A DNA stretch of 64,000 bases from Flaccisagitta enflata. Its lineage: Eukaryota. The stretch lies in assembly GCA_965153355.1 (NCBI GenBank), contig OZ231126.1:16926001-16990000 (forward strand). Reading direction: 5' to 3'. Positions within the stretch are counted from its first letter, which is position 1. Each line of letters starts with the position of its first letter. A program made the translations under genes and the position numbers. This document shows positions 1 through 64,000 of the stretch, piece after piece. Under the pieces are notes generated by a model, which saw nothing but the letters and a program-made list of their open reading frames with translations, was not told where the DNA came from and did not search any database.

Positions 1-38
1 ATCAAATCTTTTCTGTGTATTTTCCATATGGTATGCAG

Positions 39-340
39 TAGGGTGGTCACGAAATAGGGTCAAATTTCAAAAAATGATATACTCTAGTTTTTTGCATAAA
101 TGTATCAAATAAAAAGGTTTTCCCACAAGTAGAGGTCTGGATTTGAAGAAAAAACCATGGCGGCAAAACTACAGGCTTCCTATGGCGATAAAAAAATCCT
201 CATGATAAACCTATGGTTTTGCCAACAGGGTTTCTTGATTGATTTCACACCCCAGCTTGCCAATAAAGGCGGCTCTCGCCGACCGGAAAAAAATCGTAAG
301 GGTTGTTTTGTGTGTGTGTGTGTGCGTGTGTGTGTGCGGT

Positions 341-376
<36 letters not shown>

Positions 377-1058
377 GTTTGTGTGTTGTTCGCTGTGTCT
401 CTGTCGCTGTCTCTCTCTCTGTGGTTGTCACTCTCTGTCAGTCTATCTGTCTGTCTGTCTGTCTGTCTCTGTCTCTCTTTCTCTCCCTCCCCCTCTCTCC
501 CTCTCCCTTCCCCTCCCTTCCTGCTACTTTCCCTCCCTCTTCTTCCCTTCCTCTCTCCCTCCCTCCCTCTCCCTCCCTCCCTTTCTCTCCCTCCTTCCCT
601 CCCACTCCCTCTTTCCATCCCTATCCTTCCCCCTCCCCCCCTCTCCCTCCCACGCTCTCCCTCCCTCCCTCTCTCCCTCACTCTCCCTATGCCCTCTGCT
701 GAACTCATTTTTGTTGTTACTTAGGGCCAAAAATTGAGATCAATGAAAAATAAAGATGTTTGAGAAAAATGCGGAAAATGTGAAAAAATAAAAAAAGATT
801 AAAAAATTCATAGCGCCTAAAGTATTGGTCCGACAGTGCCCTCTTTCACCCTGTACCAATTTCAACCCCAGCCTCGGGCGAGCCTAGTCGTGACTAGAGT
901 TGGGAGAACTTGTGTCGTGACTATCGGAATCGACAGTCACACCCCATGATGTCGGTCCCTCGACATCATGGTCAAAAACCGTCACGACCTACTGACTGAC
1001 AGACAAAGGAAAAGATATAGAAAAAGAGAGACAGACTTTTCACATCTTACTTTATATA

Positions 1059-1136
<78 letters not shown>

Positions 1137-2022
1137 TCTTTCTCCCTTTCTCAATCATCAGCTATGAATTTTTTCTTGCTCACCAACAAGATTCTCCCCC
1201 AGTCCGTTTGTTTCTATCCTTGTCTCAAACTGGTCCAAACAGTTTCTTTTCCATGCCTTCCATGCCATCTTTACCTTGTTTTCTTTTGTTGGACATAATC
1301 CTCACATGAGGCTAAATAAGGCAGGATACACAGCCAATAAGTTGTCGCTTTTGTGTGGGCAGGGGCTGTACATGGACGAGCAGGGGCTGTGATATGGCTA
1401 GGAAGGGGTAGTAATGCATAGACATTTTGTGACCTAAAAGGGGAAGAGAACCACCAGTTCTTACTAACTAGTTTCTTACACAAAGGGAAAATTTTACAAG
1501 CTTATCATTTTGTCATTCATTCATTCATTCATTCATTCAACCCTTCATTTATTTATTCATTCACTCATTCACTCATTCATTCATTCATTCATTCATTTAT
1601 GCATACATACTTTGTTAATACGTGAAGCATATATCAGTGACACATGTAGACTGAGACTGAGAGGGAATTAAATTTCATGTCTTACAATCTGCTGTATAAT
1701 GCAGAAATGAAATGGAAGTGGCATGACTGCAACAACATTTAGTAGTGACGATGTCGAAACTTATATGAAGACATTCAAGGGAAACAAAACTTTTGATAAC
1801 CAATTAGTTTTTAGCTAGTGTCGATGATCTCTGGTCGTGACTCAACTTCCTCAAAATATCCCAAGCAAAAATGGAAAAAATTAATTCCTAAGCGAAACTC
1901 AAAAAATTGAAAAACGTTTTTCGATTTTTTTCCCAATGAGAAATCCTTCTTTTATTGGACATTTCTGCAAAGGGCTCAAGTATATCAATATGTGAAATTT
2001 TTCCCAATTCTGGACCACCCTA
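39..2022. mobile_element. Non-autonomous hAT-like element
   Basis: TIRs TAGGGTGGTC (39) and GACCACCCTA (ends 2022); flanking 8-bp near-duplication gtatgcag/gtatgcaa; no coding capacity. Confidence 0.6.
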
Positions 2023-3288
2023 GTATGCAATGGGTCCAGGTTTTGTGTTATATCATCTACTGAAAATTGTACACAGGCCAATTTCCCCCTGAGCAACCAG
2101 GATGATTTTTCAGCTAAAAGTGGTTCTTGGTTGTATTCATCTCTATTTATGATTAATTTGACCCACAGCAAGAGTTAGATACTGTGAGAGGTAGTGAAAG
2201 CTTCAAAGGCTCTCATTCTTGATTTATATGGGTCTAACACTTGGTACACCCGTAATCTGGGGTGAGATTAAACCTCAGGGGTCGCTCAGGGTTAAACCCT
2301 GAGTTAACCTCAAGCAACCCAAGCTCAGTGTTTGCTCGGGGTTGCTTGGGGTGGCTTAGGGTTGCTTGGGGTTGCATTGTTAGAAACAACTCCACTATGA
2401 TCAACAATAACAACCAATAACAACCCCGAGCAAACCCCAGCAACCCTGAGCAACCCCTAGCAAAATCTGAGCAATTCCAAGCAACCTCGGGGTTTCATCT
2501 CATTGTTTTATGTTACAGATTACCTGGTGTGGTAATCCTGTTCAAATTTTATATCACAAACTTCATAATTTTTCATTTAAAGAGTTACAAAAAAATGAAA
2601 TTCTAATCATTTTCAAATTAGACATTTACTTCATTCTGTTATACATATTGTGAATTGATCATAAATGATTTTATACATAACTTTAACTAGAATCTAAGTT
2701 AAATGAACTCATGATAAGAAAAATTTACATACTTATCAAAATGTTTTTAAGATTTTATTGGTTTGATAATTATTTTTGAATTTTACAAAAAAACTCAAAA
2801 ATTCAAAAAAATTGCTAGTATCCAGCACTATCTAAAAAAATTTCATTTAGTATCTGGATTAGTAGCTGGTATCCAGATTATTTTTTCAGTACGTCCATTA
2901 CCTATTAGGCTGGGCTCATTTTTGCCATTTCAAAATATCTCTTACTCCAAGTGATTTTCACTTTCTACATGTATAAATAGAGCCCAGTCTACTTGCATAA
3001 TCATTTCCAACATGATCTTCTCAGACCGTCATTGGATTGAAAAATGCCATTTTAAAGCAAAAAAATCACTTTTTTTCACTTTTTTTCCTTCCAACACCAA
3101 ATTGTTGAGTGAATTGAAGATAATCTTATGAGTTATGATCGTGGAATTCAACTTAAAACATAAAAACATAAAATCCATTCACTAAATACAACAATTACAG
3201 CTTTCAAACTTGAAATATGAACAACTAAGGAATGAGAGGAATCTTTAAACTTAATCTTTCGCATGTCGCATGTTGTTCCATAGGCGAC

Positions 3289-3379
<91 letters not shown>

Positions 3380-3494
3380 AATCATTTGGTTTGTGTTTTA
3401 AATAACAACTTGTTATCACTGCTGTATTTAATTCAGCTTCTGCTTTCGCTGCTGGTGCTGCTGTTTTTGTTGCTTTTGTTTTTCTTGTTGTTGC

Positions 3495-3538
<44 letters not shown>

Positions 3539-3912
3539 GATGTTGGCTGTGGCAGCTGCTATTGTTGCTGTTTTCTTTGTCATTGTCGTTGTCAGTGTTG
3601 TCGTCATTGTTGTTGTTGTCATTGTCATTGTTGTTGTTGTCACTGTTGTTGCTGCTGTTGTCCTTGTCGTCGTCGTCGCCATCGTCATCGTCATCGTCGT
3701 TGTTGTTAGCTGCTTCTGTTGTTTTGTTTTTTTTATACTCAAATGTGTCCGCCTAGCATCTACCGTTTTCCCTTTGCTTGGATGCAGCCATGCTGTTCTC
3801 TTACCTGCCTTCGCGGTGATTCGCAAGAATTGCTCTACATGTTGTGTATTCAAAAGAGCATCAATCTTTAGGGGCATTGGCTGGTACCGCTGCCAACCAG
3901 TTTTGTAACAAC

Positions 3913-4036
3913 TAGGGATGTGGAAGCGATTGACCGCTTCCGTTTTAGAGGATGAGATAACTACTAGTATTTGTACTACAAAATGGAAGCGGAAGCGGTG
4001 GAAGCGGCACCAAAATTTACCGCTTCCACATCCCTA
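3913..4036. mobile_element. hAT-type MITE
   Basis: TIR TAGGGATGTGGAAGCG ... CGCTTCCACATCCCTA; perfect 8-bp TSD gtaacaac (3905-3912, 4037-4044). Confidence 0.85.
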
Positions 4037-5854
4037 GTAACAACTCGACAAACCCTCCTACTACACCAGAGATCTAAGAATACAGCATCCTTGAATTGGT
4101 CATGTAGCTGACTTGTTTCTGCTCTTCTTCATCGATGGTAACCCCATACATGTAGGACTCCCACTAGTTCCAACAAGTGACACGGGGTCACAATATTGTT
4201 GTGGACGGGTGGGGAGGGGCAGCCAACCCCCATCCACACCTCACCCAACACCCCTTTCAACACCAGCACATACACAAAAATCTTTTAAAATGATCATTTT
4301 CCCACTTTTCGACTCGTGCTTACGGGCGGACTGACAGATGGACAGATGGACGGACGGATGGACCAACAGACGGACAAAGCCTCTTATTGAGTTGCATGAC
4401 CGCAACTAATAAGAAAGATCTGTTTTACGTCGTCCAAAATTTTTGCTTGCCACATCGTCCATGGGATTTCTTAGAAATGCTAAGTCTAACTTTTTGATAT
4501 TTATTTGCCACTTCGTCAGTGATCTGGCAAGTATTTGATTATGAAAATACTTTGAAAATAAGACCAAGTAGGCCAATAAGGTGCAGCGTGTGGATCGTCG
4601 AATGAATGCGTTACCCCACAGACCAACCAACCAGCCGACCAATGGACACAGCCAGTTATAGAGGTGCTTTGTCGCACCTAAGAAGACGACTTGCCAGCAC
4701 GCATTCCTTACTCTTTCTCCTGCCCCTTCCTCCCTCTCCTGTCCCTCTTCCTCCTTTCCCTTTTCCTCCATTTTGTCTCGTAATGATCGTCCTGAATTTC
4801 GACGTGATCTACCTATGATTGAATTCATTCTTTATCTATTAGGCCGTGTTATTGTGTAATCCGCTTTTTGAGCAGTGGCCGATGTCCTGTTAGAACACAG
4901 GGGTAAACCATTACGTCTGTACGTACCCCCCTCCCCCCCCCTCCCGAGGCCTAAACCCTCAATCCAGCATATTGAGGCCTAGAATCTAGTCTTAGGAGTT
5001 TTTAATCAGTCCTCTCAGGCCTCAAACCAGCGCTCTCAGGGGGCGTTTTATAGTCAGATATAATCGCGTTTTGAACGGGCCATTCGGTCGCTCTCTACGT
5101 TCGTTCGCTCGCACCGCTCACTCCGCTTACTCACTCCGCAGCGCTCCGCTTTGCTACGCTCGCTTTGTTACGCTCGCTTCCCTAGCTCGGTTCACAGGCT
5201 TGCTCACTCACTTCGCTCACTCCTTCATGGGACAGTTGAAATTCATGAATATGTGATCATGCTGTTATCATGTTTTACGGAGAGAAACGCGTTTAAAATC
5301 ATCTTCGCTAGAAACACGCCCCAAGACCCATACTAAGCACCCCAGACCTGATATTAGCCCTCCCAAGCCTGGTATCAGCCCTCTTAGGTTTAACATCAGC
5401 CTCTCATGTCTTAATTAATCTCACCTCGCCTCATGACGGGGCAACAGGTCCTGCTGAGCGCTGACCATGTGCGATCCTTTGATGACTTGTCGTTTTTGAG
5501 CAGCGACCCAAAGGGCCCATGTCCTGTGGAACACAGGGGTGAGTTTCCAGACGTCCGTCCTTCCACCCCTGTCCCATGGCTATTGGGGCCTCAAATCAGC
5601 ACTATCAGGCCTAATTTTGGACATTTGAGTCCTCCAATAAACCCTCTAATTAACCCTTTTGTATAGCCCTCAAGACCCCAAATCATCCCTGCAGGAATCA
5701 AATCTGCCCCAGAGGCCTCAAGCCTGCCCACCAGGTTTCGTGCCTCAGACTCAACTCTACAGGCTGATAATCGCTAAGTTGAATCAATAGTTTGGATAGG
5801 CAAGGTCAATATAGATCTGCCTCACGCGCACACACATGCAAACGCACACACACA

Positions 5855-5949
<95 letters not shown>

Positions 5950-5955
5950 GATATA

Positions 5956-8017
5956 CAGTCAGTGGACAAACCGGTATAGGTATAAATCTCTATGGGTTGT
6001 GATGATTCTTAGAGAAAGATCATTTCAAATGTAAGGTTAATCACTAAGTTGAAAAAGCTTTCTTGACTTAGGAATTAACTAAGATCAGAGACATTTCTAC
6101 AGAGAGGCCATGCAAAATGATGAAAAATCATGTTTTTCAAAAATTTATGATGACCAATATATTCAGACATGAAATTTTGTGTAGATTCCAAATCTAAAGG
6201 TCCCACTAAGCATATGAGCAGTCATGGTATGCTGGAACAGCTCGTCAACAGCATCATTGAAGGATCTTAATAAATCATGTAAAAACTATATGCAGCAGAA
6301 GTTATTTATTTTCAGATAAGTTAGTTTCACAGCTATAAATGTGATAAGTCGAAAAACAAAGATAGGAATCAAGGTGGGCTGGAGCTGCTCGTCAACTGCA
6401 TCACTGAAGGATCCCCTCCACAAGAAACTATGCAAAATTATGAAAAATCATGTATTTTAAAAAATCATTATGACCAATGTATTCAGACACGAAATTTTGT
6501 GTAGATTATAGATCTGAAGGCGTTATTAGGCATATGAGCACTCAAGGTATGCTGGAACGGCTCGTCAACAGCATCATTGAAGGCCTTTGCAAAAAATCAT
6601 GTAAGACAATATGTAGCAGAGGTTATTTATTTCAGTATTTAAGTAACATTCACTGTTATAAGCGTAATAAGAGGAAAAAGATTTGAATCAGGGTGGGCTG
6701 GAGCTGCTCGTCAATTGCATCACTAAAGGATATATCCACAATTAAATAGCAAGTGACGCAGGGTCTACATATTAATGCAAACGGGTGGGCAGAGGCATAC
6801 AAACCCCATCCACACCCGTACTCCCACTCCCACACACATTGAAAAACTCAAACAGTGTCTAAAGCACTTGTTTTTCCACTTTTCGATTCAATCACTACAG
6901 ACGGACCAACAGACTGACTAACCAACAGACAAAGCCTCTTATAGAGTTGCATGTCCGCAACTAAAAAGAGAAACAAAATTTTGAATGAGGATGCTTTGAA
7001 GCTGCTTGTCAACTGCATCGCTAAATGATCCCCTCCTCGACCTCTATGTTCCCAACTTCCCAGTGCAAGAACATTTTCTTGCTGTAAAATCTTTGAAATT
7101 TAACAGAGATTCTGAAAATTTTTAGAAACTCTGTATCAAATCAAGAAAACTGAGCATTGAATTAACGGCTGCTGGAACTGTTTGTCAACTGCATCATCAA
7201 ATAAATAAAAAATGATGCAAATTCCATGTACAATATACATTGAATATTTGGTGTGACCCCTTTGCGCATCAACAACTGCCTTCATTTGCCTTGGGATGCT
7301 TTTGTAGAGAAACTTTAGGTAGAATGGCGCGATCTTTCTCTACACTTTGAGTGTGATCATTTTCAGTTCTGTTTCAGATATTGCTTGCTTTTTGATCTGT
7401 AGAATTTCAAAGAGCTAAAATTGCGCTTTTATCAACTAAAGAAATCTAGCAAGCACCACTCATGGTATGAATAACAAAAAAAAATCAGGAATGATACTAA
7501 TGTCAATTGAACAAGGCCAAGTAGGCCAATACATGTGGATCGTCGAACGAATGCGTTACCTGACCAACCGACCGACAGACCAACCGACAGACACAGCCAG
7601 TTACAGAGGTGCTTTGTCCCACCTAAAAATTACATGTATGCTACTGGTTTGGCAGTGAAAACAACGAGAAACTTGATGCATTTTTTTCTGCATTTTTCAA
7701 CCTAAGGAGCAATCTTGTATCGCATGTCAATTATAAACGCCTCAAGATAATTGAATGCGGTTTGCGGCATTCAATTGGAAATTTGCTTTAGTTTCTGAAT
7801 CTCACAGATCTTTTATGAATTGAATTACTAGAAGTAGAGATATTGCTTGATAAGTGAGGTGACAAACATATGATCTAGATAGTATTGTTGCGGATTGATG
7901 AGCGGGGGCGATCAAATCCCACCCACACCCCAATCCCCACTCGAACCACCCACACACACATGGGCATATTTGGAGGGGTAGCCATGGTGGCCCCTAACTA
8001 TAAGGCACAATCAGAGG

Positions 8018-8048
<31 letters not shown>

Positions 8049-11000
8049 TAAGGAATGAAAAGGTTGACAGCGGCAGCTGGGGAGGAAGAAGACCACCAAT
8101 AAACGCTGAATCAGCATATTAAGAAAGACCTACCAACAAACCAACCAGCAGACAAAGTCACACTGGATCTTTTTGGCTGTTTCTGCGAAGTAGTTTTTTA
8201 TGCGCAAAGGAATCCAAAGACGGAAATATTACGATTTTCTGTTTTACCTATGCCATTTTAACTTGCATTAAAGCAAAATTTAGGCAGATTTCCTTTGATA
8301 GATTTCTTTCAGCCCCTTATTTCACTTCGCGGATCTGACGAGTGTGAAGTGGGTTTTGACAGTGAGCATCCAAAGGCAAGATTGAGCGTGTCAACAGGAG
8401 CCAAAATAGAAAATCTTATGAGTGTAAAAATGAAAAATAACATAAAGCAAATCACTGAAGTGAATCAAATCAAATATTTTACTGCAAAATTTGCATTTGA
8501 ATAGGAAAAAACAGCAAGTATAGTTATCATTAACTAAATATATTCACAAAAAGAAATTCAAAACTTTATTTTTGTTCACTGATTTGGGGCTTGTCAAAAT
8601 CATAACTTTGCATGAAAAATTTTCATACACAAAAATGAAGAAATTAACTTGCTTCCAAAATTGATTATGGAGAGGGCTATGTTTTTGAAAAAGCAAAATT
8701 TGTTTGCATTTGTGAATCTCATAATTTTGACGGCAGCAAAAACATATATGAGCAAGATTTCACTAAAAACCCTGTTTTAAGGTTGTTTAGAGGTCAGCAT
8801 ATAATAGAGATATGCACACATAGTGTTTCTGGAGACCATTCAGGCCTGAGGGAGTATTTGTGGTATGATTATCTTTCCACCATAGTTGAAAAGATGGGAT
8901 GAAACACACATGTTGCCTTCAACGCTCGCCATCTTAAAGATGTGCGTGCAAGTGATAAAAAACTTAATCTTTTGCAGAAAGAGCAAAGATGACCAGATTT
9001 GTCAAGAATACTCGTCAGTTTATCGTTGTTTTGTATTTCATTATTTTTCAAACATTGGGGCACAACTTGCTCAGACTTGCTCAGCAATTATTTCACCCAA
9101 AAAGTTTTTTTGGCTCATAAATTTTGCATGAATAAACTGCAGATATTTAAAAACAAACATGTAGCACAATTGAGGTTTCTTTCTTTACAGTTGTAGTTCA
9201 TGGGGATGTACTTTTGAGTGATTCAGTTGACAAATACTTACAGCACACTCTTATTCAGTACTTTTTGCTCTAATTCTATGCATATCAGAAATCTCAAAGA
9301 TTTTACAGTCAAAAAGAATTCTTTGCATTAGAAACCACTCAAGTTGTGGATGTGATCCCTCAGTGATGCACTTGACAGGCAGCCCCAAAACCCCCTGATG
9401 CAATCTTTTTTTTCATCTTATTGCATCAAATGCCTTGAAATATATTCATCTGAGAATAAGATTACCTTTGCGGCATTTAGTTCTACATGAGTTGTGGAGA
9501 GGGCCCTCAATGATGCTGTTGACGATTAGTTCCAACATTTTTTGACTGCTCAAATGCCAAGTGACATTTTCAGATTTGTAATTGGGACAAAATCATTTGT
9601 CTAAATACATTTGACAAGATGACTTTTTAAAAACATAATTTTCCATTATTTTGCATGGTTTCCCCTGCCCTGGAGGGGACCCTTCAGTGATGCAGTTGAC
9701 ACACAGGTGCAACATACCCTTATTCAAATCAATTTTTTTTCTCTATATTCTTTACCATCATGTTGGGCATCCACCGCCGCCTGAACACACTTTGGCATCG
9801 ACTTGTAGAGAGACTGGAGCTACTATGAAGTGATGTGGATTCACACCTCTTATGCAATTCATTTCAGCCCTGTTTTGAATGTTGTTTTCCAGTGTTTCTG
9901 CAGGTTTTCCACTTAAATCTTTGAAATCTCAATTGGATCGAGATCTGAATTGATCTGGGCTAACCTTCGATGAGTTTAACTCATCAATCTTACGGTACAT
10001 TTGGCGCAGTGCGCCAGTGCACCATCTTCCATGAACTTAAAAAGAGCAAATGTTTTCTTTATTTGGCTTATTTCTAAACAAAAAAAAACACAGGAACCAG
10101 CTTGGTCTCAATTGATAGATTTTTTAAAGATGCAAATTTTGGAAAAAAATCATCTTAGTGCATTTAAAACTAAAAGAGTTATGACACTTCAAAGCTGTCC
10201 GTCTATTTATGGCCAAGATGGTACAAACCTGTGAAACTTACTTATCTAAAAACATAATTAGTTCAGCTGCTTACAATTCCACATGAGTTGTGGAGAGGCC
10301 CTTCAATGATGCTGTTGACAAGCTGTTTCAGCATACTTTGTGTGCTCCAATGCCAAGCGACGCCTTCAGATTTGTAATCTACACAAAATTGCATGTCTGT
10401 ATACATTGGTCATGATGACTTTTTGAAAAACATAATTTTTCATTATTTTGCATGGCTTCTCATGGAGGGGATCCTTCAATGATGCAGTTGACAAGCAGGG
10501 CAACACACGTGTATACGCCTCTCCACAACTCATGTGGAATTGTAAGCAGCTGAACTAATTATGTTTTTAGATAAGTAAGTTTCACAGCTTTGTACCATCT
10601 TGGCCATAAATAGACGGACAGCTTTGAAGTGTCATAACTCTTTTAGTTTTAAATGCACTAAGATGATTTTTTTCCAAAATTTGCATCTTTAAAAAATCTA
10701 TCAATTGAGACCAAGCTGGTTCCTGTGTTTTTTTTTGTTTAGAAATAAGCCAAATAAAGAAAACATTTGCTCTTTTTAAGTTCATGGAACAATCAGATCT
10801 TTGTTATTCCTCATACTGTTTACAAAGCTGTAAAAGTTACTTATCTGATTAAAAAAAAACTTCCCCTGCATTTAGTTCTATATGAGTTGTGGAGAGGTTT
10901 TACAAGATTTTTTGAGTGGTCCTTCAATGATGTTTTTGACGAGCTGTTCCAGCATACCTTGAGAGTTGACATGCCTAGTGGCACCTTCAGATTTGTAATC

Positions 11001-11558
11001 TACACAGAATATCTTTTCTGAATACATTGATTTTATGATTTAAATTACATTTTGAAGAACATGATTTTTCATCCTTTTGCATTGTCTCTTGTGGAAGAGA
11101 TCCTTCAGTGATGCAGTTGACAAGCAGCTCCAGCCCATCCTGATTCAAATAATTGTTTTTTCCACTTATTACATTTATAGCTGTGAAACTTACTTATCTG
11201 AAAATAAATAACTTCTGCTGCATATAGTTCTACATGATTTATTGAGAGGTCCTGCAATGTTGCTGTTGACGAGCTGTTCCAGCATATCTTGACTGCTCAT
11301 ATGCTTAGTGGAACCTTCAAATTAGTAATCCACACAAAATTTCATGTCTGAAAACATTGATCAAGATAACTTTTTGAAAAACACAATTTTTCATCATTTT
11401 ACATGGCCTCTCTGTAGAAATGTCTCTGATCTTAGTTATTTCCTAAGTCAAGGAAGCTTCTTTGACTTAGTAATCAACCTAATCTCTGAAATGATCTTTC
11501 TCTGAGAAATATAACTACCGATAGGGATTTATACCTATACCGGTTTGTCCACTGACTG
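5956..11558 (-). mobile_element. Decayed Tc1/mariner transposon with long, internally repetitive TIRs
   Basis: Ends CAGTCAGTGGACAAACCGGTATAGGTATAAATC and its reverse complement, each flanked by TA; inverted similarity extends several hundred bp and is built from ~300-bp subrepeats; minus-strand remnant ~7245-7320 reads LKFLYKSIPRQMKAVVDAQRGHTKY, like a Tc1 transposase C-terminus. Confidence 0.8.
10027..10789. repeat. Near-perfect 273-bp inverted repeat (10027-10299 / 10517-10789)
   Basis: Direct comparison; the same peptide MNLKRANVFF...GQDGT appears on both strands in the ORF track. Confidence 0.9.
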
Positions 11559-12633
11559 TATATACGCAATCACACGCACTTACAAAGCGTCCATGTCTCC
11601 GGAAAACATCTTTTTGAAAAAAGAAAAAAAAATGGCATTTTTTACTTAAGATTCACTGAACATATCACAATGACGGTCTGGCTAAATTTTGTCAGAATTG
11701 ATTTTACAAGTAGATATGACTTTAATTTCATCATAGGAACATGAAAAGTGCTTGGAGCAAGAGTGTTTCTCAAATCGTCATCGTGGGCCCAGCCTATTAC
11801 CTATGGTGCTAACTCAGGCTTTTCGAAAATCGCTTGTTAGCCCCTAAAAAATCGCTAGAATTTGCTAGATTTTTTTCCAAATAAGCTAAAAATTCGCTAG
11901 ATTTTCCTTTGCTTACCTGATAACCATTAATAGAGAAAACAACCCATATAACAAGAGTAAAATGCGGATAGGATTCAAAACATTCATTTGAATAATTAAT
12001 TATCCGGATACACGGCTACCTTAGTCGCCTACGGGTGGCGAAAAAAAGCTAAGCGTGACCTAAGCGTGACCGACCAACAGACTGACGGCCAGAGCGGGTT
12101 GTAGAGTCAAGTGCACGCGACTAAAAAGACATAACATGACACAGTGTACAAAAGACACTCCTCATTGTTATCAAGCTGAGGTCGAGTTGTCGAAGCAGTC
12201 CCTTGTCTGCAAGCTCGCACATGATCACACATGTTTTGATAGAATCGTTGCATCATGCCGGGAAGAATGGCGATATGCGCGCCATTACCCACGGAGCAAT
12301 GGACCAACAGGTTAACGGACGGACGGATGGACGGACAAAGCCTCTTATAAATGCGTGTCTGCAACTAAGAATGGAATAAAGGAAAGCGTTCTGGGCTAAT
12401 AGATAGAACCTTTGAACACAAAGTAATGCAAACAGTCTGTTTGCATAATATCACTTAACATAAGCAAGAGGACATACAACACGTATGATACAATTCAGTA
12501 TTTCTTCTTCTTTCTTCTGTCTTTCTACTTTTCTTCTTCTATAGTTTTTTTTTTCTTTTTTTTTCTAATGTGCCGACATCAGGCAGCGCAGCCAGCAGCC
12601 TCGAGCAGTATCACATTTTCGATTCAGTAGAGA

Positions 12634-13083
12634 CAGGGGCCTAAAGAGGAATTTTGGGCCCCTATACGATCAAATAATCCCCCCCCCTACTCTCAACGCA
12701 ACCGCCAACACGAATAAGGGCACATAGTTGATATACAGTTTTTTACAGTTTACTTTTCAGTCTCTATACATTCAATCTGGAGAAGAAAATCCAAACAAGT
12801 GTTGAACTAAGCTCTGTAACAAAAATAGAAAAAACAACGCCGGATACACGGCTACCAAAGTCGCGTGCGGGTAGGCAGGCAGGGGCCATATTTGAGGTCA
12901 CAAGACCATTTAGGCAGGAGCAGTGAGGTCAAAGAAATAAAATCATAAAAAAAGTAAAATGTAGACCAACCGACCCTTTTCTTTCCTCTTCATTTCTATG
13001 ACAATTGAGGGGGCCCTCCAGGTCCCCCTGAGGCCCGGGCCCCTATAATTTGTATAGGGTGTAAAGGCCTCTAGAGGCCCCTG
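12634..13083. mobile_element. hAT-type MITE with a nested short repeat
   Basis: TIR CAGGGGCCT...AGGCCCCTG; 8-bp TSD agtagaga (12626-12633, 13084-13091). Confidence 0.8.
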
Positions 13084-14257
13084 AGTAGAGAGCATGATAG
13101 TTGGGAGAAGAAAAACAATGGGTCTCGAGTTGCCCAGTGGGATAAGTGAATGCTGATTCCTATTTCCCATCGGGAATCAGCAATTTGTCCATACAAAATA
13201 GAAGAAAGCCTAAAATTGGATAAATATACAGCAAAAATGGAGAGAATTCGCTGAAATTCGCTAGATTAGCTAGGGGCTCCGAAAAAAATCGCTAGATAAT
13301 TCGATAGGAGCTAGCTAAAAAATTCTTGTCGCTAGGAAGTCCCTAAATTCGCCAGAAATGGCGATAAAATTGCCAAATTAGCAACAGAGTCCATTACTAT
13401 CTGGATCTAGCTACTAACTATCCAACTGGGGGCCACTGCTTGGGCCTGGTCACTGCCCGCAAATCCTTGCCAAGGTGGTGCTGGCTCTCGTCTCCTCAAG
13501 AGTGTTTAAGCCGAACAAACAGAACGAGAAGAGGTGGCGAAACATTTCAACCTAAAATATTTTTTTTCAGTCATTGTATCATCAATATCCATTTTTTGGC
13601 GGGTGGCTTCATGAAACACATGATGATGTTGATAATTTTTACATGCGATTAAGATTTTCCTTTTTTCAATTCACAACTTAAAGGACTAAGTTGTTATTAT
13701 ATCTTTAGTTCAAACTCACAGAATTCCAAATCAACTAAGTTATGCAAGAGCAGTAATCATAAAACTACAATATGCAAATGATATCAATGCTGACTGCAGT
13801 TACCATTATCTCCATTTCGATCTTCTCCTTCTTTTTCTGTTTCTTTTCTTGCTTTTTCCTCCTTCTTCTTCTTCTTCTTCTTCTTCTTCTTCTTCTTCTT
13901 CTTCTTCTTCTTCATCCTCTTCTTCTTCTATCTTTGGGACCTGCCGACATACGTATCCCTTTCCCTGCCAAGAAGCGGCGCTGCTCGCTGCTCCAAAATC
14001 TAGATATCAACATTTTCTTTATGTCGCAGTGAAACTTGAGATAGAGGAATTTACCCATAGGACAAACTAACCAATTGCATTTTTATTTTGGTTACTGCTT
14101 GCCGTATTTTTTTCAAACTTAGTAACTATGTTTGATCACATAAAAGGAATGATCTATTGTAGCCAAATGGTAGAATGGGAAATATGAATGAAGAAAGTTT
14201 GACCATAAAGTTATGAAAAGGTGCAAAAGATTAGTAACAATCGATTTTTTCAGCTCA

Positions 14258-14398
14258 CACAGAATTCCAAATTTGCATAGGAAATCAAAATTTCCATGAA
14301 ACAAGAACATAGCGCGCTCAGTAACTGAGTTAGGGATCGCGCTATGTTCTTATTTTGTTGAGATTTTGATTTTCTATGCAAATTTGCAATTCTGTGTG
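14258..14398. repeat. Imperfect palindrome (foldback/MITE centre)
   Basis: cacagaattccaaatttgcatag...aagaacatagcgcg paired with cgcgctatgttctt...ctatgcaaatttgcaattctgtg. Confidence 0.6.
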
Positions 14399-14791
14399 GG
14401 TCATGGTATAACTACAAATGGACATTTCTACTGCATTTTGTCTAGTATTTTTACCATGAACAGACTTATTATAGTCAATACAAGCAAAATATATCTATTC
14501 ACATGATAGTGGATAACATCCAAGCAAGAAATTTTGTCATATTTGATTGTATAAAAATCATGATTCATCTGGCTTGGGTACAGCTAATTCTATGGTAATT
14601 TTCAGCATGTGTAAGGTGAAGATAAAAGGTAAAAGGTAAAAAGAAAGGAGATAATTTCTTCAGATGAAAGTAAAAGAAGATTACTTTGATTATCTTTGCT
14701 ACGTACAATGACAAAATCAGTTATTTCCAATTCCACTGAGGTGGAAATGATTTTAATTCAAGCAAAAATGTTTGTGATAAAATGGTTGCCT

Positions 14792-14966
<175 letters not shown>

Positions 14967-16093
14967 AGGGGGAGTGTGGCAAGGGTGTGCGCCCCTGCCG
15001 ACTCGTCCGGAACAATATTGTAACCCCGGCTTTCTTGTTTCCTTTTCTTTTCCCTGCGTGTGATTTATCTTCCGCATAATATCGAAATGTCTTCACTGTT
15101 TGTCCTTCCCGTTTTTTCTCTTTTTCTACTACCTTACTGAAAAAAAAACACGTCATCTTTAATAATTGCTGCTTCTTGACAAATAGAGCTATTGACCCCA
15201 GATTTGTCGCAGTTTTAACTAATCTTTAAATTGGAACCAATCCACTAAAGGCCATGGACTGCGCTAGATGGCTCATTGGGTCAAAATCCTTCATCTCTGC
15301 AATATGGCTAAAACTAAGTAGAATGGTCATAGTGGCATTTTAGCATACATCACCAGTCCATTTGACAGGTTTTATGGCGATTTAGAGTGAAAAAGAGTGA
15401 TCTTAATGGACATTACAATGGAAAATGCTGAGTTTCAAGAAAAATCAATGATTTTTTTGGATTTTCTGTTGAGGATACAAAAAGCTCATGATATCTTCAA
15501 TATTGGATTGGATTCCTTCATTTATGTTTACATGTCTAGAAAAATTAAAAAAAACATAATTTTTTACATTTTAGCGCTTATGAATTAGCCTACAATAACT
15601 ACATTTTTGACCTAATTTGCATGCTTTATTAACCAATGAATAAAAAAAATCGCACAAGGACGCACAATGAGCGACCTATGCCAAAATGTAGCTTAAGGGG
15701 TCCTGAATCCAGAATGCTATGGCTCAAGCCGTACAAAGACGTACAAATTGCGATTTTCTGGTCCTAAACTGGACAGGTAATAATGTAAAAAAAAGGAAAA
15801 AACAGTTTTTGGCCCAATTATCTTGTTTTAAATCAAACCGTTATGAATTGTGTTGCTCTTATTCTTCTCGGAACTTCCCTCATATTTCCCCAGTATCTTC
15901 TTCTTCTTCTTCTTCTTCTTCTTCTTCTTCTTCTTCTTCTTCTTCTTCTTCTTCTTCTTCTTCTTCTTTTTCATCTTCATCTTCATCTTCTTCTTCTTCT
16001 TCTTCTTCTTCTTCTTCTTCTTCTTCTTCTCCTTCTTCTTCTTCTTCTCAGTTGACTTTATAAAGAATGAATTCATTTCTGCAACCTTCACTC

Positions 16094-16125
<32 letters not shown>

Positions 16126-16270
16126 CTTCTTCTTCTTCTTCTTCTTCTTCTTCTTCTTCTTCTTCTTCTTCTTCTTCTTCTTCTTCTTCTTCTTCTTTTT
16201 CATCCTCTTCTTCTTTTTCTTCTTCTTGGTGTAATGATACCAATGACAATCTCTCCTCATTCTTTTTATG

Positions 16271-16340
<70 letters not shown>

Positions 16341-16485
16341 TCCTTCATTCCTTCATTCCTTCTTTCTTTCTCTCTTCTTTCTTTTTTCCGTTCTTCCTTT
16401 CTTCCATTCTTTTTTTCCTCATTCTTTTATCTGCTTTTTTTTCCCTCTTTCTTTCTTACTTTCTTTCTTTCTTTCTTTCCTTCTG

Positions 16486-16520
<35 letters not shown>

Positions 16521-17055
16521 CTCTTTCTTTCTCTCTCTTTCTTTCTTTTTTTCTTCCTTTCTTTCTTTCTTCCTTTATTTCTTTCTTTCTCTCTTTCTTT
16601 CTTTTTTTCTTTTTTTCTTCCTTTCTTTCTTTCTTCCTTTCTTGTTTCTTTCATACTTTCTTGCTTTTTTTCTCTACTCCGAAGTTTTCTATCATTTTTC
16701 CCTCCCTCTCCCAACATATTGTTTTGCGCTACCGCTTTTTAAAAATATGAACTTTTTATTTAGGGGGTGTACTCATACTGTATTGGCTGAGATATATTTA
16801 GCTGAGATATATTTAGCTGAGATGTACTTAGCTGAGATATACTTGGCTGTGTGATGTACTTAGTAGTATGGATTGTCTCTAGAAGCATCAGCAAACATCT
16901 GTAAGATGCCTCAGTTTACATGTAAAGCTGACCCTACCCACCTGCATCACTGCCCCTGCCCATCGCTAAGTGAAGAGTTTCCATCATCGGCTTTCATATT
17001 TTTTTAATGACATCAGATTATTACAGCTAGATGAAAGCACGTGATTCTCTCTCCT

Positions 17056-17298
<243 letters not shown>

Positions 17299-17407
17299 AT
17301 TCAGGTACATGCAGGTACACGCAGGTACACGCAGATTCGCACAAACAAGGAAACCTAGGTGCATGCACATTTCTTTTTCTCCCGCAACCAAACCGAAATG
17401 ATTCCTG

Positions 17408-17440
<33 letters not shown>

Positions 17441-17453
17441 GTCTCTCTCTGTC

Positions 17454-17654
<201 letters not shown>

Positions 17655-18007
17655 TTCTGCACTGTGGGCTTGATTCTAAATCATGATTAAGTACTGTGAA
17701 TCAAAAATTTTATAAAACATCAATATGTTAATCTCATACACTAATTCAAATTAAAAGTCTAAAGAAGTTGGAAGTATACAAATACTGAGGCTAAATCATT
17801 TTCATTTTATATTAAATGAAAATAAAGCGAGCAAAATGAGCTGAATGAGCGGAAAAATGAGTTTTCATAATTTGATAAGGGAGAAATTCCTTCTTTAAAG
17901 AAAAAGAATGTATGCATTAAATCAGCTAAAGACAATTTACTTTTTAAATTTAAGATGACTTAGCTGTGCTTTTTACTTCTTTTTCTTGCAATCTATTTGC
18001 ACTGTCC

Positions 18008-18625
18008 GCCAGAACACAGAATGAGTTGACTTGAAATGATCGTGTACAACTCTGATAGGTTTTGAGTCCTTGTGGTGTGTATAATACAAATCTGAAAAGA
18101 ACTAAATCATTTTTGGGGCGCTTTTTGAAATATATACAAAAATAATACAAATTTCGTACATTTTTCATCATAGCTCTTTGTGATGATTTATTCTAGTATT
18201 TTTGACCGCAGATTTTGACTCAGTGGGTGGCTTGCGGTTCGTTTGATATGTCACACTATATACTTTTAAAAAAGAAGTAAAAGCTTATTTTTTTATAAAA
18301 TCATTAAAAATAAATATATTTTATAGCAATATGATGAAAAAATTTACTTTTTATTTCTTTTTCAAAACTATATAGTGTGACATCTTAAATGATTCGCAAA
18401 GCACTCGCTGAATCCAAATCTGCAGTCAAAGACACCAGAAAACATCACCACAAAGAATTATGATAAAAAATGTACTAAATTTACACTGTTTTTGCATATA
18501 TTTCAAAAACCGCCCCAAAAGTGATTTAGTTTCCCTTAGATTTATATTGTACACACTGCTATGACCCAAAAACTATCAAAATGAGATACGATCATTCTAC
18601 CTCAACTCATTCCGTGTTTTGGCTG
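18008..18625. repeat. ~600-bp imperfect palindrome (foldback MITE-like)
   Basis: Arms pair around ~18320, e.g. gtcacactatata/tatatagtgtgac, ttttggggcg/cgccccaaaa, gaatgagttga/tcaactcattc. Confidence 0.65.
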
Positions 18626-19144
18626 GTAGTGTTTGCTTTGTATTCAAAGCTCTTAAGGCATTAAATCCAATAAAAGGGGTCGATATTGGGTATGAATAGC
18701 CTAAACACATATAAGAATATACAAACAAATGTTTTTCACTCCTTAAGTATCTTTAAGAATAATGACATTAAAAATATGTAATGATAATCCTCAATGAGCC
18801 ACCTGGAGCACGTTTCAGCCCACAGTGCAATCCGGTAATTGTAGCTTTACTCATATAAGAGTTGCACTCTTCCAAAGTTGATACTTCTATGCGTAGCCAT
18901 TATAAACCGTTGTCCAAACTTAATGTCACACAATGCCCAATCCTGGTGAGTGGATACGTAGTCTGGCTTTGGTTCTCTTTGTCCCACTAGTGTTCATTCA
19001 TTAATTCATTCATTTGTTAACTCATTCATTCATTCATTCATTCATTCATTTGAATGTACCTGTAAGGCATCCAGAGGATAGCGAATGTTATGACTACAAT
19101 AACCAGCATTTTTACCACCTGAAAACATGATGGAGAAGGTGAAG

Positions 19145-19269
<125 letters not shown>

Positions 19270-20559
19270 GGAAAGATTTTGGTGGTATTAGTTAAGCAGG
19301 TTAGACCAGTACAAAGCGGGCCTCATACAGTATTACTATCTAGAACATAAGTATATCGACAGTATGGGGATTGGTTAATTTAGCAGTATAGGAATCATAG
19401 AAAAACCGCCAAAACATGTCGGATACTTAATATTACGTCTTTGGGTTTCAATACATATTTGTATGTGGATTTTCTAAGCACTTAAACACAAATGCTTTTT
19501 ATAAATGCATGATAACTATCCTGCTTAAAATTTTATTCAAAAAATTCCTTAGCACATGCCATGTTCTCCCATTTGCTTCTGTTGCAATCCCAATGATTCA
19601 GAGAGGTTGAAATAAACCAAGATAATGTAGCAAAGGTGTTGGGCGCTGTAATTAGGACCAAAAATAGGGTGGAAAAAACCTCCAATCTATCTGAAAGGAG
19701 ACTTAATAACTTGTGAAGAAACTAGATGCATTTTTTTTAGCCATTTTCTTATTAAAGTATCAATCTTGTTTTGCCTGTCAATTCTAAAAGCCTTGAGCTA
19801 AAAGGATGCGGTTTGCGGCATTTGGTCAGAAATTCAAAATAGTTTCAGAATCTCACTGATTTTTATATAAATTCTTTATTCTTAACAGAGTTATTGCTTA
19901 AAATGCCTGTCGATATACATATGTTCTAGATAGTACTGTTTGAATGCAGAACGTCACACTTCAGTTTTTTTGATCTGATCATCCAAGGCTTTGAGAGAAT
20001 ATAATTTCCACACCAAGCAAATAGAAATAAAACTGACAGTTACCCATTTGTTACCATTTATCACATGTGACGGGAAGCTCTGTTGCTGAACTTAAATAAA
20101 GTTCAACTTGTAAGTTTGCGGTTTCAATTTGGGTAAGGGCGTCACGTTTTGCAGACAGATCATGTGCATAATCTGCATTTGCGTTTTTTAATGCTGAAGT
20201 TTTTTTATTGTTTTTTAAAGTTTCATAGGAAAAACCTTGATTTTTTTTCATGTTTGGGTTTTCCCATCATTTATATATATATATATACATCTATGTGTTA
20301 AACAATGACAGATTTGGACCTGACATTCCAAAATGCTGGATATGATCTATTGGCCCATTTTTTGCCTTTTCTACCGCCTATCATTGTTTTCTTTCACAAT
20401 TTTTGTTCATCTTTTTTGCATCAGATCAGGAAAAATTAAAATCATTCCATTTGTGTGTCCTTGTTTATGATCGTGTCCGTGTTTGTGTTCATATTTCTTT
20501 TTTTTTAATGTTTTTCATATGTCGATCACATTCTGAATTGCAAGCAGTTTTTTCTTTAT

Positions 20560-20765
20560 AGCTCCTGCCCAACCGTCCGTGACGAGATAGCCGTGTATCC
20601 AGCCTTGTTAGTGGCGGACACGCGACTCTACACCTTGCCGTGTCGATCGTAAGGTCGGTAGGTCGGTCGGTATGTCCGACACATTTTTGTATTCCTTGCG
20701 GTTTTTGCATTATTGCTCCTGCCCAACCGTCCGCGACTGGATTGCTGTGTATCCGGCCTTGTTTT
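20560..20765. mobile_element. HINE/DINE-1-like short dispersed repeat (representative copy)
   Basis: Shared ends (t)agtcgcggacacgcgactct (hairpin) and gtgtatccggccttgt, internal (GGTC/GTCC)n, set in T tracts. Other copies at ~4330-4405, 6900-6965, 12005-12125, 12840 and in viral introns at 32815-32962, 35390-35585, 35938-36085, 55085-55205, 60128-60256, 60950-60982. Confidence 0.6.
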
Positions 20766-21264
20766 TTTTCTCTATAAATCACACATGAGCAAGTGACAGG
20801 TTTGACTAGGAGTATGGAAATAAAAAGATTAAAAGAAAATATGATCGCCTGCATGAGCAATTGACAATTTTTCTCTCTCATTTGGGTGATTTTATCGAAT
20901 TTCGATATAAATTTTAGAAAAACAGCTTAACTTTTTTCCAAGGAAGTACCTACTAGCTAGTGGTCGTATAGACAGGAAGGGGCGTGGAAAAGGGGAAGGT
21001 GTTTTGGATGGAGATGTGGAGGATGCAGTCGGATTTTGGAAGGATTGAGGGGGGCGGGGGATAGTAGTTACATATATAGGGTTTAACTATGTTTTTTTTG
21101 GATGGGTTTCTGATCCTTGTAACAAGCTAGATTAGATAAAGGAAAGGCGCTAGTGATACATTATTTTTACATATATTTGTAACAAGCTATACTGCGCTTT
21201 GACACTAAGTTCATCTGTTTCTGTTTGGGTAGAGCTAGAAGAAAATTGTTTTAGTCTGACTTGA

Positions 21265-21537
21265 TCAGGAGTTGCATCTCCTATCATTGTTGTTTTTCTT
21301 GTTGTGATGATTGTAGTTGTTGTTGCAATTCTTCCATTCGATGAAGTCACACTCAGACCACTGATGGCAAAACCTTGCTTTTATTTCTTCTTTTATTTCT
21401 AATAAGGTGTAGTCCAAAAAATTGATGCGTTGACACACTTCCAAATTGGTTGAATGCAATTCTTTAGGAGCATCCTTATCCAAAAGTCGTAATATATAGG
21501 CTCCTTGACACAAAGCCATGGTTTCAATCACAGTCAC
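21265..21537 (-). CDS. Hypothetical protein (90 aa), left accessory cassette
   Basis: Non-repetitive ORF overlapping the end of the upstream ORF in a co-oriented cluster. Confidence 0.45.
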   Translation of the reverse strand: MTVIETMALCQGAYILRLLDKDAPKELHSTNLEVCQRINFLDYTLLEIKEEIKARFCHQWSECDFIEWKNCNNNYNHHNKKNNNDRRCNS

Positions 21538-21865
21538 ATGGGTTTTTCCTTTGTTTTCTTTCCTCTAATTTCTGTCGATTAAGAAGTTCCTTGTGATAAA
21601 GCTGACATAACTCCAGGGTCAGATTGGCGACACTCTCTATAACCGCATTGACTTCTTTTCTCACTTTGCCCAAATGCCGGTCACTACGATCACATTGAGC
21701 AGCCGTTTCCAAATCTCTTGTCGCTTCCTTATTGTATCGATTCGCTTCTGATTTTATTTGGTTTAAATGACCAAATATATCATGCGCATTTTCCAAAATG
21801 TAATTTGGGATGTGAATTTGTTCTCGCTTTAGTCGAGCAAATAGCCTCTCAGAATGATGAGCCAT
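21524..21865 (-). CDS. Hypothetical helical/coiled-coil protein (113 aa)
   Basis: ATG-initiated ORF with normal composition in a tightly packed cluster. Confidence 0.55.
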   Translation of the reverse strand: MAHHSERLFARLKREQIHIPNYILENAHDIFGHLNQIKSEANRYNKEATRDLETAAQCDRSDRHLGKVRKEVNAVIESVANLTLELCQLYHKELLNRQKLEERKQRKNPCDCD

Positions 21866-21962
21866 TTTTACAAATTCTCTCCTTCAAAAAGATCGAATCC
21901 TAACATACATATATATTTTTTTTATTGAAGTGATTAAAGTGCGTTACGAGATTGAGTATAGT

Positions 21963-22391
21963 TTAGAACATGTTACAATCAAATAGGAAAAAAACAGAAT
22001 GAACATTGCATTTACAATCTCTAGGATCAATTTCTTGATTTGCAAGATGTAGATATTTCGCCGCATTAGCTCTAAGGTTGTCCACTTCTGATTTCTTCAG
22101 CTTTAGAATGCTTCCAAAAGTAGAGTTAAGTCGTATTTCTCCTGGATTCATGTCAGGGCTGATGTGTACATCGTAGTAGTTTGTTTTATCATGACGATCT
22201 ATAAATCGGTAACCTGAGGTTGGATCGATGGCGCCAACCAGTTTCATGAATTCACAGAAGGCAGCAACAGTGTCGAATTCATGTTGCATGTCAAGTATTG
22301 TTCCAGCAACAATATTTAGTTTTATTTGTTTGTTTGGGTAGAATGTTAGAATTGCTGTGCCAGACAGCCGATGGAGAATTTTACATGGCAT
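21963..22391 (-). CDS. Hypothetical protein (142 aa)
   Basis: ATG-initiated ORF with globular composition, directly downstream of the SPSB-like gene. Confidence 0.6.
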   Translation of the reverse strand: MPCKILHRLSGTAILTFYPNKQIKLNIVAGTILDMQHEFDTVAAFCEFMKLVGAIDPTSGYRFIDRHDKTNYYDVHISPDMNPGEIRLNSTFGSILKLKKSEVDNLRANAAKYLHLANQEIDPRDCKCNVHSVFFLFDCNMF

Positions 22392-22438
22392 TTTCTGTAG
22401 AAGTCAGTGAATGAATTATGTCGAAGACAGTGAATGAA

Positions 22439-23278
22439 TTATGTCGAGACTCCGATAGTGGGAGAACACACATAAAGCGTTAAAATAAAAGGTAGAGATT
22501 TAAATGGATGCTTTTCTCCTACAGTGAATGAATTATATGGCTCTTGGACTTCAATTTGATTCCTGATAATTTTACGACAAGAAAACAATAGTGAAGGTGG
22601 GATTCCTCCAAGATATTGGCAAGTTACTTCTGCACGTCCAAAAACTACATTAACAATTGGGAAAAGTCGTTTTCCATGGATATTTTTAAAAGCAACGCCT
22701 AAATATTCATTATCAACAATAAAAGCTAGCGTGCCTAAGTTCATATCTAAAATCATTTTAAAGGTTTCGGGAATAGTGATGTGCTTAAATCTGTTTTCGT
22801 TTTTGATAGGGTACGATTCGGCGCTGTTGTTAATTAGATGAGAGTGATAAAGTTTATTTTTACTGATGTCCCAGCCCCAACTGTCTTCAGAGGATCCGAC
22901 AACGGAGGCGTATCCATAGCTGCGAATGCGAGCGTTTATTTCTGCGACCCCTACTATTGCATGTGTTCCACGTTTCTGTGTGGCCCATTTAAATTCCCAA
23001 GCGTGAATTCCATTAGTATATCCTTGCTTCGTGCGAATGCAGTCAGTGCTACTCGTAATCGGCTGTCGATAAACTGTGTTGAAATCGTTTTTTTTAATCG
23101 ACATAAAGGGTGATTTGTCATTAGGGTTCCATGAATGCGCTTTCTGTATGTTTTTGTTGACTGGCGGAAGATTGAGTAGGTCTTCAACACGGGGAGGAGT
23201 TGGAGGAATGTCATGAGGGTATTCACGCTTGAATTCTTGAATTGTCAAATTATGCATTTTGAAAAGCTGGCTATACAT
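22439..23278 (-). CDS. SPRY-domain SOCS-box protein (SPSB/gustavus-like), intronless
   Basis: HSWNPNDKS, RQPITSSTDCIR, GIHAWE, RGTHAIVGV, SWGWDI, LDMNLGTLAF, YLGVAF, LFPIVNVVFG; BC-box-like PPSLLFSCRKIIR. Confidence 0.9.
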   Translation of the reverse strand: MYSQLFKMHNLTIQEFKREYPHDIPPTPPRVEDLLNLPPVNKNIQKAHSWNPNDKSPFMSIKKNDFNTVYRQPITSSTDCIRTKQGYTNGIHAWEFKWATQKRGTHAIVGVAEINARIRSYGYASVVGSSEDSWGWDISKNKLYHSHLINNSAESYPIKNENRFKHITIPETFKMILDMNLGTLAFIVDNEYLGVAFKNIHGKRLFPIVNVVFGRAEVTCQYLGGIPPSLLFSCRKIIRNQIEVQEPYNSFTVGEKHPFKSLPFILTLYVCSPTIGVST

Positions 23279-23317
23279 TACATTCTTGAATTGATAACAA
23301 AAAAAACAATTTGTAAG

Positions 23318-23905
23318 TTACATATGTACTTGAATTCCATTTCGAAAAGGGCAGCGACAGACTGGACATTTAGGTCCTACAATTGGTTGTAAATGAAGAT
23401 AACATTCATAACAGACGCAAAGATGAGAGCAGCCTATTAAAAGCATATTTGCTACGCGAGTTAAACACACTTTACATCGTATTTTGATATATAGCGGCTC
23501 ACATTGATCACGCAATACGTCAAAGTTTCTAGAATCTAGCGCGTGACTAAGAGGTGTTAAATCTTCAGATTTTGGTTCTCGGGGATTTATATCTCGTTCG
23601 TTTCTAACAAATTCGCACAGAGGAGAGTATCTTTCATGCTGGTCAAGGGGGTCCTGAACATAACACCGTCTCAATTCTACTCCGCATTTAAAACATTTGA
23701 CTAAGCCAACGTCTGAATTAAGCATATAAAATCCTGCTTTTGCCAAAAGAGCGGGTGCTTGAAAGCGATATCTAGGCCAATTTTTGAAAGAATGGATGCG
23801 GTCTTGTAGACAACTGTAATCTGGGTCCCATAGTGAAAACAATGGGAAATGTCGAAAGGGAGATGAGATAAAAGAATCTTGGAAGGGGGAGGAGTGTTCA
23901 TCCAT
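23318..23905 (-). CDS. iap: Inhibitor of apoptosis (single BIR + C-terminal RING), intronless
   Basis: BIR: RIHSFKNWP...LAKAGFY...VKCFKC...DPLDQHERYSPLCEFV; RING: CKVC...GCSHLCVCYEC...CPVCR. Confidence 0.93.
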   Translation of the reverse strand: MDEHSSPFQDSFISSPFRHFPLFSLWDPDYSCLQDRIHSFKNWPRYRFQAPALLAKAGFYMLNSDVGLVKCFKCGVELRRCYVQDPLDQHERYSPLCEFVRNERDINPREPKSEDLTPLSHALDSRNFDVLRDQCEPLYIKIRCKVCLTRVANMLLIGCSHLCVCYECYLHLQPIVGPKCPVCRCPFRNGIQVHM

Positions 23906-25868
23906 GATTTATATAATTAAGAGATTAAGGAGTTAAATACCGTACAAGGTAAAAGAATAAAAAATACCGTTCAAGGTAAAAAAATCATATCCTTTTGGAT
24001 AAACATTTATTTTTTTTTTATTTTTTTTTTAATTTATCGTCGCTGTCTTCGTCGATGGAAGAGGAAGAAGAAGAGGAACAGGAAGAGTTAATGACGGGAA
24101 GTCTTGGACCACGCCGCCACCCCTCTAACGAAGGGAGTGGAGCCGCTTTCGCCTCCGCTTTCGCCTCCGCTTTCGCCTCCGCTTTCGCCGCTGTTGTTGT
24201 CGTCGCTGGAGAGAGGGTCTCCGGTTCTGGCGGGGCCGCAAATGACGGCCTCCTCCTCATTCGAAGTGGAGGAGCGTGTGGAGGCGTATTTACGTCTGTC
24301 TGGAATAAGAGGCGATAGAGGGAAAAAAGGGTGAAGAAAAAAATCAGAAATGCGGGATGATGCAATGTTGTTCCAAAGACGCAGAATAACTGAAAACTAG
24401 CTAAAAGTATATGTTGCTATGTCTATAAAATAAAATAAGCAAACATTCCCGTTATGTGAAAAACCAAACAATTATGTATACCTTGTTCTCATTTAGGCTT
24501 TGAAGTTCATATCTCGGTTGAAAGATATGAGATGTTAATAGGGTTTGTGTTGGGTGCATGCGCGTGCAATGGAGAGTGTTGTGGCTGCATATGTGGTGTG
24601 ATTATGGGTTATGTGTGTGAAAGTGCTTGTAGAATTAAACGGTAGTGTTGTTTGTTGAGCCGTCTACATCTCCTCTCCTCTCCTCTCCTCTCCCACGACC
24701 CATACTTCTCCGATACGTCATCCCCCTCATCAACTGATTCTTACTCCTCTGTAACATCTTTCTTTTCCTCTCTTGCAATTCCCTTTCTCTCCTACACTCT
24801 CTCATCTCCAATTCGATATCCCTCAGACGCCAAAATACTCTCTGCACCTCCGACCTCTCTGTTTCTCTTTCCTCTTCTTCCTCTCTTTCATCCACTTCAT
24901 CTTCATCTTCATCTTCATCTCTTTCATCCTCCAACGTCTGGCGCGCCCTCTCCCTCTCCTCCTCCTCCTCCTCGTTATCTGACGACCCAAATATGTGTGG
25001 TGCGTGCGTGTTTTGAGTTTGTTGGGAAGATAGCTGTTATGACAGTAAAAAAGTTGCTAGAGGTTATTTCTCCTTTGAAAGTGAAGTGGGTGGTGGTAAC
25101 TGTCACAATGTCTTTAGTGATTTAACAAGAAACTTACTGTGTTCATAGAGACCGGCGTGACGGGCATGGCTTGGCGACGCCCCTCCCTTCTCTTCTTGAA
25201 GAAGATGACGCCGACGATGACGCCTCCGACCACCAGAACCGTCGTGAGGGTTCCAAAGACACTCAATCTGTAGTAAAGAAAAAGTATTTTGACTATTAGT
25301 AATAGTAGTAACCTCAGTAGTTTTAGCGGGATGCAGTTTGTGTTTTAGAGGATGCAGTCTGCCTTGTAGTAACCTCAGTAGTTTTAATGGGTGTAGTTAT
25401 ATCAAATTTGACTTACAAAATAATTTCTTGATTTGGATCGACCGTCTGATCGAATTTTTCATCCGTTTGCTCGCCGTTATCCGTTTGTTCGCCGTCAGCC
25501 GTTTGTTTGCCGTCCGCAGTTGTTGAATGAATGTTTGCTGATTGTCTGTTGTCCGTAGTAGATTGTATGTTTGCTGATTGTTTGCCGTCTGTAGACTGAT
25601 TGACGACCGTGGATTGTTTGTCGTCTGTAGATTGTCTGATGGACGTAGTTTGAATGTTTACTGTTTGTCTGTTGTCTGTAGATTGATTGACGACCGTAGT
25701 TTGTATGTCTGCTGTTTGTCTGTCGTCTGTGGATTGATTGACGACTGTAGATTTTATGTCTGCTGTTTGTTTGCCGTCTGTGGATTGTCTGGCGATCGTA
25801 GAAGATATTTCCGTTTGTCTGCTGTCTGTTTGTTTGCTGTCTGTGGATTGGCCGACAATTGTTTGTAC

Positions 25869-26086
25869 GAGAGAATGTCCGCCGAGAGAATGTCCGATAA
25901 GAGAATGACCGACGAGAGAATGTCCAAGAGAAGAATGTCCGACGAGAATGTCCGACGAGAGAATGTCCGAGAGAAGGTCCGACGAGAATGTCCGACGAGA
26001 ATGTCCGACGAGAATGTCCGAGAGAACGTCCGACGAGAGAATGTCCGAGAGACTGTCTGACGAGAGAATGTCCGAGAGAATGTCCG
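25869..26086. repeat. Minisatellite, ~13-bp unit GAGAATGTCCGAC
   Basis: Visible tandem array with variant units. Confidence 0.9.
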
Positions 26087-26238
26087 CTGTCTGTTTGACG
26101 TCCGCAGTTCGATTGATGGCCGTTGATTGATGTCCGTTGTGGCCGTTTTCTGTCTGTTTGTATCTGATGATATCGTCCGACGGCCGTTTGTTGATCTGAA
26201 ATTGATTGGAGTTAAGATAGAGTTAAGTTTGGATAAAG

Positions 26239-26580
26239 ACGAGATTGAGTCGAGATTGAGTCGAGATTGAGTCGAGATTGAGTCGAGATTGAGTCGAGAT
26301 TGAGTCGAGATTGAGTCGAGATTGAGATTGAGTCGAGATTGAGTCGAGATTGAGTCGAGATTGAGTCGAGATTGAGTCGAGATTGAGTCGAGATTGAATC
26401 GAGATTGAATCGAGATTGAATCGAGATTGAATCGAGATTGAATCGAGATTGAATCGAGATTGAATCGAGATTGAATTATGATTGAATCGAAATTGAATCG
26501 AGATTGAATCGAGATTGAGTTAAGATTGAGTCGAGATTGAGCGAGATTGAGTCGAGATTGAGTGAGATTGACGAGATTGA
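26239..26580. repeat. Minisatellite, 11-bp unit GAGATTGAGTC/GAGATTGAATC
   Basis: Visible tandem array. Confidence 0.92.
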
Positions 26581-28173
26581 GGGTGATTGAGTTGATTGAG
26601 AGTTGAGGTGATTGAGTTGAGTGAGTTGAGTTGAGTTGAGTTGAGGAGATGAGTTGAGATTGAGGGGTGATTGAGTTGAGGGTGATTGAGTTGAGGGTGA
26701 TTGAGTTGAGGGTGATTGAGTTGAGGGTGAGAGGAGGGGATTGAGGATGGGAAGGAGGAGGATGATGATTGAAGATGAAGATGAGATGAGAGAGGGAGAC
26801 GGAGAGGTGAGAGTAGAAGTAGAAGGAGAGGATGGAGAGTTGAGGGCGGCCGCCAAAGCTTGAGAAAGCCAAGCTTTCAAAAGTTTTATGGCGGCCGGAG
26901 TAAGAGCTTTAGGAGAAAGTTGAGAAGGAAGAGGAGGAAGTTGAGAGGGAAGGAAAGGAGCAAGAAGTGAAGGAAGGAGAGGTCGACGACGAGGAGTTGG
27001 TGGCGGGTTTAGGCGTGGGAGCGGTTTCGTGGGTTGGTGAGGCGGTGATGACGGCGGCGGTGTAGAAGATGGAAGGAGTGAAACGGAAGAGGAGAGAGAG
27101 GTTGACGGAGAGAGTGAGAGAGTTGATTGAGACGACAGAGAGGAAGACGTTGAGGCTGAAGAGGAGAGAGAAGTTGACGGAGAGAGTGAGAGAGGCGGTT
27201 GAAATGATAGAGAGGAAGATGATGAGGAAGCGGAGTGGTAGAGGGAAGAAGAAGAGGCTGTTGGAGGCGTTGTTGAAGGAGAAGGATGGAGTGAGGAAGA
27301 TGAGGAAGAGGAAGCCTCCTGCACCTCCAACCAGGAGCGCCACGCGTCATTAACACAAGCTGGAGGAGTGGAAAGAATGAAAAAAAATTGAATTAAAATA
27401 TTGTCAGAGAATAGGTACAGAGGATAAGTCTATGAAGCCCATCTATCTGCCATGTCTGAGGATAAGTCAAAAAAACATAAATTTCGAAGAATGTGTCAGA
27501 AGAAAAAAGTTATACTTTTAAAAAAGTGTATCAGGCAATGCTTCATGATGCTCTCCCATGTACCGCTGGTTTTGCTATTTATGCTATTGCTACAAGTTCT
27601 ATAAAGATGAGCAAAAGAGCAATTACGTTCATCCTCCAAACGGTTGCACAAGCGCAACGACTTCATTTCCGTGTATCTAAAATTAAAAAAAGTTGAAGAA
27701 TTGTAATGCCTTGACATAGCCTCGAACTCCAGATTTTTTGAAGCGCAAGCTGGGGAATGAAGTAGTACTATCCAGAGAAACTGCTTTTATTCTTTTTTCC
27801 ATGTTAAAATGCTGTCAAATCGCGAACATTGTTTATGTTATTCTATGAAGCACTTTTTCAGTTGGATTGATTCGTTGGTCTCTCGCTCTCATTCGCTCTC
27901 ACTCTCTCTCATTTACTCTCTCTCACTCACTCTCTCTCGCTCATTCTCTCTCTCGCTCATTCACTCTCGCTCGCATTGAGTGAACAGTGCTAGTGAACAG
28001 ATGGAATGAACAGCTGATTGAACAGTGACAGCTTTTCACTGTCCTATGTTTACACTTACTGGCAATTAATTACGACCTCCAGCTTACAAAAGCTGAGGAA
28101 GCGGGCGTGGTCGTAGCGGACCGTTGGTGGAGCGGAGACGCCGGTGAAGAGGAGGAGGAAGAGGAGGAGCGCC

Positions 28174-28336
28174 ATGACCGCCGAATGACTGCCGAATGAC
28201 CGCCGAATGACCGCCGAATGACCGTCGAATGACCGCTGAATGACCGCCGAATGACCGCCGAATGACCGCCGAATGACCGCCGAATGACCGCCGAATGACC
28301 GCCGAATGACCGCCGAATGACCGCCGAATGACCGCG
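28174..28336. repeat. Minisatellite, 11-bp unit GAATGACCGCC
   Basis: Visible tandem array. Confidence 0.92.
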
Positions 28337-28631
28337 CTGAATGTTTGTCACTTTAATGTATTATAATCTGAGTAGGTTGGATAGGAAAAGCGGTTAGAGT
28401 GATAGACTGCAGTCGAGTTATAGAAAGGCGAACAAAGCAAAAAGCAGAGATTCAGAGATTATGAAGATATTTGTTGTTAACAATCGATTTGGTTTAATTA
28501 AATCATACGGGTTCTAGGCTTGACACAGATGAGCAAACAAGCGGGGATAGTTACGTTAGGAAAAATCCATGAAAAGACGCTAAAAGCGATACGAAAAATT
28601 ATGGATCGTGTTTTTTAACGTGTTTTGTATC

Positions 28632-29899
28632 TTAATGTTCCTCCAGTTTTCTTTTTTTACTCTTTTCGAGTAAACGTAAAGCCATTGGCAGTTTTCCATC
28701 AACAGATACATGAGTATTTTTAGCTCCGGAAGGTTTGGCAGTAGAGACTTTCCATCCTAACTTAGTAAAGATTTCATTCGCGCTTAGATTGGAGTACATT
28801 CGGTCCAGCATGCCTCCTCGCATTTTTGAATCCATTTTCTCCCATTCTGAGATATCTGATTGAGAAAAAAAGGCGGAGAAGGGAAAAGCGAGTTGGTTTT
28901 CTTGAGACTGTCACAGCAAGGAGAAAGTTGTAGGCGGTTGGACAGGAGTAAAAAATGCTCAGTACCTATATCGCAAGTTTTGCATCTGTCTTTATCGCAG
29001 GAGATTTTGTGTTTGTTAAGGTGCTCGATAACGTACAACTTGAAAACGTTTTCCTAGAAGTTCAAATCATGTTGGTAAGAATCGCCGAAACGGTTCAGTA
29101 TAGATCAGACAATCGCGATTAAGGATCACTTTAGGAATAAACATACTCTATTATAATCCTCATTATTTGTGTTGTTTAGTGTTGAAGTTGGAATATTTTT
29201 TGATTTCTCTGAAAAAGCCCATGGGTCTTCTTCCGTCTCGCTTTGATCACAATTGTCTTCATCGTCAGAAAATTGAGATTCCGCATGTAAAGCTAAAGCA
29301 TCGCGGTATCCTTCTCGATGCAATGAGGCTGAATAATGAAAAAATATAAGTTATATAAATATAATATATTTTATATAGTATTATATTGTAATATTTTATT
29401 GTTGTACCTACCCTCAAGAAAAAATGCTCTATATAAACGTGCAAATGAATTCAGTCCAAGATACAAGCCAGATCCAGTTGCGACATTATCCAACTAAATG
29501 TAAAAAAAAATGTTTTTAATTTCTTATATATATTGAACTTGTTATATTGAAAATGAAAAAACTTTTGAAAAAAAATATTTACTTACATAAGTTGGAATAA
29601 AGTTTATTGAGTCATCTTGTTTTGTTGGCCGGATGATTTTTTTAAGAGTAATGAAATATCCTCCCGGAACAATATCTCCTAAAAAATATGTTATGTTAGT
29701 TTTTAAGTTCTTGTGTGTAAATAAAGTATAGGTACCCAATTAATAAGTAAATTAGGTTATTTTGTATTTTAAATACCTGATCTCAAAACTGTAGGATTCG
29801 AATGAGATAATTTGGCCGCATAACAAGTATTGGGAATATGGATAGCTTCAAAGCAAAATTCCTTAAAAAAGAATAATTATTGATAATTTAATAATAATA

Positions 29900-29953
<54 letters not shown>

Positions 29954-30503
29954 GAAAAAATAATAAAAATAAAAAAAATCTTACCTCCAGTTTTTTTCTA
30001 GTTTCTGGTGATATTTCTGCATCAGGTGTTTTTGTAGAATCCAATATAAATTGAATTGAATTACAAAGATGCATCAGTATTGAAAAAGCTTGAGCATTAA
30101 TCAAGCCCATCAATTCCACAATAGAAACAGACCAAGTAAGATATCCCTAGGTAAACACAAAATATCTTCAAAATGTATATAAGTTATAGAAACACAAAGT
30201 AAACACAAGTAAACACAAGTAAACACAAAATATTTTCAAAATGTATATAAGTTAAGAATGTTTTTTTTATCAACTATTAGAGATCAATGAAATTACCTCA
30301 TTACTTTTGAAACCCTTTATCTGCCAATCTTTTGAACACTTTTTTTCATCAATTTTGAATAAGTTGAATCCCACATGTTCATTTTTATGATAGAAGCTGG
30401 CCCATCTATCATAAAGAAGGCGAACTGAAAATGTTTCTTCATGATCAATTGGAAATTCATAGAATCCTGGAGTTGCTTGTTCTGGCAGATGTTGCGTTTC
30501 CAT
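28632..30503 (-). CDS. One or two multi-exon hypothetical genes downstream of polB, with short AT-rich introns
   Basis: Coding-like segments (METQHLPEQ...KSNE; ELMGL...KKLE; GDIVPGG...FIPT; HREGYRD...; YVIEHLNKHKISCDKDRCKTC; MDSKMRG...KRKLEEH), several bounded by GT/AG; full model not resolved. Confidence 0.5.
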
Positions 30504-30536
30504 TTTTTTAAAAAAATACTAAAAGAAAAAAAACAT

Positions 30537-32672
30537 TTAATCAACAAAAGCTTTTAAATGTAAAGGAAGTGAAAGACCTCCTGTAGGAGAGTAGAGAGAA
30601 CTAGAAAATAGACGTTTTGATGAAAAAGAACTTAAAATTCCTTTAGTAATAGAGTAACAATAAATATTTCCTCTAAGTTTTTTTAGACTATATTGAACAA
30701 TTTTTCTGGGGGTTTTTTTTTTGATAGTTGCGTTTATAAAATCTTTTTTTGTAACCCCTGATTGTAAACGGCGCGCTATACCCTTAATTTTTTTTGTGAT
30801 AGTAATATTTTTATACCCTCCTAAGTAGTACTGTTTAACACTACTCGAGTAATACGAGAAGACTCCCCCCTCTCTTCCAAAATTCAATTTCTTTTCTTCC
30901 TTGAAAAGCCATCTTCTAGACTTCAAAAATTTACTTAAAAATACATGAGTTGCTTCTAATTTTTTATTATTTTTTATGATTGTTTTATAAAGATCAGAAT
31001 CAGTACTAATACAGCTCCAATCTAAAATTCCAGAAAAAGCTTGAAAGTAAGAGGTTGCTAAATGTTTTACAAGATGTGAATCATAAGGGAATTCTTCTTT
31101 ATTCTCTGCATTGTACTGCTTGATTTGACCGTGTTCCAAAGAAGAAAGAGGTCGTTGAATTGATAGGCAAAGGCTATCCTGAAGAAAAGATAATGAATTA
31201 ATTTTTTTCAATTTTAATGAATTAATTAATTAATAAATTAATCAATTAATTAATTAATTACTCACAGTGTCTGAAAATAGCAGACGACAATTATATCCTC
31301 TCAAAGCCAAACGAGAACAGATTGTGAAGTAGGCTCTGTATAGATATAATTTACTGAAAAAAAAAATTTTAATTAATAAAATATCTAATTATGACGGTTC
31401 ACAAATTGAGCGTTTGCCACTGGTGATTATGATTTGGATACGACGGTTTACAAGTTGTGTTATCTGCCACTGGTAATCGAGATCGAGGTGAGAGCGAGAA
31501 AAGTGGGGGAGGGTTAAATGTGGGAAAATCCCGGACTTAACAAACCCGGCAAGAGAGAGAAAGTTTGAAAACAAAAGACGGGAATTAGGAGAGATCGAGA
31601 GAGATCGCGTATTTAACAAATTCGGTCAGAGAGAAAAAACAAAAGACGGGCCTTGATTTAGATTCCAGGGTATATATATATATGATATATACATGAAAGC
31701 ATACACCTCACACCTTCATACTGCATACCTCATAGCGTAAACACGTGATGAGATGCTGAATTGGTTTTTAGATTCCAAGGTTTGCCGGTCAAAGATAAGT
31801 ATATTTGCATTTTCATTGATATGCAAAAAGGAGAAAAATGATTCTTTTTTGGTGTGTCTAAGAAACATTTTTTTGGAAAGAGTCAAACGCGTGCACAGGA
31901 AACTGCTTTCATTCATATGCATTCTACCTGTAAGAATGATGAAAGGGTGTTGTTTTAAGCAATTGTTCAAGCAGTGATCGTTTCAATAGGGCTCAACACA
32001 TTTTTACAAATTTTTGTCGCTCGGTCGGTAGGTCGTCGGTCGGTCGGTTGGTTAGTCGGTCGGTCGGTCGGTCGGTCGGTTGGTCGGTCGGTCGGTCGGT
32101 TACGCACCCGGAAGACAATTTGAAAGTGACTTGATAATTTTAAGGAGTAGAGGAGATGGATTGAAATTTTTTTGGTTTTGCAGTTTTGTGATCCATTTGT
32201 TGAATATTCTAGCCGAATCACATTTTACAATTTTAAAAATATTGGTGATTGTTAGATCATGAATACAGGTTTGGTATAAAATACATTCAGCCCAAGTAGA
32301 GACTGTGTTTTTTTTCTTTAAAAAACTCATTAATCTACTAGAATTTTCTCGACAGGGGTTTAGATTCGCAGCTTTTGCCCATTGAACTTGTTCTTTCGTC
32401 ATTTCTTGGGCGGTTGCATTGTGCTTGAAAGGTAGAGCTGAAAAATCCATATTTAAAAAAGATGTCTTTGCTTGTTCACGATAAGATAATTCAACTTCAC
32501 AAAAATAAATTATGTTATTTTCAAAAGCTTCATGATAGAAGAAATCAAGGTCTCCCTGGGTCAGAGCTTGAGCTACCATCTCAAATTCTGTTGGTCTTCT
32601 TGTAGATGTACACAGAGTGTAAGATACGCTCATTAAACCTGATAAACAGGACGGATATAAGCTGCGAGAGAG

Positions 32673-32722
<50 letters not shown>

Positions 32723-33509
32723 TGCTTTAGCTTCTAGTAGCAGTACTAGTCGTGAGCGTGCGTCTTTACACCTTGTTGTGTCGGTCTGTCGATCCATCCG
32801 CTCGAAATATTTTTAGTTGCGGACACGCAACTCTATAAGAGTCTTTGTCGGTCGGTCCGTTGGTCGGGCTGTCGGGGAGTGCGAGTCAAAAAGTGTGAAA
32901 ACACGCATTTCCGCCCCTAGCTACCCGTCCGCAACTGGTAGGGCCGTGTATCCAGCCTTGTTACAAGCAAACTAACCTGTTGGCATCTGCATAGATAATT
33001 TGGCGTTGCTCCATGTTTTTAAGGCTGTCTTTCACATCAAGGCCCGTAAAAAATGCATAATTTGAAGAGCTTACGCTATAACCTCCAAGCAGGGATTTAG
33101 CATAGATTTGACTTATCTCAGAATTTAAAAGATGTAATTTTATTGGTTTGTTGGCGTTCTTTGGATCTCGCCCGTTTAATAGATAGCTATTGAGCGAAAA
33201 GCTCGCTGCTGAGATGTAGTAAGAAGGCCAAAGATTGCATATTTTATAAAGATATCCATAGTAGAAAATTAATACATCCATTAGCACAGCGCTGTCCAGA
33301 GCCGAATAAATATAAAAAAGTAAATGATAGTTTGGTATTTTAAAAAATTCCCATAATTTCAAAAAAAAATTATATTCATTTGGGGTCGCTCCCGCGCCTT
33401 TCAATTTTGAATGGAAATGGTCTAGTGGAGGGGGTGTTGTTCTTTGTAAGTATGCAAAGGAGTCCACAAATTCAAAAGGCTGAGAAAAAAGAGAGAATGT
33501 GGGTTGTTT

Positions 33510-33594
<85 letters not shown>

Positions 33595-34138
33595 TGTTTA
33601 TGAGAGAGAGAAAGAGCAAGTCTACCTGGATACATTTGCCTTGCATGATTAATTCAAAGTGGGCTTCAGTGTATTTTAGTTTGCTACAAATTAAATCATG
33701 ACTTCTTGGAAAGATATCCTTGAGAGGCTTTCCACTGTTGAGTTTGGCTTGTTGCATGTCCTTTATAAGCCCGTCCAGACTGTCAAATTATGTGAATACA
33801 AGAGATACAAGAATACAAGAGATTACATTGCAGATTGCAGATTGCAGATTACATTGCAGATTGTTGCAGGGGTTTTTACTTCGTTTGTTTAGAGACTGTC
33901 TTACCTTGCGCTAAGCATAAGATAAGAATCCAAGAACTTATATTGTCGGCTGTAAGGACACCGCGGTATAGGAAGGTTCTTTTTTTTCAATTGTTGTTTT
34001 TCAGCAAAAGAAAGAGAATGATAGCAGCAGGTTGCTAACGAAACGCAACTAAATTTGAGGGTGACGGACGTAATCGTGTTTTTGTCGCTTTTGAAGAGAA
34101 CTTTTGGTCGCTCTGTTTAAATAGAGAGAGAGATAGAG

Positions 34139-34189
<51 letters not shown>

Positions 34190-34553
34190 CAGAACAAAGG
34201 TGAAAGAACGACACCTACCGTAAAGAAGTGGAAGGGTGATTATTTCGCCGTTTTTTCCAATTTGATTAAATTTTTTCATTCCCACTCTTGTTATTATGTC
34301 CAGGATAATTTGCGAATCGTATAAGGCAAAATTGTGCAGTAAAATTGGGATCGTGCTGTTATCTTGGGTCAAATTGACGTTGCATACCTGTGTGGAAGTT
34401 GTACCGTTGAGGTTGAGGTTCAATTGATGAAGAACAGAGATCTGTTCGAAAATTTTCGGTTATTAAATTTTCATGTTGATTCCACCATGTCTAATTCATC
34501 AATTGTTGCATACCTGGCATATATTCATCAAAGACCCGTCGGCGAAATGGGCT

Positions 34554-34596
<43 letters not shown>

Positions 34597-35616
34597 TGAG
34601 CGAGTGAGGAGCGAGTGAGCGAGTGAGGAGCGAGCGAGCGAGTGAGGAGCGAGCGAACGAGTGAGTGAGTGAGAGATGTTGTTACCTAGGCCCTTTATGA
34701 CGTCTAAGTGATTGTGGTGGCGGGCGTGGGCATATTTGTGTGTCGGCCCACGGAAAAAAGCCCCACACGTAAAACAATTTGTAGCTGTTGCGAAGGCGAT
34801 CCTATCTTGTATGTTGACATCTTTCTTAAGATTAGGAATTCCAGGATCTCTAGGTTTAACCTTTTTTTCTATAAATTCGTTTATATGATATAATTTACTT
34901 CTCAAGCCGGTCAAAAAGTGCAGATAGAAATCTTCTAATGAATCGCTGGAATCGTTGAGAATTTTACATTCAACCTCACTAAGGTGTGCTGGGAGTTGGG
35001 CTTGCCATAAGCTATAGGGAGAACTGAGAATCAAACTATATGCCATAGGAATCTGTTTGTATTTTGCCGATTTTGGAGGTTTTGCAGTTGCTAAGTCGAT
35101 ACTCTCATGGTCTAGAGGGACGTTACGACATTCAAAGTCCATTGATATCATGAAGATTGGGGGGAAAAGGGACGATAGTCTAGACCTGTCAAATTTTAGA
35201 TATTTCTTCTTAAAAGTTTTGCTTTTTTTACAAAAGTATTTATTATTGTAGAGTATTGTGTTTTTCACAAAGCGTCTGCCAATGGCATTGGGAGTTCCAC
35301 ACTCTGTAGCTATCGCATGTTGAATCGTGATTCTCGAAAATAGGTTCTTTCCAGTGGGTAAATATTTTGCTGGAATGAATGAAAACAAACAAGGCCGGAT
35401 ACACGGCTACCCCAGTCACGCGTCTCGGAGTGGGCAGGAGCTATATTTAGAGTCTCATCATGGTGAGCAGGAACAGTGAGGCCAAAGACCCCCAAAAAAA
35501 GTAGAATATGACAGCCGGACGGACAGCGGACCTTGGATGGGCGGGCAGGCCGCCAGCGGGTTGTAGAGATTGCGTGGCAAACTAAAAAAAGCGGATTACA
35601 ATCTCTCTCTCTCCTC

Positions 35617-35680
<64 letters not shown>

Positions 35681-37152
35681 CTCTCTCTCTCACCTTCTGC
35701 ATATTTGACAATTTCCATACAGGTGAGTGTTGTGATTTTTATCTTTGAATGATTGAATAAGACGAAATAAGTTGATAATAAGTAGAGTATGCTGATATTG
35801 ATGAAGCGGTTTATTGAGCTTTTTTTTTTTATTCTTTAATGGGGCTCTGATGTCCTCTGAATCTCGTAATAGGTCTATGTTGTAATGCATACGAGGATAA
35901 AATTTTATTTTTGATATTATTATTATAATTTGTATTTTTAGTCGCGGACACGCGATTCTACATCTTGCCGTGTCGGTCGGTAGGTCGGTCCGTCGGTCCG
36001 TCCGGCCGTCACATTGAATTCTGAGCAGTTTTCGCATTGCTGCTCCTGCCCGACCGTCTGCGACTGGCCTGTCGTGTATCCGGAGCAGTAAAAAGGGTTC
36101 CCAGGAATAACTATTTGAAATAATAACTATAAAAATAACTATTTGAAAAAAAAGTTTGAAATCAAATTTTATCGTAGTTTGCACTGTGACCTATGGGGAA
36201 AAAATCTTTTTTATTCCATTTAGAACTAAGTTTGATAGGAAGAAGTGAGAAGCTACGAAGGGAGTCGTTATATTGACAGGAATAGATATTTAAAGCTATT
36301 CCTTTGTACTTTTTAAGGAAAGTATAATGCTTCTGGAAAATTTTGAAGGGTAAATCTTCGATGATATGGAATTGGTCAAGGCTCACGCCTTGATGAAGAA
36401 TGTCAATGTGTCCTAGGTCGATGCTTTGAAGTATTTTTTTGATATGTTTATTACGATTTAGGAGGAATTTCCCTCCATGCGCGACGTGTTCAAATTTAAG
36501 TATGATATTGACTAACACGCAAGTGTTAGTGAAACCGATAGGCGTTCTTGTTCCAGGGTCAATGACGTTTCGTCGAAAAACACTTCTGAGATTTTCATGG
36601 AATTTTCGTTTTTTTTCCTTAGATGTGCTTCCCAAGCCGATAACCCCATGTAGAGGTCTCCGTATATGTACAATATTTCCACTTAAAATCTTTGAGAAAG
36701 TCCAGCCTTAAACATGAAAAAAAAATTTTTACTACTACAGTCAATTCCTGCTTTAGTAGATCTATTAAAGCAAGTTTTTTCATTGTTGATTGATCATTTA
36801 TACCTGATTCCACTCTAAGTTCAATTGTTTCACAGTCTATCATTAAGGATCTTGAAAAGCCGTTTAGCAGTTCGTCAACGATAAGAAGGAGATTTTCTTG
36901 ATTTAAATTAGTAGGGGTAATCCAGTATTCATTTCTATAGCTTGAGATTATTGACATTTTGTTTTCTCTTTCTAAGATTTTTTCAAACTGAACCTCGAAG
37001 CTTAAAAATACTATATATTGATATCCCAATTCAAATAAACTCATAAGATATCTCTTCATGTATATGAAAAAAATGTAGGCCTCTTGCTCGGTCAAAAACG
37101 ATATATCGTCATTTTCTGAAACCCGTTCAAAGACTCGTTTTTGTGACGTTCC

Positions 37153-37187
<35 letters not shown>

Positions 37188-37415
37188 GAAATATTGCAAT
37201 TCTTTTCAGTCGAGGACGCACGAAGGATCTATTACTGTATCCCACCCAACCGACGGTGACTGTCCTGCTGCATATCCGGCCTTGCTCACTTTGAATGAAT
37301 ACATATCATGCATACCTCCGTAAAACGAGTCCATCGTGTATTCCTCTATTCCGAGACTGTTTTCATCCAGCCCTTCAAATAGGTCTCCAAAGACGTCAAT
37401 ATTTTCGTCCATCAT
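30537..37415 (-). CDS. polB: Protein-primed family B DNA polymerase (Maverick/Polinton type), 14 exons, ~1450 aa
   Basis: Exons: 37415-37316, 37151-36804, 36706-36191, 35874-35694, ~35332-34686 (acceptor uncertain), 34551-34514, 34387-34219, 34112-33905, 33779-33626, 33479-32977, 32661-32108, 31927-31729, 31353-31266, 31178-30537. Spliced motifs: ESG|WTF, ExoI MDFEC, CFTC..HARHHNH..CQ|VCN Zn insert, ExoII HNFALYDSQ, FLDSY..SA|SL, GKCIQ|PFEFVDS, ExoIII YSALDSAVL, PolA YADAN|SLYP, PolB KSLSNCLP|G, PolC FSDT|DSL. Confidence 0.93.
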
Positions 37416-37699
37416 GTAGTTTATTGTTTTACCTAGATTTTTGGATTACGAGCATAAAAATAATGATTTATCTATACTAATATAATTTAATGAAAAGCAG
37501 AGATAACTAAATTAAGAGAGTTACGCATTGAAATTATATACATATTTCTCATTTTAAAGTTTCAGTTAGTACATTTATTTTTTCCGTTTCATGCTTTTGT
37601 TTGTAGCTTGATTGCAATGTTCATTTTTTCGTTTCCTTTTTACAGTTGTTTTTTTTAAACGTTTTGCGATTTTTTTCCTAATTTTGGTGTCGTCATCGA

Positions 37700-37965
37700 T
37701 CAAACACGTGGAAACACATGGAGCATCATCATAATCATTATCATCATCCTCAGAAATTGGATTTTTTGGAGGGTTATCATCATCATCATTGTCATCATCA
37801 TTATTGTCATCATCATCATTGTCATCATCATCATTGTCATCATCATCATTGTCATCATCATCATTATCATCATCACCATCATCATCATCATCATCACCAT
37901 CATCATCATCACCATCATCATCATCACTGTTGTCATTATCATCATCATAATCATCATTTCATCAA

Positions 37966-38000
<35 letters not shown>

Positions 38001-38013
38001 ACATCATTATCAC

Positions 38014-38055
<42 letters not shown>

Positions 38056-38976
38056 TGTCATCATCATCATCATCATCATCACCATCATCACCATCATCGC
38101 CATCATCATCATCATCATCATTGTTATCATTGTTGTTATCATCATCATCATCAGCATTGTTATCATCACTGTTGCTATTGTCATTGCTACTGTTATTATC
38201 ATTTTCTTCGTTGTGATCATTTTCTTCATTATCGTTGCTTCCTCCACTGCCGGTGTTGTCGTTCTCGCTGTCAGGTTCTTTGTTTTCCGGATTGTCATTG
38301 CACTCATTGACTTCCATGACCCTCCTCTTTTTTGGATTTGTTAAGTGGTTGGGCTTTTTTTTTATTTCGTGTTTCTTCCTTTCTATTTTTTCATTCTTCT
38401 TTACTTTTTTCATTCTGTTAGTTTTCTCCAGATGGGTGGGAGATTTTTTTGTTATCTGCTTTCCTGTCTTTTTTTTCTCGCTCTTTTGCTTGTTTTGTAT
38501 TGTGACAGAATCTTGTTGTTTTAATCTCCTTTTACCATATTTAGTTGGCCAAACTATATTTTTAGCGATATTGTTGATTAAACCGTTAAAGCTAGTTTTG
38601 TTCTGGTTAGGATTTAGGCTCTCAATAGATTTTGAATCGCTCGGCTTTACTGAAAGGGCTTCTACATTTGAGTGGCTCTTATCATCTGTATTCATTGTTT
38701 TGTTTACGTATTTTCTACATGCGGCTATTAGTTGTTCGCGTTCTTTCTCCTGTCTTTTTTCTTTTAAATAACTAGTCTCGTAGATATTTTTCATTAGAGG
38801 AGTCCCGAAGTACGCACTTCCACTCGTTTGTTTAGCAAGACAAAAATTCTCACTCCAGCCACCCCTAGTAATTCTTAGGAGACTCCTTTAACTAACTCGA
38901 TCCAATATTCTTTCACTTGTCATATCTACGATTTGTTGAAAAAGATGAACACAAAACTACAAGTTTCCATAGAGAA

Positions 38977-39042
<66 letters not shown>

Positions 39043-40722
39043 GGTTAGGAATACTTAAACAGTTAAGCTTTTGACGATGTTTTAAAAAAGATGTTTTAAA
39101 GAGTAAACTTACCTTTTCTGACGAGCGTTATTAAAGATGACGGCGCACATCGAGCAGCTGAGGGAGGGGAGAGGGGTAGGACAAGGGAACATGGAGTTAT
39201 CGCGATTATTGTTTAGGGAACATGACTGACGGACAATCAGGAATGTGCACTTACCGAACTAGCAGAAAGTTATCTAGCATTTTAGATTCTTCAATTGAAG
39301 ATCGTTCGACGGAATTAAGTTTGAGAGACTTGTATGTACGCAAAAATATATCGTCTCCATGATAAACTATGAAAAAAAAAGTCTCGGTGAGTATATGGTT
39401 ATTTCCATGTACTGAAATATGAGATGTGTTGTTATGAAATTGTGTTACCTGTAAAATGCTGATTTGCATGTTGTAAACAACATGTTTTTGAATTGTAAAG
39501 ATCGCCATTTCTAAGGCATAGGACGCAGGTTAAGATAAAAGTATGACTTCCATGAGTCAAAGCGTGGAGTCCTACGAATGTCAGTAGAAAAAACAATTTT
39601 ACTTACCATTTAGACAAGTGTAGCAGAATAGATAATTCAAGGGGGTAAAATAGATGTAAAATGTGCTTACCATGATGATTTTGCCAATGTTTTCTGATTT
39701 CTTCGAAGGTCCATAAAGGCATGACTCTTTGAATATTAATATTTGAAACAGCCTTATTAACAAATTTGTATTTGACTTTCTCAACAGGTTTTACGTCGTT
39801 TGCTGCAGCCGGACAGAGAAAGCAGTTGCTAATAACAGAAGCGCTCAGAAGCTCTTGATCTATGCTGTTAGAATTAAAGATTTTTTTTAAGGAAGCTACT
39901 TCTTTTTTTTCAAATCTTTTGCTCATTCTCAACAATTTCCTATTGGAATAATTTAAAAGACTTTCTTTTCTTTTTGGGCTGTTTTTCAAGAAAAACTCTA
40001 TGTTTCTTAACACGTTTCCTCGGATTTTTTCCAACTGAGCTTTAGAAGCACTTGATAAGCTGTTAAAACTCTCATGAGGTTTAGATTTTTTGTAATCTAA
40101 GAGATCTTCTTTGTAGCGGTTTAGGTAATCGTCGGTCTGTAAGTTTTCACAACTTGTAGCTAACGCCGCTAGGAATTTTACATCAAGATCTATGCGGTTG
40201 TTTTCGTCGTCGTAGTTTTGTAAAAATTGATCCAGAAGAGTCGAGTCAGGAAACGCCACAGCCTGAGCCAACTGGTCCTTGCTCACTCTTGTTAATGCTT
40301 CCTTAACCGGTAACACACCGTCTTGGGGGAAAAGGCTTAGTATTAGATTTAGATTTTCATTTTCTTTAGGAAAAATTTCTTTTAATGTGCTTACGATAAG
40401 ATCTTTCACATCCTGATTCTCGACATTTGTTTGTTGAATGTTATCTTCAAATTGTTTTATAAATGATGATTGCTTTACTATTTCTAAACCTATTTGACTT
40501 TCAAACTCGGCTTCATTTTGTACTGTTGGAGTTATGCTAAGTAAGTCGGGTTGTTGCTTGGTACCCATTGTCAACTGATCTAATTTACTTAGGAAATCTC
40601 GCAAATCTGGATTTAAGATATTTGATTCGGCAAAGCTAGTGTAGTCTATGTGAGAGCTTTTTATTTTAAGAGAGGCCGGTAGTGTTGTTGCTGCAGTAGA
40701 ATTACTGCAAACGGCCATATGA
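37700..40722 (-). CDS. Multi-exon zinc-finger-like protein with Lys-rich and Asp/Asn-rich tail
   Basis: Phase-compatible exons ~40722-39671, 39571-39449, 39411-39255, 39157-39113, probably joining ORF 38794-37700; spliced motifs CFLC..HWQNHH, CVLC..CCLQHANQHFTVH, RCSMC..F; 5' end and last junction uncertain. Confidence 0.55.
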
Positions 40723-40733
40723 TCTGCAAATGA

Positions 40734-40810
<77 letters not shown>

Positions 40811-40975
40811 GAGAGAGAGAGAGTTTAGAATCGAATAGACCCTACCTTCTGCCTTTATCTTTTAGGCCCGGGAAATTACATCACCTACCTCAATAATTCT
40901 TAATGAAGACGTGTTTTGCACCGCAGCTCCTTGTTTGACGCTTATTGGAAAATCGGAAATAAAAAAAAGAATCCT

Positions 40976-41113
<138 letters not shown>

Positions 41114-41136
41114 AGAGAGAGAGAACAGAGAGAGAG

Positions 41137-41399
<263 letters not shown>

Positions 41400-42477
41400 A
41401 GAGAATTTAAAGAGCGTTGTAGGAAGAAGACCGTTTTCAAACGTCGTGACGATGCGCTGTGAGGTTGATGTTGTGAGGTAAGCTTTCAATAAGACTCTCG
41501 CAATACTCACACTGATTGAAATATTTTCCAGTATGAGTATCGCGAGAGGCACACTTGGGCTATTTTTTTTTTTTTGATGATGAACGCTTTTTTCTTTTCT
41601 TTTTTTCTTTCTTTTTTCTTTTTTTCAGACATCAGTCGGCGTTTTCCTTGGCTGTGGCACCGCGTTTCTATACACGTTATTAAAAGACCGTCCGCGAGTG
41701 GTGTTAACGTTTATGCAGCCAAAGCCCTTTTGACTGTTGTATAACATTTGTTTTGTAATGATTGTTTTATAACACGATTTTATAATAAGTTTTATAACAA
41801 GACGCTTTAAAAGAGGCGGTCGTCAAGTGATGATGTCGTAATACAGCTCCGTGAGTTTTTTTTTCAGCGTCCATATTTTTTCTGTTACGGATACGCGCCT
41901 CTACACTCCATCGCATTGGTCGATCGGTCGGTCGGTTGCTCCGTCCGTGTCCAATATTCCTGCCCGGATCTACGGATACACGTCTCTACACTCCATCACA
42001 TCGGTCGGTCGGTCGGTCGGTCGGTTGGTTTTGTCCAGCCGTCCAACATGTTCCTGCCCGGGATGTTTTTTGGCTTGTAGCAGTTGTTTTGTTTTTTCTT
42101 TTCTTTTTTCTTTTTTTCTTGGTCGTTTGAGAGATGCGGTACATCACGTGTTATGGGCAGAAAATGGCGCACAAAATTATTTTGATTAAGCTGTTGAGCT
42201 ATACATATATTTTATGTGCCGTCTTCCACCCAAACTCGCGAGTAAAAACGCGAATTCGTTACGATGATGCGGCCGCGCGGGAGTGTCGGGATTACCTTAG
42301 TTTTCGAGCTTGGATATTGACGTAAATGGTGATTATGATTGAATGATTTAGCGCTACTGGGCAGTATTACAAAACGTCTAGGATACACTGCCATACTATC
42401 CAGTAACCCGAGATCAAAAAATCGTTATTTGAACCGAAAGAAAGAAAAAGACAAGGTGATCAAAGTGGCGATGATGG

Positions 42478-42480
<3 letters not shown>

Positions 42481-42566
<86 letters not shown>

Positions 42567-42641
42567 GACAAAGTGATGACAGAGTGACAGAGTGACAGAG
42601 TGACAGAGTGACAGAGCGACAGAGTGACAGAGTGACAGAGT

Positions 42642-42731
<90 letters not shown>

Positions 42732-42806
42732 GACAAAGTGATGACAGAGTGACAGAGTGACAGAGTGACAGAGTGACAGAGCGACAGAGTGACAGAGTGA
42801 CAGAGT

Positions 42807-42885
<79 letters not shown>
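42481..42885. repeat. Compound tandem duplication of (CA)n + (GTGACAGA)n
   Basis: Two near-identical ~165-bp units; the same octamer array is inverted at 56540-56655. Confidence 0.85.
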
Positions 42886-42888
<3 letters not shown>

Positions 42889-43128
42889 CCGTTGTTCTTT
42901 TCCTTTGCTGTTGATAACTGTTTTTTGAATAATCCAAGCTTTTTCTCTTGTCGTCCCGACGTGTTTTGTTCGTTGATTGAGTGTTTTGTTTTTAGACACG
43001 CGTTGTTGTTTTTTTGATGTAAGTGTTTTTATGTTTTTTTTTTGTTTTATATAGTCGCAATCAGTAACGATCTTCAAATCTTGATATTCATTTCTCCCTG
43101 AAATTTAAAAAAATCAAGGAAAATCAAC

Positions 43129-43545
43129 ATGTCAAAGGTATCGGCAGCCGAATTTGCAAAAGCATGGCGAACATTAAATGAGAAAATTAATTCTACAGCG
43201 AAATTAAAATTAACTTCAATAGAAAAATCTCTATTAAAATTGTATCTCTACAACGATTCAAAAATCGAAAATTCAACAATTCATGAACCTTTCATCAGAA
43301 AGGTTTTTAATGAGACTAGCGAATCTGAGGATAATGAAATGCAAAACGACGAACGATTCGAGATTCCCTCCATTTTTAATGAGCGTGAATGCTCTTACAT
43401 AAGAAACGAATACAGTTCGAATAATACAGCTCTAAGTAGAGTAGCTCTCGTGAGAGCTCATTTAAAGTTCAATAAAATTTCTAACGTCAGAATAGGGCAT
43501 GCCAACGGGCAGTGGCCCTTGAGGCATATGATCGTAGGGCGGTGA
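43129..43545 (+). CDS. Hypothetical protein (138 aa)
   Basis: ATG in good context (caacATG), non-repetitive ORF; a possible donor (gtgagt) at the 3' end suggests it may continue. Confidence 0.55.
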   Translation: MSKVSAAEFAKAWRTLNEKINSTAKLKLTSIEKSLLKLYLYNDSKIENSTIHEPFIRKVFNETSESEDNEMQNDERFEIPSIFNERECSYIRNEYSSNNTALSRVALVRAHLKFNKISNVRIGHANGQWPLRHMIVGR

Positions 43546-43688
43546 GTTTTTTTCATTTTGGTCAGTGAGTGTATTGATAAGCACGAATATGATTGATGAT
43601 TGATTACAATTGATTATCTCTTCCAAGGAGTTCAAAAGTTTGATGAAAAGAAGTCCTCTCTTTTTTTTCGAAAATACTGTCTATTGTT

Positions 43689-45032
43689 TTATAGCAACGG
43701 CTCCATAGATGCTCTTGTGGCGCTGGCGATGTTGCGAACAAAGTTTTGAAAGTCGACGAGTCGTTGGACAGCCTCTGCTTCCCGTCGATTGGCATCGGCG
43801 GTTTGCCGTCTGGCGTCGTCTAGATCGCGTCGAAGTTCATGATTGGCGGATCTCGACGTTGCAAGCTCCATGGCTTGCTCGTTTGCAAGCTGCGTGAGAT
43901 TCTGGTCTGTAAGTGGAGCTTGTCGGACGTAGTAGCCGTTTGCTACTCCTCCGGCGTTAAGCATCACGGACGAAACCGTCATCCGATTGAGCGCCGGAGA
44001 GAAGACCGGGGCTCCGGCGCCCAAAATTGGCGCGGTATGCCGTAACGCTTGTTGAGACGTCATTTGCACGACGCGATGCTGCTGAGGATTTTGACGCTGC
44101 TGCGGGGGGTGCCCTACCGAAGCGTTGGGCTGCTGACTCTGCTGCGGCATGGGCATGATTTGAAGAAGCCTTTGCTGCTGCTGCTGTGGCTGTTGTTGAC
44201 GCTGCTGCTGTGGCTGTTGTTGACGCTGCGGCTGCGGCTGTGGCTGTGGTGGCTGCGGCTGGGGCTGTTGTTGTTGCTGTTGTTGACGTTGTTGATAGTA
44301 GGCGTGATTGGGGACTATTGTGCATCCGACCGGTGGGGGTGGTGGCGCGTATGGTGGTGGAGGAGCGTATGGGTGATGACGCGGAGAAGTCTCTTTCCTC
44401 TTTGAACTGCCTGAGGCTTTTCTTGGTGGCGAGGTGGAAGTGGAATCAACTGCCTCGTTGTTAAGTCCCGAATGCAGCGTGGTTTCAGGCAGATGATCCT
44501 GAAGCCCGTTGGAAGGTGAAGCAGCTGGGGAATGCTGATGGGGCTCAGCTTTGGCACGTTTCGTTGACGTCGAGGATACCACCAGAGCCATGGGATGCTG
44601 CTGCGGTGGGAGACTATCGACCACGGCGTTGGACGCCGCCGTGTTTGTCGTTGATGTCGAGGACGGCTCCGTTGTCGTCAAGGGCAGTTGTTGTTGTTCT
44701 TGCTTTATAGGGGGCATAGATGACGAGGAATTGACTGGGGGAGCATCTGTTGCAGCGTCGGTCGACGATGAAGTTTGCAGTTGACGTGCAAGAAGCGTTC
44801 GTAGCGTCGCCGCAGCTTGATTGTATTCTTCAACCGACCTGCCTTGTAATGGATCGTACTGCGAAGGAGGCGGCGGTGGTGGTGGCGGCGGCGTTCTTCC
44901 CTGTGTTGGCGGCCTCGGCGTTGCTCCTCCTTGTTCTTCTTCTTCCTCGACGCCGATGGAATGTTTCTTTTCTGGAGGAGGGATAACCCATGAGGGTATG
45001 TTGGTGCTGTTGGTGCTGTTGGTGTTGTCAGG

Positions 45033-45112
<80 letters not shown>

Positions 45113-45363
45113 GGTCTTCCTTTGGATGAGTTGTTGGCGAGGCCTCTTCCATTTCAGCGTCTCCTCCTCTTCCTCCTCCTCCTCTGGGCGAGTCTTCGTT
45201 TTCTTGATCCATCGGCTGTTGCCTGTCGTCTACCGCGTTGTCTTTTGCCATCTCCTGCCGTTGATCGTCACCATCCGGCAGGGTGCGATCATCTGTGTGA
45301 GAGAAAGAGAGAGAGAGAGAAAGAGAGAGTAAGAGAGAGAGGAGAAAGAGAGAAAGAGAGAGA

Positions 45364-45462
<99 letters not shown>

Positions 45463-45468
45463 GAGAGA

Positions 45469-45555
<87 letters not shown>

Positions 45556-46079
45556 GTAGCATTAGTAAAGGCGAATGGCATACATCATTCAATAGGTCAA
45601 TCATCCAATCATCAAATCATCCAAAAGAATGAGAGAATACAGAAATACAGGAATAAATAAAAAGGGCTTGCTAAGATTTTCTTTAAATAAACAGCATAAA
45701 GCTGTTTAGAAAATCTTTTAAATAGTGACTTTGAACCTCTTCACTGATGTTTCTGGCTCTCAGTATCAGATGAATCAGATGAATCAGGGAATCAGATGAA
45801 GGTAGACGACAAAGTTATTTACAATTCATTTCATTTTCATTTTCATTTTCATTTTCATTCATTCATTTTCATTTTTTTGTTTTTTTTTTAATTTATTTCT
45901 AATTTCTCAAACATCCACATCTACACATAAGTAGTATATCGGATGTATACTTAATGCTGTCTGCAAGTCACAATTGCATATAAATATTGCTAAATACAGC
46001 AATATTTAAATCATTTATCAACTTTTGTCGATCGACTTTTCTCTTATATTGGATTCATGCCATTTTTCTTCGATTATTG

Positions 46080-46156
<77 letters not shown>

Positions 46157-47128
46157 CTCTTTCTGCTCTTTACGCTTCATTTTTATCTCTCTCACCTGAG
46201 TTTGGATGCTTCCAATAGGCTCCGTCGAGAGTTACATTAAAAATGGTGTCCTTCGACGAACCCTTTCCACCACCACGTTTTCCCTTGCGGCTCATGATCG
46301 ACTTGCATTTGCCTTGAGAATTCTCAATCAAGGCTAAACTTGACGACGAAGCTCCAGTTTCCACCGTTTTGTCGCCTTCTTTATTTTTCGGCGCCGTTTT
46401 GGTGGCGACTCTAATCGGTGTCACCACGAGTGAAGGTCTAATAATGATAAAGAATGAAAACAAAAAGGATGATTAGGAACCTCCAGTTTCCACCGTTTTG
46501 TCGCCTTCTTTATTTTTCGGCGCCGTTTTGGTGGCGACTCTAATCGGTGTCACCACGAGTGAAGGTCTAATAATGATAAAGAATGAAAACAAAAAGGATG
46601 ATTAGGAACCCGAATTATGATCTCTCACTCTCACTCTCACTCACACTCACACACTCACACTCACTCTCACTCACTCTCACTCTCACACACTCACTCTCAC
46701 ACTCACACTCAACTCACTCTCACTCACTCTCACTCTCACTCACTCACTCACTCTCACTCTCACACTCACTCTCACTCTCACTCTCTCACTCTCACTCTCA
46801 CTCTCTCACTCTCACTCTCACTCTCACTCACTCTCACTCTCTCTCTCACTCTCTCACTCACTCTCACTCTCACTCACTCACTCACTCTCTCACTCACTCA
46901 CTCACTCACTCACTCACTCACTCACTCACTCACTCACTCACTCACTCACTCACTCACTCACTCACTCACTCACTCACTCACTCACTCACTCACTCACTCA
47001 CTCACTCTCTCTCACACTCTCTCACACTCTCTCTCACACACTCTCTCACTCTCACTCTCTCACTCACTCTCTCACTCACTCTCTCGCTCACTCTCTCACT
47101 CTCTCACACTCGCTTGCTCACACTCGCT

Positions 47129-47204
<76 letters not shown>

Positions 47205-48761
47205 ATCTCCCGCGCTTTCATTTATCGTTTCCTACCTTTGTTGCGGTCCTTTAAGCATCGCAGGGACGACGTCCTGAGCCGTCAGCGTAACTTCCGAATG
47301 AGACACCCCGTTGTTGCGCACGATTCGTTTTTCGTTGCGAATGAGGGTTTCTATTCGGCCACCGTCGTCGACACCGTTGCACGTTCCTGTTGTGAGGTGA
47401 GAGCGTGAAAGATACATGGGTAGTTCGGTATCGATGGGAACGTCGAAGAGCACTGCCCAAGGCCCAGCTTCTCTTAATCCCCACCACCGATTGTTTCCCA
47501 TTTTATCCATGGGAGCGTGAGGAGGTGGATCTGAAATGATCAAAACATAACGAGATCCTCAATTTTTATGTTTTCTATATTTCACGAGCCTTCCTTTCAT
47601 TTAAGAGCATCAAGAGCGAAGTCTTGATGCGGAAGGCTTTCAAATATTAATACATCATATCGACGAAGTGCACAGAAAAAGAAAATCCATTTGCATGTAA
47701 TACTTGTAAAGTGTCCTATTTGCTCGAAAATAACAAATTTAACATGTATTGAATTTAGGGCTTAACTAAATTATCACTATATCTAAAAGCCGAGCATATA
47801 AAACGAAAAAATTTGAATAATCATTTAAAAGAAATAAGAACATTTTCCATTAGTTTAAGTAGCTTTTTTTCATTTTCAGTTTAAACCTCATCTCCTTTAA
47901 AGGGTTGACGGGAAAACAGAAACTACAACATTTAAATGAGGAGCACAGTCTCACTTTGATGTTTTATTTCAAGCTGAAGTCGAAAAGAACTTTTCCCCCT
48001 TTAAAACAAAAAAAAACAGTCATACATCATCGAGTGAAAAAAAAAGAATAAACAAGAAAAAGTTTTAAGAGAAAAATACAGAAAAAAGGGAATTCGGCAA
48101 AATTGGAAAAATAGAGCTCTGTATTTGAGGATCACTTGATCATTGGAGGGTAGGAGCAGTGTGCTAAAGACAACAAAAAAAAAAGAAAAGGTGTGACGGA
48201 TGGATGGACCGATCGCAAAAGCAGGGTGTAGAGAAAAGATATCATTGTAAATACAACTTTAAATGACTTTAAACAACTTTAAACAACTTTAAATGACTTT
48301 AAACAACTTTAAATGACTTTTTTTAAAAAAGACCTAAAATAACTGAAATGTCTACTTTTGACCTATTTGACTTAAGTGGCTTAGAGCGAGCCAGAATGAC
48401 TTAGAATATGACTTAGAATGACTTAGAATGACTTAGAGTGACTTGGAATGGTTTAGAAGGCCTAGAAAATAACTTAAAGTATAGTAAAAAAGTAAAGTGT
48501 AACGGACGGACGGACGGACGGACGGACGGGTCGACATTAACCAACAACGGCAATACAAAAAACCGGGTTGTAGAGTCGCGTGAACGCGACAAAAAAAAAA
48601 AACCTTCAGATACCTTGTAAAAGAGATGGAAACGACGGTGGCTTGAGATCCTCATTGCTCGGTGGCGCCGATGGAGATCCGCTTTTCTTCGCTTTGATCC
48701 ATCCGGTTGATGGTTCGATGTCGACATCGTTGAAACCCAAGTCCAAGTCGTTTGACGACAT
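43689..48761 (-). CDS. Spliced Gln/Pro/Ser-rich protein with C-terminal coiled coil, 762 aa
   Basis: Exons 48761-48614, 47530-47236, 46437-46196, 45292-43689 join in phase at GT-AG sites; polyQ tracts; coiled coil LANEQAMELA...VRNI. Confidence 0.75.
46352..46609. repeat. 129-bp perfect tandem duplication spanning a splice acceptor
   Basis: 46352-46480 matches 46481-46609. Confidence 0.9.
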
Positions 48762-48960
48762 TTTTCACGTTGGTCTTGTTGATTTTTTGTTCTGAGAAGA
48801 AAATCAGGCGCCGGAAAAAGTTTAGAAAAAATCAAAATCAAAAGAGAGAAAGAGACAGACAGAGAAAGAGAAAGAGAGAGAGAGAAAGAGAGAAGAGAGA
48901 AAGAGAAAGAGAAAGAGAAAGAGAAAGAGAGAGAGAAAGAGAAAGAGAGAGAGAAAGAGA

Positions 48961-49182
<222 letters not shown>

Positions 49183-49479
49183 AGAAAAAAATGGAGAGCA
49201 ATAATTTTCATGGACGGTCACGACGTTTTTGAATGCGACTTGAAAAATCCCCGGCCTTAAATACTACGGGGTTTATGTAAAAATAATTCCATTGCAAAAT
49301 AAAAAAAAAATGTTGTTGTAAAATATGCAAGATGCTGTCGTCGTAACTCCCTTTTTTTATAACATCCAGGCCTTTTATTTTTTTTTATTGTACAACAACA
49401 ACAACACGCGCATTTTATAGACTTGTATCGAAGGAAATGTGTGAAAAGAAAAACGAGAACCGCACCATCAGAGAGAAGA

Positions 49480-49567
<88 letters not shown>

Positions 49568-49676
49568 CGATTCGGGGAAAAAAAAGTTCAGTGTCGAAAA
49601 GAATAAGACAAAAGGTCAAAGGCCGCATGCTTTTTTTCCTTATTTTCTTGTTTTTTTTCCCCGACCGTCTTTTATT

Positions 49677-49767
<91 letters not shown>

Positions 49768-50156
49768 GACACACAGAGACACGCACACAGAGACACACAC
49801 AGACACACACAGACACGCACAGAGACACACAGAGACACGCGCACAGAGGAGCGCGCTTTTCTGATGATCATCAGATTTTCATCCGCTGTACATTCGCTGA
49901 GCATCAAAGGAATCGAGGTGACATTGATGAAAAAAGCTGATGATAAAGCCGATGACTAATTAATGAAATCAGATGCAAGAGTGATGTCGGCAGATGGACA
50001 AGTTCGCATCCCCACCTTTTACATCGGCTTTCCCACCTTTTACATCAGCCTGCCACCTATTTCATCGATCTTGCCACCGATTCCACCACTTCCACCAATC
50101 CCACCACCCTATTTTCTCTCTCTTTTCTCTCTAACTCTCTAACTCTCTCTCTCTCT

Positions 50157-50245
<89 letters not shown>

Positions 50246-50720
50246 ACGTCTCATCTCTTCTTTCTTACATGACGTCGAGAGAAAGAAAGAAAGAGAAAAA
50301 AACCCGAAACAAAAGAACACATTAAGAATGGAAACCATCTTTCCATCTTTTTTCTCTCGCTTTCCGTTAAAGATTTTCCTCGTTGAGCAGTACTTTTCCA
50401 TAAGCCAGCCCAATACATACTATCTATCTACTACAGTAAGACCCTTTTTCCCCCAAACCTCATCGGGTCTCATTGAGAAATGGAAAACTTTTCTTTTCTC
50501 ACCATTATCTAAGATGTTTAAACTTTTAAAAAGAGGTGCAATCGCATACAATAAAACTAGCATTTGAAACTTCAAAGTGTTGACTTTTATTGATGGATAG
50601 CCTTAAAAAGCGGGACTGTTATTGCGGGGTTCCACTGTATTCCTATCGCGCGATCGTCTTACCACCGGTGGAAGGTCGATGGAAAAATACTGGAGAGCCG
50701 GGATAAGAGACGCCTCGTCG

Positions 50721-50801
<81 letters not shown>

Positions 50802-51073
50802 CACGCGCCTATTGTAACGCGTGAGCAGAGATAGAGCTAAAAGTCGAAGTTCCATTCATCCGACTGAGTGGAGGTGGCAACCGCCGAAAGGGAGGTTTTC
50901 TTCCGTGGACGATATTTAGCGGCCGGCAATGTCGTAACATATTTTTGGGGGACTCATTGATCTCATAACACAATAACACATAACATATTGAGGGACGGCG
51001 TCATGGGGAAAAAGGATGGAAAAGTACTGGAAAAGTACTGAGATGAGAGAGAGAGGAGTGTGTGTGTGTGTGA

Positions 51074-51161
<88 letters not shown>

Positions 51162-51328
51162 TGAAAAGAAAGGAATAATGATGGAAAAAGGAATGTGTGC
51201 GTGTGTGCGTGCGTGCGTGTGTGCGTGTGTGCGTGTGTGCGTGCGTGTGTGTGTGCGTGTTTATGAAGTTGTGCAATAATGATAATAATAAAGCCGATGA
51301 TGATCTCATCTTCTCTTCTTCTCATTAG

Positions 51329-51411
51329 TTCAAGCGCAGGCAAGAGTTTCTGGGTCGCGGACTTATTAAAACGCATCTGTCCCTATCTAATCCCGATAGC
51401 GCCAACGTGAG

Positions 51412-51496
<85 letters not shown>

Positions 51497-53090
51497 GGTT
51501 GTTTGTTTGTTGTTGCCGCCATTGTTGATTTTTTATTTCCCTTCCCCCTTCCTCTTCTCTAACCCTGTTCACAGCTGTATTGTCTGGGTCAGTCAAACAC
51601 CTGTGCCAAAGATCTTAAGAGATAAAGTGAAGCAAGCCGCGGAATTATGGAATTGTGAATATCATATCTTTGACGGAAAAGGAGGAATCTTATCAGAATC
51701 TTATCTAAACAGCTACAACTTTACGAAAGAGTTACGCAAAAAAGAGAATGACAAGGCTGACATCTCGAATGATAAAGAAGAAAGAAATAATGACAAAAAG
51801 AAAGAGTTAGACGGCAGTGAATGTGATGGCAGTGACGATGAATGTAAATCTTTTATCAGAAGCGTCATAGCGCCGGCGAGAAGCTCAGGCTCGGTGAGAC
51901 GCGAGGATGATTACATTTATGGTCAAAACGACACACGAAAAACAAACAAACAAACAAACAAACGGCCTTTACTAGGGACAAAATCAAAATGGGCTCAATT
52001 CCTATCTTTATCAGACAATCAGCTTACCAAGCACGGGTCCTTCATAGCAGCCAATGGGTTAGAGCCATCGGGACAGAAGAGACGCCGACGGACTGACGAG
52101 AAAGAAACAACAGATCTATCAGGAGGTTACGTCACCACACGATCACAAAAAAAAAAAGAACAACGAGAAGAAGAACCGCAAACCGAAGTTGATCTTTCGG
52201 TCGAGCAACAACGGCAACAACGGCTAAAAGAAAGAGAGGAAAAAAAGGAAGAAAGTAGAAGAAGAAGGAAGAAAAGAGAATCGGCGGAGGAGGTCAAAGG
52301 TGCTGACGACATAACCTCCACCAAGGAGGGGGAAACCTATAAAAACCCTCACTCCCTCCATGGAAAAGAAACGCCGGCCGAGAAGGCTAGAGAGCGCGTC
52401 CAGAAAGCGAGCGAGCAAGAAAAAGAATACAAAACCATTTGCTTTCCCGTAAATTCTATCTTAATTTTTGACGATATATTAATCTCTTCCGATTTGTCAT
52501 CTCATGACAATGAAAATGACCCTCGACAGCAAAAACGAGAGATGACAAATATTTTACGCCATTTAAGCCAGGTTGCCGGGGCAGGTTCAAACCATCTGAA
52601 GCTTAACACTCTCATGGTTTTCCATTCTTATAATTTTAGCGGAGGTTCAGTTAATAACGCGGAAACTGCTCTATATAGTCGAATCATAAAAAATAATTTA
52701 AAGAGTTTTACTCTGTTTCCAATCAATTCTCGTGAGATACGTAATATATTACAAAGTAATTCAAGTGGTCAAGATTATATAGCAATAAAAGAGCTAACGA
52801 ATGTAGCTTTTAATCAATCAGCTTATTACGACACACTGAATAAGCAGAGTGAAAATCCTCCAAAAAACTGCCTTACCTTCGCATTTCCTGAAAATTGCGT
52901 TAACGATAAAACTGTAAATTTTCGAATTAACGAATTAAGTCTTGATGAGGGAACGAAAGCGGCCTTGTTTCTTCCACCTGCATTTCTAACGCACGATCTC
53001 CTTACCAGATCTGATAAATTGTCATCAACGACAACAACAACAACGCCTTTGCCTGACGAGGAGGATGTCAAATCTCGGATCTTTTCATAG
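51329..53090 (+). CDS. A32/FtsK-like DNA packaging ATPase, spliced (5' exon(s) unresolved)
   Basis: Exon 51329-51406 encodes SSAGKSFWVADLL (Walker A) and joins in phase to exon 51575-53090 (CIVWVSQ, Walker B SILIFDD, NHLKLNTLMVFHSY, RIIKNNLKSFTLF). Candidate upstream exon ending 50925 at a GC donor gives PWTIFSGRSSAGKS. Confidence 0.8.
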
Positions 53091-53113
53091 ATAGACAAAA
53101 AAAGAACAGTGCC

Positions 53114-57469
<4,356 letters not shown>

Positions 57470-57579
57470 ACCCTGCTATAACGATTGCTATATCTATCTG
57501 TAATGAAAAGATCTGGTATAACGAAGTTCAACTGTAATGTCATCGTAATTTCCTTTATATTTCCGTCTATTTTTTCTAG

Positions 57580-58182
57580 ATGGCAGGGTTAATTTCTTAC
57601 ACAACCTCATTGTTCGCTTCTCTTTTAACGCCGTTTCTCCGGTTCATGAGAACTTTCTTTTACAACGAGTCGAGAGAGATGATTCGGAACGACATTTCCA
57701 ATGACATTTCCGCTGACGACTCCAAGGAAACCTCACCTGCTCCAGAAGCGTCATACGGAAGCGGAAGTGGAATCCCTGACGATCTTCTGTCATCCGGCCC
57801 TGGAAGAGATTTGATTCTTTTCGTCGACGCCAACGAAAAGAAATTGGCTCATCTCCTGTTTGTCACCCTAACCAAATCAGGGTTCCATATTGTCATTAAT
57901 CATACAACCCGGGATCTGCCTCTCGCTTTGCGGCGTAGCAAAGATTTTCGTCAAAAGGAACGGCATTCTCTGCAGATCGCGATAGAAGAAAATAAAGATT
58001 TCCTAAAAGACCGCCCATTTAAACTGCTTCTCACCTCTATTCCGCTCTTCCTCCATCTCCTTAATTCAGACAGGAACGGCTTTCTGAAAGGACTTTCATT
58101 CACTCTCGCATATGTAGGGAAAGATGAAAGAAGCCATTTGCCGAATATTCTGTCGGAGAATAAAATTTTCAACTCCGCCTAA
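57580..58182 (+). CDS. Hypothetical protein (200 aa)
   Basis: Non-repetitive ORF in the co-oriented plus-strand block. Confidence 0.65.
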   Translation: MAGLISYTTSLFASLLTPFLRFMRTFFYNESREMIRNDISNDISADDSKETSPAPEASYGSGSGIPDDLLSSGPGRDLILFVDANEKKLAHLLFVTLTKSGFHIVINHTTRDLPLALRRSKDFRQKERHSLQIAIEENKDFLKDRPFKLLLTSIPLFLHLLNSDRNGFLKGLSFTLAYVGKDERSHLPNILSENKIFNSA

Positions 58183-58423
58183 ACCGTCATACAGGAGCAT
58201 CAAGGCACGTGCTGCTTGACTTTACACCTCACTGCTCCTGTCCAAATACGACCTCAAATAGGGGTCTTACCTACCTGTACGCGATTGGGGAGGTAGCCGT
58301 GTATCCGGCCTTGTTTTTTTTTTTGTTTTTTTTTCTTTCTCTTTTCTTATGCTTATTCCTTTTATTTGATCCTACTAGGGCTCTAATTCGCCATGCTTTT
58401 TTCAATCTATTCCTTGATTAACT

Positions 58424-59110
58424 ATGTCAAATGACGTCCAAACCAACAGTGTCAACACTATCTCAAATATAAAGGAAAAATTGAACATTATATCGGCCAA
58501 TATCACTAAAAACTTATTGATATCACAACAAAACATCCAACGTTCCTATCTGATAAATGAGAGAGATTTTTTAGGAATTTGTCAACTCGCATTGCACTCA
58601 ATTTATAACAGAGAAAAGGAAGGTGAAAAACAACAGGACAAAAACACTATAGAAAAAGAAACAGAAGAAGAAATAAAAGATAATAAAAAAGAGGAGGAGG
58701 AGGAGAAGAAAAACGAGGGAGAAGAAAAAGAGGGAGAAGAAGAAAATATGAAACCATCAATGAAAGCTAGCGGGAGCCATGAACATGACCATTGCAACCA
58801 AGAGGAAAGCCAAAAACTAAAAAAAGAAATTCTTAAAATCATAGAAGCTCCAAACTTTAATTCAGAAGCTAAATCTTCCCTTTTGAACGAATGTTTTCAA
58901 CGATATCTAAAAAATGTCAACCTTAGAAAACAAAATGAACTAGATGCGAAATATGCAAAAAGATATCCAAATATTTTGATGGGTGGTAGCAAAGAAAATC
59001 AAAATTCAAATAATGAAGATGATAGCGAGGAGACAGAGGAAGAGGGCAACAATAACGACAACAACAACAAAACAGAACAACAACAACAACAACAGAAACA
59101 ACGACAAAAA

Positions 59111-59188
<78 letters not shown>

Positions 59189-59629
59189 CGTAAACAACAA
59201 CGAAAAAAAGTTAACAACATTAGAATTGAAATGTTTTTAAAAAAAATGATTAACTATTCAATCAGAAATATTTTAACTGTAACTAAATTGAATCCTCTAT
59301 ATCTTACAAACCTTAAGGCTCAAGGGCGGAGAATTTTGCAATTTTTTCAAAAAGGAAAAATGAAAAACAAAAATAAGATCATCAGTCCGGATGGTCAATT
59401 TTCTCTTAAAAAAAATACCGTCTTTTATCCTAAGGGAAAAATTTCACTTGACAAGTTGATTGCTGCCTATTCTTTAAATCGGTCCAAAATATTTGAATTC
59501 TTGCAGGCCAGGGATGCAATCGTTGAACCCTATACTGCGTCAGAAAAAAACTTTTTGAAAACTTTTCAAGGCAAACTCTGCCTGCCTCCACACTCAATCC
59601 CATGTGCATCAGTGAGACGGCTGAAATGA
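58424..59629 (+). CDS. Maverick conserved-ORF-like protein upstream of integrase, with polyE/polyQ inserts
   Basis: ICQLALHSI, EILKII...KSSLLNECFQRYL and KAQGRRILQFF resemble, from memory, conserved Polinton uncharacterised proteins; position next to integrase fits. Confidence 0.6.
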
Positions 59630-59693
59630 TTCTATTTTCTTTTCCTTCTTTCTTGCTTTCTTTCATTCAATAATACAGGTTATATCTAGAAAT

Positions 59694-60596
59694 ATGGAAG
59701 AAATCACCACAAGAAAAAACTCTCTTAAAGACCCAGTAAAACATTTGATTAAAAAATATTATACAAGTGATGACATACACCTCAACCCCAACACTTCTAA
59801 TATATTAAGCGAAATAAAAAAAGATAGGAATCTTGAAGGTTTAACCGCTGAAGACATAATCTCCTTCAAAAACAGCTTATATCACATTTCGGTAAGCGAG
59901 AAAAAGTAAAGTTATCAGTTTCGGACTTTTGCACAGAATACTGATTGTATCTACCTTTCCCCCTTCTTTTCTCCCCAGAGATCGCAAGAATATAAGATTT
60001 TAAAAGGAAAAAATCGGTATACAACGAGACAATATGTCAGTTTCGGTCCAGGTGAAATGAAAAAATGAGCTTAAAAAATGATTTTTTGATTTTTTTTGAA
60101 TTTTTTTCTGATTTTCTTTCCTATTTTTAGTCGCGGACACGCGACTCTACACCTTAAAAAATGATTTTTTGATTTTTTTGAATTTTTTGAGCTTAAAAAA
60201 TGATTTTTTTGATTTTTTTGAATTTTTTTTCTGGATTGCCGTGTATCCGGCCTTGTTTTCTCTCTTCCCCCAAGGTCAAATTTTAGCAATGGATTTGTCG
60301 TACATCCGGAAAGTGCGTCGTCAGAAACGCACAGCGATTAGCGCTCAAACGAAACCGACCATAATATTGGTTCTTTTGGATATATTTAGTCGCTTCTGCC
60401 AGTTGAGGATCTTACCTGACCAACGAGCGATAACAGTTCAGCAGGCTATAAGAGAAGCTCTTTCTTTTTTCCTGCCAGTAACAAGGAAATCCAACAATTA
60501 TTCACACTTTCTGACAGACCGAGGTATGTTTTCCCCCCTCCCCCCACTTCCCTCCATATATCTATCTATCTGTCTCGCTCACCTATCTATCTCTCT

Positions 60597-60674
<78 letters not shown>

Positions 60675-61728
60675 TTTCTCTCTTTCTCTCTCTCTTTTCA
60701 TCCTCTTTTGTTTTTTATGGTCAGGTAGCGAATTCAAAAGTGACCTGTGCAAGAACACCGGAATTCCAAATCTATTTCATGTCAGAACGTCAAATATCAA
60801 CAAAATTTCATTAGTTGAAAGACATATAAGGCTAGTAACAAACCCGTCCGTCCGTCTGTCACCGCACTTTGTTAATGGGAAAGGTTTCGGCCTTACTGCT
60901 CCAGCCTAAACGCTCCACTGGTCTTTACGGTTCCCTACCCCTCACCCGCACGCGACTGAGGTAGCCGTGTATCCAGCCTTGTTTTTTTTTCACTTCAGGA
61001 AATGCAAAAAAGTTTTTTTTCGAATTTTGATACGACATCCAAGTTTGCAATACGACAAAGTTGTCCATCTAACAGAGGTCGTCCTTAATTCTACCCCCAG
61101 CCGAGCCATCGCTTATTACACACCTCATAGAGTTCAATTTGACAACTATATCTCATCCAAAGTGCTTAGACAACAATTGCAGTTATACAGAAAAAATCAG
61201 GAAGAAGCTAAAAATGTCTTTGAAAGATTAGACAATGATAAAACTTTTAAAATATATGATAAGGTCCGCTTAAAACTAACAAAGCAAATTATTAGAAAAG
61301 AAAGCGGGCTTTTTAATCCCTTAGTGTCTAAAGAAGTCTTTGAGATTTCAGCTGTCAATTCTGATAGATATCCATGGTCTTACCGTTTGAAAGAACTACC
61401 TGGACATAGACTCTTTTATGCTTGGAATCTAGTAAAAGTCGATGAAAGAATACTAAAAGAAGCGGACAAACAAAAGCATTTGGTCTTACAGAATGATGAA
61501 ACTACATCAATTGATGTAATAGACATTAAAAAAAGGGAATCAAACATGTTACGAAATAAAAAAATATTACCCTCTAAGTCTGAAATCATGTTTGAAATCT
61601 TACACAAAGGAGAAAGACAGTTCGTAACAAAAGAGACATTACTTTTATTCAAAAAAATGTTTGATGATGATGTGCTTAAATATTCGATGAAATTTGATTT
61701 ACCTGAATTTCAACAATACCGTGTGTAA
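59694..61728 (+). CDS. int: Retroviral-like (rve) integrase of Maverick type, 5 exons, 451 aa
   Basis: Exons 59694-59891, 59979-60051, 60275-60523, 60725-60830, 60999-61728. Catalytic D (ILAMDL), LDIFSRF, D (FLTDR|GSEF), E (LVERHI|RK), NSTPSRAIAYYTP; C-terminal SH3-like FKIYDKVRL...EVFEI..YRLKE..FY..NLVKV. Confidence 0.92.
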
Positions 61729-61922
61729 CAAAAAGACTTTGTAAGACTTTTTAAAAAAAATATCACAATAGCAAGCTATTCCCAAAAATTTTTTACTATA
61801 ATTCATTTAACTTAACTAACCAGAGTCGACGGGGAGACGAAACTTACAGACGGACGAATATTGCGTTTTTTTATTGTGTGTTTTTTTTTTTCAGTCTTAC
61901 AGGGTGTTTTTCTTCATTCAAA

Positions 61923-63754
61923 ATGGATATAACTACAAAATCTAACTACAATAGCTCAAGTAGCGACAGATATACTTTACATATAAGCAACATAAGTACA
62001 GAACAGCAACTAATGGACAGTCATCAAAGTAGTGCCAACTCATTCACTGCTTTAATCCAGCCTCCTTTAGATCTAAATAACCTAATGTATCTGAGAGCAC
62101 ACGACACTGACTTGAAACTGGAAAACCTCAACATAGACTCTGTACCTTTAATTTTCCAAAAAAACAACTCCGAAATAATCAAAACTAAACTTGTAATCGA
62201 CTCTAGTCTCTGCAGAGATAATTTTATAGTGGATAAAGATGAGTTACACGAGGAAAACCAAAAACAATTGGAAGTTGCTTTAGATGATTTTCATACACTG
62301 CAGCCATCTAAGGCTTTAAACTTTCTCAATGAAATTCTTGAAAACTCATCTAACTTGTTTATCATAAAACGCTATTTAGAGGTCGTTGCAGACGACAACA
62401 GCATATTTCAAAACCAAATTTTTGAAGGATTGTCTGCTGACAAGTCAATAGATGAGGATATCACAACTCATGATCTAAATATGATTTTCCGGTATACGGA
62501 AATAGCTCTTTTTGCGAGAATCGAAATTTCAAAACATCTTAATATGCTCACCCACCCACCCGTCCCTCCAAGCAAAAGCCCCACAAGGAAATTAACAGAT
62601 CTTTTAGACCTTCGAATTCCATACCGCTTTGATAACGGTCTCGACCGCACCCGCGAAGAGCGTATTCTTTTCGCATCGAAGGTTTTGAATTCTCCACAAA
62701 AACGTACTCATTACAATGACACGCTTGGAATAAGAACGAGCCCTAGTATCAAACTTATCGATCTTACAAATTATTATGATATAAACTTCAAAAGGTTAAC
62801 TGATAAACAAAAAGAAAAAAAGTCTGATGAGATAAAATCAGCACTACACGCGTGGCTCTCCGTAGCTGGCAAACTAGGAAAACAAGCAAACGGTCAGTTA
62901 ACCGCAGATAACAGACAATATTTGGAAACCTGGCAAAACAGCAATTTGACTATCATAAAAATGGGTAGAAAACTCCTGGAACTTACTTTTAACGCTAAAG
63001 AAAGACAAATGAGACCCAACTCTAAAATATTCAATCGACCTTTTTTGGCATTGAGTCTTGACCGAAGTCATCTTAAATGTCAATTTCATATCAATAGAGA
63101 TAAACTTGTTGATAAATGTAGCCTTACCGTAAAATTCCCTCCATATGCGTCTTATAAATTGGGAAGTTCATTGCAAGAAAATCAAGAAAATGAAAACAAA
63201 ATAAACAAAGTCGTAGTAGGGCCAATAACGCTCACAAAACAATCAAACATTGCAATGTATACTAACATAATAGTTTCAGACCGTCAAAAACTTTTTTCCT
63301 CAATTCGTTTTTCTCCTCAACTACTTTGCGTCAAATCTCCCATATTGGCAGAGACAGCGCGTGAAAGTGAAAGATCAATTCTCTTTAGTTCTGATAGTGA
63401 TTTTATAACATTCTTTCAAATGCCCTTAAAACTTAATAAATACGGGACAAATATCATTTCTACCACCGCGTCACATGGTAAAATCCATCAAGATTTTTTC
63501 AAAGTACATCGTAACCATAACATATTGTCGCAAATCAAAATACGGATCACCGATGAAAATAATATTGATTTTAGGTAAGCTCTCTCAACAAGACCACCCC
63601 ACGGACGGACAGACTTTCAAAATGAATTTTTTTAAAAAACTTCACAAAAAAATGTTTTTTTTTTGCCCCTGTCATTCTCTATAGATTTCCAAGAAATACG
63701 ATGGTTAATTTAGCGTTATGCTTTCGGCCAACTCCTTTATCGATTGATGAATAA
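61923..63754 (+). CDS. Minor capsid (penton)-like protein, 2 exons, 573 aa
   Basis: Exons 61923-63574 and 63685-63754; N-terminal YTLHISN...ANSFTALIQPPLDL..LKLENLNI and C-terminal ILSQIKIRITDENNIDF|RFPRNTMVNLALCFRP match the Polinton/virophage penton jelly-roll pattern. Confidence 0.75.
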
Positions 63755-63821
63755 ACTGTATAAGGATGTAAGCACGGACGTACAGAACTTCACACGGTTT
63801 CGACGCCAGACAATGCGTTGA

Positions 63822-63889
<68 letters not shown>

Positions 63890-64000
63890 ATTTATCATAT
63901 CTGTCGGTCGGTCTGTTGATTTGTTAATTTGATTTGATTGACCTTGTTTACATGTATATAGAATAAAAATTGTTTTTTTATCTGTATTTAGAATGAATAC

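What the first reader, a model, noticed from the sequence alone, without database searches (positions are those of the whole stretch)
22439..23905. Intronless host-like ubiquitin/immune module: BIR-RING IAP next to SPSB
Two adjacent genes encode E3-ligase-related proteins: an IAP, as carried by baculoviruses and other invertebrate DNA viruses, and a SPRY-SOCS-box adaptor. Cellular SPSBs recruit Elongin/Cullin-5 to substrates such as iNOS and Vasa. Inference: anti-apoptotic and anti-immune or germline-modulating cargo, consistent with a real viral lifestyle. I am not aware of SPSB as standard Maverick cargo.
Basis: partly seen in the sequence, partly recalled or inferred. Interest (0 to 1): 0.75.

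Follow-up and report, generated by a model that had tools for sequence, protein, structure and literature searches.

The report
Giant transposon carries captured ubiquitin adaptor
A 47-kb virus-like Maverick transposon in a marine invertebrate carries, next to a cell-death inhibitor gene already known from such elements, a working-looking copy of a host protein-degradation adaptor (SPSB) with a rebuilt tail, which suggests that it redirects or blocks host protein destruction.

Summary
Observation confirmed. 23318-23905(-) is a BIR-RING IAP and 22439-23278(-) an SPSB/Gustavus-type SPRY protein. Both lie just inside the left end of a 47,460-bp Maverick/Polinton (127-bp perfect TIRs, AGTAGT ends, 6-bp TSD); a second TIR/TSD-bounded copy on another contig carries both. 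They are not host orthologues. The SPSB groups with a separate host paralog (100/98), not Gustavus, has the element's codon composition, shows purifying selection (6 synonymous, 1 non-synonymous change between copies), has five relatives at 62-65% identity that probably travel with IAPs, and appears in plankton RNA assemblies. It keeps 5 of 6 degron-binding residues and the Elongin-C BC box, but its SOCS tail is rebuilt (no Pfam SOCS box, longer spacer, altered Cul5 box), so Cullin-5 use is uncertain. IAP cargo in Polintons is published; I found no report of SPSB. A Vasa target is unsupported (no DINNN-type motif seen) and iNOS was untested. A probable giant retroelement in the same genome holds an SPSB from another paralog. 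Capsid genes were not tool-confirmed. New variant of a known kind; interest 0.6.

The parts
21057..21062 (.). 6-bp target-site duplication GGGGAT (the other copy follows the right TIR, 4.5 kb past the window end)
21063..21189 (+). Left terminal inverted repeat, 127 bp, starts AGTAGT; 100% match to the right TIR at window-equivalent 68396-68522
21063..64000 (.). Body of the Maverick/Polinton element (47,460 bp in all; continues 4,522 bp beyond the window)
   Evidence: collinear with copy at G000:C2:55854521-55903816 in 13 blocks of 87-97% identity
21190..21892 (-). Extra subterminal segment with two short ORFs (21265-21519, 21524-21865), absent from the C2 copy; 98% identical to a stretch beside a P-loop ATPase-like gene of another element
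21963..22391 (-). 142-aa ORF of unknown function, third gene of the cassette; open in both copies; only near-identical homologues found
22321..22326 (-). AATAAA signal about 110 nt past the SPSB stop, where two of three RNA-run contigs end (22320, 22333; the third at 22369)
22439..23278 (-). SPSB/Gustavus-type SPRY protein, 279 aa; degron-pocket residues R71, T105, Y123, V212, G214 kept, F213 in place of Trp; BC box 229-238; remodelled cullin box 260-270
23318..23905 (-). Single-BIR + RING IAP, 195 aa; zinc ligands C71, C74, H90, C97 and RING cysteines invariant among 8 element IAPs
31170..35406 (-). Protein-primed DNA polymerase B, in several exon-like pieces separated by simple-repeat-rich stretches
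   Evidence: Atlas 0.94 to PF03175 clusters for 32964-33653; 87-nt GT-AG intron candidate at 31179-31265; outer limits read by eye
60112..61725 (+). Retroviral-type integrase, in pieces
   Evidence: Pfam rve E 5e-4, below the curated cut-off; 47-49% identical homologues in related elements
61923..63578 (+). 551-aa ORF conserved in related Maverick families (49% identity), probably a virion-module gene; followed beyond the window by capsid-like pieces and a protease-like ORF
   Evidence: identity inferred from gene order and recalled motifs, not tool-confirmed

Best explanation
The two genes are functional accessory genes of an intron-containing Maverick/Polinton. An ancestor of this element lineage captured a lineage-specific host SPSB paralog and placed it behind an IAP that Mavericks of this host already carried (shown: position, ancestry, selection). 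The SPSB most likely still works as the substrate receptor of an Elongin B/C cullin-RING ligase: the SPRY pocket binds a host protein through an Asn-rich [DE]-x-NNN-like degron, perhaps with shifted preference because the pocket Trp is Phe/Tyr; the intact BC box binds Elongin C; the rebuilt tail recruits a cullin, either Cul5 with changed affinity or Cul2 (it fits the Cul2-box pattern phi-P-x-x-phi-x-x-x-phi at 23-25 residues from the BC box); and the host target, a factor that limits the element, is ubiquitylated and degraded (inferred). The IAP probably keeps cells alive while the element replicates, acting as a RING E3 (inferred from family knowledge). The target is unknown; Vasa through a DINNN motif is not supported.
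For: TIRs, TSDs and a second copy. Element SPSBs form one clade (100/100) joined to the host paralog clade (100/98, mixture model; 100/99); AU test rejects a union with host Gustavus, p 5.5e-7. GC3 0.35 against 0.68 for the host paralog and 0.33-0.41 for three core ORFs. 6 synonymous and 1 non-synonymous change between the two copies (P 7.6e-4). Five further full-length relatives at 62-65% identity. Pocket: hSPSB1 R77, T111, Y129, V216, G218 (PMC2923778, passages) align without change to R71, T105, Y123, V212, G214; R71, Y123, V212, G214 are invariant in 6 of 6 element proteins and T105 is Ser in one. BC-box pattern (PMC3355856, passage) in 6 of 6 representatives and 38 of 38 cluster members; terminal L-P-x-x-L-x-x-Y invariant; both tail helices predicted (pLDDT about 50-76). 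Contigs from three RNA runs cover the SPSB ORF and end near its AATAAA. IAP-type dN/dS 0.13-0.34 in 4 pairwise comparisons between and within families.
Against: Pfam does not recognise the tail as a SOCS box in 6 of 6 element proteins. Position 1 of the Cul5 box is K/R/E in 6 of 6, against hydrophobic in 55 of 58 cellular SPSBs scored, and the spacer is 23-25 against 16 in the parent, so cullin binding may be lost. The pocket Trp, called critical in PMC2923778, is absent in 6 of 6 element proteins but present in 72 of 76 cellular ones scored. No degron-like motif in coding-looking frames of 30 kb over the host vasa-like genes. RNA evidence is contig-level from 2 samples of 1 study, chosen because they hold the stretch; the one raw poly(A) run (about 6% read, relation to this host unclear) put no reads on the element, and no run covered the IAP. 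The IAP is interrupted by a stop in the second copy and its BIR lacks residues of the usual peptide-binding groove (XIAP comparison recalled).
Confidence: 0.6

Rival explanations
1. Decoy: the element SPSB binds the degron and Elongin B/C but no cullin, so it shields targets of the host SPSBs (or soaks up Elongin B/C) and stabilises them, for example a germ-line or pro-survival factor that the element needs.
For: Pocket and BC box conserved while the cullin-box half is rebuilt in 6 of 6 element proteins; an incomplete Cul5 box goes with weak Cul5 binding in SOCS1 (PMC3355856, passages).
Against: The last helix (L262, P263, L266, Y269) is invariant across 62-65% identity and keeps the fourth-position proline said to matter most for Cul5; cellular SPSBs also rarely have the textbook LPxP (Pro at position 2 in 6 of 58).
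Confidence: 0.27
2. Self-regulation: the adaptor and the IAP act mainly on the element's own proteins (timing their turnover) rather than on host defences.
For: The two E3-related genes sit together and several element ORFs are Asn-rich.
Against: No [DE][IL]NNN motif in any frame of 100 aa or more across the element (one search printed none); the SPSB appears in RNA-run contigs without its neighbours.
Confidence: 0.07
3. Neutral passengers or misassigned host genes with no benefit to the element.
For: The IAP is broken in one of the two complete copies; related IAP-bearing families have no SPSB hit near them; copy number is low.
Against: Inside TIRs with different TSDs at two loci; separate host SPSB genes exist; open frames kept over about 0.6-0.8 changes per site, GC3 adapted to the element, excess of synonymous changes.
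Confidence: 0.06

Closest known systems
Mavericks/Polintons of animals (adintoviruses; PMC8097293, PMC8502044, passages read)
   Same: TIRs, 6-bp TSD, 5'-(AGT)2//(ACT)2-3' ends, pPolB, integrase, accessory genes in the subterminal regions; IAP and Bcl2 homologues were noted in adintoviruses.
   Different: 47-49 kb against 12.7-24.6 kb for intact vertebrate elements; core genes in pieces with intron-like interruptions, whereas intact vertebrate elements are intronless; SPSB cargo not mentioned (0 occurrences of 'SPRY' in the main text of PMC8502044; its supplementary figures were not seen).
SPSB1/2/4 and Gustavus (Elongin BC-Cul5 substrate receptors; PDB 2FNJ, 3F2O; PMC2923778, PMC3355856, PMC4812663, passages)
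   Same: SPRY fold with N-terminal helices, 5 of 6 named peptide-contact residues, BC box, final helix.
   Different: Trp217-equivalent is Phe/Tyr; no N-terminal extension; 7-9 extra residues between BC box and cullin box; Cul5-box position 1 charged; no Pfam SOCS_box match; encoded by a mobile element.
Nematode Maverick cargo (WASP proteases, KRMA kinases; bioRxiv 10.1101/2022.07.12.499685, passages)
   Same: Host-derived cargo in the region next to the left TIR, exchanged between elements.
   Different: Different protein families; there horizontal transfer between species was shown, here it was not tested.
Burro giant Ty3/gypsy retrotransposons of planarians (PMC6431247, passages)
   Same: Large mobile elements carrying BIR, MATH/TRAF and RING-type domains that touch apoptosis and ubiquitylation.
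   Different: LTR retroelements; no SPSB in the passages read. The C4 element noticed here resembles them more than the Maverick does.
Viral Elongin BC-cullin hijackers (HIV Vif, adenovirus E4orf6, EBV BZLF1; PMC3355856, passages)
   Same: A virus-encoded BC-box protein that can route host proteins to a cullin ligase, often with a non-standard cullin box.
   Different: Those are virus-specific folds; this is a whole captured host receptor with its substrate pocket.

Membership tests
Maverick/Polinton | Terminal inverted repeats | tested here: met
   127 bp, 100% (this copy); 144 bp, 99.3% (C2 copy)
Maverick/Polinton | 6-bp target-site duplication | tested here: met
   GGGGAT and TCTATC, 2 of 2 complete copies
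Maverick/Polinton | (AGT)2//(ACT)2 end motif | tested here: met
   motif as in PMC8097293
Maverick/Polinton | Protein-primed DNA polymerase B | tested here: met
   Atlas 0.94, 24 of 30 hits in PF03175 clusters (family on 39-68% of members); Pfam alone gave no hit
Maverick/Polinton | Retroviral-type integrase | tested here: met
   rve E 5e-4, 20.7 bits, under the 32.6 cut-off: weak
Maverick/Polinton | Double jelly-roll major capsid protein | tested here: inconclusive
   Candidate pieces conserved at 42-61% in related families, but Pfam, Atlas, PDB profile and folding (pLDDT 37) gave nothing
Maverick/Polinton | Adenain-like protease | tested here: inconclusive
   193-aa ORF, Pfam ElaD/SseL-like E 0.039, no PDB hit; 46-50% homologues in related families
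Maverick/Polinton | Packaging ATPase | tested here: inconclusive
   No match to another element's ATPase pieces; a Walker-B-like stretch in 51411-53090 seen by eye only
IAP (BIR-RING) | BIR with CCHC zinc ligands and C-terminal RING | tested here: met
IAP (BIR-RING) | Canonical IBM-binding groove | tested here: inconclusive
   One-residue-shorter loop and no Trp in the window protein, Trp present in 2 of 4 relatives; reference residues recalled
IAP (BIR-RING) | Blocks apoptosis | not testable with these tools
   needs a cell assay
SPSB1/2/4-Gustavus | SPSB-type SPRY domain | tested here: met
SPSB1/2/4-Gustavus | Degron pocket Arg77, Thr111, Tyr129, Val216, Trp217, Gly218 | tested here: inconclusive
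   5 of 6 identical; Trp is Phe
SPSB1/2/4-Gustavus | BC box (S/T/P)LxxxCxxx-phi | tested here: met
   6 of 6 representatives, 38 of 38 members
SPSB1/2/4-Gustavus | Complete SOCS box with Cul5 box | tested here: not met
   No Pfam SOCS_box in 6 of 6; position 1 charged, spacer 23-25. It is an SPSB-derived protein, not a canonical SPSB.
SPSB1/2/4-Gustavus | Binds Elongin B/C and a cullin; ubiquitylates a substrate | not testable with these tools
   needs pull-down and in vitro ubiquitylation

The most novel reading that the evidence does not exclude
Two unrelated giant mobile elements of one animal (this Maverick lineage and a probable giant Ty3/gypsy-like element on C4) each captured an SPSB from a different host paralog because an SPSB-type receptor lets a germ-line parasite destroy or shield a component of germ-granule/small-RNA or innate defence; the Maverick version also switched cullin (Cul5 to Cul2) through its rebuilt tail. 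This would be a transposon-encoded, ubiquitin-based counter-defence, and its bound partners would name the host restriction factor.
Probability: 0.2. Interest if true: 0.85.

Novelty: new variant of a known kind. Interest (0 to 1): 0.6.

Why it matters
Mavericks are inherited in animal germ lines, yet how they cope with host defences is largely untested. A captured, selected and apparently transcribed cullin-ligase receptor with a conserved pocket gives a direct handle: whatever it binds is a candidate host factor that limits these elements. The rebuilt SOCS tail is also a natural experiment on cullin choice, and a second SPSB capture by another element class in the same genome suggests that the benefit recurs. 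The IAP alone would be ordinary.

Tried and rejected
Host-orthologue and outside-the-TIR readings: rejected. 'Loss of LPxP' as proof that Cul5 binding is lost: dropped, since only 6 of 58 cellular SPSBs scored have Pro at position 2. Vasa as a DINNN-type target: a pattern search gave 2 matches, 1 a true vasa-like locus; two tandem vasa-like genes; 1 motif match in 30 kb of minus strand, in a stop-rich frame; the upstream gene's N-terminal exons were not recognised, so that gene is only partly tested. NOS was not examined. DNA context of the relatives: nothing in viral contigs (16 pattern hits, 0 confirmed) or JGI metagenomes (38 hits, 0 confirmed). Complex prediction of the SPSB tail with the C-terminal part of host Elongin C gave no answer (score 0.01, partner fold uncertain); it carries no weight either way. 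Capsid confirmation failed by Pfam, Atlas, PDB profile, tblastn to another element's capsid-like frame and folding. BIR-only tree has little power and found no host donor for the IAP. BFVD fold search gave only distant SPRY/lectin folds; the top hit A0A6G6ZQ49 (313 aa, 20% identity, TM 0.59) is unnamed, so a viral SPSB precedent cannot be excluded. No LTR pair was found for the C4 element in 80 kb. Earlier findings of the scan: none. Literature searches for SPSB in Polintons or viruses listed no such paper; only listings were seen, the top 25 of 66 and 20 of 676, and subscription journals and Repbase are not covered.

Full report
Observation. The window holds two uninterrupted minus-strand ORFs 39 bp apart: 23318-23905 (195 aa) and 22439-23278 (279 aa). 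The first has Pfam BIR (E 7.1e-12) and an IAP-type RING (E 1.6e-9); the second has SPRY (E 7.4e-13) and matches solved Gustavus/SPSB1/SPSB4/SPSB2 chains at E 1e-66 to 1e-48.

Position. The window is G000:C1:16926001-16990000 of a 794-Mb animal genome. A 127-bp perfect inverted repeat runs from window 21063-21189 to window-equivalent 68396-68522, 4.5 kb past the window. The ends read AGTAGT...ACTACT and are flanked by the 6-bp duplication GGGGAT; the element is 47,460 bp. A second copy, C2:55854521-55903816 (49,296 bp, TSD TCTATC), is collinear in 13 blocks of 87-97% identity. These are the Maverick hallmarks given in PMC8097293 (passages). A TIR search gave 6 matches: these two pairs, one right end on C5 whose copy is cut short before the cassette, and a fragment on C2. 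So both genes lie 1.2-2.8 kb inside the left end, in 2 of 2 complete copies. In the C2 copy the IAP has one in-frame stop ahead of the RING; its SPSB has a one-base difference in the first codons but an open frame from the second Met, the 272-aa form that is common among public variants. A polymerase piece scores 0.94 to PF03175 clusters and an integrase piece has a weak rve match. Capsid, protease and ATPase candidates are conserved in related families but were not confirmed by any tool.

Origin of the SPSB. The genome search gave 13 matches: the two copies, three fragment matches at C2:101.41 Mb, a Gustavus-like gene (C9, two matches), a 60%-identical paralog in a single open frame (C5:74.65 Mb, with no dense run of element-like ORFs in 30 kb around it), two more divergent SPSBs (C4:6.50 Mb; C5:43.2 Mb, two matches) and an F-box/SPRY-like gene (C6, two matches; label from my reading of the frames). 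Public collections gave 11 proteins: one 99% identical, five at 62-65%, three host-paralog types with a Pfam SOCS box, and two fragments. Trees of 79 rows (quick) and of 35 rows (13 focal rows plus 22 of the 150 representatives) put the six element-type proteins in one clade (100/100) on a long stem, joined to the host-paralog clade (100/98-99); a union with Gustavus is rejected (p-AU 5.5e-7, LG+G4). Both stems are long, so attraction cannot be wholly excluded, but raw identity (60% against 50%) agrees. GC3 is 0.35 in the element gene, 0.68 in the host paralog and 0.33-0.41 in three core ORFs, which points to long residence. Because the parent is itself in one frame, 'intronless' does not show capture through mRNA.

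Selection and spread. Between the two copies the SPSB has 6 synonymous and 1 non-synonymous change over 274 codons (P 7.6e-4); against two fragments dN/dS is about 0.35; IAP pairs give 0.13-0.34. Among 12 further members of the window protein's cluster, all 12 marked key sites are kept in 9 of 9 full-length members and 26 of 27 covered sites in the three fragments. The IAP search gave 5 clusters at 66-100%; for 4 of the 5 the longest contig length (5190, 1734, 1792, 5184) equals that of a contig encoding an element-type SPSB. This suggests one IAP-SPSB cassette in several related elements, but the contigs could not be read, so it is indirect. A fragment with the same C-terminus as P0003 lies in G000 beside family TIR remains.

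Expression. Contigs from three marine metatranscriptome runs (2 samples, 1 study) cover 22320-23212, 22369-22907 and 22333-22855 with 3, 0 and 0 differences; depth over the IAP is zero in 4 of 4 runs; a raw poly(A) run (about 6% read) put no reads on the element. An AATAAA lies at 22326-22321. This fits an SPSB mRNA, but contigs show neither strand nor level, DNA carry-over is possible, and the runs were picked because they hold the stretch.

Anatomy of the SPSB. PMC2923778 (passages) names hSPSB1 Arg77, Thr111, Tyr129, Val216, Trp217 and Gly218 as peptide contacts. These align to R71, T105, Y123, V212, F213, G214. Trp is absent in 6 of 6 element representatives and 37 of 37 scorable members, and present in 72 of 76 scorable cellular representatives (148 given; 72 did not match my pattern). 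The BC box (pattern in PMC3355856) is present in 6 of 6 and 38 of 38. Pfam finds no SOCS box in the six. The spacer to the last phi-P is 23-25 residues against 16 in the parent and 19 or fewer in 54 of 58 cellular proteins scored (148 given, 66 with a BC box, 58 with both); Cul5-box position 1 is K/R/E against hydrophobic in 55 of 58; but Pro at position 2 is rare in cellular SPSBs too (6 of 58). The terminal L-P-x-x-L-x-x-Y is invariant and fits the Cul2-box pattern, which PMC3355856 places 8-23 residues after the BC box; the Cul5 box contains the same pattern, so this is only a lead. The model has a BC-box helix (228-241) and a last helix (264-271) joined by a low-confidence loop.

The IAP. 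Zinc and RING ligands are invariant among 8 aligned element IAPs. Of 22 genome matches, 8 at 48-52% identity lie about 270-350 bp from an ACTACT end (8 of 8), and two of these loci were shown to carry integrase, capsid-like and protease-like homologues; none has an SPSB match nearby. Further BIR genes sit beside PC4-like or capsid-like ORFs. No close host donor was found. IAP and Bcl2 homologues are already noted for adintoviruses (PMC8502044, passage; its supplementary figures were not seen and might list a SPRY gene).

How it most likely works. Shown: captured, selected cargo in a Maverick. Inferred (0.6): a substrate receptor of an Elongin B/C cullin ligase that degrades a host factor through an Asn-rich degron, with altered cullin use. 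Main rival (0.27): a decoy that binds degron and Elongin B/C but no cullin. Cargo of this kind does not by itself show virions: giant planarian retrotransposons carry BIR and TRAF domains (PMC6431247, passages).

A second capture. At C4:6.495-6.530 Mb a dense run of open ORFs holds TRAF, an SPSB, FHA, ribonucleotide reductase small chain, a gag-type aspartyl protease, an rve integrase and a RING. Its SPSB groups with the C5:43.2-Mb gene (100/100), not with the Maverick one. It appears to be single copy; no LTRs and no reverse-transcriptase match were found, so 'giant retroelement' is probable, not shown.

Novelty. Seven literature searches (listings only) gave no paper on SPSB in Polintons or viruses; the library lacks most subscription journals and Repbase. 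Host-derived cargo next to the left TIR is known from nematode Mavericks (10.1101/2022.07.12.499685, passages) and introns in Polinton-like proviruses from dinoflagellates (PMC11957031, passages). Verdict: new variant of a known kind; interest 0.6; the most novel reading (convergent ubiquitin-based counter-defence with a cullin switch) has probability about 0.2 and would merit 0.85.

Noticed in passing
G000:C4:6,495,000-6,530,000 (L057, L058, L059, L073): Dense cluster of open ORFs: TRAF, SPSB, FHA, ribonucleotide reductase small chain (E 9e-112), aspartyl protease, rve integrase, RING; looks like a Burro-like giant retroelement with its own, independently acquired SPSB. No LTRs or RT confirmed.
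   Followed up: partly
window 28,600-36,700, 60,100-61,700 and L044:176-2351: Core genes of this 47-kb Maverick are in exon-like pieces separated by microsatellite-rich stretches; an 87-nt GT-AG intron candidate at 31179-31265 is in the polymerase region. Intact vertebrate Mavericks are intronless and half the size.
   Followed up: partly
window 21190-21892: Subterminal segment missing from the C2 copy and the C2:101.416-Mb fragment; 98% identical to C6:13.178 Mb, where it precedes a P-loop ATPase-like gene of another element family: exchange between Maverick families.
   Followed up: partly
L016-L024 (C1, C2, C3, C6, C7): Related Maverick families with a BIR-RING IAP about 300 bp from the right end (at least three end types) and no SPSB; the IAP sits at the opposite end from the window element.
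   Followed up: partly
L062 (C4:2.22 Mb), L030 (C1:107.58 Mb), L032-L034: More BIR genes in apparent mobile elements: beside a PC4-like ORF, beside a capsid-like ORF (recalled motif), and in three identical copies beside a RING ORF.
   Followed up: no
window 24018-24650 (-): Ala/Ser-rich ORF upstream of the IAP is also covered by RNA-run contigs in two runs, with a 12-bp repeat-length variant.
   Followed up: no
window 25860-26730 and 28174-28335: Tandem arrays inside the element (15/27-, 11- and 11-bp units, up to 41 copies) around an Arg/Lys/Glu-rich ORF at about 27069-27353.
   Followed up: no
window 20605-20770, also 32035, 32843, 35964, 41919, 53237: A short GTCG-rich dispersed host repeat, very abundant in RNA runs, occurs in the flank and inside the element's intron-like stretches.
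   Followed up: no
G000:C9:66.394-66.414 Mb (L091, L092): Two vasa-like genes in tandem; the downstream one begins with several CCHC zinc knuckles.
   Followed up: partly
window 21963-22391 (-): 142-aa third cassette gene with no family match; 19 near-identical public variants in one cluster but no distant relatives.
   Followed up: partly

Follow-up and report, generated by a model that had tools for sequence, protein, structure and literature searches.

Between 37415 and 30537, on the minus strand of the window (the whole 64-kb stretch of DNA analysed), lies a gene of 14 exons whose motifs mark it as a family B DNA polymerase of the protein-primed type, the type known from Mavericks/Polintons, adenoviruses and linear plasmids. 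The exons, read from the minus strand and checked by script, are separated by 13 GT..AG introns of 87-418 nt each. The script confirmed the coordinates and the structure given in an earlier note on this DNA, and found all the introns reported there inside motifs A, B and C and in ESG/W (slashes mark exon junctions), as well as the 38-nt micro-exon. With exon 5 taken from 35275, the exons sum to 4290 nt, i.e., 1429 codons and a stop, with 0 internal stops. The features are as follows.

37316-37415, minus strand: exon 1, 100 nt; predicted ATG 37415-37413; ends in phase 1; GT donor 37315-37314
36804-37151, minus strand: exon 2, 348 nt; ends ..ELRVES plus G of a split codon (ESG/W); tblastn matches of P0007 and P0008
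36191-36706, minus strand: exon 3, 516 nt; tblastn matches; split codon GAC (D) at junction 3
35694-35874, minus strand: exon 4, 181 nt; ends ..CQICR plus AG; donor GT 35693-35692
35276-35369, minus strand: disputed start of exon 5, after acceptor AG 35371-35370; resembles the relatives and is one base off the frame of exon 4
34686-35275, minus strand: exon 5, in-frame version, 590 nt; acceptor AG 35277-35276; Exo I (MDFE) and the first half of the Cys/His motif HHNH
34514-34551, minus strand: exon 6, micro-exon, 38 nt; HFADGSLMNICQ; gap-free between exons 5 and 7 against the relatives
34388-34513, minus strand: intron 6, 126 nt; in-register 12-nt direct repeat at both flanks
34219-34387, minus strand: exon 7, 169 nt; carries Exo II (HNFALYD)
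33905-34112, minus strand: exon 8, 208 nt; junctions 7 and 8 gap-free; split codon AGT (S)
33626-33779, minus strand: exon 9, 154 nt; tblastn and alignment to relatives
32977-33479, minus strand: exon 10, 503 nt; Exo III and the first half of motif A (..YADAN plus AG)
32810-32962, no strand assigned: SINE- or MITE-like short repeat, very abundant; this copy lies within intron 10, with more pieces in introns 3 and 4
32108-32661, minus strand: exon 11, 554 nt; (S)LYPS.. to ..SNCLP plus G of a split codon (motif B)
31729-31927, minus strand: exon 12, 199 nt; tblastn match of P0009
31266-31353, minus strand: exon 13, 88 nt; ends ..LLFSDT, the first half of motif C
30537-31178, minus strand: exon 14, 642 nt including the stop; starts DSLCLSI; KQY motif and C-terminus
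59694-61725, plus strand: probable integrase gene; Pfam rve match below threshold; interrupted by intron-like stretches

In the comparison of junction 1 with the relatives exon 1 was covered by no homologue, and it is a prediction only, made from its open frame and donor. Further copies of the abundant short repeat occur elsewhere in the window.

As to the family assignment, three exonuclease motifs can be read off the sequence itself: Exo I (DxE) is present as MDFE in exon 5, Exo II (Nx2-3F/YD) as HNFALYD in exon 7, and Exo III (Yx3D) as YIYSALD in exon 10. Each of the polymerase motifs DAN/SLYP, KSLSNCLP/G, FSDT/DS and VKQYY takes shape only at a junction or beside one. The gene shares with the Maverick/Polinton pPolB (PF03175) the motifs Exo I-III, A (DxxSLYP), B (Kx3NxxxG), C (xDTDS) and KxY, a long extension at the N-terminus and, between Exo I and Exo II, a Cys/His motif. 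The window's own pieces stay below the cut-off of Pfam DNA_pol_B_2 (PF03175; best E 0.051, on the ORF containing exon 7); a close relative, P0008, scores 24.6 bits against the cut-off of 25.8, and two distant relatives found with exon 10, P0104 and P0140, pass it with 48.1 and 52.9 bits. Exon 10 as a query retrieved 234 matches, a sequence-based PDB search for the polymerase gave no match, and most of the relatives retrieved are exon-sized ORFs in unannotated marine contigs.

Splice junctions and collinearity with uninterrupted relatives

All 13 introns start with GT and end with AG. The donor context has G at -1 in 12 of them and A at -2 in 10, the acceptor position -3 is a pyrimidine in 12, and the last 30 nt ahead of the AG are 57-100% pyrimidine. 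In a random control, frame-keeping GT..AG boundaries were present within +-6 nt in 0.1245 of 50,000 random position pairs, and the probability of twelve frame-keeping junctions in a row by chance is about 1e-11. Taken together, the GT..AG ends, the extended consensus, the pyrimidine tract and the restoration of the frame match the sequence signature of spliceosomal (U2-type) introns.

Motif A is split as DAN/SLYP at junction 10 (split codon AGC, S), motif B as NCLP/G at junction 11 (GGT, G), and motif C as SDT/DS at junction 13 in phase 0, while ESG/W is split at junction 2 (GGC, matching G in 3/3 relatives). The halves of motifs A, B and C lie in separate exons, so that splicing is needed to rebuild them, just as had been proposed before. 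Since introns lie inside catalytic motifs, a working enzyme should require exact host splicing and would be obtained only via a nuclear transcript processed by the host spliceosome.

The uninterrupted ORFs used for comparison were P0007 (1123 aa), P0008 (1131), P0009 (1118), and P0011 (663). Their tblastn matches abut in query coordinates, and 11 junctions (2, 3, and 5-13) align gap-free or collinearly with relatives uninterrupted there. The residues restored by split codons are conserved (G in 3/3, D in 3/3, S in 3/3, and G in 4/4 relatives), and P0011 reads FSDTDS without interruption, the 87-nt intron appearing in the alignment as a gap of 29 codons. Just downstream of junction 5 the relatives vary in length among themselves.

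The junction following donor 35694 (junction 4), suspected earlier of hiding a frameshift, does hide a frame problem. With the acceptor at 35371-35370 the frame is off by one base, and exon 5 read from 35369 in the incoming frame contains 21 stops; the acceptor at 35277-35276 keeps the frame, with a loss of about 30 conserved residues. Tblastn matches begin at 35325 and 35313, in the frame used downstream. The present copy has a one-base frame discrepancy here unless the downstream acceptor is used.

The out-of-frame junction would fit a different reading of the locus, namely a dead pseudogene: a decaying polymerase copy interrupted at random by inserted microsatellites and short repeats, with no introns at all. 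Seven (CT/GA)n runs and pieces of the abundant repeat do lie within the interrupting stretches, and insertions in vertebrate Maverick fossils are labelled 'introns' by software, according to the relevant part of PMC8097293. However, the repeats are internal to the interrupting stretches, away from their ends; moreover, GT..AG ends in 13/13 cases whose removal restores both frame and collinearity, along with conserved G, D, S and G residues rebuilt by split codons, speak against random insertion. With the evidence from relatives, substitutions and RNA given below also taken into account, we regard the pseudogene reading as very unlikely.

Age and origin of the introns

In P0007, P0008, P0009, and P0011 the reading frame continues across most or all intron sites, from which it follows that the introns were probably gained within the polymerase family. 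The gain probably proceeded stepwise, some relatives having no introns in comparable regions. Sharing of introns with relatives was deduced from the positions at which ORFs end or start in the proteins, and the shared ORF ends presumably correspond to introns. Exon 14 as a query found eight proteins, three of them informative (P0182, 78% identity; P0183, 75%; P0187, 48%). In these three, unrelated residues ending with Q are followed by homology over the whole of exon 14, beginning with its first residue, and the Q is compatible with a CAG acceptor; the other five start at an internal Met and are uninformative on the motif C intron. The ORFs of clusters P0005, P0006, P0007, P0008, P0010, P0036, and P0048 end 1-11 residues past the motif B glycine, a site that is uninterrupted in P0009 and P0011. 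At the motif A site, the ORFs of P0002 (68%) and P0026 (36%) end with DxN, R and a stop (DANR and stop in P0002). The ORF of the P0009 cluster ends after ..VYSLR, 6 residues past the end of exon 12.

We suppose that diverged relatives share the intron after ..RVYxx and those in motifs B, C and A, and that the remainder are lineage-specific; those in the three motifs, being common to diverged lineages, should be old. The extensive intron gain proposed in the earlier note is supported as gain within the family; recent gain would explain only some of the introns, not those in motifs A, B and C. The last exon is open in the relatives of 48-78% identity that have the motif C intron; introns at the same positions next to intact exons argue against the pseudogene reading, and, as far as these relatives allow us to judge, the introns are more than the remains of a single dead copy.

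Intron 6 looks to be the youngest. It is flanked by a 12-nt direct repeat (34505-34516 and 34379-34390) containing AG/GT, it harbors an 11-nt perfect inverted repeat (34421-34431 and 34495-34505), and the depth of DNA run X1 in its bin is 5220 vs about 450. A contig from an RNA library (X13 record 21) joins 34505 directly to 34378, being without exactly 126 nt of intron 6, and still has 21 nt of intron 7. We propose that intron 6 originated as an insertion, the 12-nt target duplication of which bears AG/GT, each copy giving one splice site.

Such a duplication resembles transposon insertion, as in the introner-carrying Maverick-like proviruses of dinoflagellates, which, like the element considered here, are integrated and virus-like and have intron-like insertions (PMC11957031 / PMC12166617, in the parts that concern these proviruses). 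Introners in Maverick-like proviruses being known (PMC11957031, same part), one family of intron-generating transposons might have invaded the present element as well, and the duplication, the inverted repeat, the absence of intron 6 from one contig and the raised X1 depth in its bin would all agree with such an origin. In dinoflagellates, however, the inserts are recognisable repeated introner families, mostly young, as characterised in those parts of the two reports, whereas the 13 introns of the polymerase are mutually unrelated, with no similarity among them beyond the nested abundant-repeat pieces in introns 3, 4, and 10. A flanking duplication of >5 nt is found in just 1/13 (intron 6 only), and several introns are old, conserved between diverged lineages. 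An introner-type origin of the whole set is therefore highly improbable, and we adhere to stepwise gain of unrelated introns.

Copies, coding constraint and transcripts

Exonic differences from other copies are synonymous in 11/15 cases (expected 0.32; P = 0.0013), and there are no differences between copies in the 97-nt intron 2. The differences are clustered, six within 36623-36645 and five within 37066-37099. This pattern, with intron 2 unchanged, is better explained by local exchange with a diverged copy than by a gradual build-up of changes. The synonymous excess, together with the last exon intact in relatives of 48-78% identity, indicates that the coding sequence is likely to be under constraint. 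The purifying selection suggested in the earlier note is in this way supported, and the excess is a further argument against the pseudogene reading.

Contigs of DNA run X1 extend over introns as well as exons, with a depth of about 300-540 and mostly 0 differences. This depth extends over the gene and its flanks vs about 5 in two neighbouring bins, the low bins by themselves being no finding; if the dip is real, tens of near-identical copies are present. In the bin of the 32810-32962 repeat the X1 depth reaches about 2e6, compared with about 450 over the gene, and loose ends occur at both 32810 and 32962. The P0001 and P0003 copies are broken at places of their own.

In the analysed portion of polyA RNA run X18, some 6% of it, six reads were placed, all of them partial, and no exon was shown to be covered; the depth falls almost entirely into two abundant-repeat bins (35734-36227), with a trace of 0.12 in the bin that includes part of intron 6 along with exon 7. 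Neither this portion nor the RNA-library contigs yielded spliced RNA. The latter retain introns: X10 record 13 spans intron 8, and X10 record 14 extends into both intron 6 and intron 7. Unspliced transcripts were named in the earlier note as evidence against a spliced gene, and the retention of introns 7 and 8 agrees with that outcome, although these contigs may be DNA carry-over as well as unspliced RNA. The present copy appears transcriptionally silent in the data at hand, and both the expression not seen and the retained stretches are what the pseudogene reading would predict. We infer that splicing occurs and that the element is mobile.

Element context and known systems

In our opinion, the locus is probably part of a multi-copy virus-like element, resident in the nuclear genome of a marine eukaryote, with a protein-primed polymerase in which 13 spliceosomal-type introns were gained stepwise. 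Mavericks/Polintons are recognised by terminal inverted repeats, a 6-bp target duplication, and a size of 15-20 kb. The element is similar to them in being multi-copy and in that a candidate integrase of the retroviral type lies nearby: Pfam rve matches at 60277-60522, about 23 kb from the polymerase, with 21.2 bits vs the cut-off of 32.6 (E 3.5e-4). Among the interruptions of this candidate, one contains (CT)n, and one junction reads AAG/GCTAGT. The element differs from Mavericks in its 13 introns, in the missed polymerase cut-off, and in the lack of a capsid gene, a packaging ATPase and terminal repeats recognised in the window. Pfam revealed neither of the two genes in 18 long ORFs, the sensitivity being low and split genes liable to escape; the ATPase P-loop G....GK[ST] is absent from every frame of the window; an Atlas search with the 610-aa ORF returned nothing; and self-BLAST of the window gave no inverted repeat pair bracketing the polymerase, although the element may extend beyond the window end. 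The label 'Maverick', which the earlier note had attached to the polymerase, is not borne out by a sub-threshold split integrase 23 kb away.

This lack of element hallmarks in the 64-kb window would also be expected if the polymerase had been captured from a Maverick-like virus and were now an intron-bearing cellular gene family outside any mobile element. Such a domesticated host gene would likewise account for the host-like structure, the intron positions conserved across diverged lineages, and the coding constraint. On the other hand, the X1 depth of about 300-540 vs about 5 nearby points to tens of near-identical copies, provided that the dip is real; the probable integrase 23 kb off has the same type of interruptions; other copies (P0001, P0003) are broken at different sites; and polyA RNA of the locus was not found in the data, something hardly to be expected of a working host gene. 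We therefore consider domestication unlikely and prefer a multi-copy virus-like element.

Reliance of nuclear DNA viruses on host transcription and splicing is familiar from adenoviruses and polyomaviruses, and the adenovirus DNA polymerase, likewise protein-primed and of family B, is translated from a spliced message. Splicing in these viruses mainly joins leaders and selects ORFs, whereas here the polymerase coding sequence itself is in 14 pieces, cut through catalytic motifs. A polymerase with 13 introns is unusual, as core genes of virus-like elements are normally uninterrupted. Maverick core genes are described as intronless in the pertinent parts of studies on vertebrates (PMC8097293) and nematodes (bioRxiv 10.1101/2022.07.12.499685), and endogenous viruses of protists were gene-called under a no-intron assumption, as stated in the corresponding part of PMC10120064. 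Large surveys rely on prokaryotic gene callers because core genes of Mavericks and other endogenous DNA viruses are taken to lack introns (PMC10120064, same part). An intron-rich lineage would be fragmented or missed in such surveys, with which the exon-sized marine ORFs are consistent.

More tentatively, and with somewhat less than even confidence, we suggest that a whole Maverick/Polinton-like clade of marine eukaryotes may have long held spliceosomal introns in its core replication gene, the motif B intron being kept across 30-40% identity and others added stepwise up to 13, with the intron-bearing form multiplying and intron 6 caught just after its birth. Since the intron-bearing form would be the multiplying one, these elements would depend on the host spliceosome. 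This would show a virus-like element adopting host gene structure without loss of coding constraint, and the related sequences with 0 to 13 introns would provide a series for studying intron gain at known positions, including one intron (intron 6) with a visible insertion scar.

Exon-intron structure of the polymerase gene

Hallmark motifs of a family B DNA polymerase of the pPolB type occur on the minus strand from 37415 to 30537, spread over several stop-to-stop frames. Reading of the strand and a script check resolve these frames into 14 exons and 13 introns (87-418 nt each, 2589 nt in total). All 13 introns start with GT and end with AG; the donor has G at position -1 in 12 cases and A at -2 in 10, a pyrimidine occupies acceptor position -3 in 12, and pyrimidines make up 57-100% of the final 30 nt of the introns. 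The (CT/GA)n runs of at least 16 nt within the gene are all intronic (7/7), six of them with CT on the sense strand; simple repeats are plentiful in the window, where perfect (CT/GA)n runs alone account for 4% of the sequence. As the earlier note had claimed from the sequence, the introns interrupt ESG/W (junction 2, i.e. between exons 2 and 3), motif A at DAN/SLYP (junction 10), motif B at NCLP/G (junction 11) and motif C at SDT/DS (junction 13), and an exon of 38 nt is located at 34551-34514; its overall observation of a split pPolB gene is confirmed. A Cys/His motif, CxxC..HHNH..CxxCN, is also split, by introns 5 and 6 (exons 5-7; 34514-34760, 34350-34387); in P0117 and P0137, two distant relatives, Pfam recognizes it as Endonuclease_7.

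A comparison of exon 10 with 1.84 billion representative proteins yielded 234 matches, including long uninterrupted ORFs from marine contigs: P0007 (1123 aa), P0008 (1131 aa), P0009 (1118 aa) and P0011 (663 aa). When these four proteins are compared with the window by tblastn, their matches come in collinear order and adjoin one another in query coordinates. A spliced alignment of the kind proposed in the earlier note, made with these uninterrupted ORFs, places junctions 2, 3 and 5-13 in line with the relatives; at junction 5 the relatives' own lengths differ just downstream. The residues restored from split codons (G, D, S and G) are those of the relatives in 3/3, 3/3, 3/3 and 4/4 comparisons, respectively. 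In a random control, a frame-keeping GT..AG pair was found within +-6 nt for a fraction of 0.1245 of 50,000 position pairs, and the chance of 12 such junctions in succession is about 1e-11. Exon 1 found no homologue among the relatives aligned. Word-based protein searches with exon 5 and with exon 7 gave no matches, nor did the exon 5 ORF match any phage record in tblastn; PDB sequence searches returned nothing useful, and scans of metagenome and viral contigs for the relatives' DNA gave no confirmed locus.

Probable intron positions in diverged relatives

The ends of the relatives' ORFs suggest that several introns are located at shared sites. The exon 14 protein has eight matches, of which five start at an internal Met and three have an ORF reaching further upstream. 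In these three (P0182, P0183 and P0187, with 78, 75 and 48% identity), the homology begins exactly at residue 1 of exon 14, the preceding residues are unrelated and end with Q, compatible with a CAG acceptor, and exon 14 is open through to the same C-terminus. The FSDTDS motif is uninterrupted only in the distant P0011.

The 188 collected proteins were further compared, for their ORF ends, with a translation in which the exons are linked by X at each junction. In seven clusters (P0005, P0006, P0007, P0008, P0010, P0036 and P0048) the ORF stops 1-11 residues past the motif B glycine, the site being read through in P0009 and P0011. After this glycine comes K, M, E or A, which would fit a GT-purine donor if the relatives, like the window, encode the glycine by GGT. 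At junction 10, P0002 (68% identity) and P0026 (36%) end with DxN, R and a stop, and the P0009 cluster has a stop six residues past junction 12. ORF starts with MPFE at junction 9 (P0018, P0035, P0037) were considered as a further sign of a shared intron and rejected, this Met being the protein's own in that lineage (P0013).

Other lineages may have introns at sites of their own. Eleven distant relatives (P0019, P0020, P0024, P0027, P0032, P0042, P0043, P0044, P0046, P0051 and P0087) end with L-x-G or L-x-G-G-Y-S, aligned to window residues ~900-903 (..LLGGYS.., exon 10), where the window gene is intron-free, and P0015, P0017 and P0029 end with LYP, R and a stop, four codons past junction 10.

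Intron 6, junction 4 and the copies of the gene

Intron 6 (126 nt) looks the youngest of the set, with its mode of origin still visible. A perfect 12-nt direct repeat stands in register on both its sides (34505-34516 and 34379-34390) and contains AG/GT, so that the donor comes from the upstream copy and the acceptor from the downstream one; an 11-nt perfect inverted repeat lies within the intron. A contig from RNA library X13 joins 34505 to 34378 and therefore lacks exactly this stretch, while it keeps 21 nt of intron 7 and differs from the window at three other sites. The contig derives either from a gene copy that the insertion never reached or from RNA that had been spliced in part, and under both readings intron 6 is the youngest. 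The flanking repeats of the other 12 introns do not exceed 5 nt, and these introns have no common sequence beyond pieces of an abundant repeat nested in introns 3, 4 and 10; for these reasons we rejected the idea that the set is a single introner family. The repeat is distributed as follows.

Short abundant repeat (~150 nt, SINE- or MITE-like)
32810-32962: copy of the repeat
35387-35420 and 35933-36128: further stretches of the repeat
near 4373, 6928, 12832, 20588-20770, 55084-55207, 58292, 60122-60258 and 60954-60989: pieces of the repeat

Depth on this repeat in the DNA run X1 is 1e5-2e6 versus ~450 on the polymerase gene, and is high in the RNA libraries too; scans of the window against Rfam and for tRNA genes were negative and did not classify the repeat.

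The suspicion raised in the earlier note, that the ambiguous junction from 35694 to ~35332 could hide a frameshift, proved justified for the obvious acceptor. The donor end of exon 4, at 35694, is in phase 2, and the AG at 35371-35370 sets a frame one base off the one that matches the relatives, whose tblastn matches downstream of the junction begin at 35325 and 35313; read through this acceptor in the incoming frame, exon 5 contains 21 stops. The AG at 35277-35276 keeps the frame (1429 codons, no stop) at the cost of ~30 residues conserved in the relatives. Junction 4 of the window copy therefore reflects slight damage, misassembly or the use of the downstream acceptor. Over 34746-35239, which covers most of exon 5 (Exo I), X1 depth is ~5 as against ~300-540 in the rest of the gene; either most copies lack this stretch or diverge there, or the respective contigs were removed by a filter.

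The X1 contigs cover exons and introns alike, at a depth of ~300-540 and mostly with no difference from the window. The intron-bearing form is therefore the multi-copy one, provided that the depth of ~5 represents the single-copy level, the dip itself being no firm finding. Contigs of other copies show 15 exonic differences from the window, 11 of them synonymous (expected fraction 0.32, P = 0.0013). This excess speaks for the purifying selection that the earlier note suggested alongside recent activity, a reading weakened by the clustering of the differences: six fall within 23 nt (36623-36645) and five within 34 nt (37066-37099), mostly synonymous relative to the majority copy, and intron 2, between both clusters, has none, a pattern that points to exchange in patches with a diverged copy and not to even divergence. 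The shared start of exon 14, the shared ORF ends, the synonymous excess and the intron-bearing copies together speak for real introns kept under selection rather than debris.

The window copy is silent in the expression data seen. In 12.2 million reads of the polyA RNA run X18 from the same organism (~6/100 of the run) no splicing was observed; six reads aligned, all partly, and nearly all depth falls into two repeat-dominated bins (35734-36227), with a trace in the bin of exon 7, which also takes in some of intron 6. Splicing found no support in two metatranscriptome runs either. The earlier note had regarded unspliced transcripts as evidence against its reading, and introns are indeed kept in contigs of low depth from two marine RNA libraries, in which DNA may be present: one (33619-34114) retains the whole of intron 8, another (34198-34420) spans exon 7 together with parts of introns 6 and 7.

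The element and the origin of its introns

The polymerase probably belongs with PF03175: the distant matches P0104 and P0140 score above the cut-off, P0008 just below it, and the window's own pieces below. Other features of the window are the following.

Other features
59694-61725, plus strand: probable integrase, with an rve match of 21.2 bits (under the cut-off)
37700-38887, minus strand: 395-aa open frame next to the polymerase gene on its upstream side
21265-23908, minus strand: IAP-like gene of host or viral origin, in adjacent open frames
23318-23908, minus strand: frame with a BIR domain and a RING finger
22439-23317, minus strand: frame with a SPRY domain

The integrase candidate is itself split by intron-like GT..AG stretches; one of its junctions, AAG/GCTAGT, represents a GC donor or else a lesion, and within one of its introns (CT)n extends over 66 nt on the sense strand. 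The 395-aa frame contains long stretches of low complexity, acidic (D/N-rich) or rich in Met, and was assigned to no family, and a 610-aa neighbouring ORF had no usable match in the ESM Atlas. Within the 64-kb window no capsid gene, ATPase P-loop, protease or terminal inverted repeat was found, a Walker A scan being negative and self-BLAST of the window revealing no terminal inverted repeats around the gene; therefore we call the element Maverick/Polinton-like and assign no membership.

Exon-intron structures have been predicted for some invertebrate Polintons. In published work, the ORFs of intact vertebrate Mavericks are intronless (PMC8097293), nematode Maverick core genes are termed intronless (bioRxiv 10.1101/2022.07.12.499685), gene calling in protist endogenous viruses presumes no introns (PMC10120064), and dinoflagellate Maverick-like proviruses contain introners (PMC11957031). 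With its 13 introns the window gene differs from the vertebrate and nematode genes, and full-text literature searches yielded no account of a core pPolB that carries numerous conserved spliceosomal introns. We consider it most likely that the gene encodes the polymerase of a virus-like element present in many copies and that its 13 introns are genuine and of spliceosomal type, the window copy being possibly defective at one junction. The introns would have been gained stepwise, and some of them would be ancient within the polymerase family.

Follow-up and report, generated by a model that had tools for sequence, protein, structure and literature searches.

How new spliceosomal introns originate is an old question, and the answer now given, creation by specialized transposons called Introners, rests mostly on genome-wide statistics. 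In 2009, Li et al. reportedly described intron gains in Daphnia that carry short flanking direct repeats and explained them by a model of staggered double-strand break repair. In the Rogers model, and in the 2011 work of Hellsten et al., an intron is said to be created by tandem duplication of an exon segment that contains AGGT. The Introners of Aureococcus and Micromonas described in 2016 by Huff, Zilberman and Roy are said to carry one splice site (or both) and to be flanked by duplications of 8 nt or shorter. A survey places Introners in 175 of 3,325 genomes, with over-representation in aquatic organisms, gives their duplications as typically 3 to 9 bp, and has some of them taking both splice sites from the duplication or the insertion site, the Introners of Florenciella co-opting both from the insertion site (PMC9860276). 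In Polarella, according to a preprint, both splice sites of ILE class 14 derive from a 4-nt AGGH duplication (bioRxiv 10.1101/2020.10.14.339549). Moreover, 1,093 Introner families derived from many transposon types, non-LTR retroposons among them, are given in another report (PMC12130899).

Here we describe a locus within a 64,000-nt stretch of DNA (the window) at which an exon of a polB-like gene is interrupted by 126 nt that begin with GTATGC, end with CACAG, and are bounded by two exact copies of the 12-mer CAGGTATGCAAC. There is good support for an origin in which repetitive DNA was inserted and a target bearing AG|GT was duplicated, and the locus is probably a candidate of the Introner kind. 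That the insertion of a repeat, with its AG|GT target duplication, created a candidate spliceable intron by an Introner-type route is the reading we favor, and we consider it somewhat probable. The coordinates of all features are collected in Table 1.

Table 1. Features of the candidate intron, its host gene, and the second dispersed repeat, in window coordinates.
Feature	Position	Strand	Basis or remarks
Modeled part of the polB-like host gene	31729..37415	-	12 exons, 11 GT-AG introns, 3,617 nt, 1,205 codons without a stop; ATG at 37415
38-nt exon coding (A)HFADGSLMNICQ	34514..34551	-	Reading frame, relatives' alignment
Upstream copy of the 12-nt direct repeat CAGGTATGCAAC	34505..34516	-	CAG forms the final codon (Q) of the 38-nt exon; GTATGCAAC is the would-be 5' splice site
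Candidate intron, 126 nt, GT..AG, phase 0	34388..34513	-	In-frame stop if retained
Inserted 114-nt interior, member of a high-copy dispersed repeat family	34391..34504	-	Family similarity about 34391/34394 to 34500/34506; X1 depth
Insert segment delimited by an 11-nt inverted repeat	34421..34505	-	CAATTGATGAA at 34505-34495, TTCATCAATTG at 34431-34421; pairing of the two closes the predicted fold
Downstream copy of the 12-nt direct repeat CAGGTATGCAAC	34379..34390	-	CAG is the would-be 3' splice site; GTATGCAAC codes V-C-N of conserved C-Q-V-C-N
Exon coding VCNVNL...HNFALYDSQ (ExoII-like motif)	34219..34387	-	Reading frame, relatives' alignment
Second dispersed repeat, pieces in introns	37315-37152, 36190-35875, 35693-35333, 32976-32662, 32107-31928		Window search
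Second dispersed repeat, other places (approximate)	20526-20770, 12829-12935, 60122-60258, 60944-60989, 58268-58321, 55073-55206		Window search
Second dispersed repeat, other places, continued (approximate)	6869-6967, 4366-4412, 48498-48602, 42001-42043, 53241-53267		Window search

The initial annotation had noted a 12-bp repeat at the donor and the acceptor of the candidate intron, and we confirm both its coordinates and its description, the match being exact. The two copies are spaced 126 nt apart on the minus strand, the upstream junction reading ...ATATGCCAG|GTATGCAACAATTG... and the downstream junction ...CCACACAG|GTATGCAACGTCAAT..., and each copy is in register with its junction. At the donor the repeat covers 3 nt of exon and 9 nt of intron, and at the acceptor it covers 3 nt of intron and 9 nt of exon. 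When the 64-kb window was searched for CAGGTATGCAAC with at most one mismatch, these two sites were the only ones found, and two matches were reached in 0 of 100 dinucleotide shuffles. Because 210 isolated exact 12-mers recur within 30 to 500 nt of each other in the window, mostly inside tandem arrays, a nearby repeat is by itself unexceptional.

Boundary matches at other introns were far shorter, as the initial annotation had proposed to check. The in-register match was 1 to 3 nt in each of eight other introns of the polB-like gene (2 nt, by eye, for intron 34685-34552) and, by eye, 5 and 2 nt in two further ones, such that no boundary repeat longer than 5 nt was found among the 10 other introns (computed; some by eye). 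As a control, pseudo-introns of the form CAG|GT...CAG|G and 60 to 400 nt in length were collected from both strands of the window (n = 44). Their match lengths were 4 nt (22 cases), 5 nt (14), 6 nt (5), 7 nt (2), and 12 nt, the last being the candidate intron itself. The repeat is thus above chance by the shuffles and by the pseudo-introns alike, and a boundary 12-mer in register by chance is unlikely. We conclude that the exceptional feature is the register of the 12-mer with both splice junctions and not the repeat per se.

The splice signals of the candidate resemble those of its neighbors. The donor form AG|GTATGCA is recurrent in the polB-like gene, being found also at introns 37315 and 31728, and the acceptors of most other introns end in CAG. 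Since GTATGCA is a recurrent donor, the upstream copy of the 12-mer could on its own be consensus sequence, but the downstream copy encodes conserved residues. Pyrimidines make up 48% of the candidate intron versus 80 to 85% of three neighboring introns. AGGT was contained in 58 of the 3,301 12-nt windows of the modeled exons (1.8%), so a spliceable outcome would be rare for a random insertion.

Removal of 34513-34388 rejoins the codons C-Q|V-C-N within ...SLMNIC-Q|V-CNVNL... and so re-creates a conserved C-x-x-C-N motif. The 12-exon model reads through 1,205 codons without a stop once the 126 nt are taken out; if they are kept, a stop first appears at codon 614. Relatives have the site unbroken, as LCQTCNV in P0008 (VLTLCQTCNVAT), LCSACNI in P0009 (IVTLCSACNINT), LCSNCNL in P0010 (VITLCSNCNLAT), and AVLCQGCNLSL in P0015. 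Local alignments with a score of at least 45 spanned the junction in 40 of 177 proteins and were gapless within 3 residues of it in 33 of those 40; several of these alignments are weak, and it is the close relatives that give clear ones. The relatives at 38 to 40% identity have uninterrupted ORFs over the site, on contigs that could derive from RNA. No interruption at the position of the 126-nt intron was found among the relatives aligned, the long ones of which lie on possibly RNA-derived contigs of 3.6 to 13.7 kb. ORF searches with the exon after the intron, for gene copies lacking or bearing it, returned no candidate (74 to 238 and 30 to 98 aa), which is no evidence either way. As the motif is unbroken in relatives and retention brings a stop, the 126 nt are an insertion relative to the ancestral coding sequence. 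We conclude that the gene, as modeled, is readable only with exact removal of the 126 nt.

The minus-strand ORFs around the site are parts of a single gene, the model of which was built from tblastn blocks of three long relatives together with GT and AG sites. These relatives aligned to the window in colinear minus-strand blocks from 37146 to 31722, and the coding sequence appears to continue downstream to about 30537, in an ORF with a TDSD motif. In a profile-free search, one 167-aa exon had 234 relatives at an E value of ≤0.001. Full-length relatives (P0007 to P0009) are 1,118 to 1,131 aa long at 38 to 40% identity, and short ORFs that are near identical or 68% identical were found in addition. 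The motifs MDFEC, HNFALYD, DANS|LYPS (YADANS-LYPS), KSLSNCLPG, and STDSD, read by eye, are presumably those of a protein-primed family B polymerase. Pfam searches with nine ORFs of the window gave 0 matches at an E value of ≤0.01, and relative P0008 matched DNA_pol_B_2 (PF03175) with 24.6 bits (E value of 1.4e-5), under the cutoff of 25.8. Pfam support for the polB-like designation is weak. P0007 to P0010 and P0015, with their clusters, make up a polB-like family of about 1,120 aa on metagenome-assembly contigs of 3.6 to 13.7 kb, with a long N-terminal region and a C-x2-C...H...C finger without Pfam assignment.

An open frame requires a GAG acceptor at 35333 for intron 35693-35333, as the stronger CAG at 35370 shifts the frame (64 stops). 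Use of the CAG at 35370 gives CQICRR-SKIFTH..., like relative P0007, and then the frame breaks. Either the acceptor in the minus-strand stretch 35333-35370 is an unusual one or this copy is frameshifted. A possible frameshift within the zinc-finger region was set aside as unproven, the GAG acceptor at 35333 keeping the whole frame open.

The host gene may be present in several copies. Three short ORFs (P0001, P0003, and P0175) are 98% identical to window exons (32979-33479 and 34690-35406) and then pass into unrelated sequence where the window exon continues, which suggests further gene copies with other junctions or insertions. If the host gene is multicopy, a disruptive insertion could persist in it. 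A 71%-identical ORF (P0176) reads ...HHNHLDRIPGLG and then unrelated sequence, as read-through into an intron at the position of 34685 would give; it is one of a lineage of relatives (P0002, P0176, and P0177) at 66 to 71% identity. In P0007 and P0008, the protein ends a few residues downstream of the motif at which intron 32107 lies. At least some of the other introns of the polB-like gene seem to be older.

The surroundings of the candidate are rich in simple repeats. The introns of the polB-like gene, at least 11 in number, are short (97 to 361 nt) and of the GT-AG type, and several are largely microsatellite on the sense strand. (CT)n tracts were found in introns 37315-37152, 34685-34552, 34218-34113, 33625-33480, and 32976-32662 and a (CCGA)n tract in intron 32107-31928, and the pyrimidine share is 0.80 to 0.85 in three microsatellite-rich introns. 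A second dispersed repeat, made up of the motif GGCCGGATACACGG and a (GTCG)n tract, is scattered in pieces over five other introns of the gene and ten or more other places in the window, and by eye it ends 14 to 35 nt from the splice sites in three introns. Two long minus-strand ORFs, one with an extreme D/N-rich tract, lie upstream of the polB-like gene (37700-38887 and 39603-40841), and no Pfam match was found for either at an E value of ≤0.01. Very long (CT)n/(GA)n and (TTTC)n tracts at 16200-17700 and 40860-41500 produce 98%-complementary "inverted repeats." The inverted repeats 17046-17296 and 41138-41388 were rejected as the ends of an element; both translate as ERER/LSLS microsatellite.

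Four public runs were aligned on the microsatellite-free stretch 34188-34553: a DNA run labeled as the source organism (X1), a marine metagenome (X2), an RNA library (X7), and a polyA RNA run of the source organism (X23). In X1, summed contig depth in the flanks was 418 over 34188-34356 and 313 to 659 over 34513-34553, and in the interior it was 6,401 to 27,057 over 34383-34460 and 1,517 to 3,316 over 34461-34512. Part of the very high depth at 34396-34421 may stem from a (GTTGAG)-like low-complexity run, but 34422-34460, which is not of low complexity, still reaches 15,000 to 19,000. Of the X1 contigs, 76 aligned, 31 of them partly, and 24 were at least 99% alike; the loose ends at 34393/34394 and 34500/34505 are sequences unlike the locus. 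A variant with 27 to 28 different letters in place of 34415-34473 was present in both X1 and X2, and X2 gave four partial contigs of the family and 0 contigs of the flanking exons. An interior depth far above that of the flanks, together with copies in different flanks, indicates that the interior comes from a high-copy dispersed repeat family.

The edges of the repeat adjoin both 12-mers to within 0 to 3 nt. Consistent with such an edge, an X7 contig terminates at 34420, exactly 30 nt beyond 34390. An assembly from 31-letter words breaks at that point on entering a repeat, which places the edge at 34391, against the 12-mer. blastn detected no second copy of the intron within the 64-kb window. 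An exact 21-nt interior pattern had 0 matches in metagenome_contigs and 0 in viral_contigs, and a 22-nt core pattern had 0 matches in metagenome_contigs. We conclude that the interior belongs to a multicopy family, as the interior of an Introner does, with copy number read from contig depth and not from counted genomic copies.

The predicted fold of the insert is closed by an 11-nt inverted repeat (minimum free energy of -24.3 kcal/mol; z of -2.26), the second arm of which lies 30 nt inside the insert's other end and so does not form a terminal inverted repeat. Terminal inverted repeats were not found at the extreme ends, as TGTGGAAG... and ...CATCAATT are not inverted copies. Other family copies in X1 and X2 run past 34393 with related sequence (..AGTA(G) before GGAAG, by eye), and six X1 contigs agree at 0.63 over the 30 nt past that position; the copy here looks shorter at one end than they are. 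By eye, the X2 copy differs from this one in the last 4 to 8 nt at both ends and is bounded by its own 8-nt direct repeat, CTGCATTG (loose ends, by eye; estimated chance of about 1%), which suggests that the family makes duplications on insertion.

Extension past 34393 in other copies and the differing termini make the insert unlike a clean cut-and-paste element. Terminal inverted repeats and a fixed duplication length, which define MITEs, are not seen, as the ends are not inverted and the duplication is 12 nt here versus apparently 8 nt in the X2 copy. By the traits of SINEs and non-LTR elements, duplication length may vary (12 and 8 nt) and a tail is absent; an Rfam search of 34150-34750 gave no match inside 34388-34513 at E values of up to 10, its weak matches lying outside the intron. 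Copies that vary in duplication length and in how far they reach at one end would be in keeping with retroposition, but a tail is missing and the gradient in depth is the reverse of the one expected. The X1 flank consensus loosely resembles, by eye, the other end of the element, and a satellite-like tandem arrangement of the family was dropped because this likeness is too weak to claim.

The 126-nt candidate intron may be spliced from the RNA. Splicing is supported indirectly, by signals like those of the gene's other introns, by a frame that is open only on removal, and by the rarity of AGGT windows. The spliced joint 34514|34387 was absent from the four runs aligned (X1, X2, X7, and X23). 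The X7 contig (243 nt; depth of 8.48) follows the DNA colinearly from a point before 34188 up to 34420 and is unspliced both at the acceptor of the candidate intron and at the next donor, 34219|34218, in a kind of library in which DNA can be present. A colinear contig across two predicted splice sites could come from unspliced transcript, antisense RNA, or DNA carry-over. X23 gave one partly aligned read from a sample of about 6% of the run; neither X2 nor X23 covered the flanking exons, and nothing is concluded from that absence.

A second form of the locus is hinted at in X1. The contig on the exon side has its end exactly at 34390 and the one from the 38-nt exon exactly at 34505, and a 58-nt contig (34477-34534; depth of 178.6) bridges the right junction. 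By arithmetic, the depth bins of 34513-34538 require a further, unlisted contig with a depth of about 168, ending at 34534 and sharing 34505-34534. An empty site is expected to give a form that matches the flank as far as the outer edge of each 12-mer and departs from there. The second form, possibly the empty site, would have roughly the same depth as the filled form, and the two could be alleles or different gene copies.

These observations can be assembled into a sequence of events. A copy of about 114 nt of a very abundant dispersed repeat would have entered an exon of the polB-like gene between the Q and V codons of C-Q-V-C-N, and the insertion would have duplicated the 12 bp of its target, CAGGTATGCAAC, or possibly 10 bp extended by two chance matches. 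The 12-mer is best read as a target-site duplication that arose at insertion. The duplicated target holds AG|GT and is close to the gene's donor form AG|GTATGCA, such that a 5' splice site could come from the upstream copy and a 3' splice site from the CAG in the downstream one. Excision of the insert plus one copy of the repeat, 126 nt in all, would give back the original mRNA. The route would be an Introner-type gain in which the element has no splice sites and both are recruited from the target-site duplication. For the insertion with AG|GT target duplication that the initial annotation had proposed here, the repeat interior, the uninterrupted ORFs of relatives over the site, the unrelated flanks of other copies, and the restored motif and 1,205-codon frame speak in its favor, and no spliced joint was seen. 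Its further claim, that the duplicated AG|GT supplies both splice sites and restores the coding sequence exactly, holds for the frame and the motif, whereas the X7 contig is unspliced at the acceptor.

The same insertion and target duplication might instead have left an unspliced, disruptive nested insertion in one copy of a multicopy mobile-element gene, with AG|GT present by coincidence. We take this possibility seriously while thinking it less probable than a candidate intron. It accords with the unspliced X7 contig over the acceptor and the missing joint in four runs; with the near-identical P0001, P0003, and P0175, whose different neighboring sequence suggests several gene copies; and with an X1 flank depth of 313 to 418 that may reflect many copies. 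Moreover, the copy may already be damaged, since its frame needs the weak GAG acceptor at 35333 and the CAG at 35370 breaks it. A coincidental AG|GT would, however, have had to fall in the 1.8% of 12-nt exon windows that contain AGGT, in a window that also matches the GTATGCA donor, and 1,205 codons open across 11 GT-AG introns would be compatible with a disabled gene only for a very recent insertion.

Two further explanations concern how the 12-mer arose. A staggered double-strand break with 12-nt overhangs could have been closed by fill-in and end joining with a repeat fragment captured as filler, in which case the interior would be a fragment and not a transposed unit. This copy does look cut short relative to others that run past 34393 (six X1 contigs; agreement of 0.63), its last 4 to 8 nt at both ends differ by eye from the X2 copy, and its ends are free of terminal inverted repeats; yet the 8-nt direct repeat of the X2 copy, CTGCATTG, suggests that the family duplicates its target on insertion, and variable truncation and duplication length fit retroposition just as well. 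We regard capture during break repair as rather unlikely. It is highly improbable that the intron is old and ordinary and that its boundary repeat arose by chance or by convergence on the splice consensus. CAG|GTATGCA is a recurrent donor in the gene, and consensus could thus account for 10 of the upstream copy's 12 nt, but the downstream copy codes for conserved V-C-N, and in-register matches do not exceed 5 nt in the 10 other introns or 7 nt in the 43 other pseudo-introns. The interior, a high-copy repeat with edges adjoining the 12-mers, likewise speaks against an old intron, and no relative aligned shows an interruption at the site.

At this single locus, each component of the Introner model is legible base by base: a duplicated AG|GT target, a foreign repeat interior, and a conserved motif restored on removal. 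Should both splicing and the empty allele be true, it would be a clean natural example that widens the range of duplication lengths and places intron gain in the polymerase gene of a mobile element. Should the insert be unspliced, it would be an ordinary nested repeat insertion. It is doubtful, and we propose it as speculation, that the repeat represents a previously undescribed Introner family of a marine eukaryote with an unusually long duplication of 10 to 12 nt and no splice signals of its own, which enters, or persists only in, targets that mimic the host's 5' splice site (AG|GTATGCA), and which is here present as coexisting filled and empty sites at about 1:1 inside the polymerase gene of another, self-replicating mobile element. 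Were that so, one mobile element would be seen directly giving spliceosomal introns to another.

Compared with known elements, the insert is like SINEs and 5'-truncated non-LTR retroposons in its long, length-variable duplication (12 nt, and apparently 8 nt in the X2 copy) and its variable extent at one end (by eye). It is unlike them in being without an A-rich or simple-repeat tail and without an RNA-family match inside the intron, and depth is higher at the would-be 5' end of the insert, opposite to the expectation from 5' truncation of non-LTR retroposons. As in the tandem-duplication model, donor and acceptor would come from two copies of one AG|GT, with exact restoration of the coding sequence. 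Here, however, the duplication spans only 12 nt and its copies are separated by 114 nt of foreign repeat, whereas in that model the intron is duplicated exon sequence. The exact short direct repeat at both intron ends and the possible presence/absence state are shared with the Daphnia gains, in the model of which the interior is unique filler, whereas here it is a copy of a high-copy repeat (possibly a captured fragment).

In common with the Introners of Aureococcus and Micromonas, the locus has a nonautonomous repeat whose insertion with target duplication would create an intron, here a candidate one; both splice sites lie in the duplication here, whereas those Introners carry one or both on the element. 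The duplication of 12 nt (or 10) exceeds the 4 nt of Polarella class 14 and the 3 to 9 nt of Introners generally, as given in the survey (PMC9860276), and a family with a 12-nt duplication may already be described. Set against the Polarella type, the ends here have no terminal inverted repeat, the host is a polB-like gene that is itself possibly of a mobile element, and the splicing is putative. The likeness to Polarella class 14 and Florenciella lies in an element without splice sites, AG|GT within the duplicated target, a marine eukaryote host, and a multicopy interior. As in those systems, removal of the element plus one copy of the repeat would leave the mRNA unchanged.
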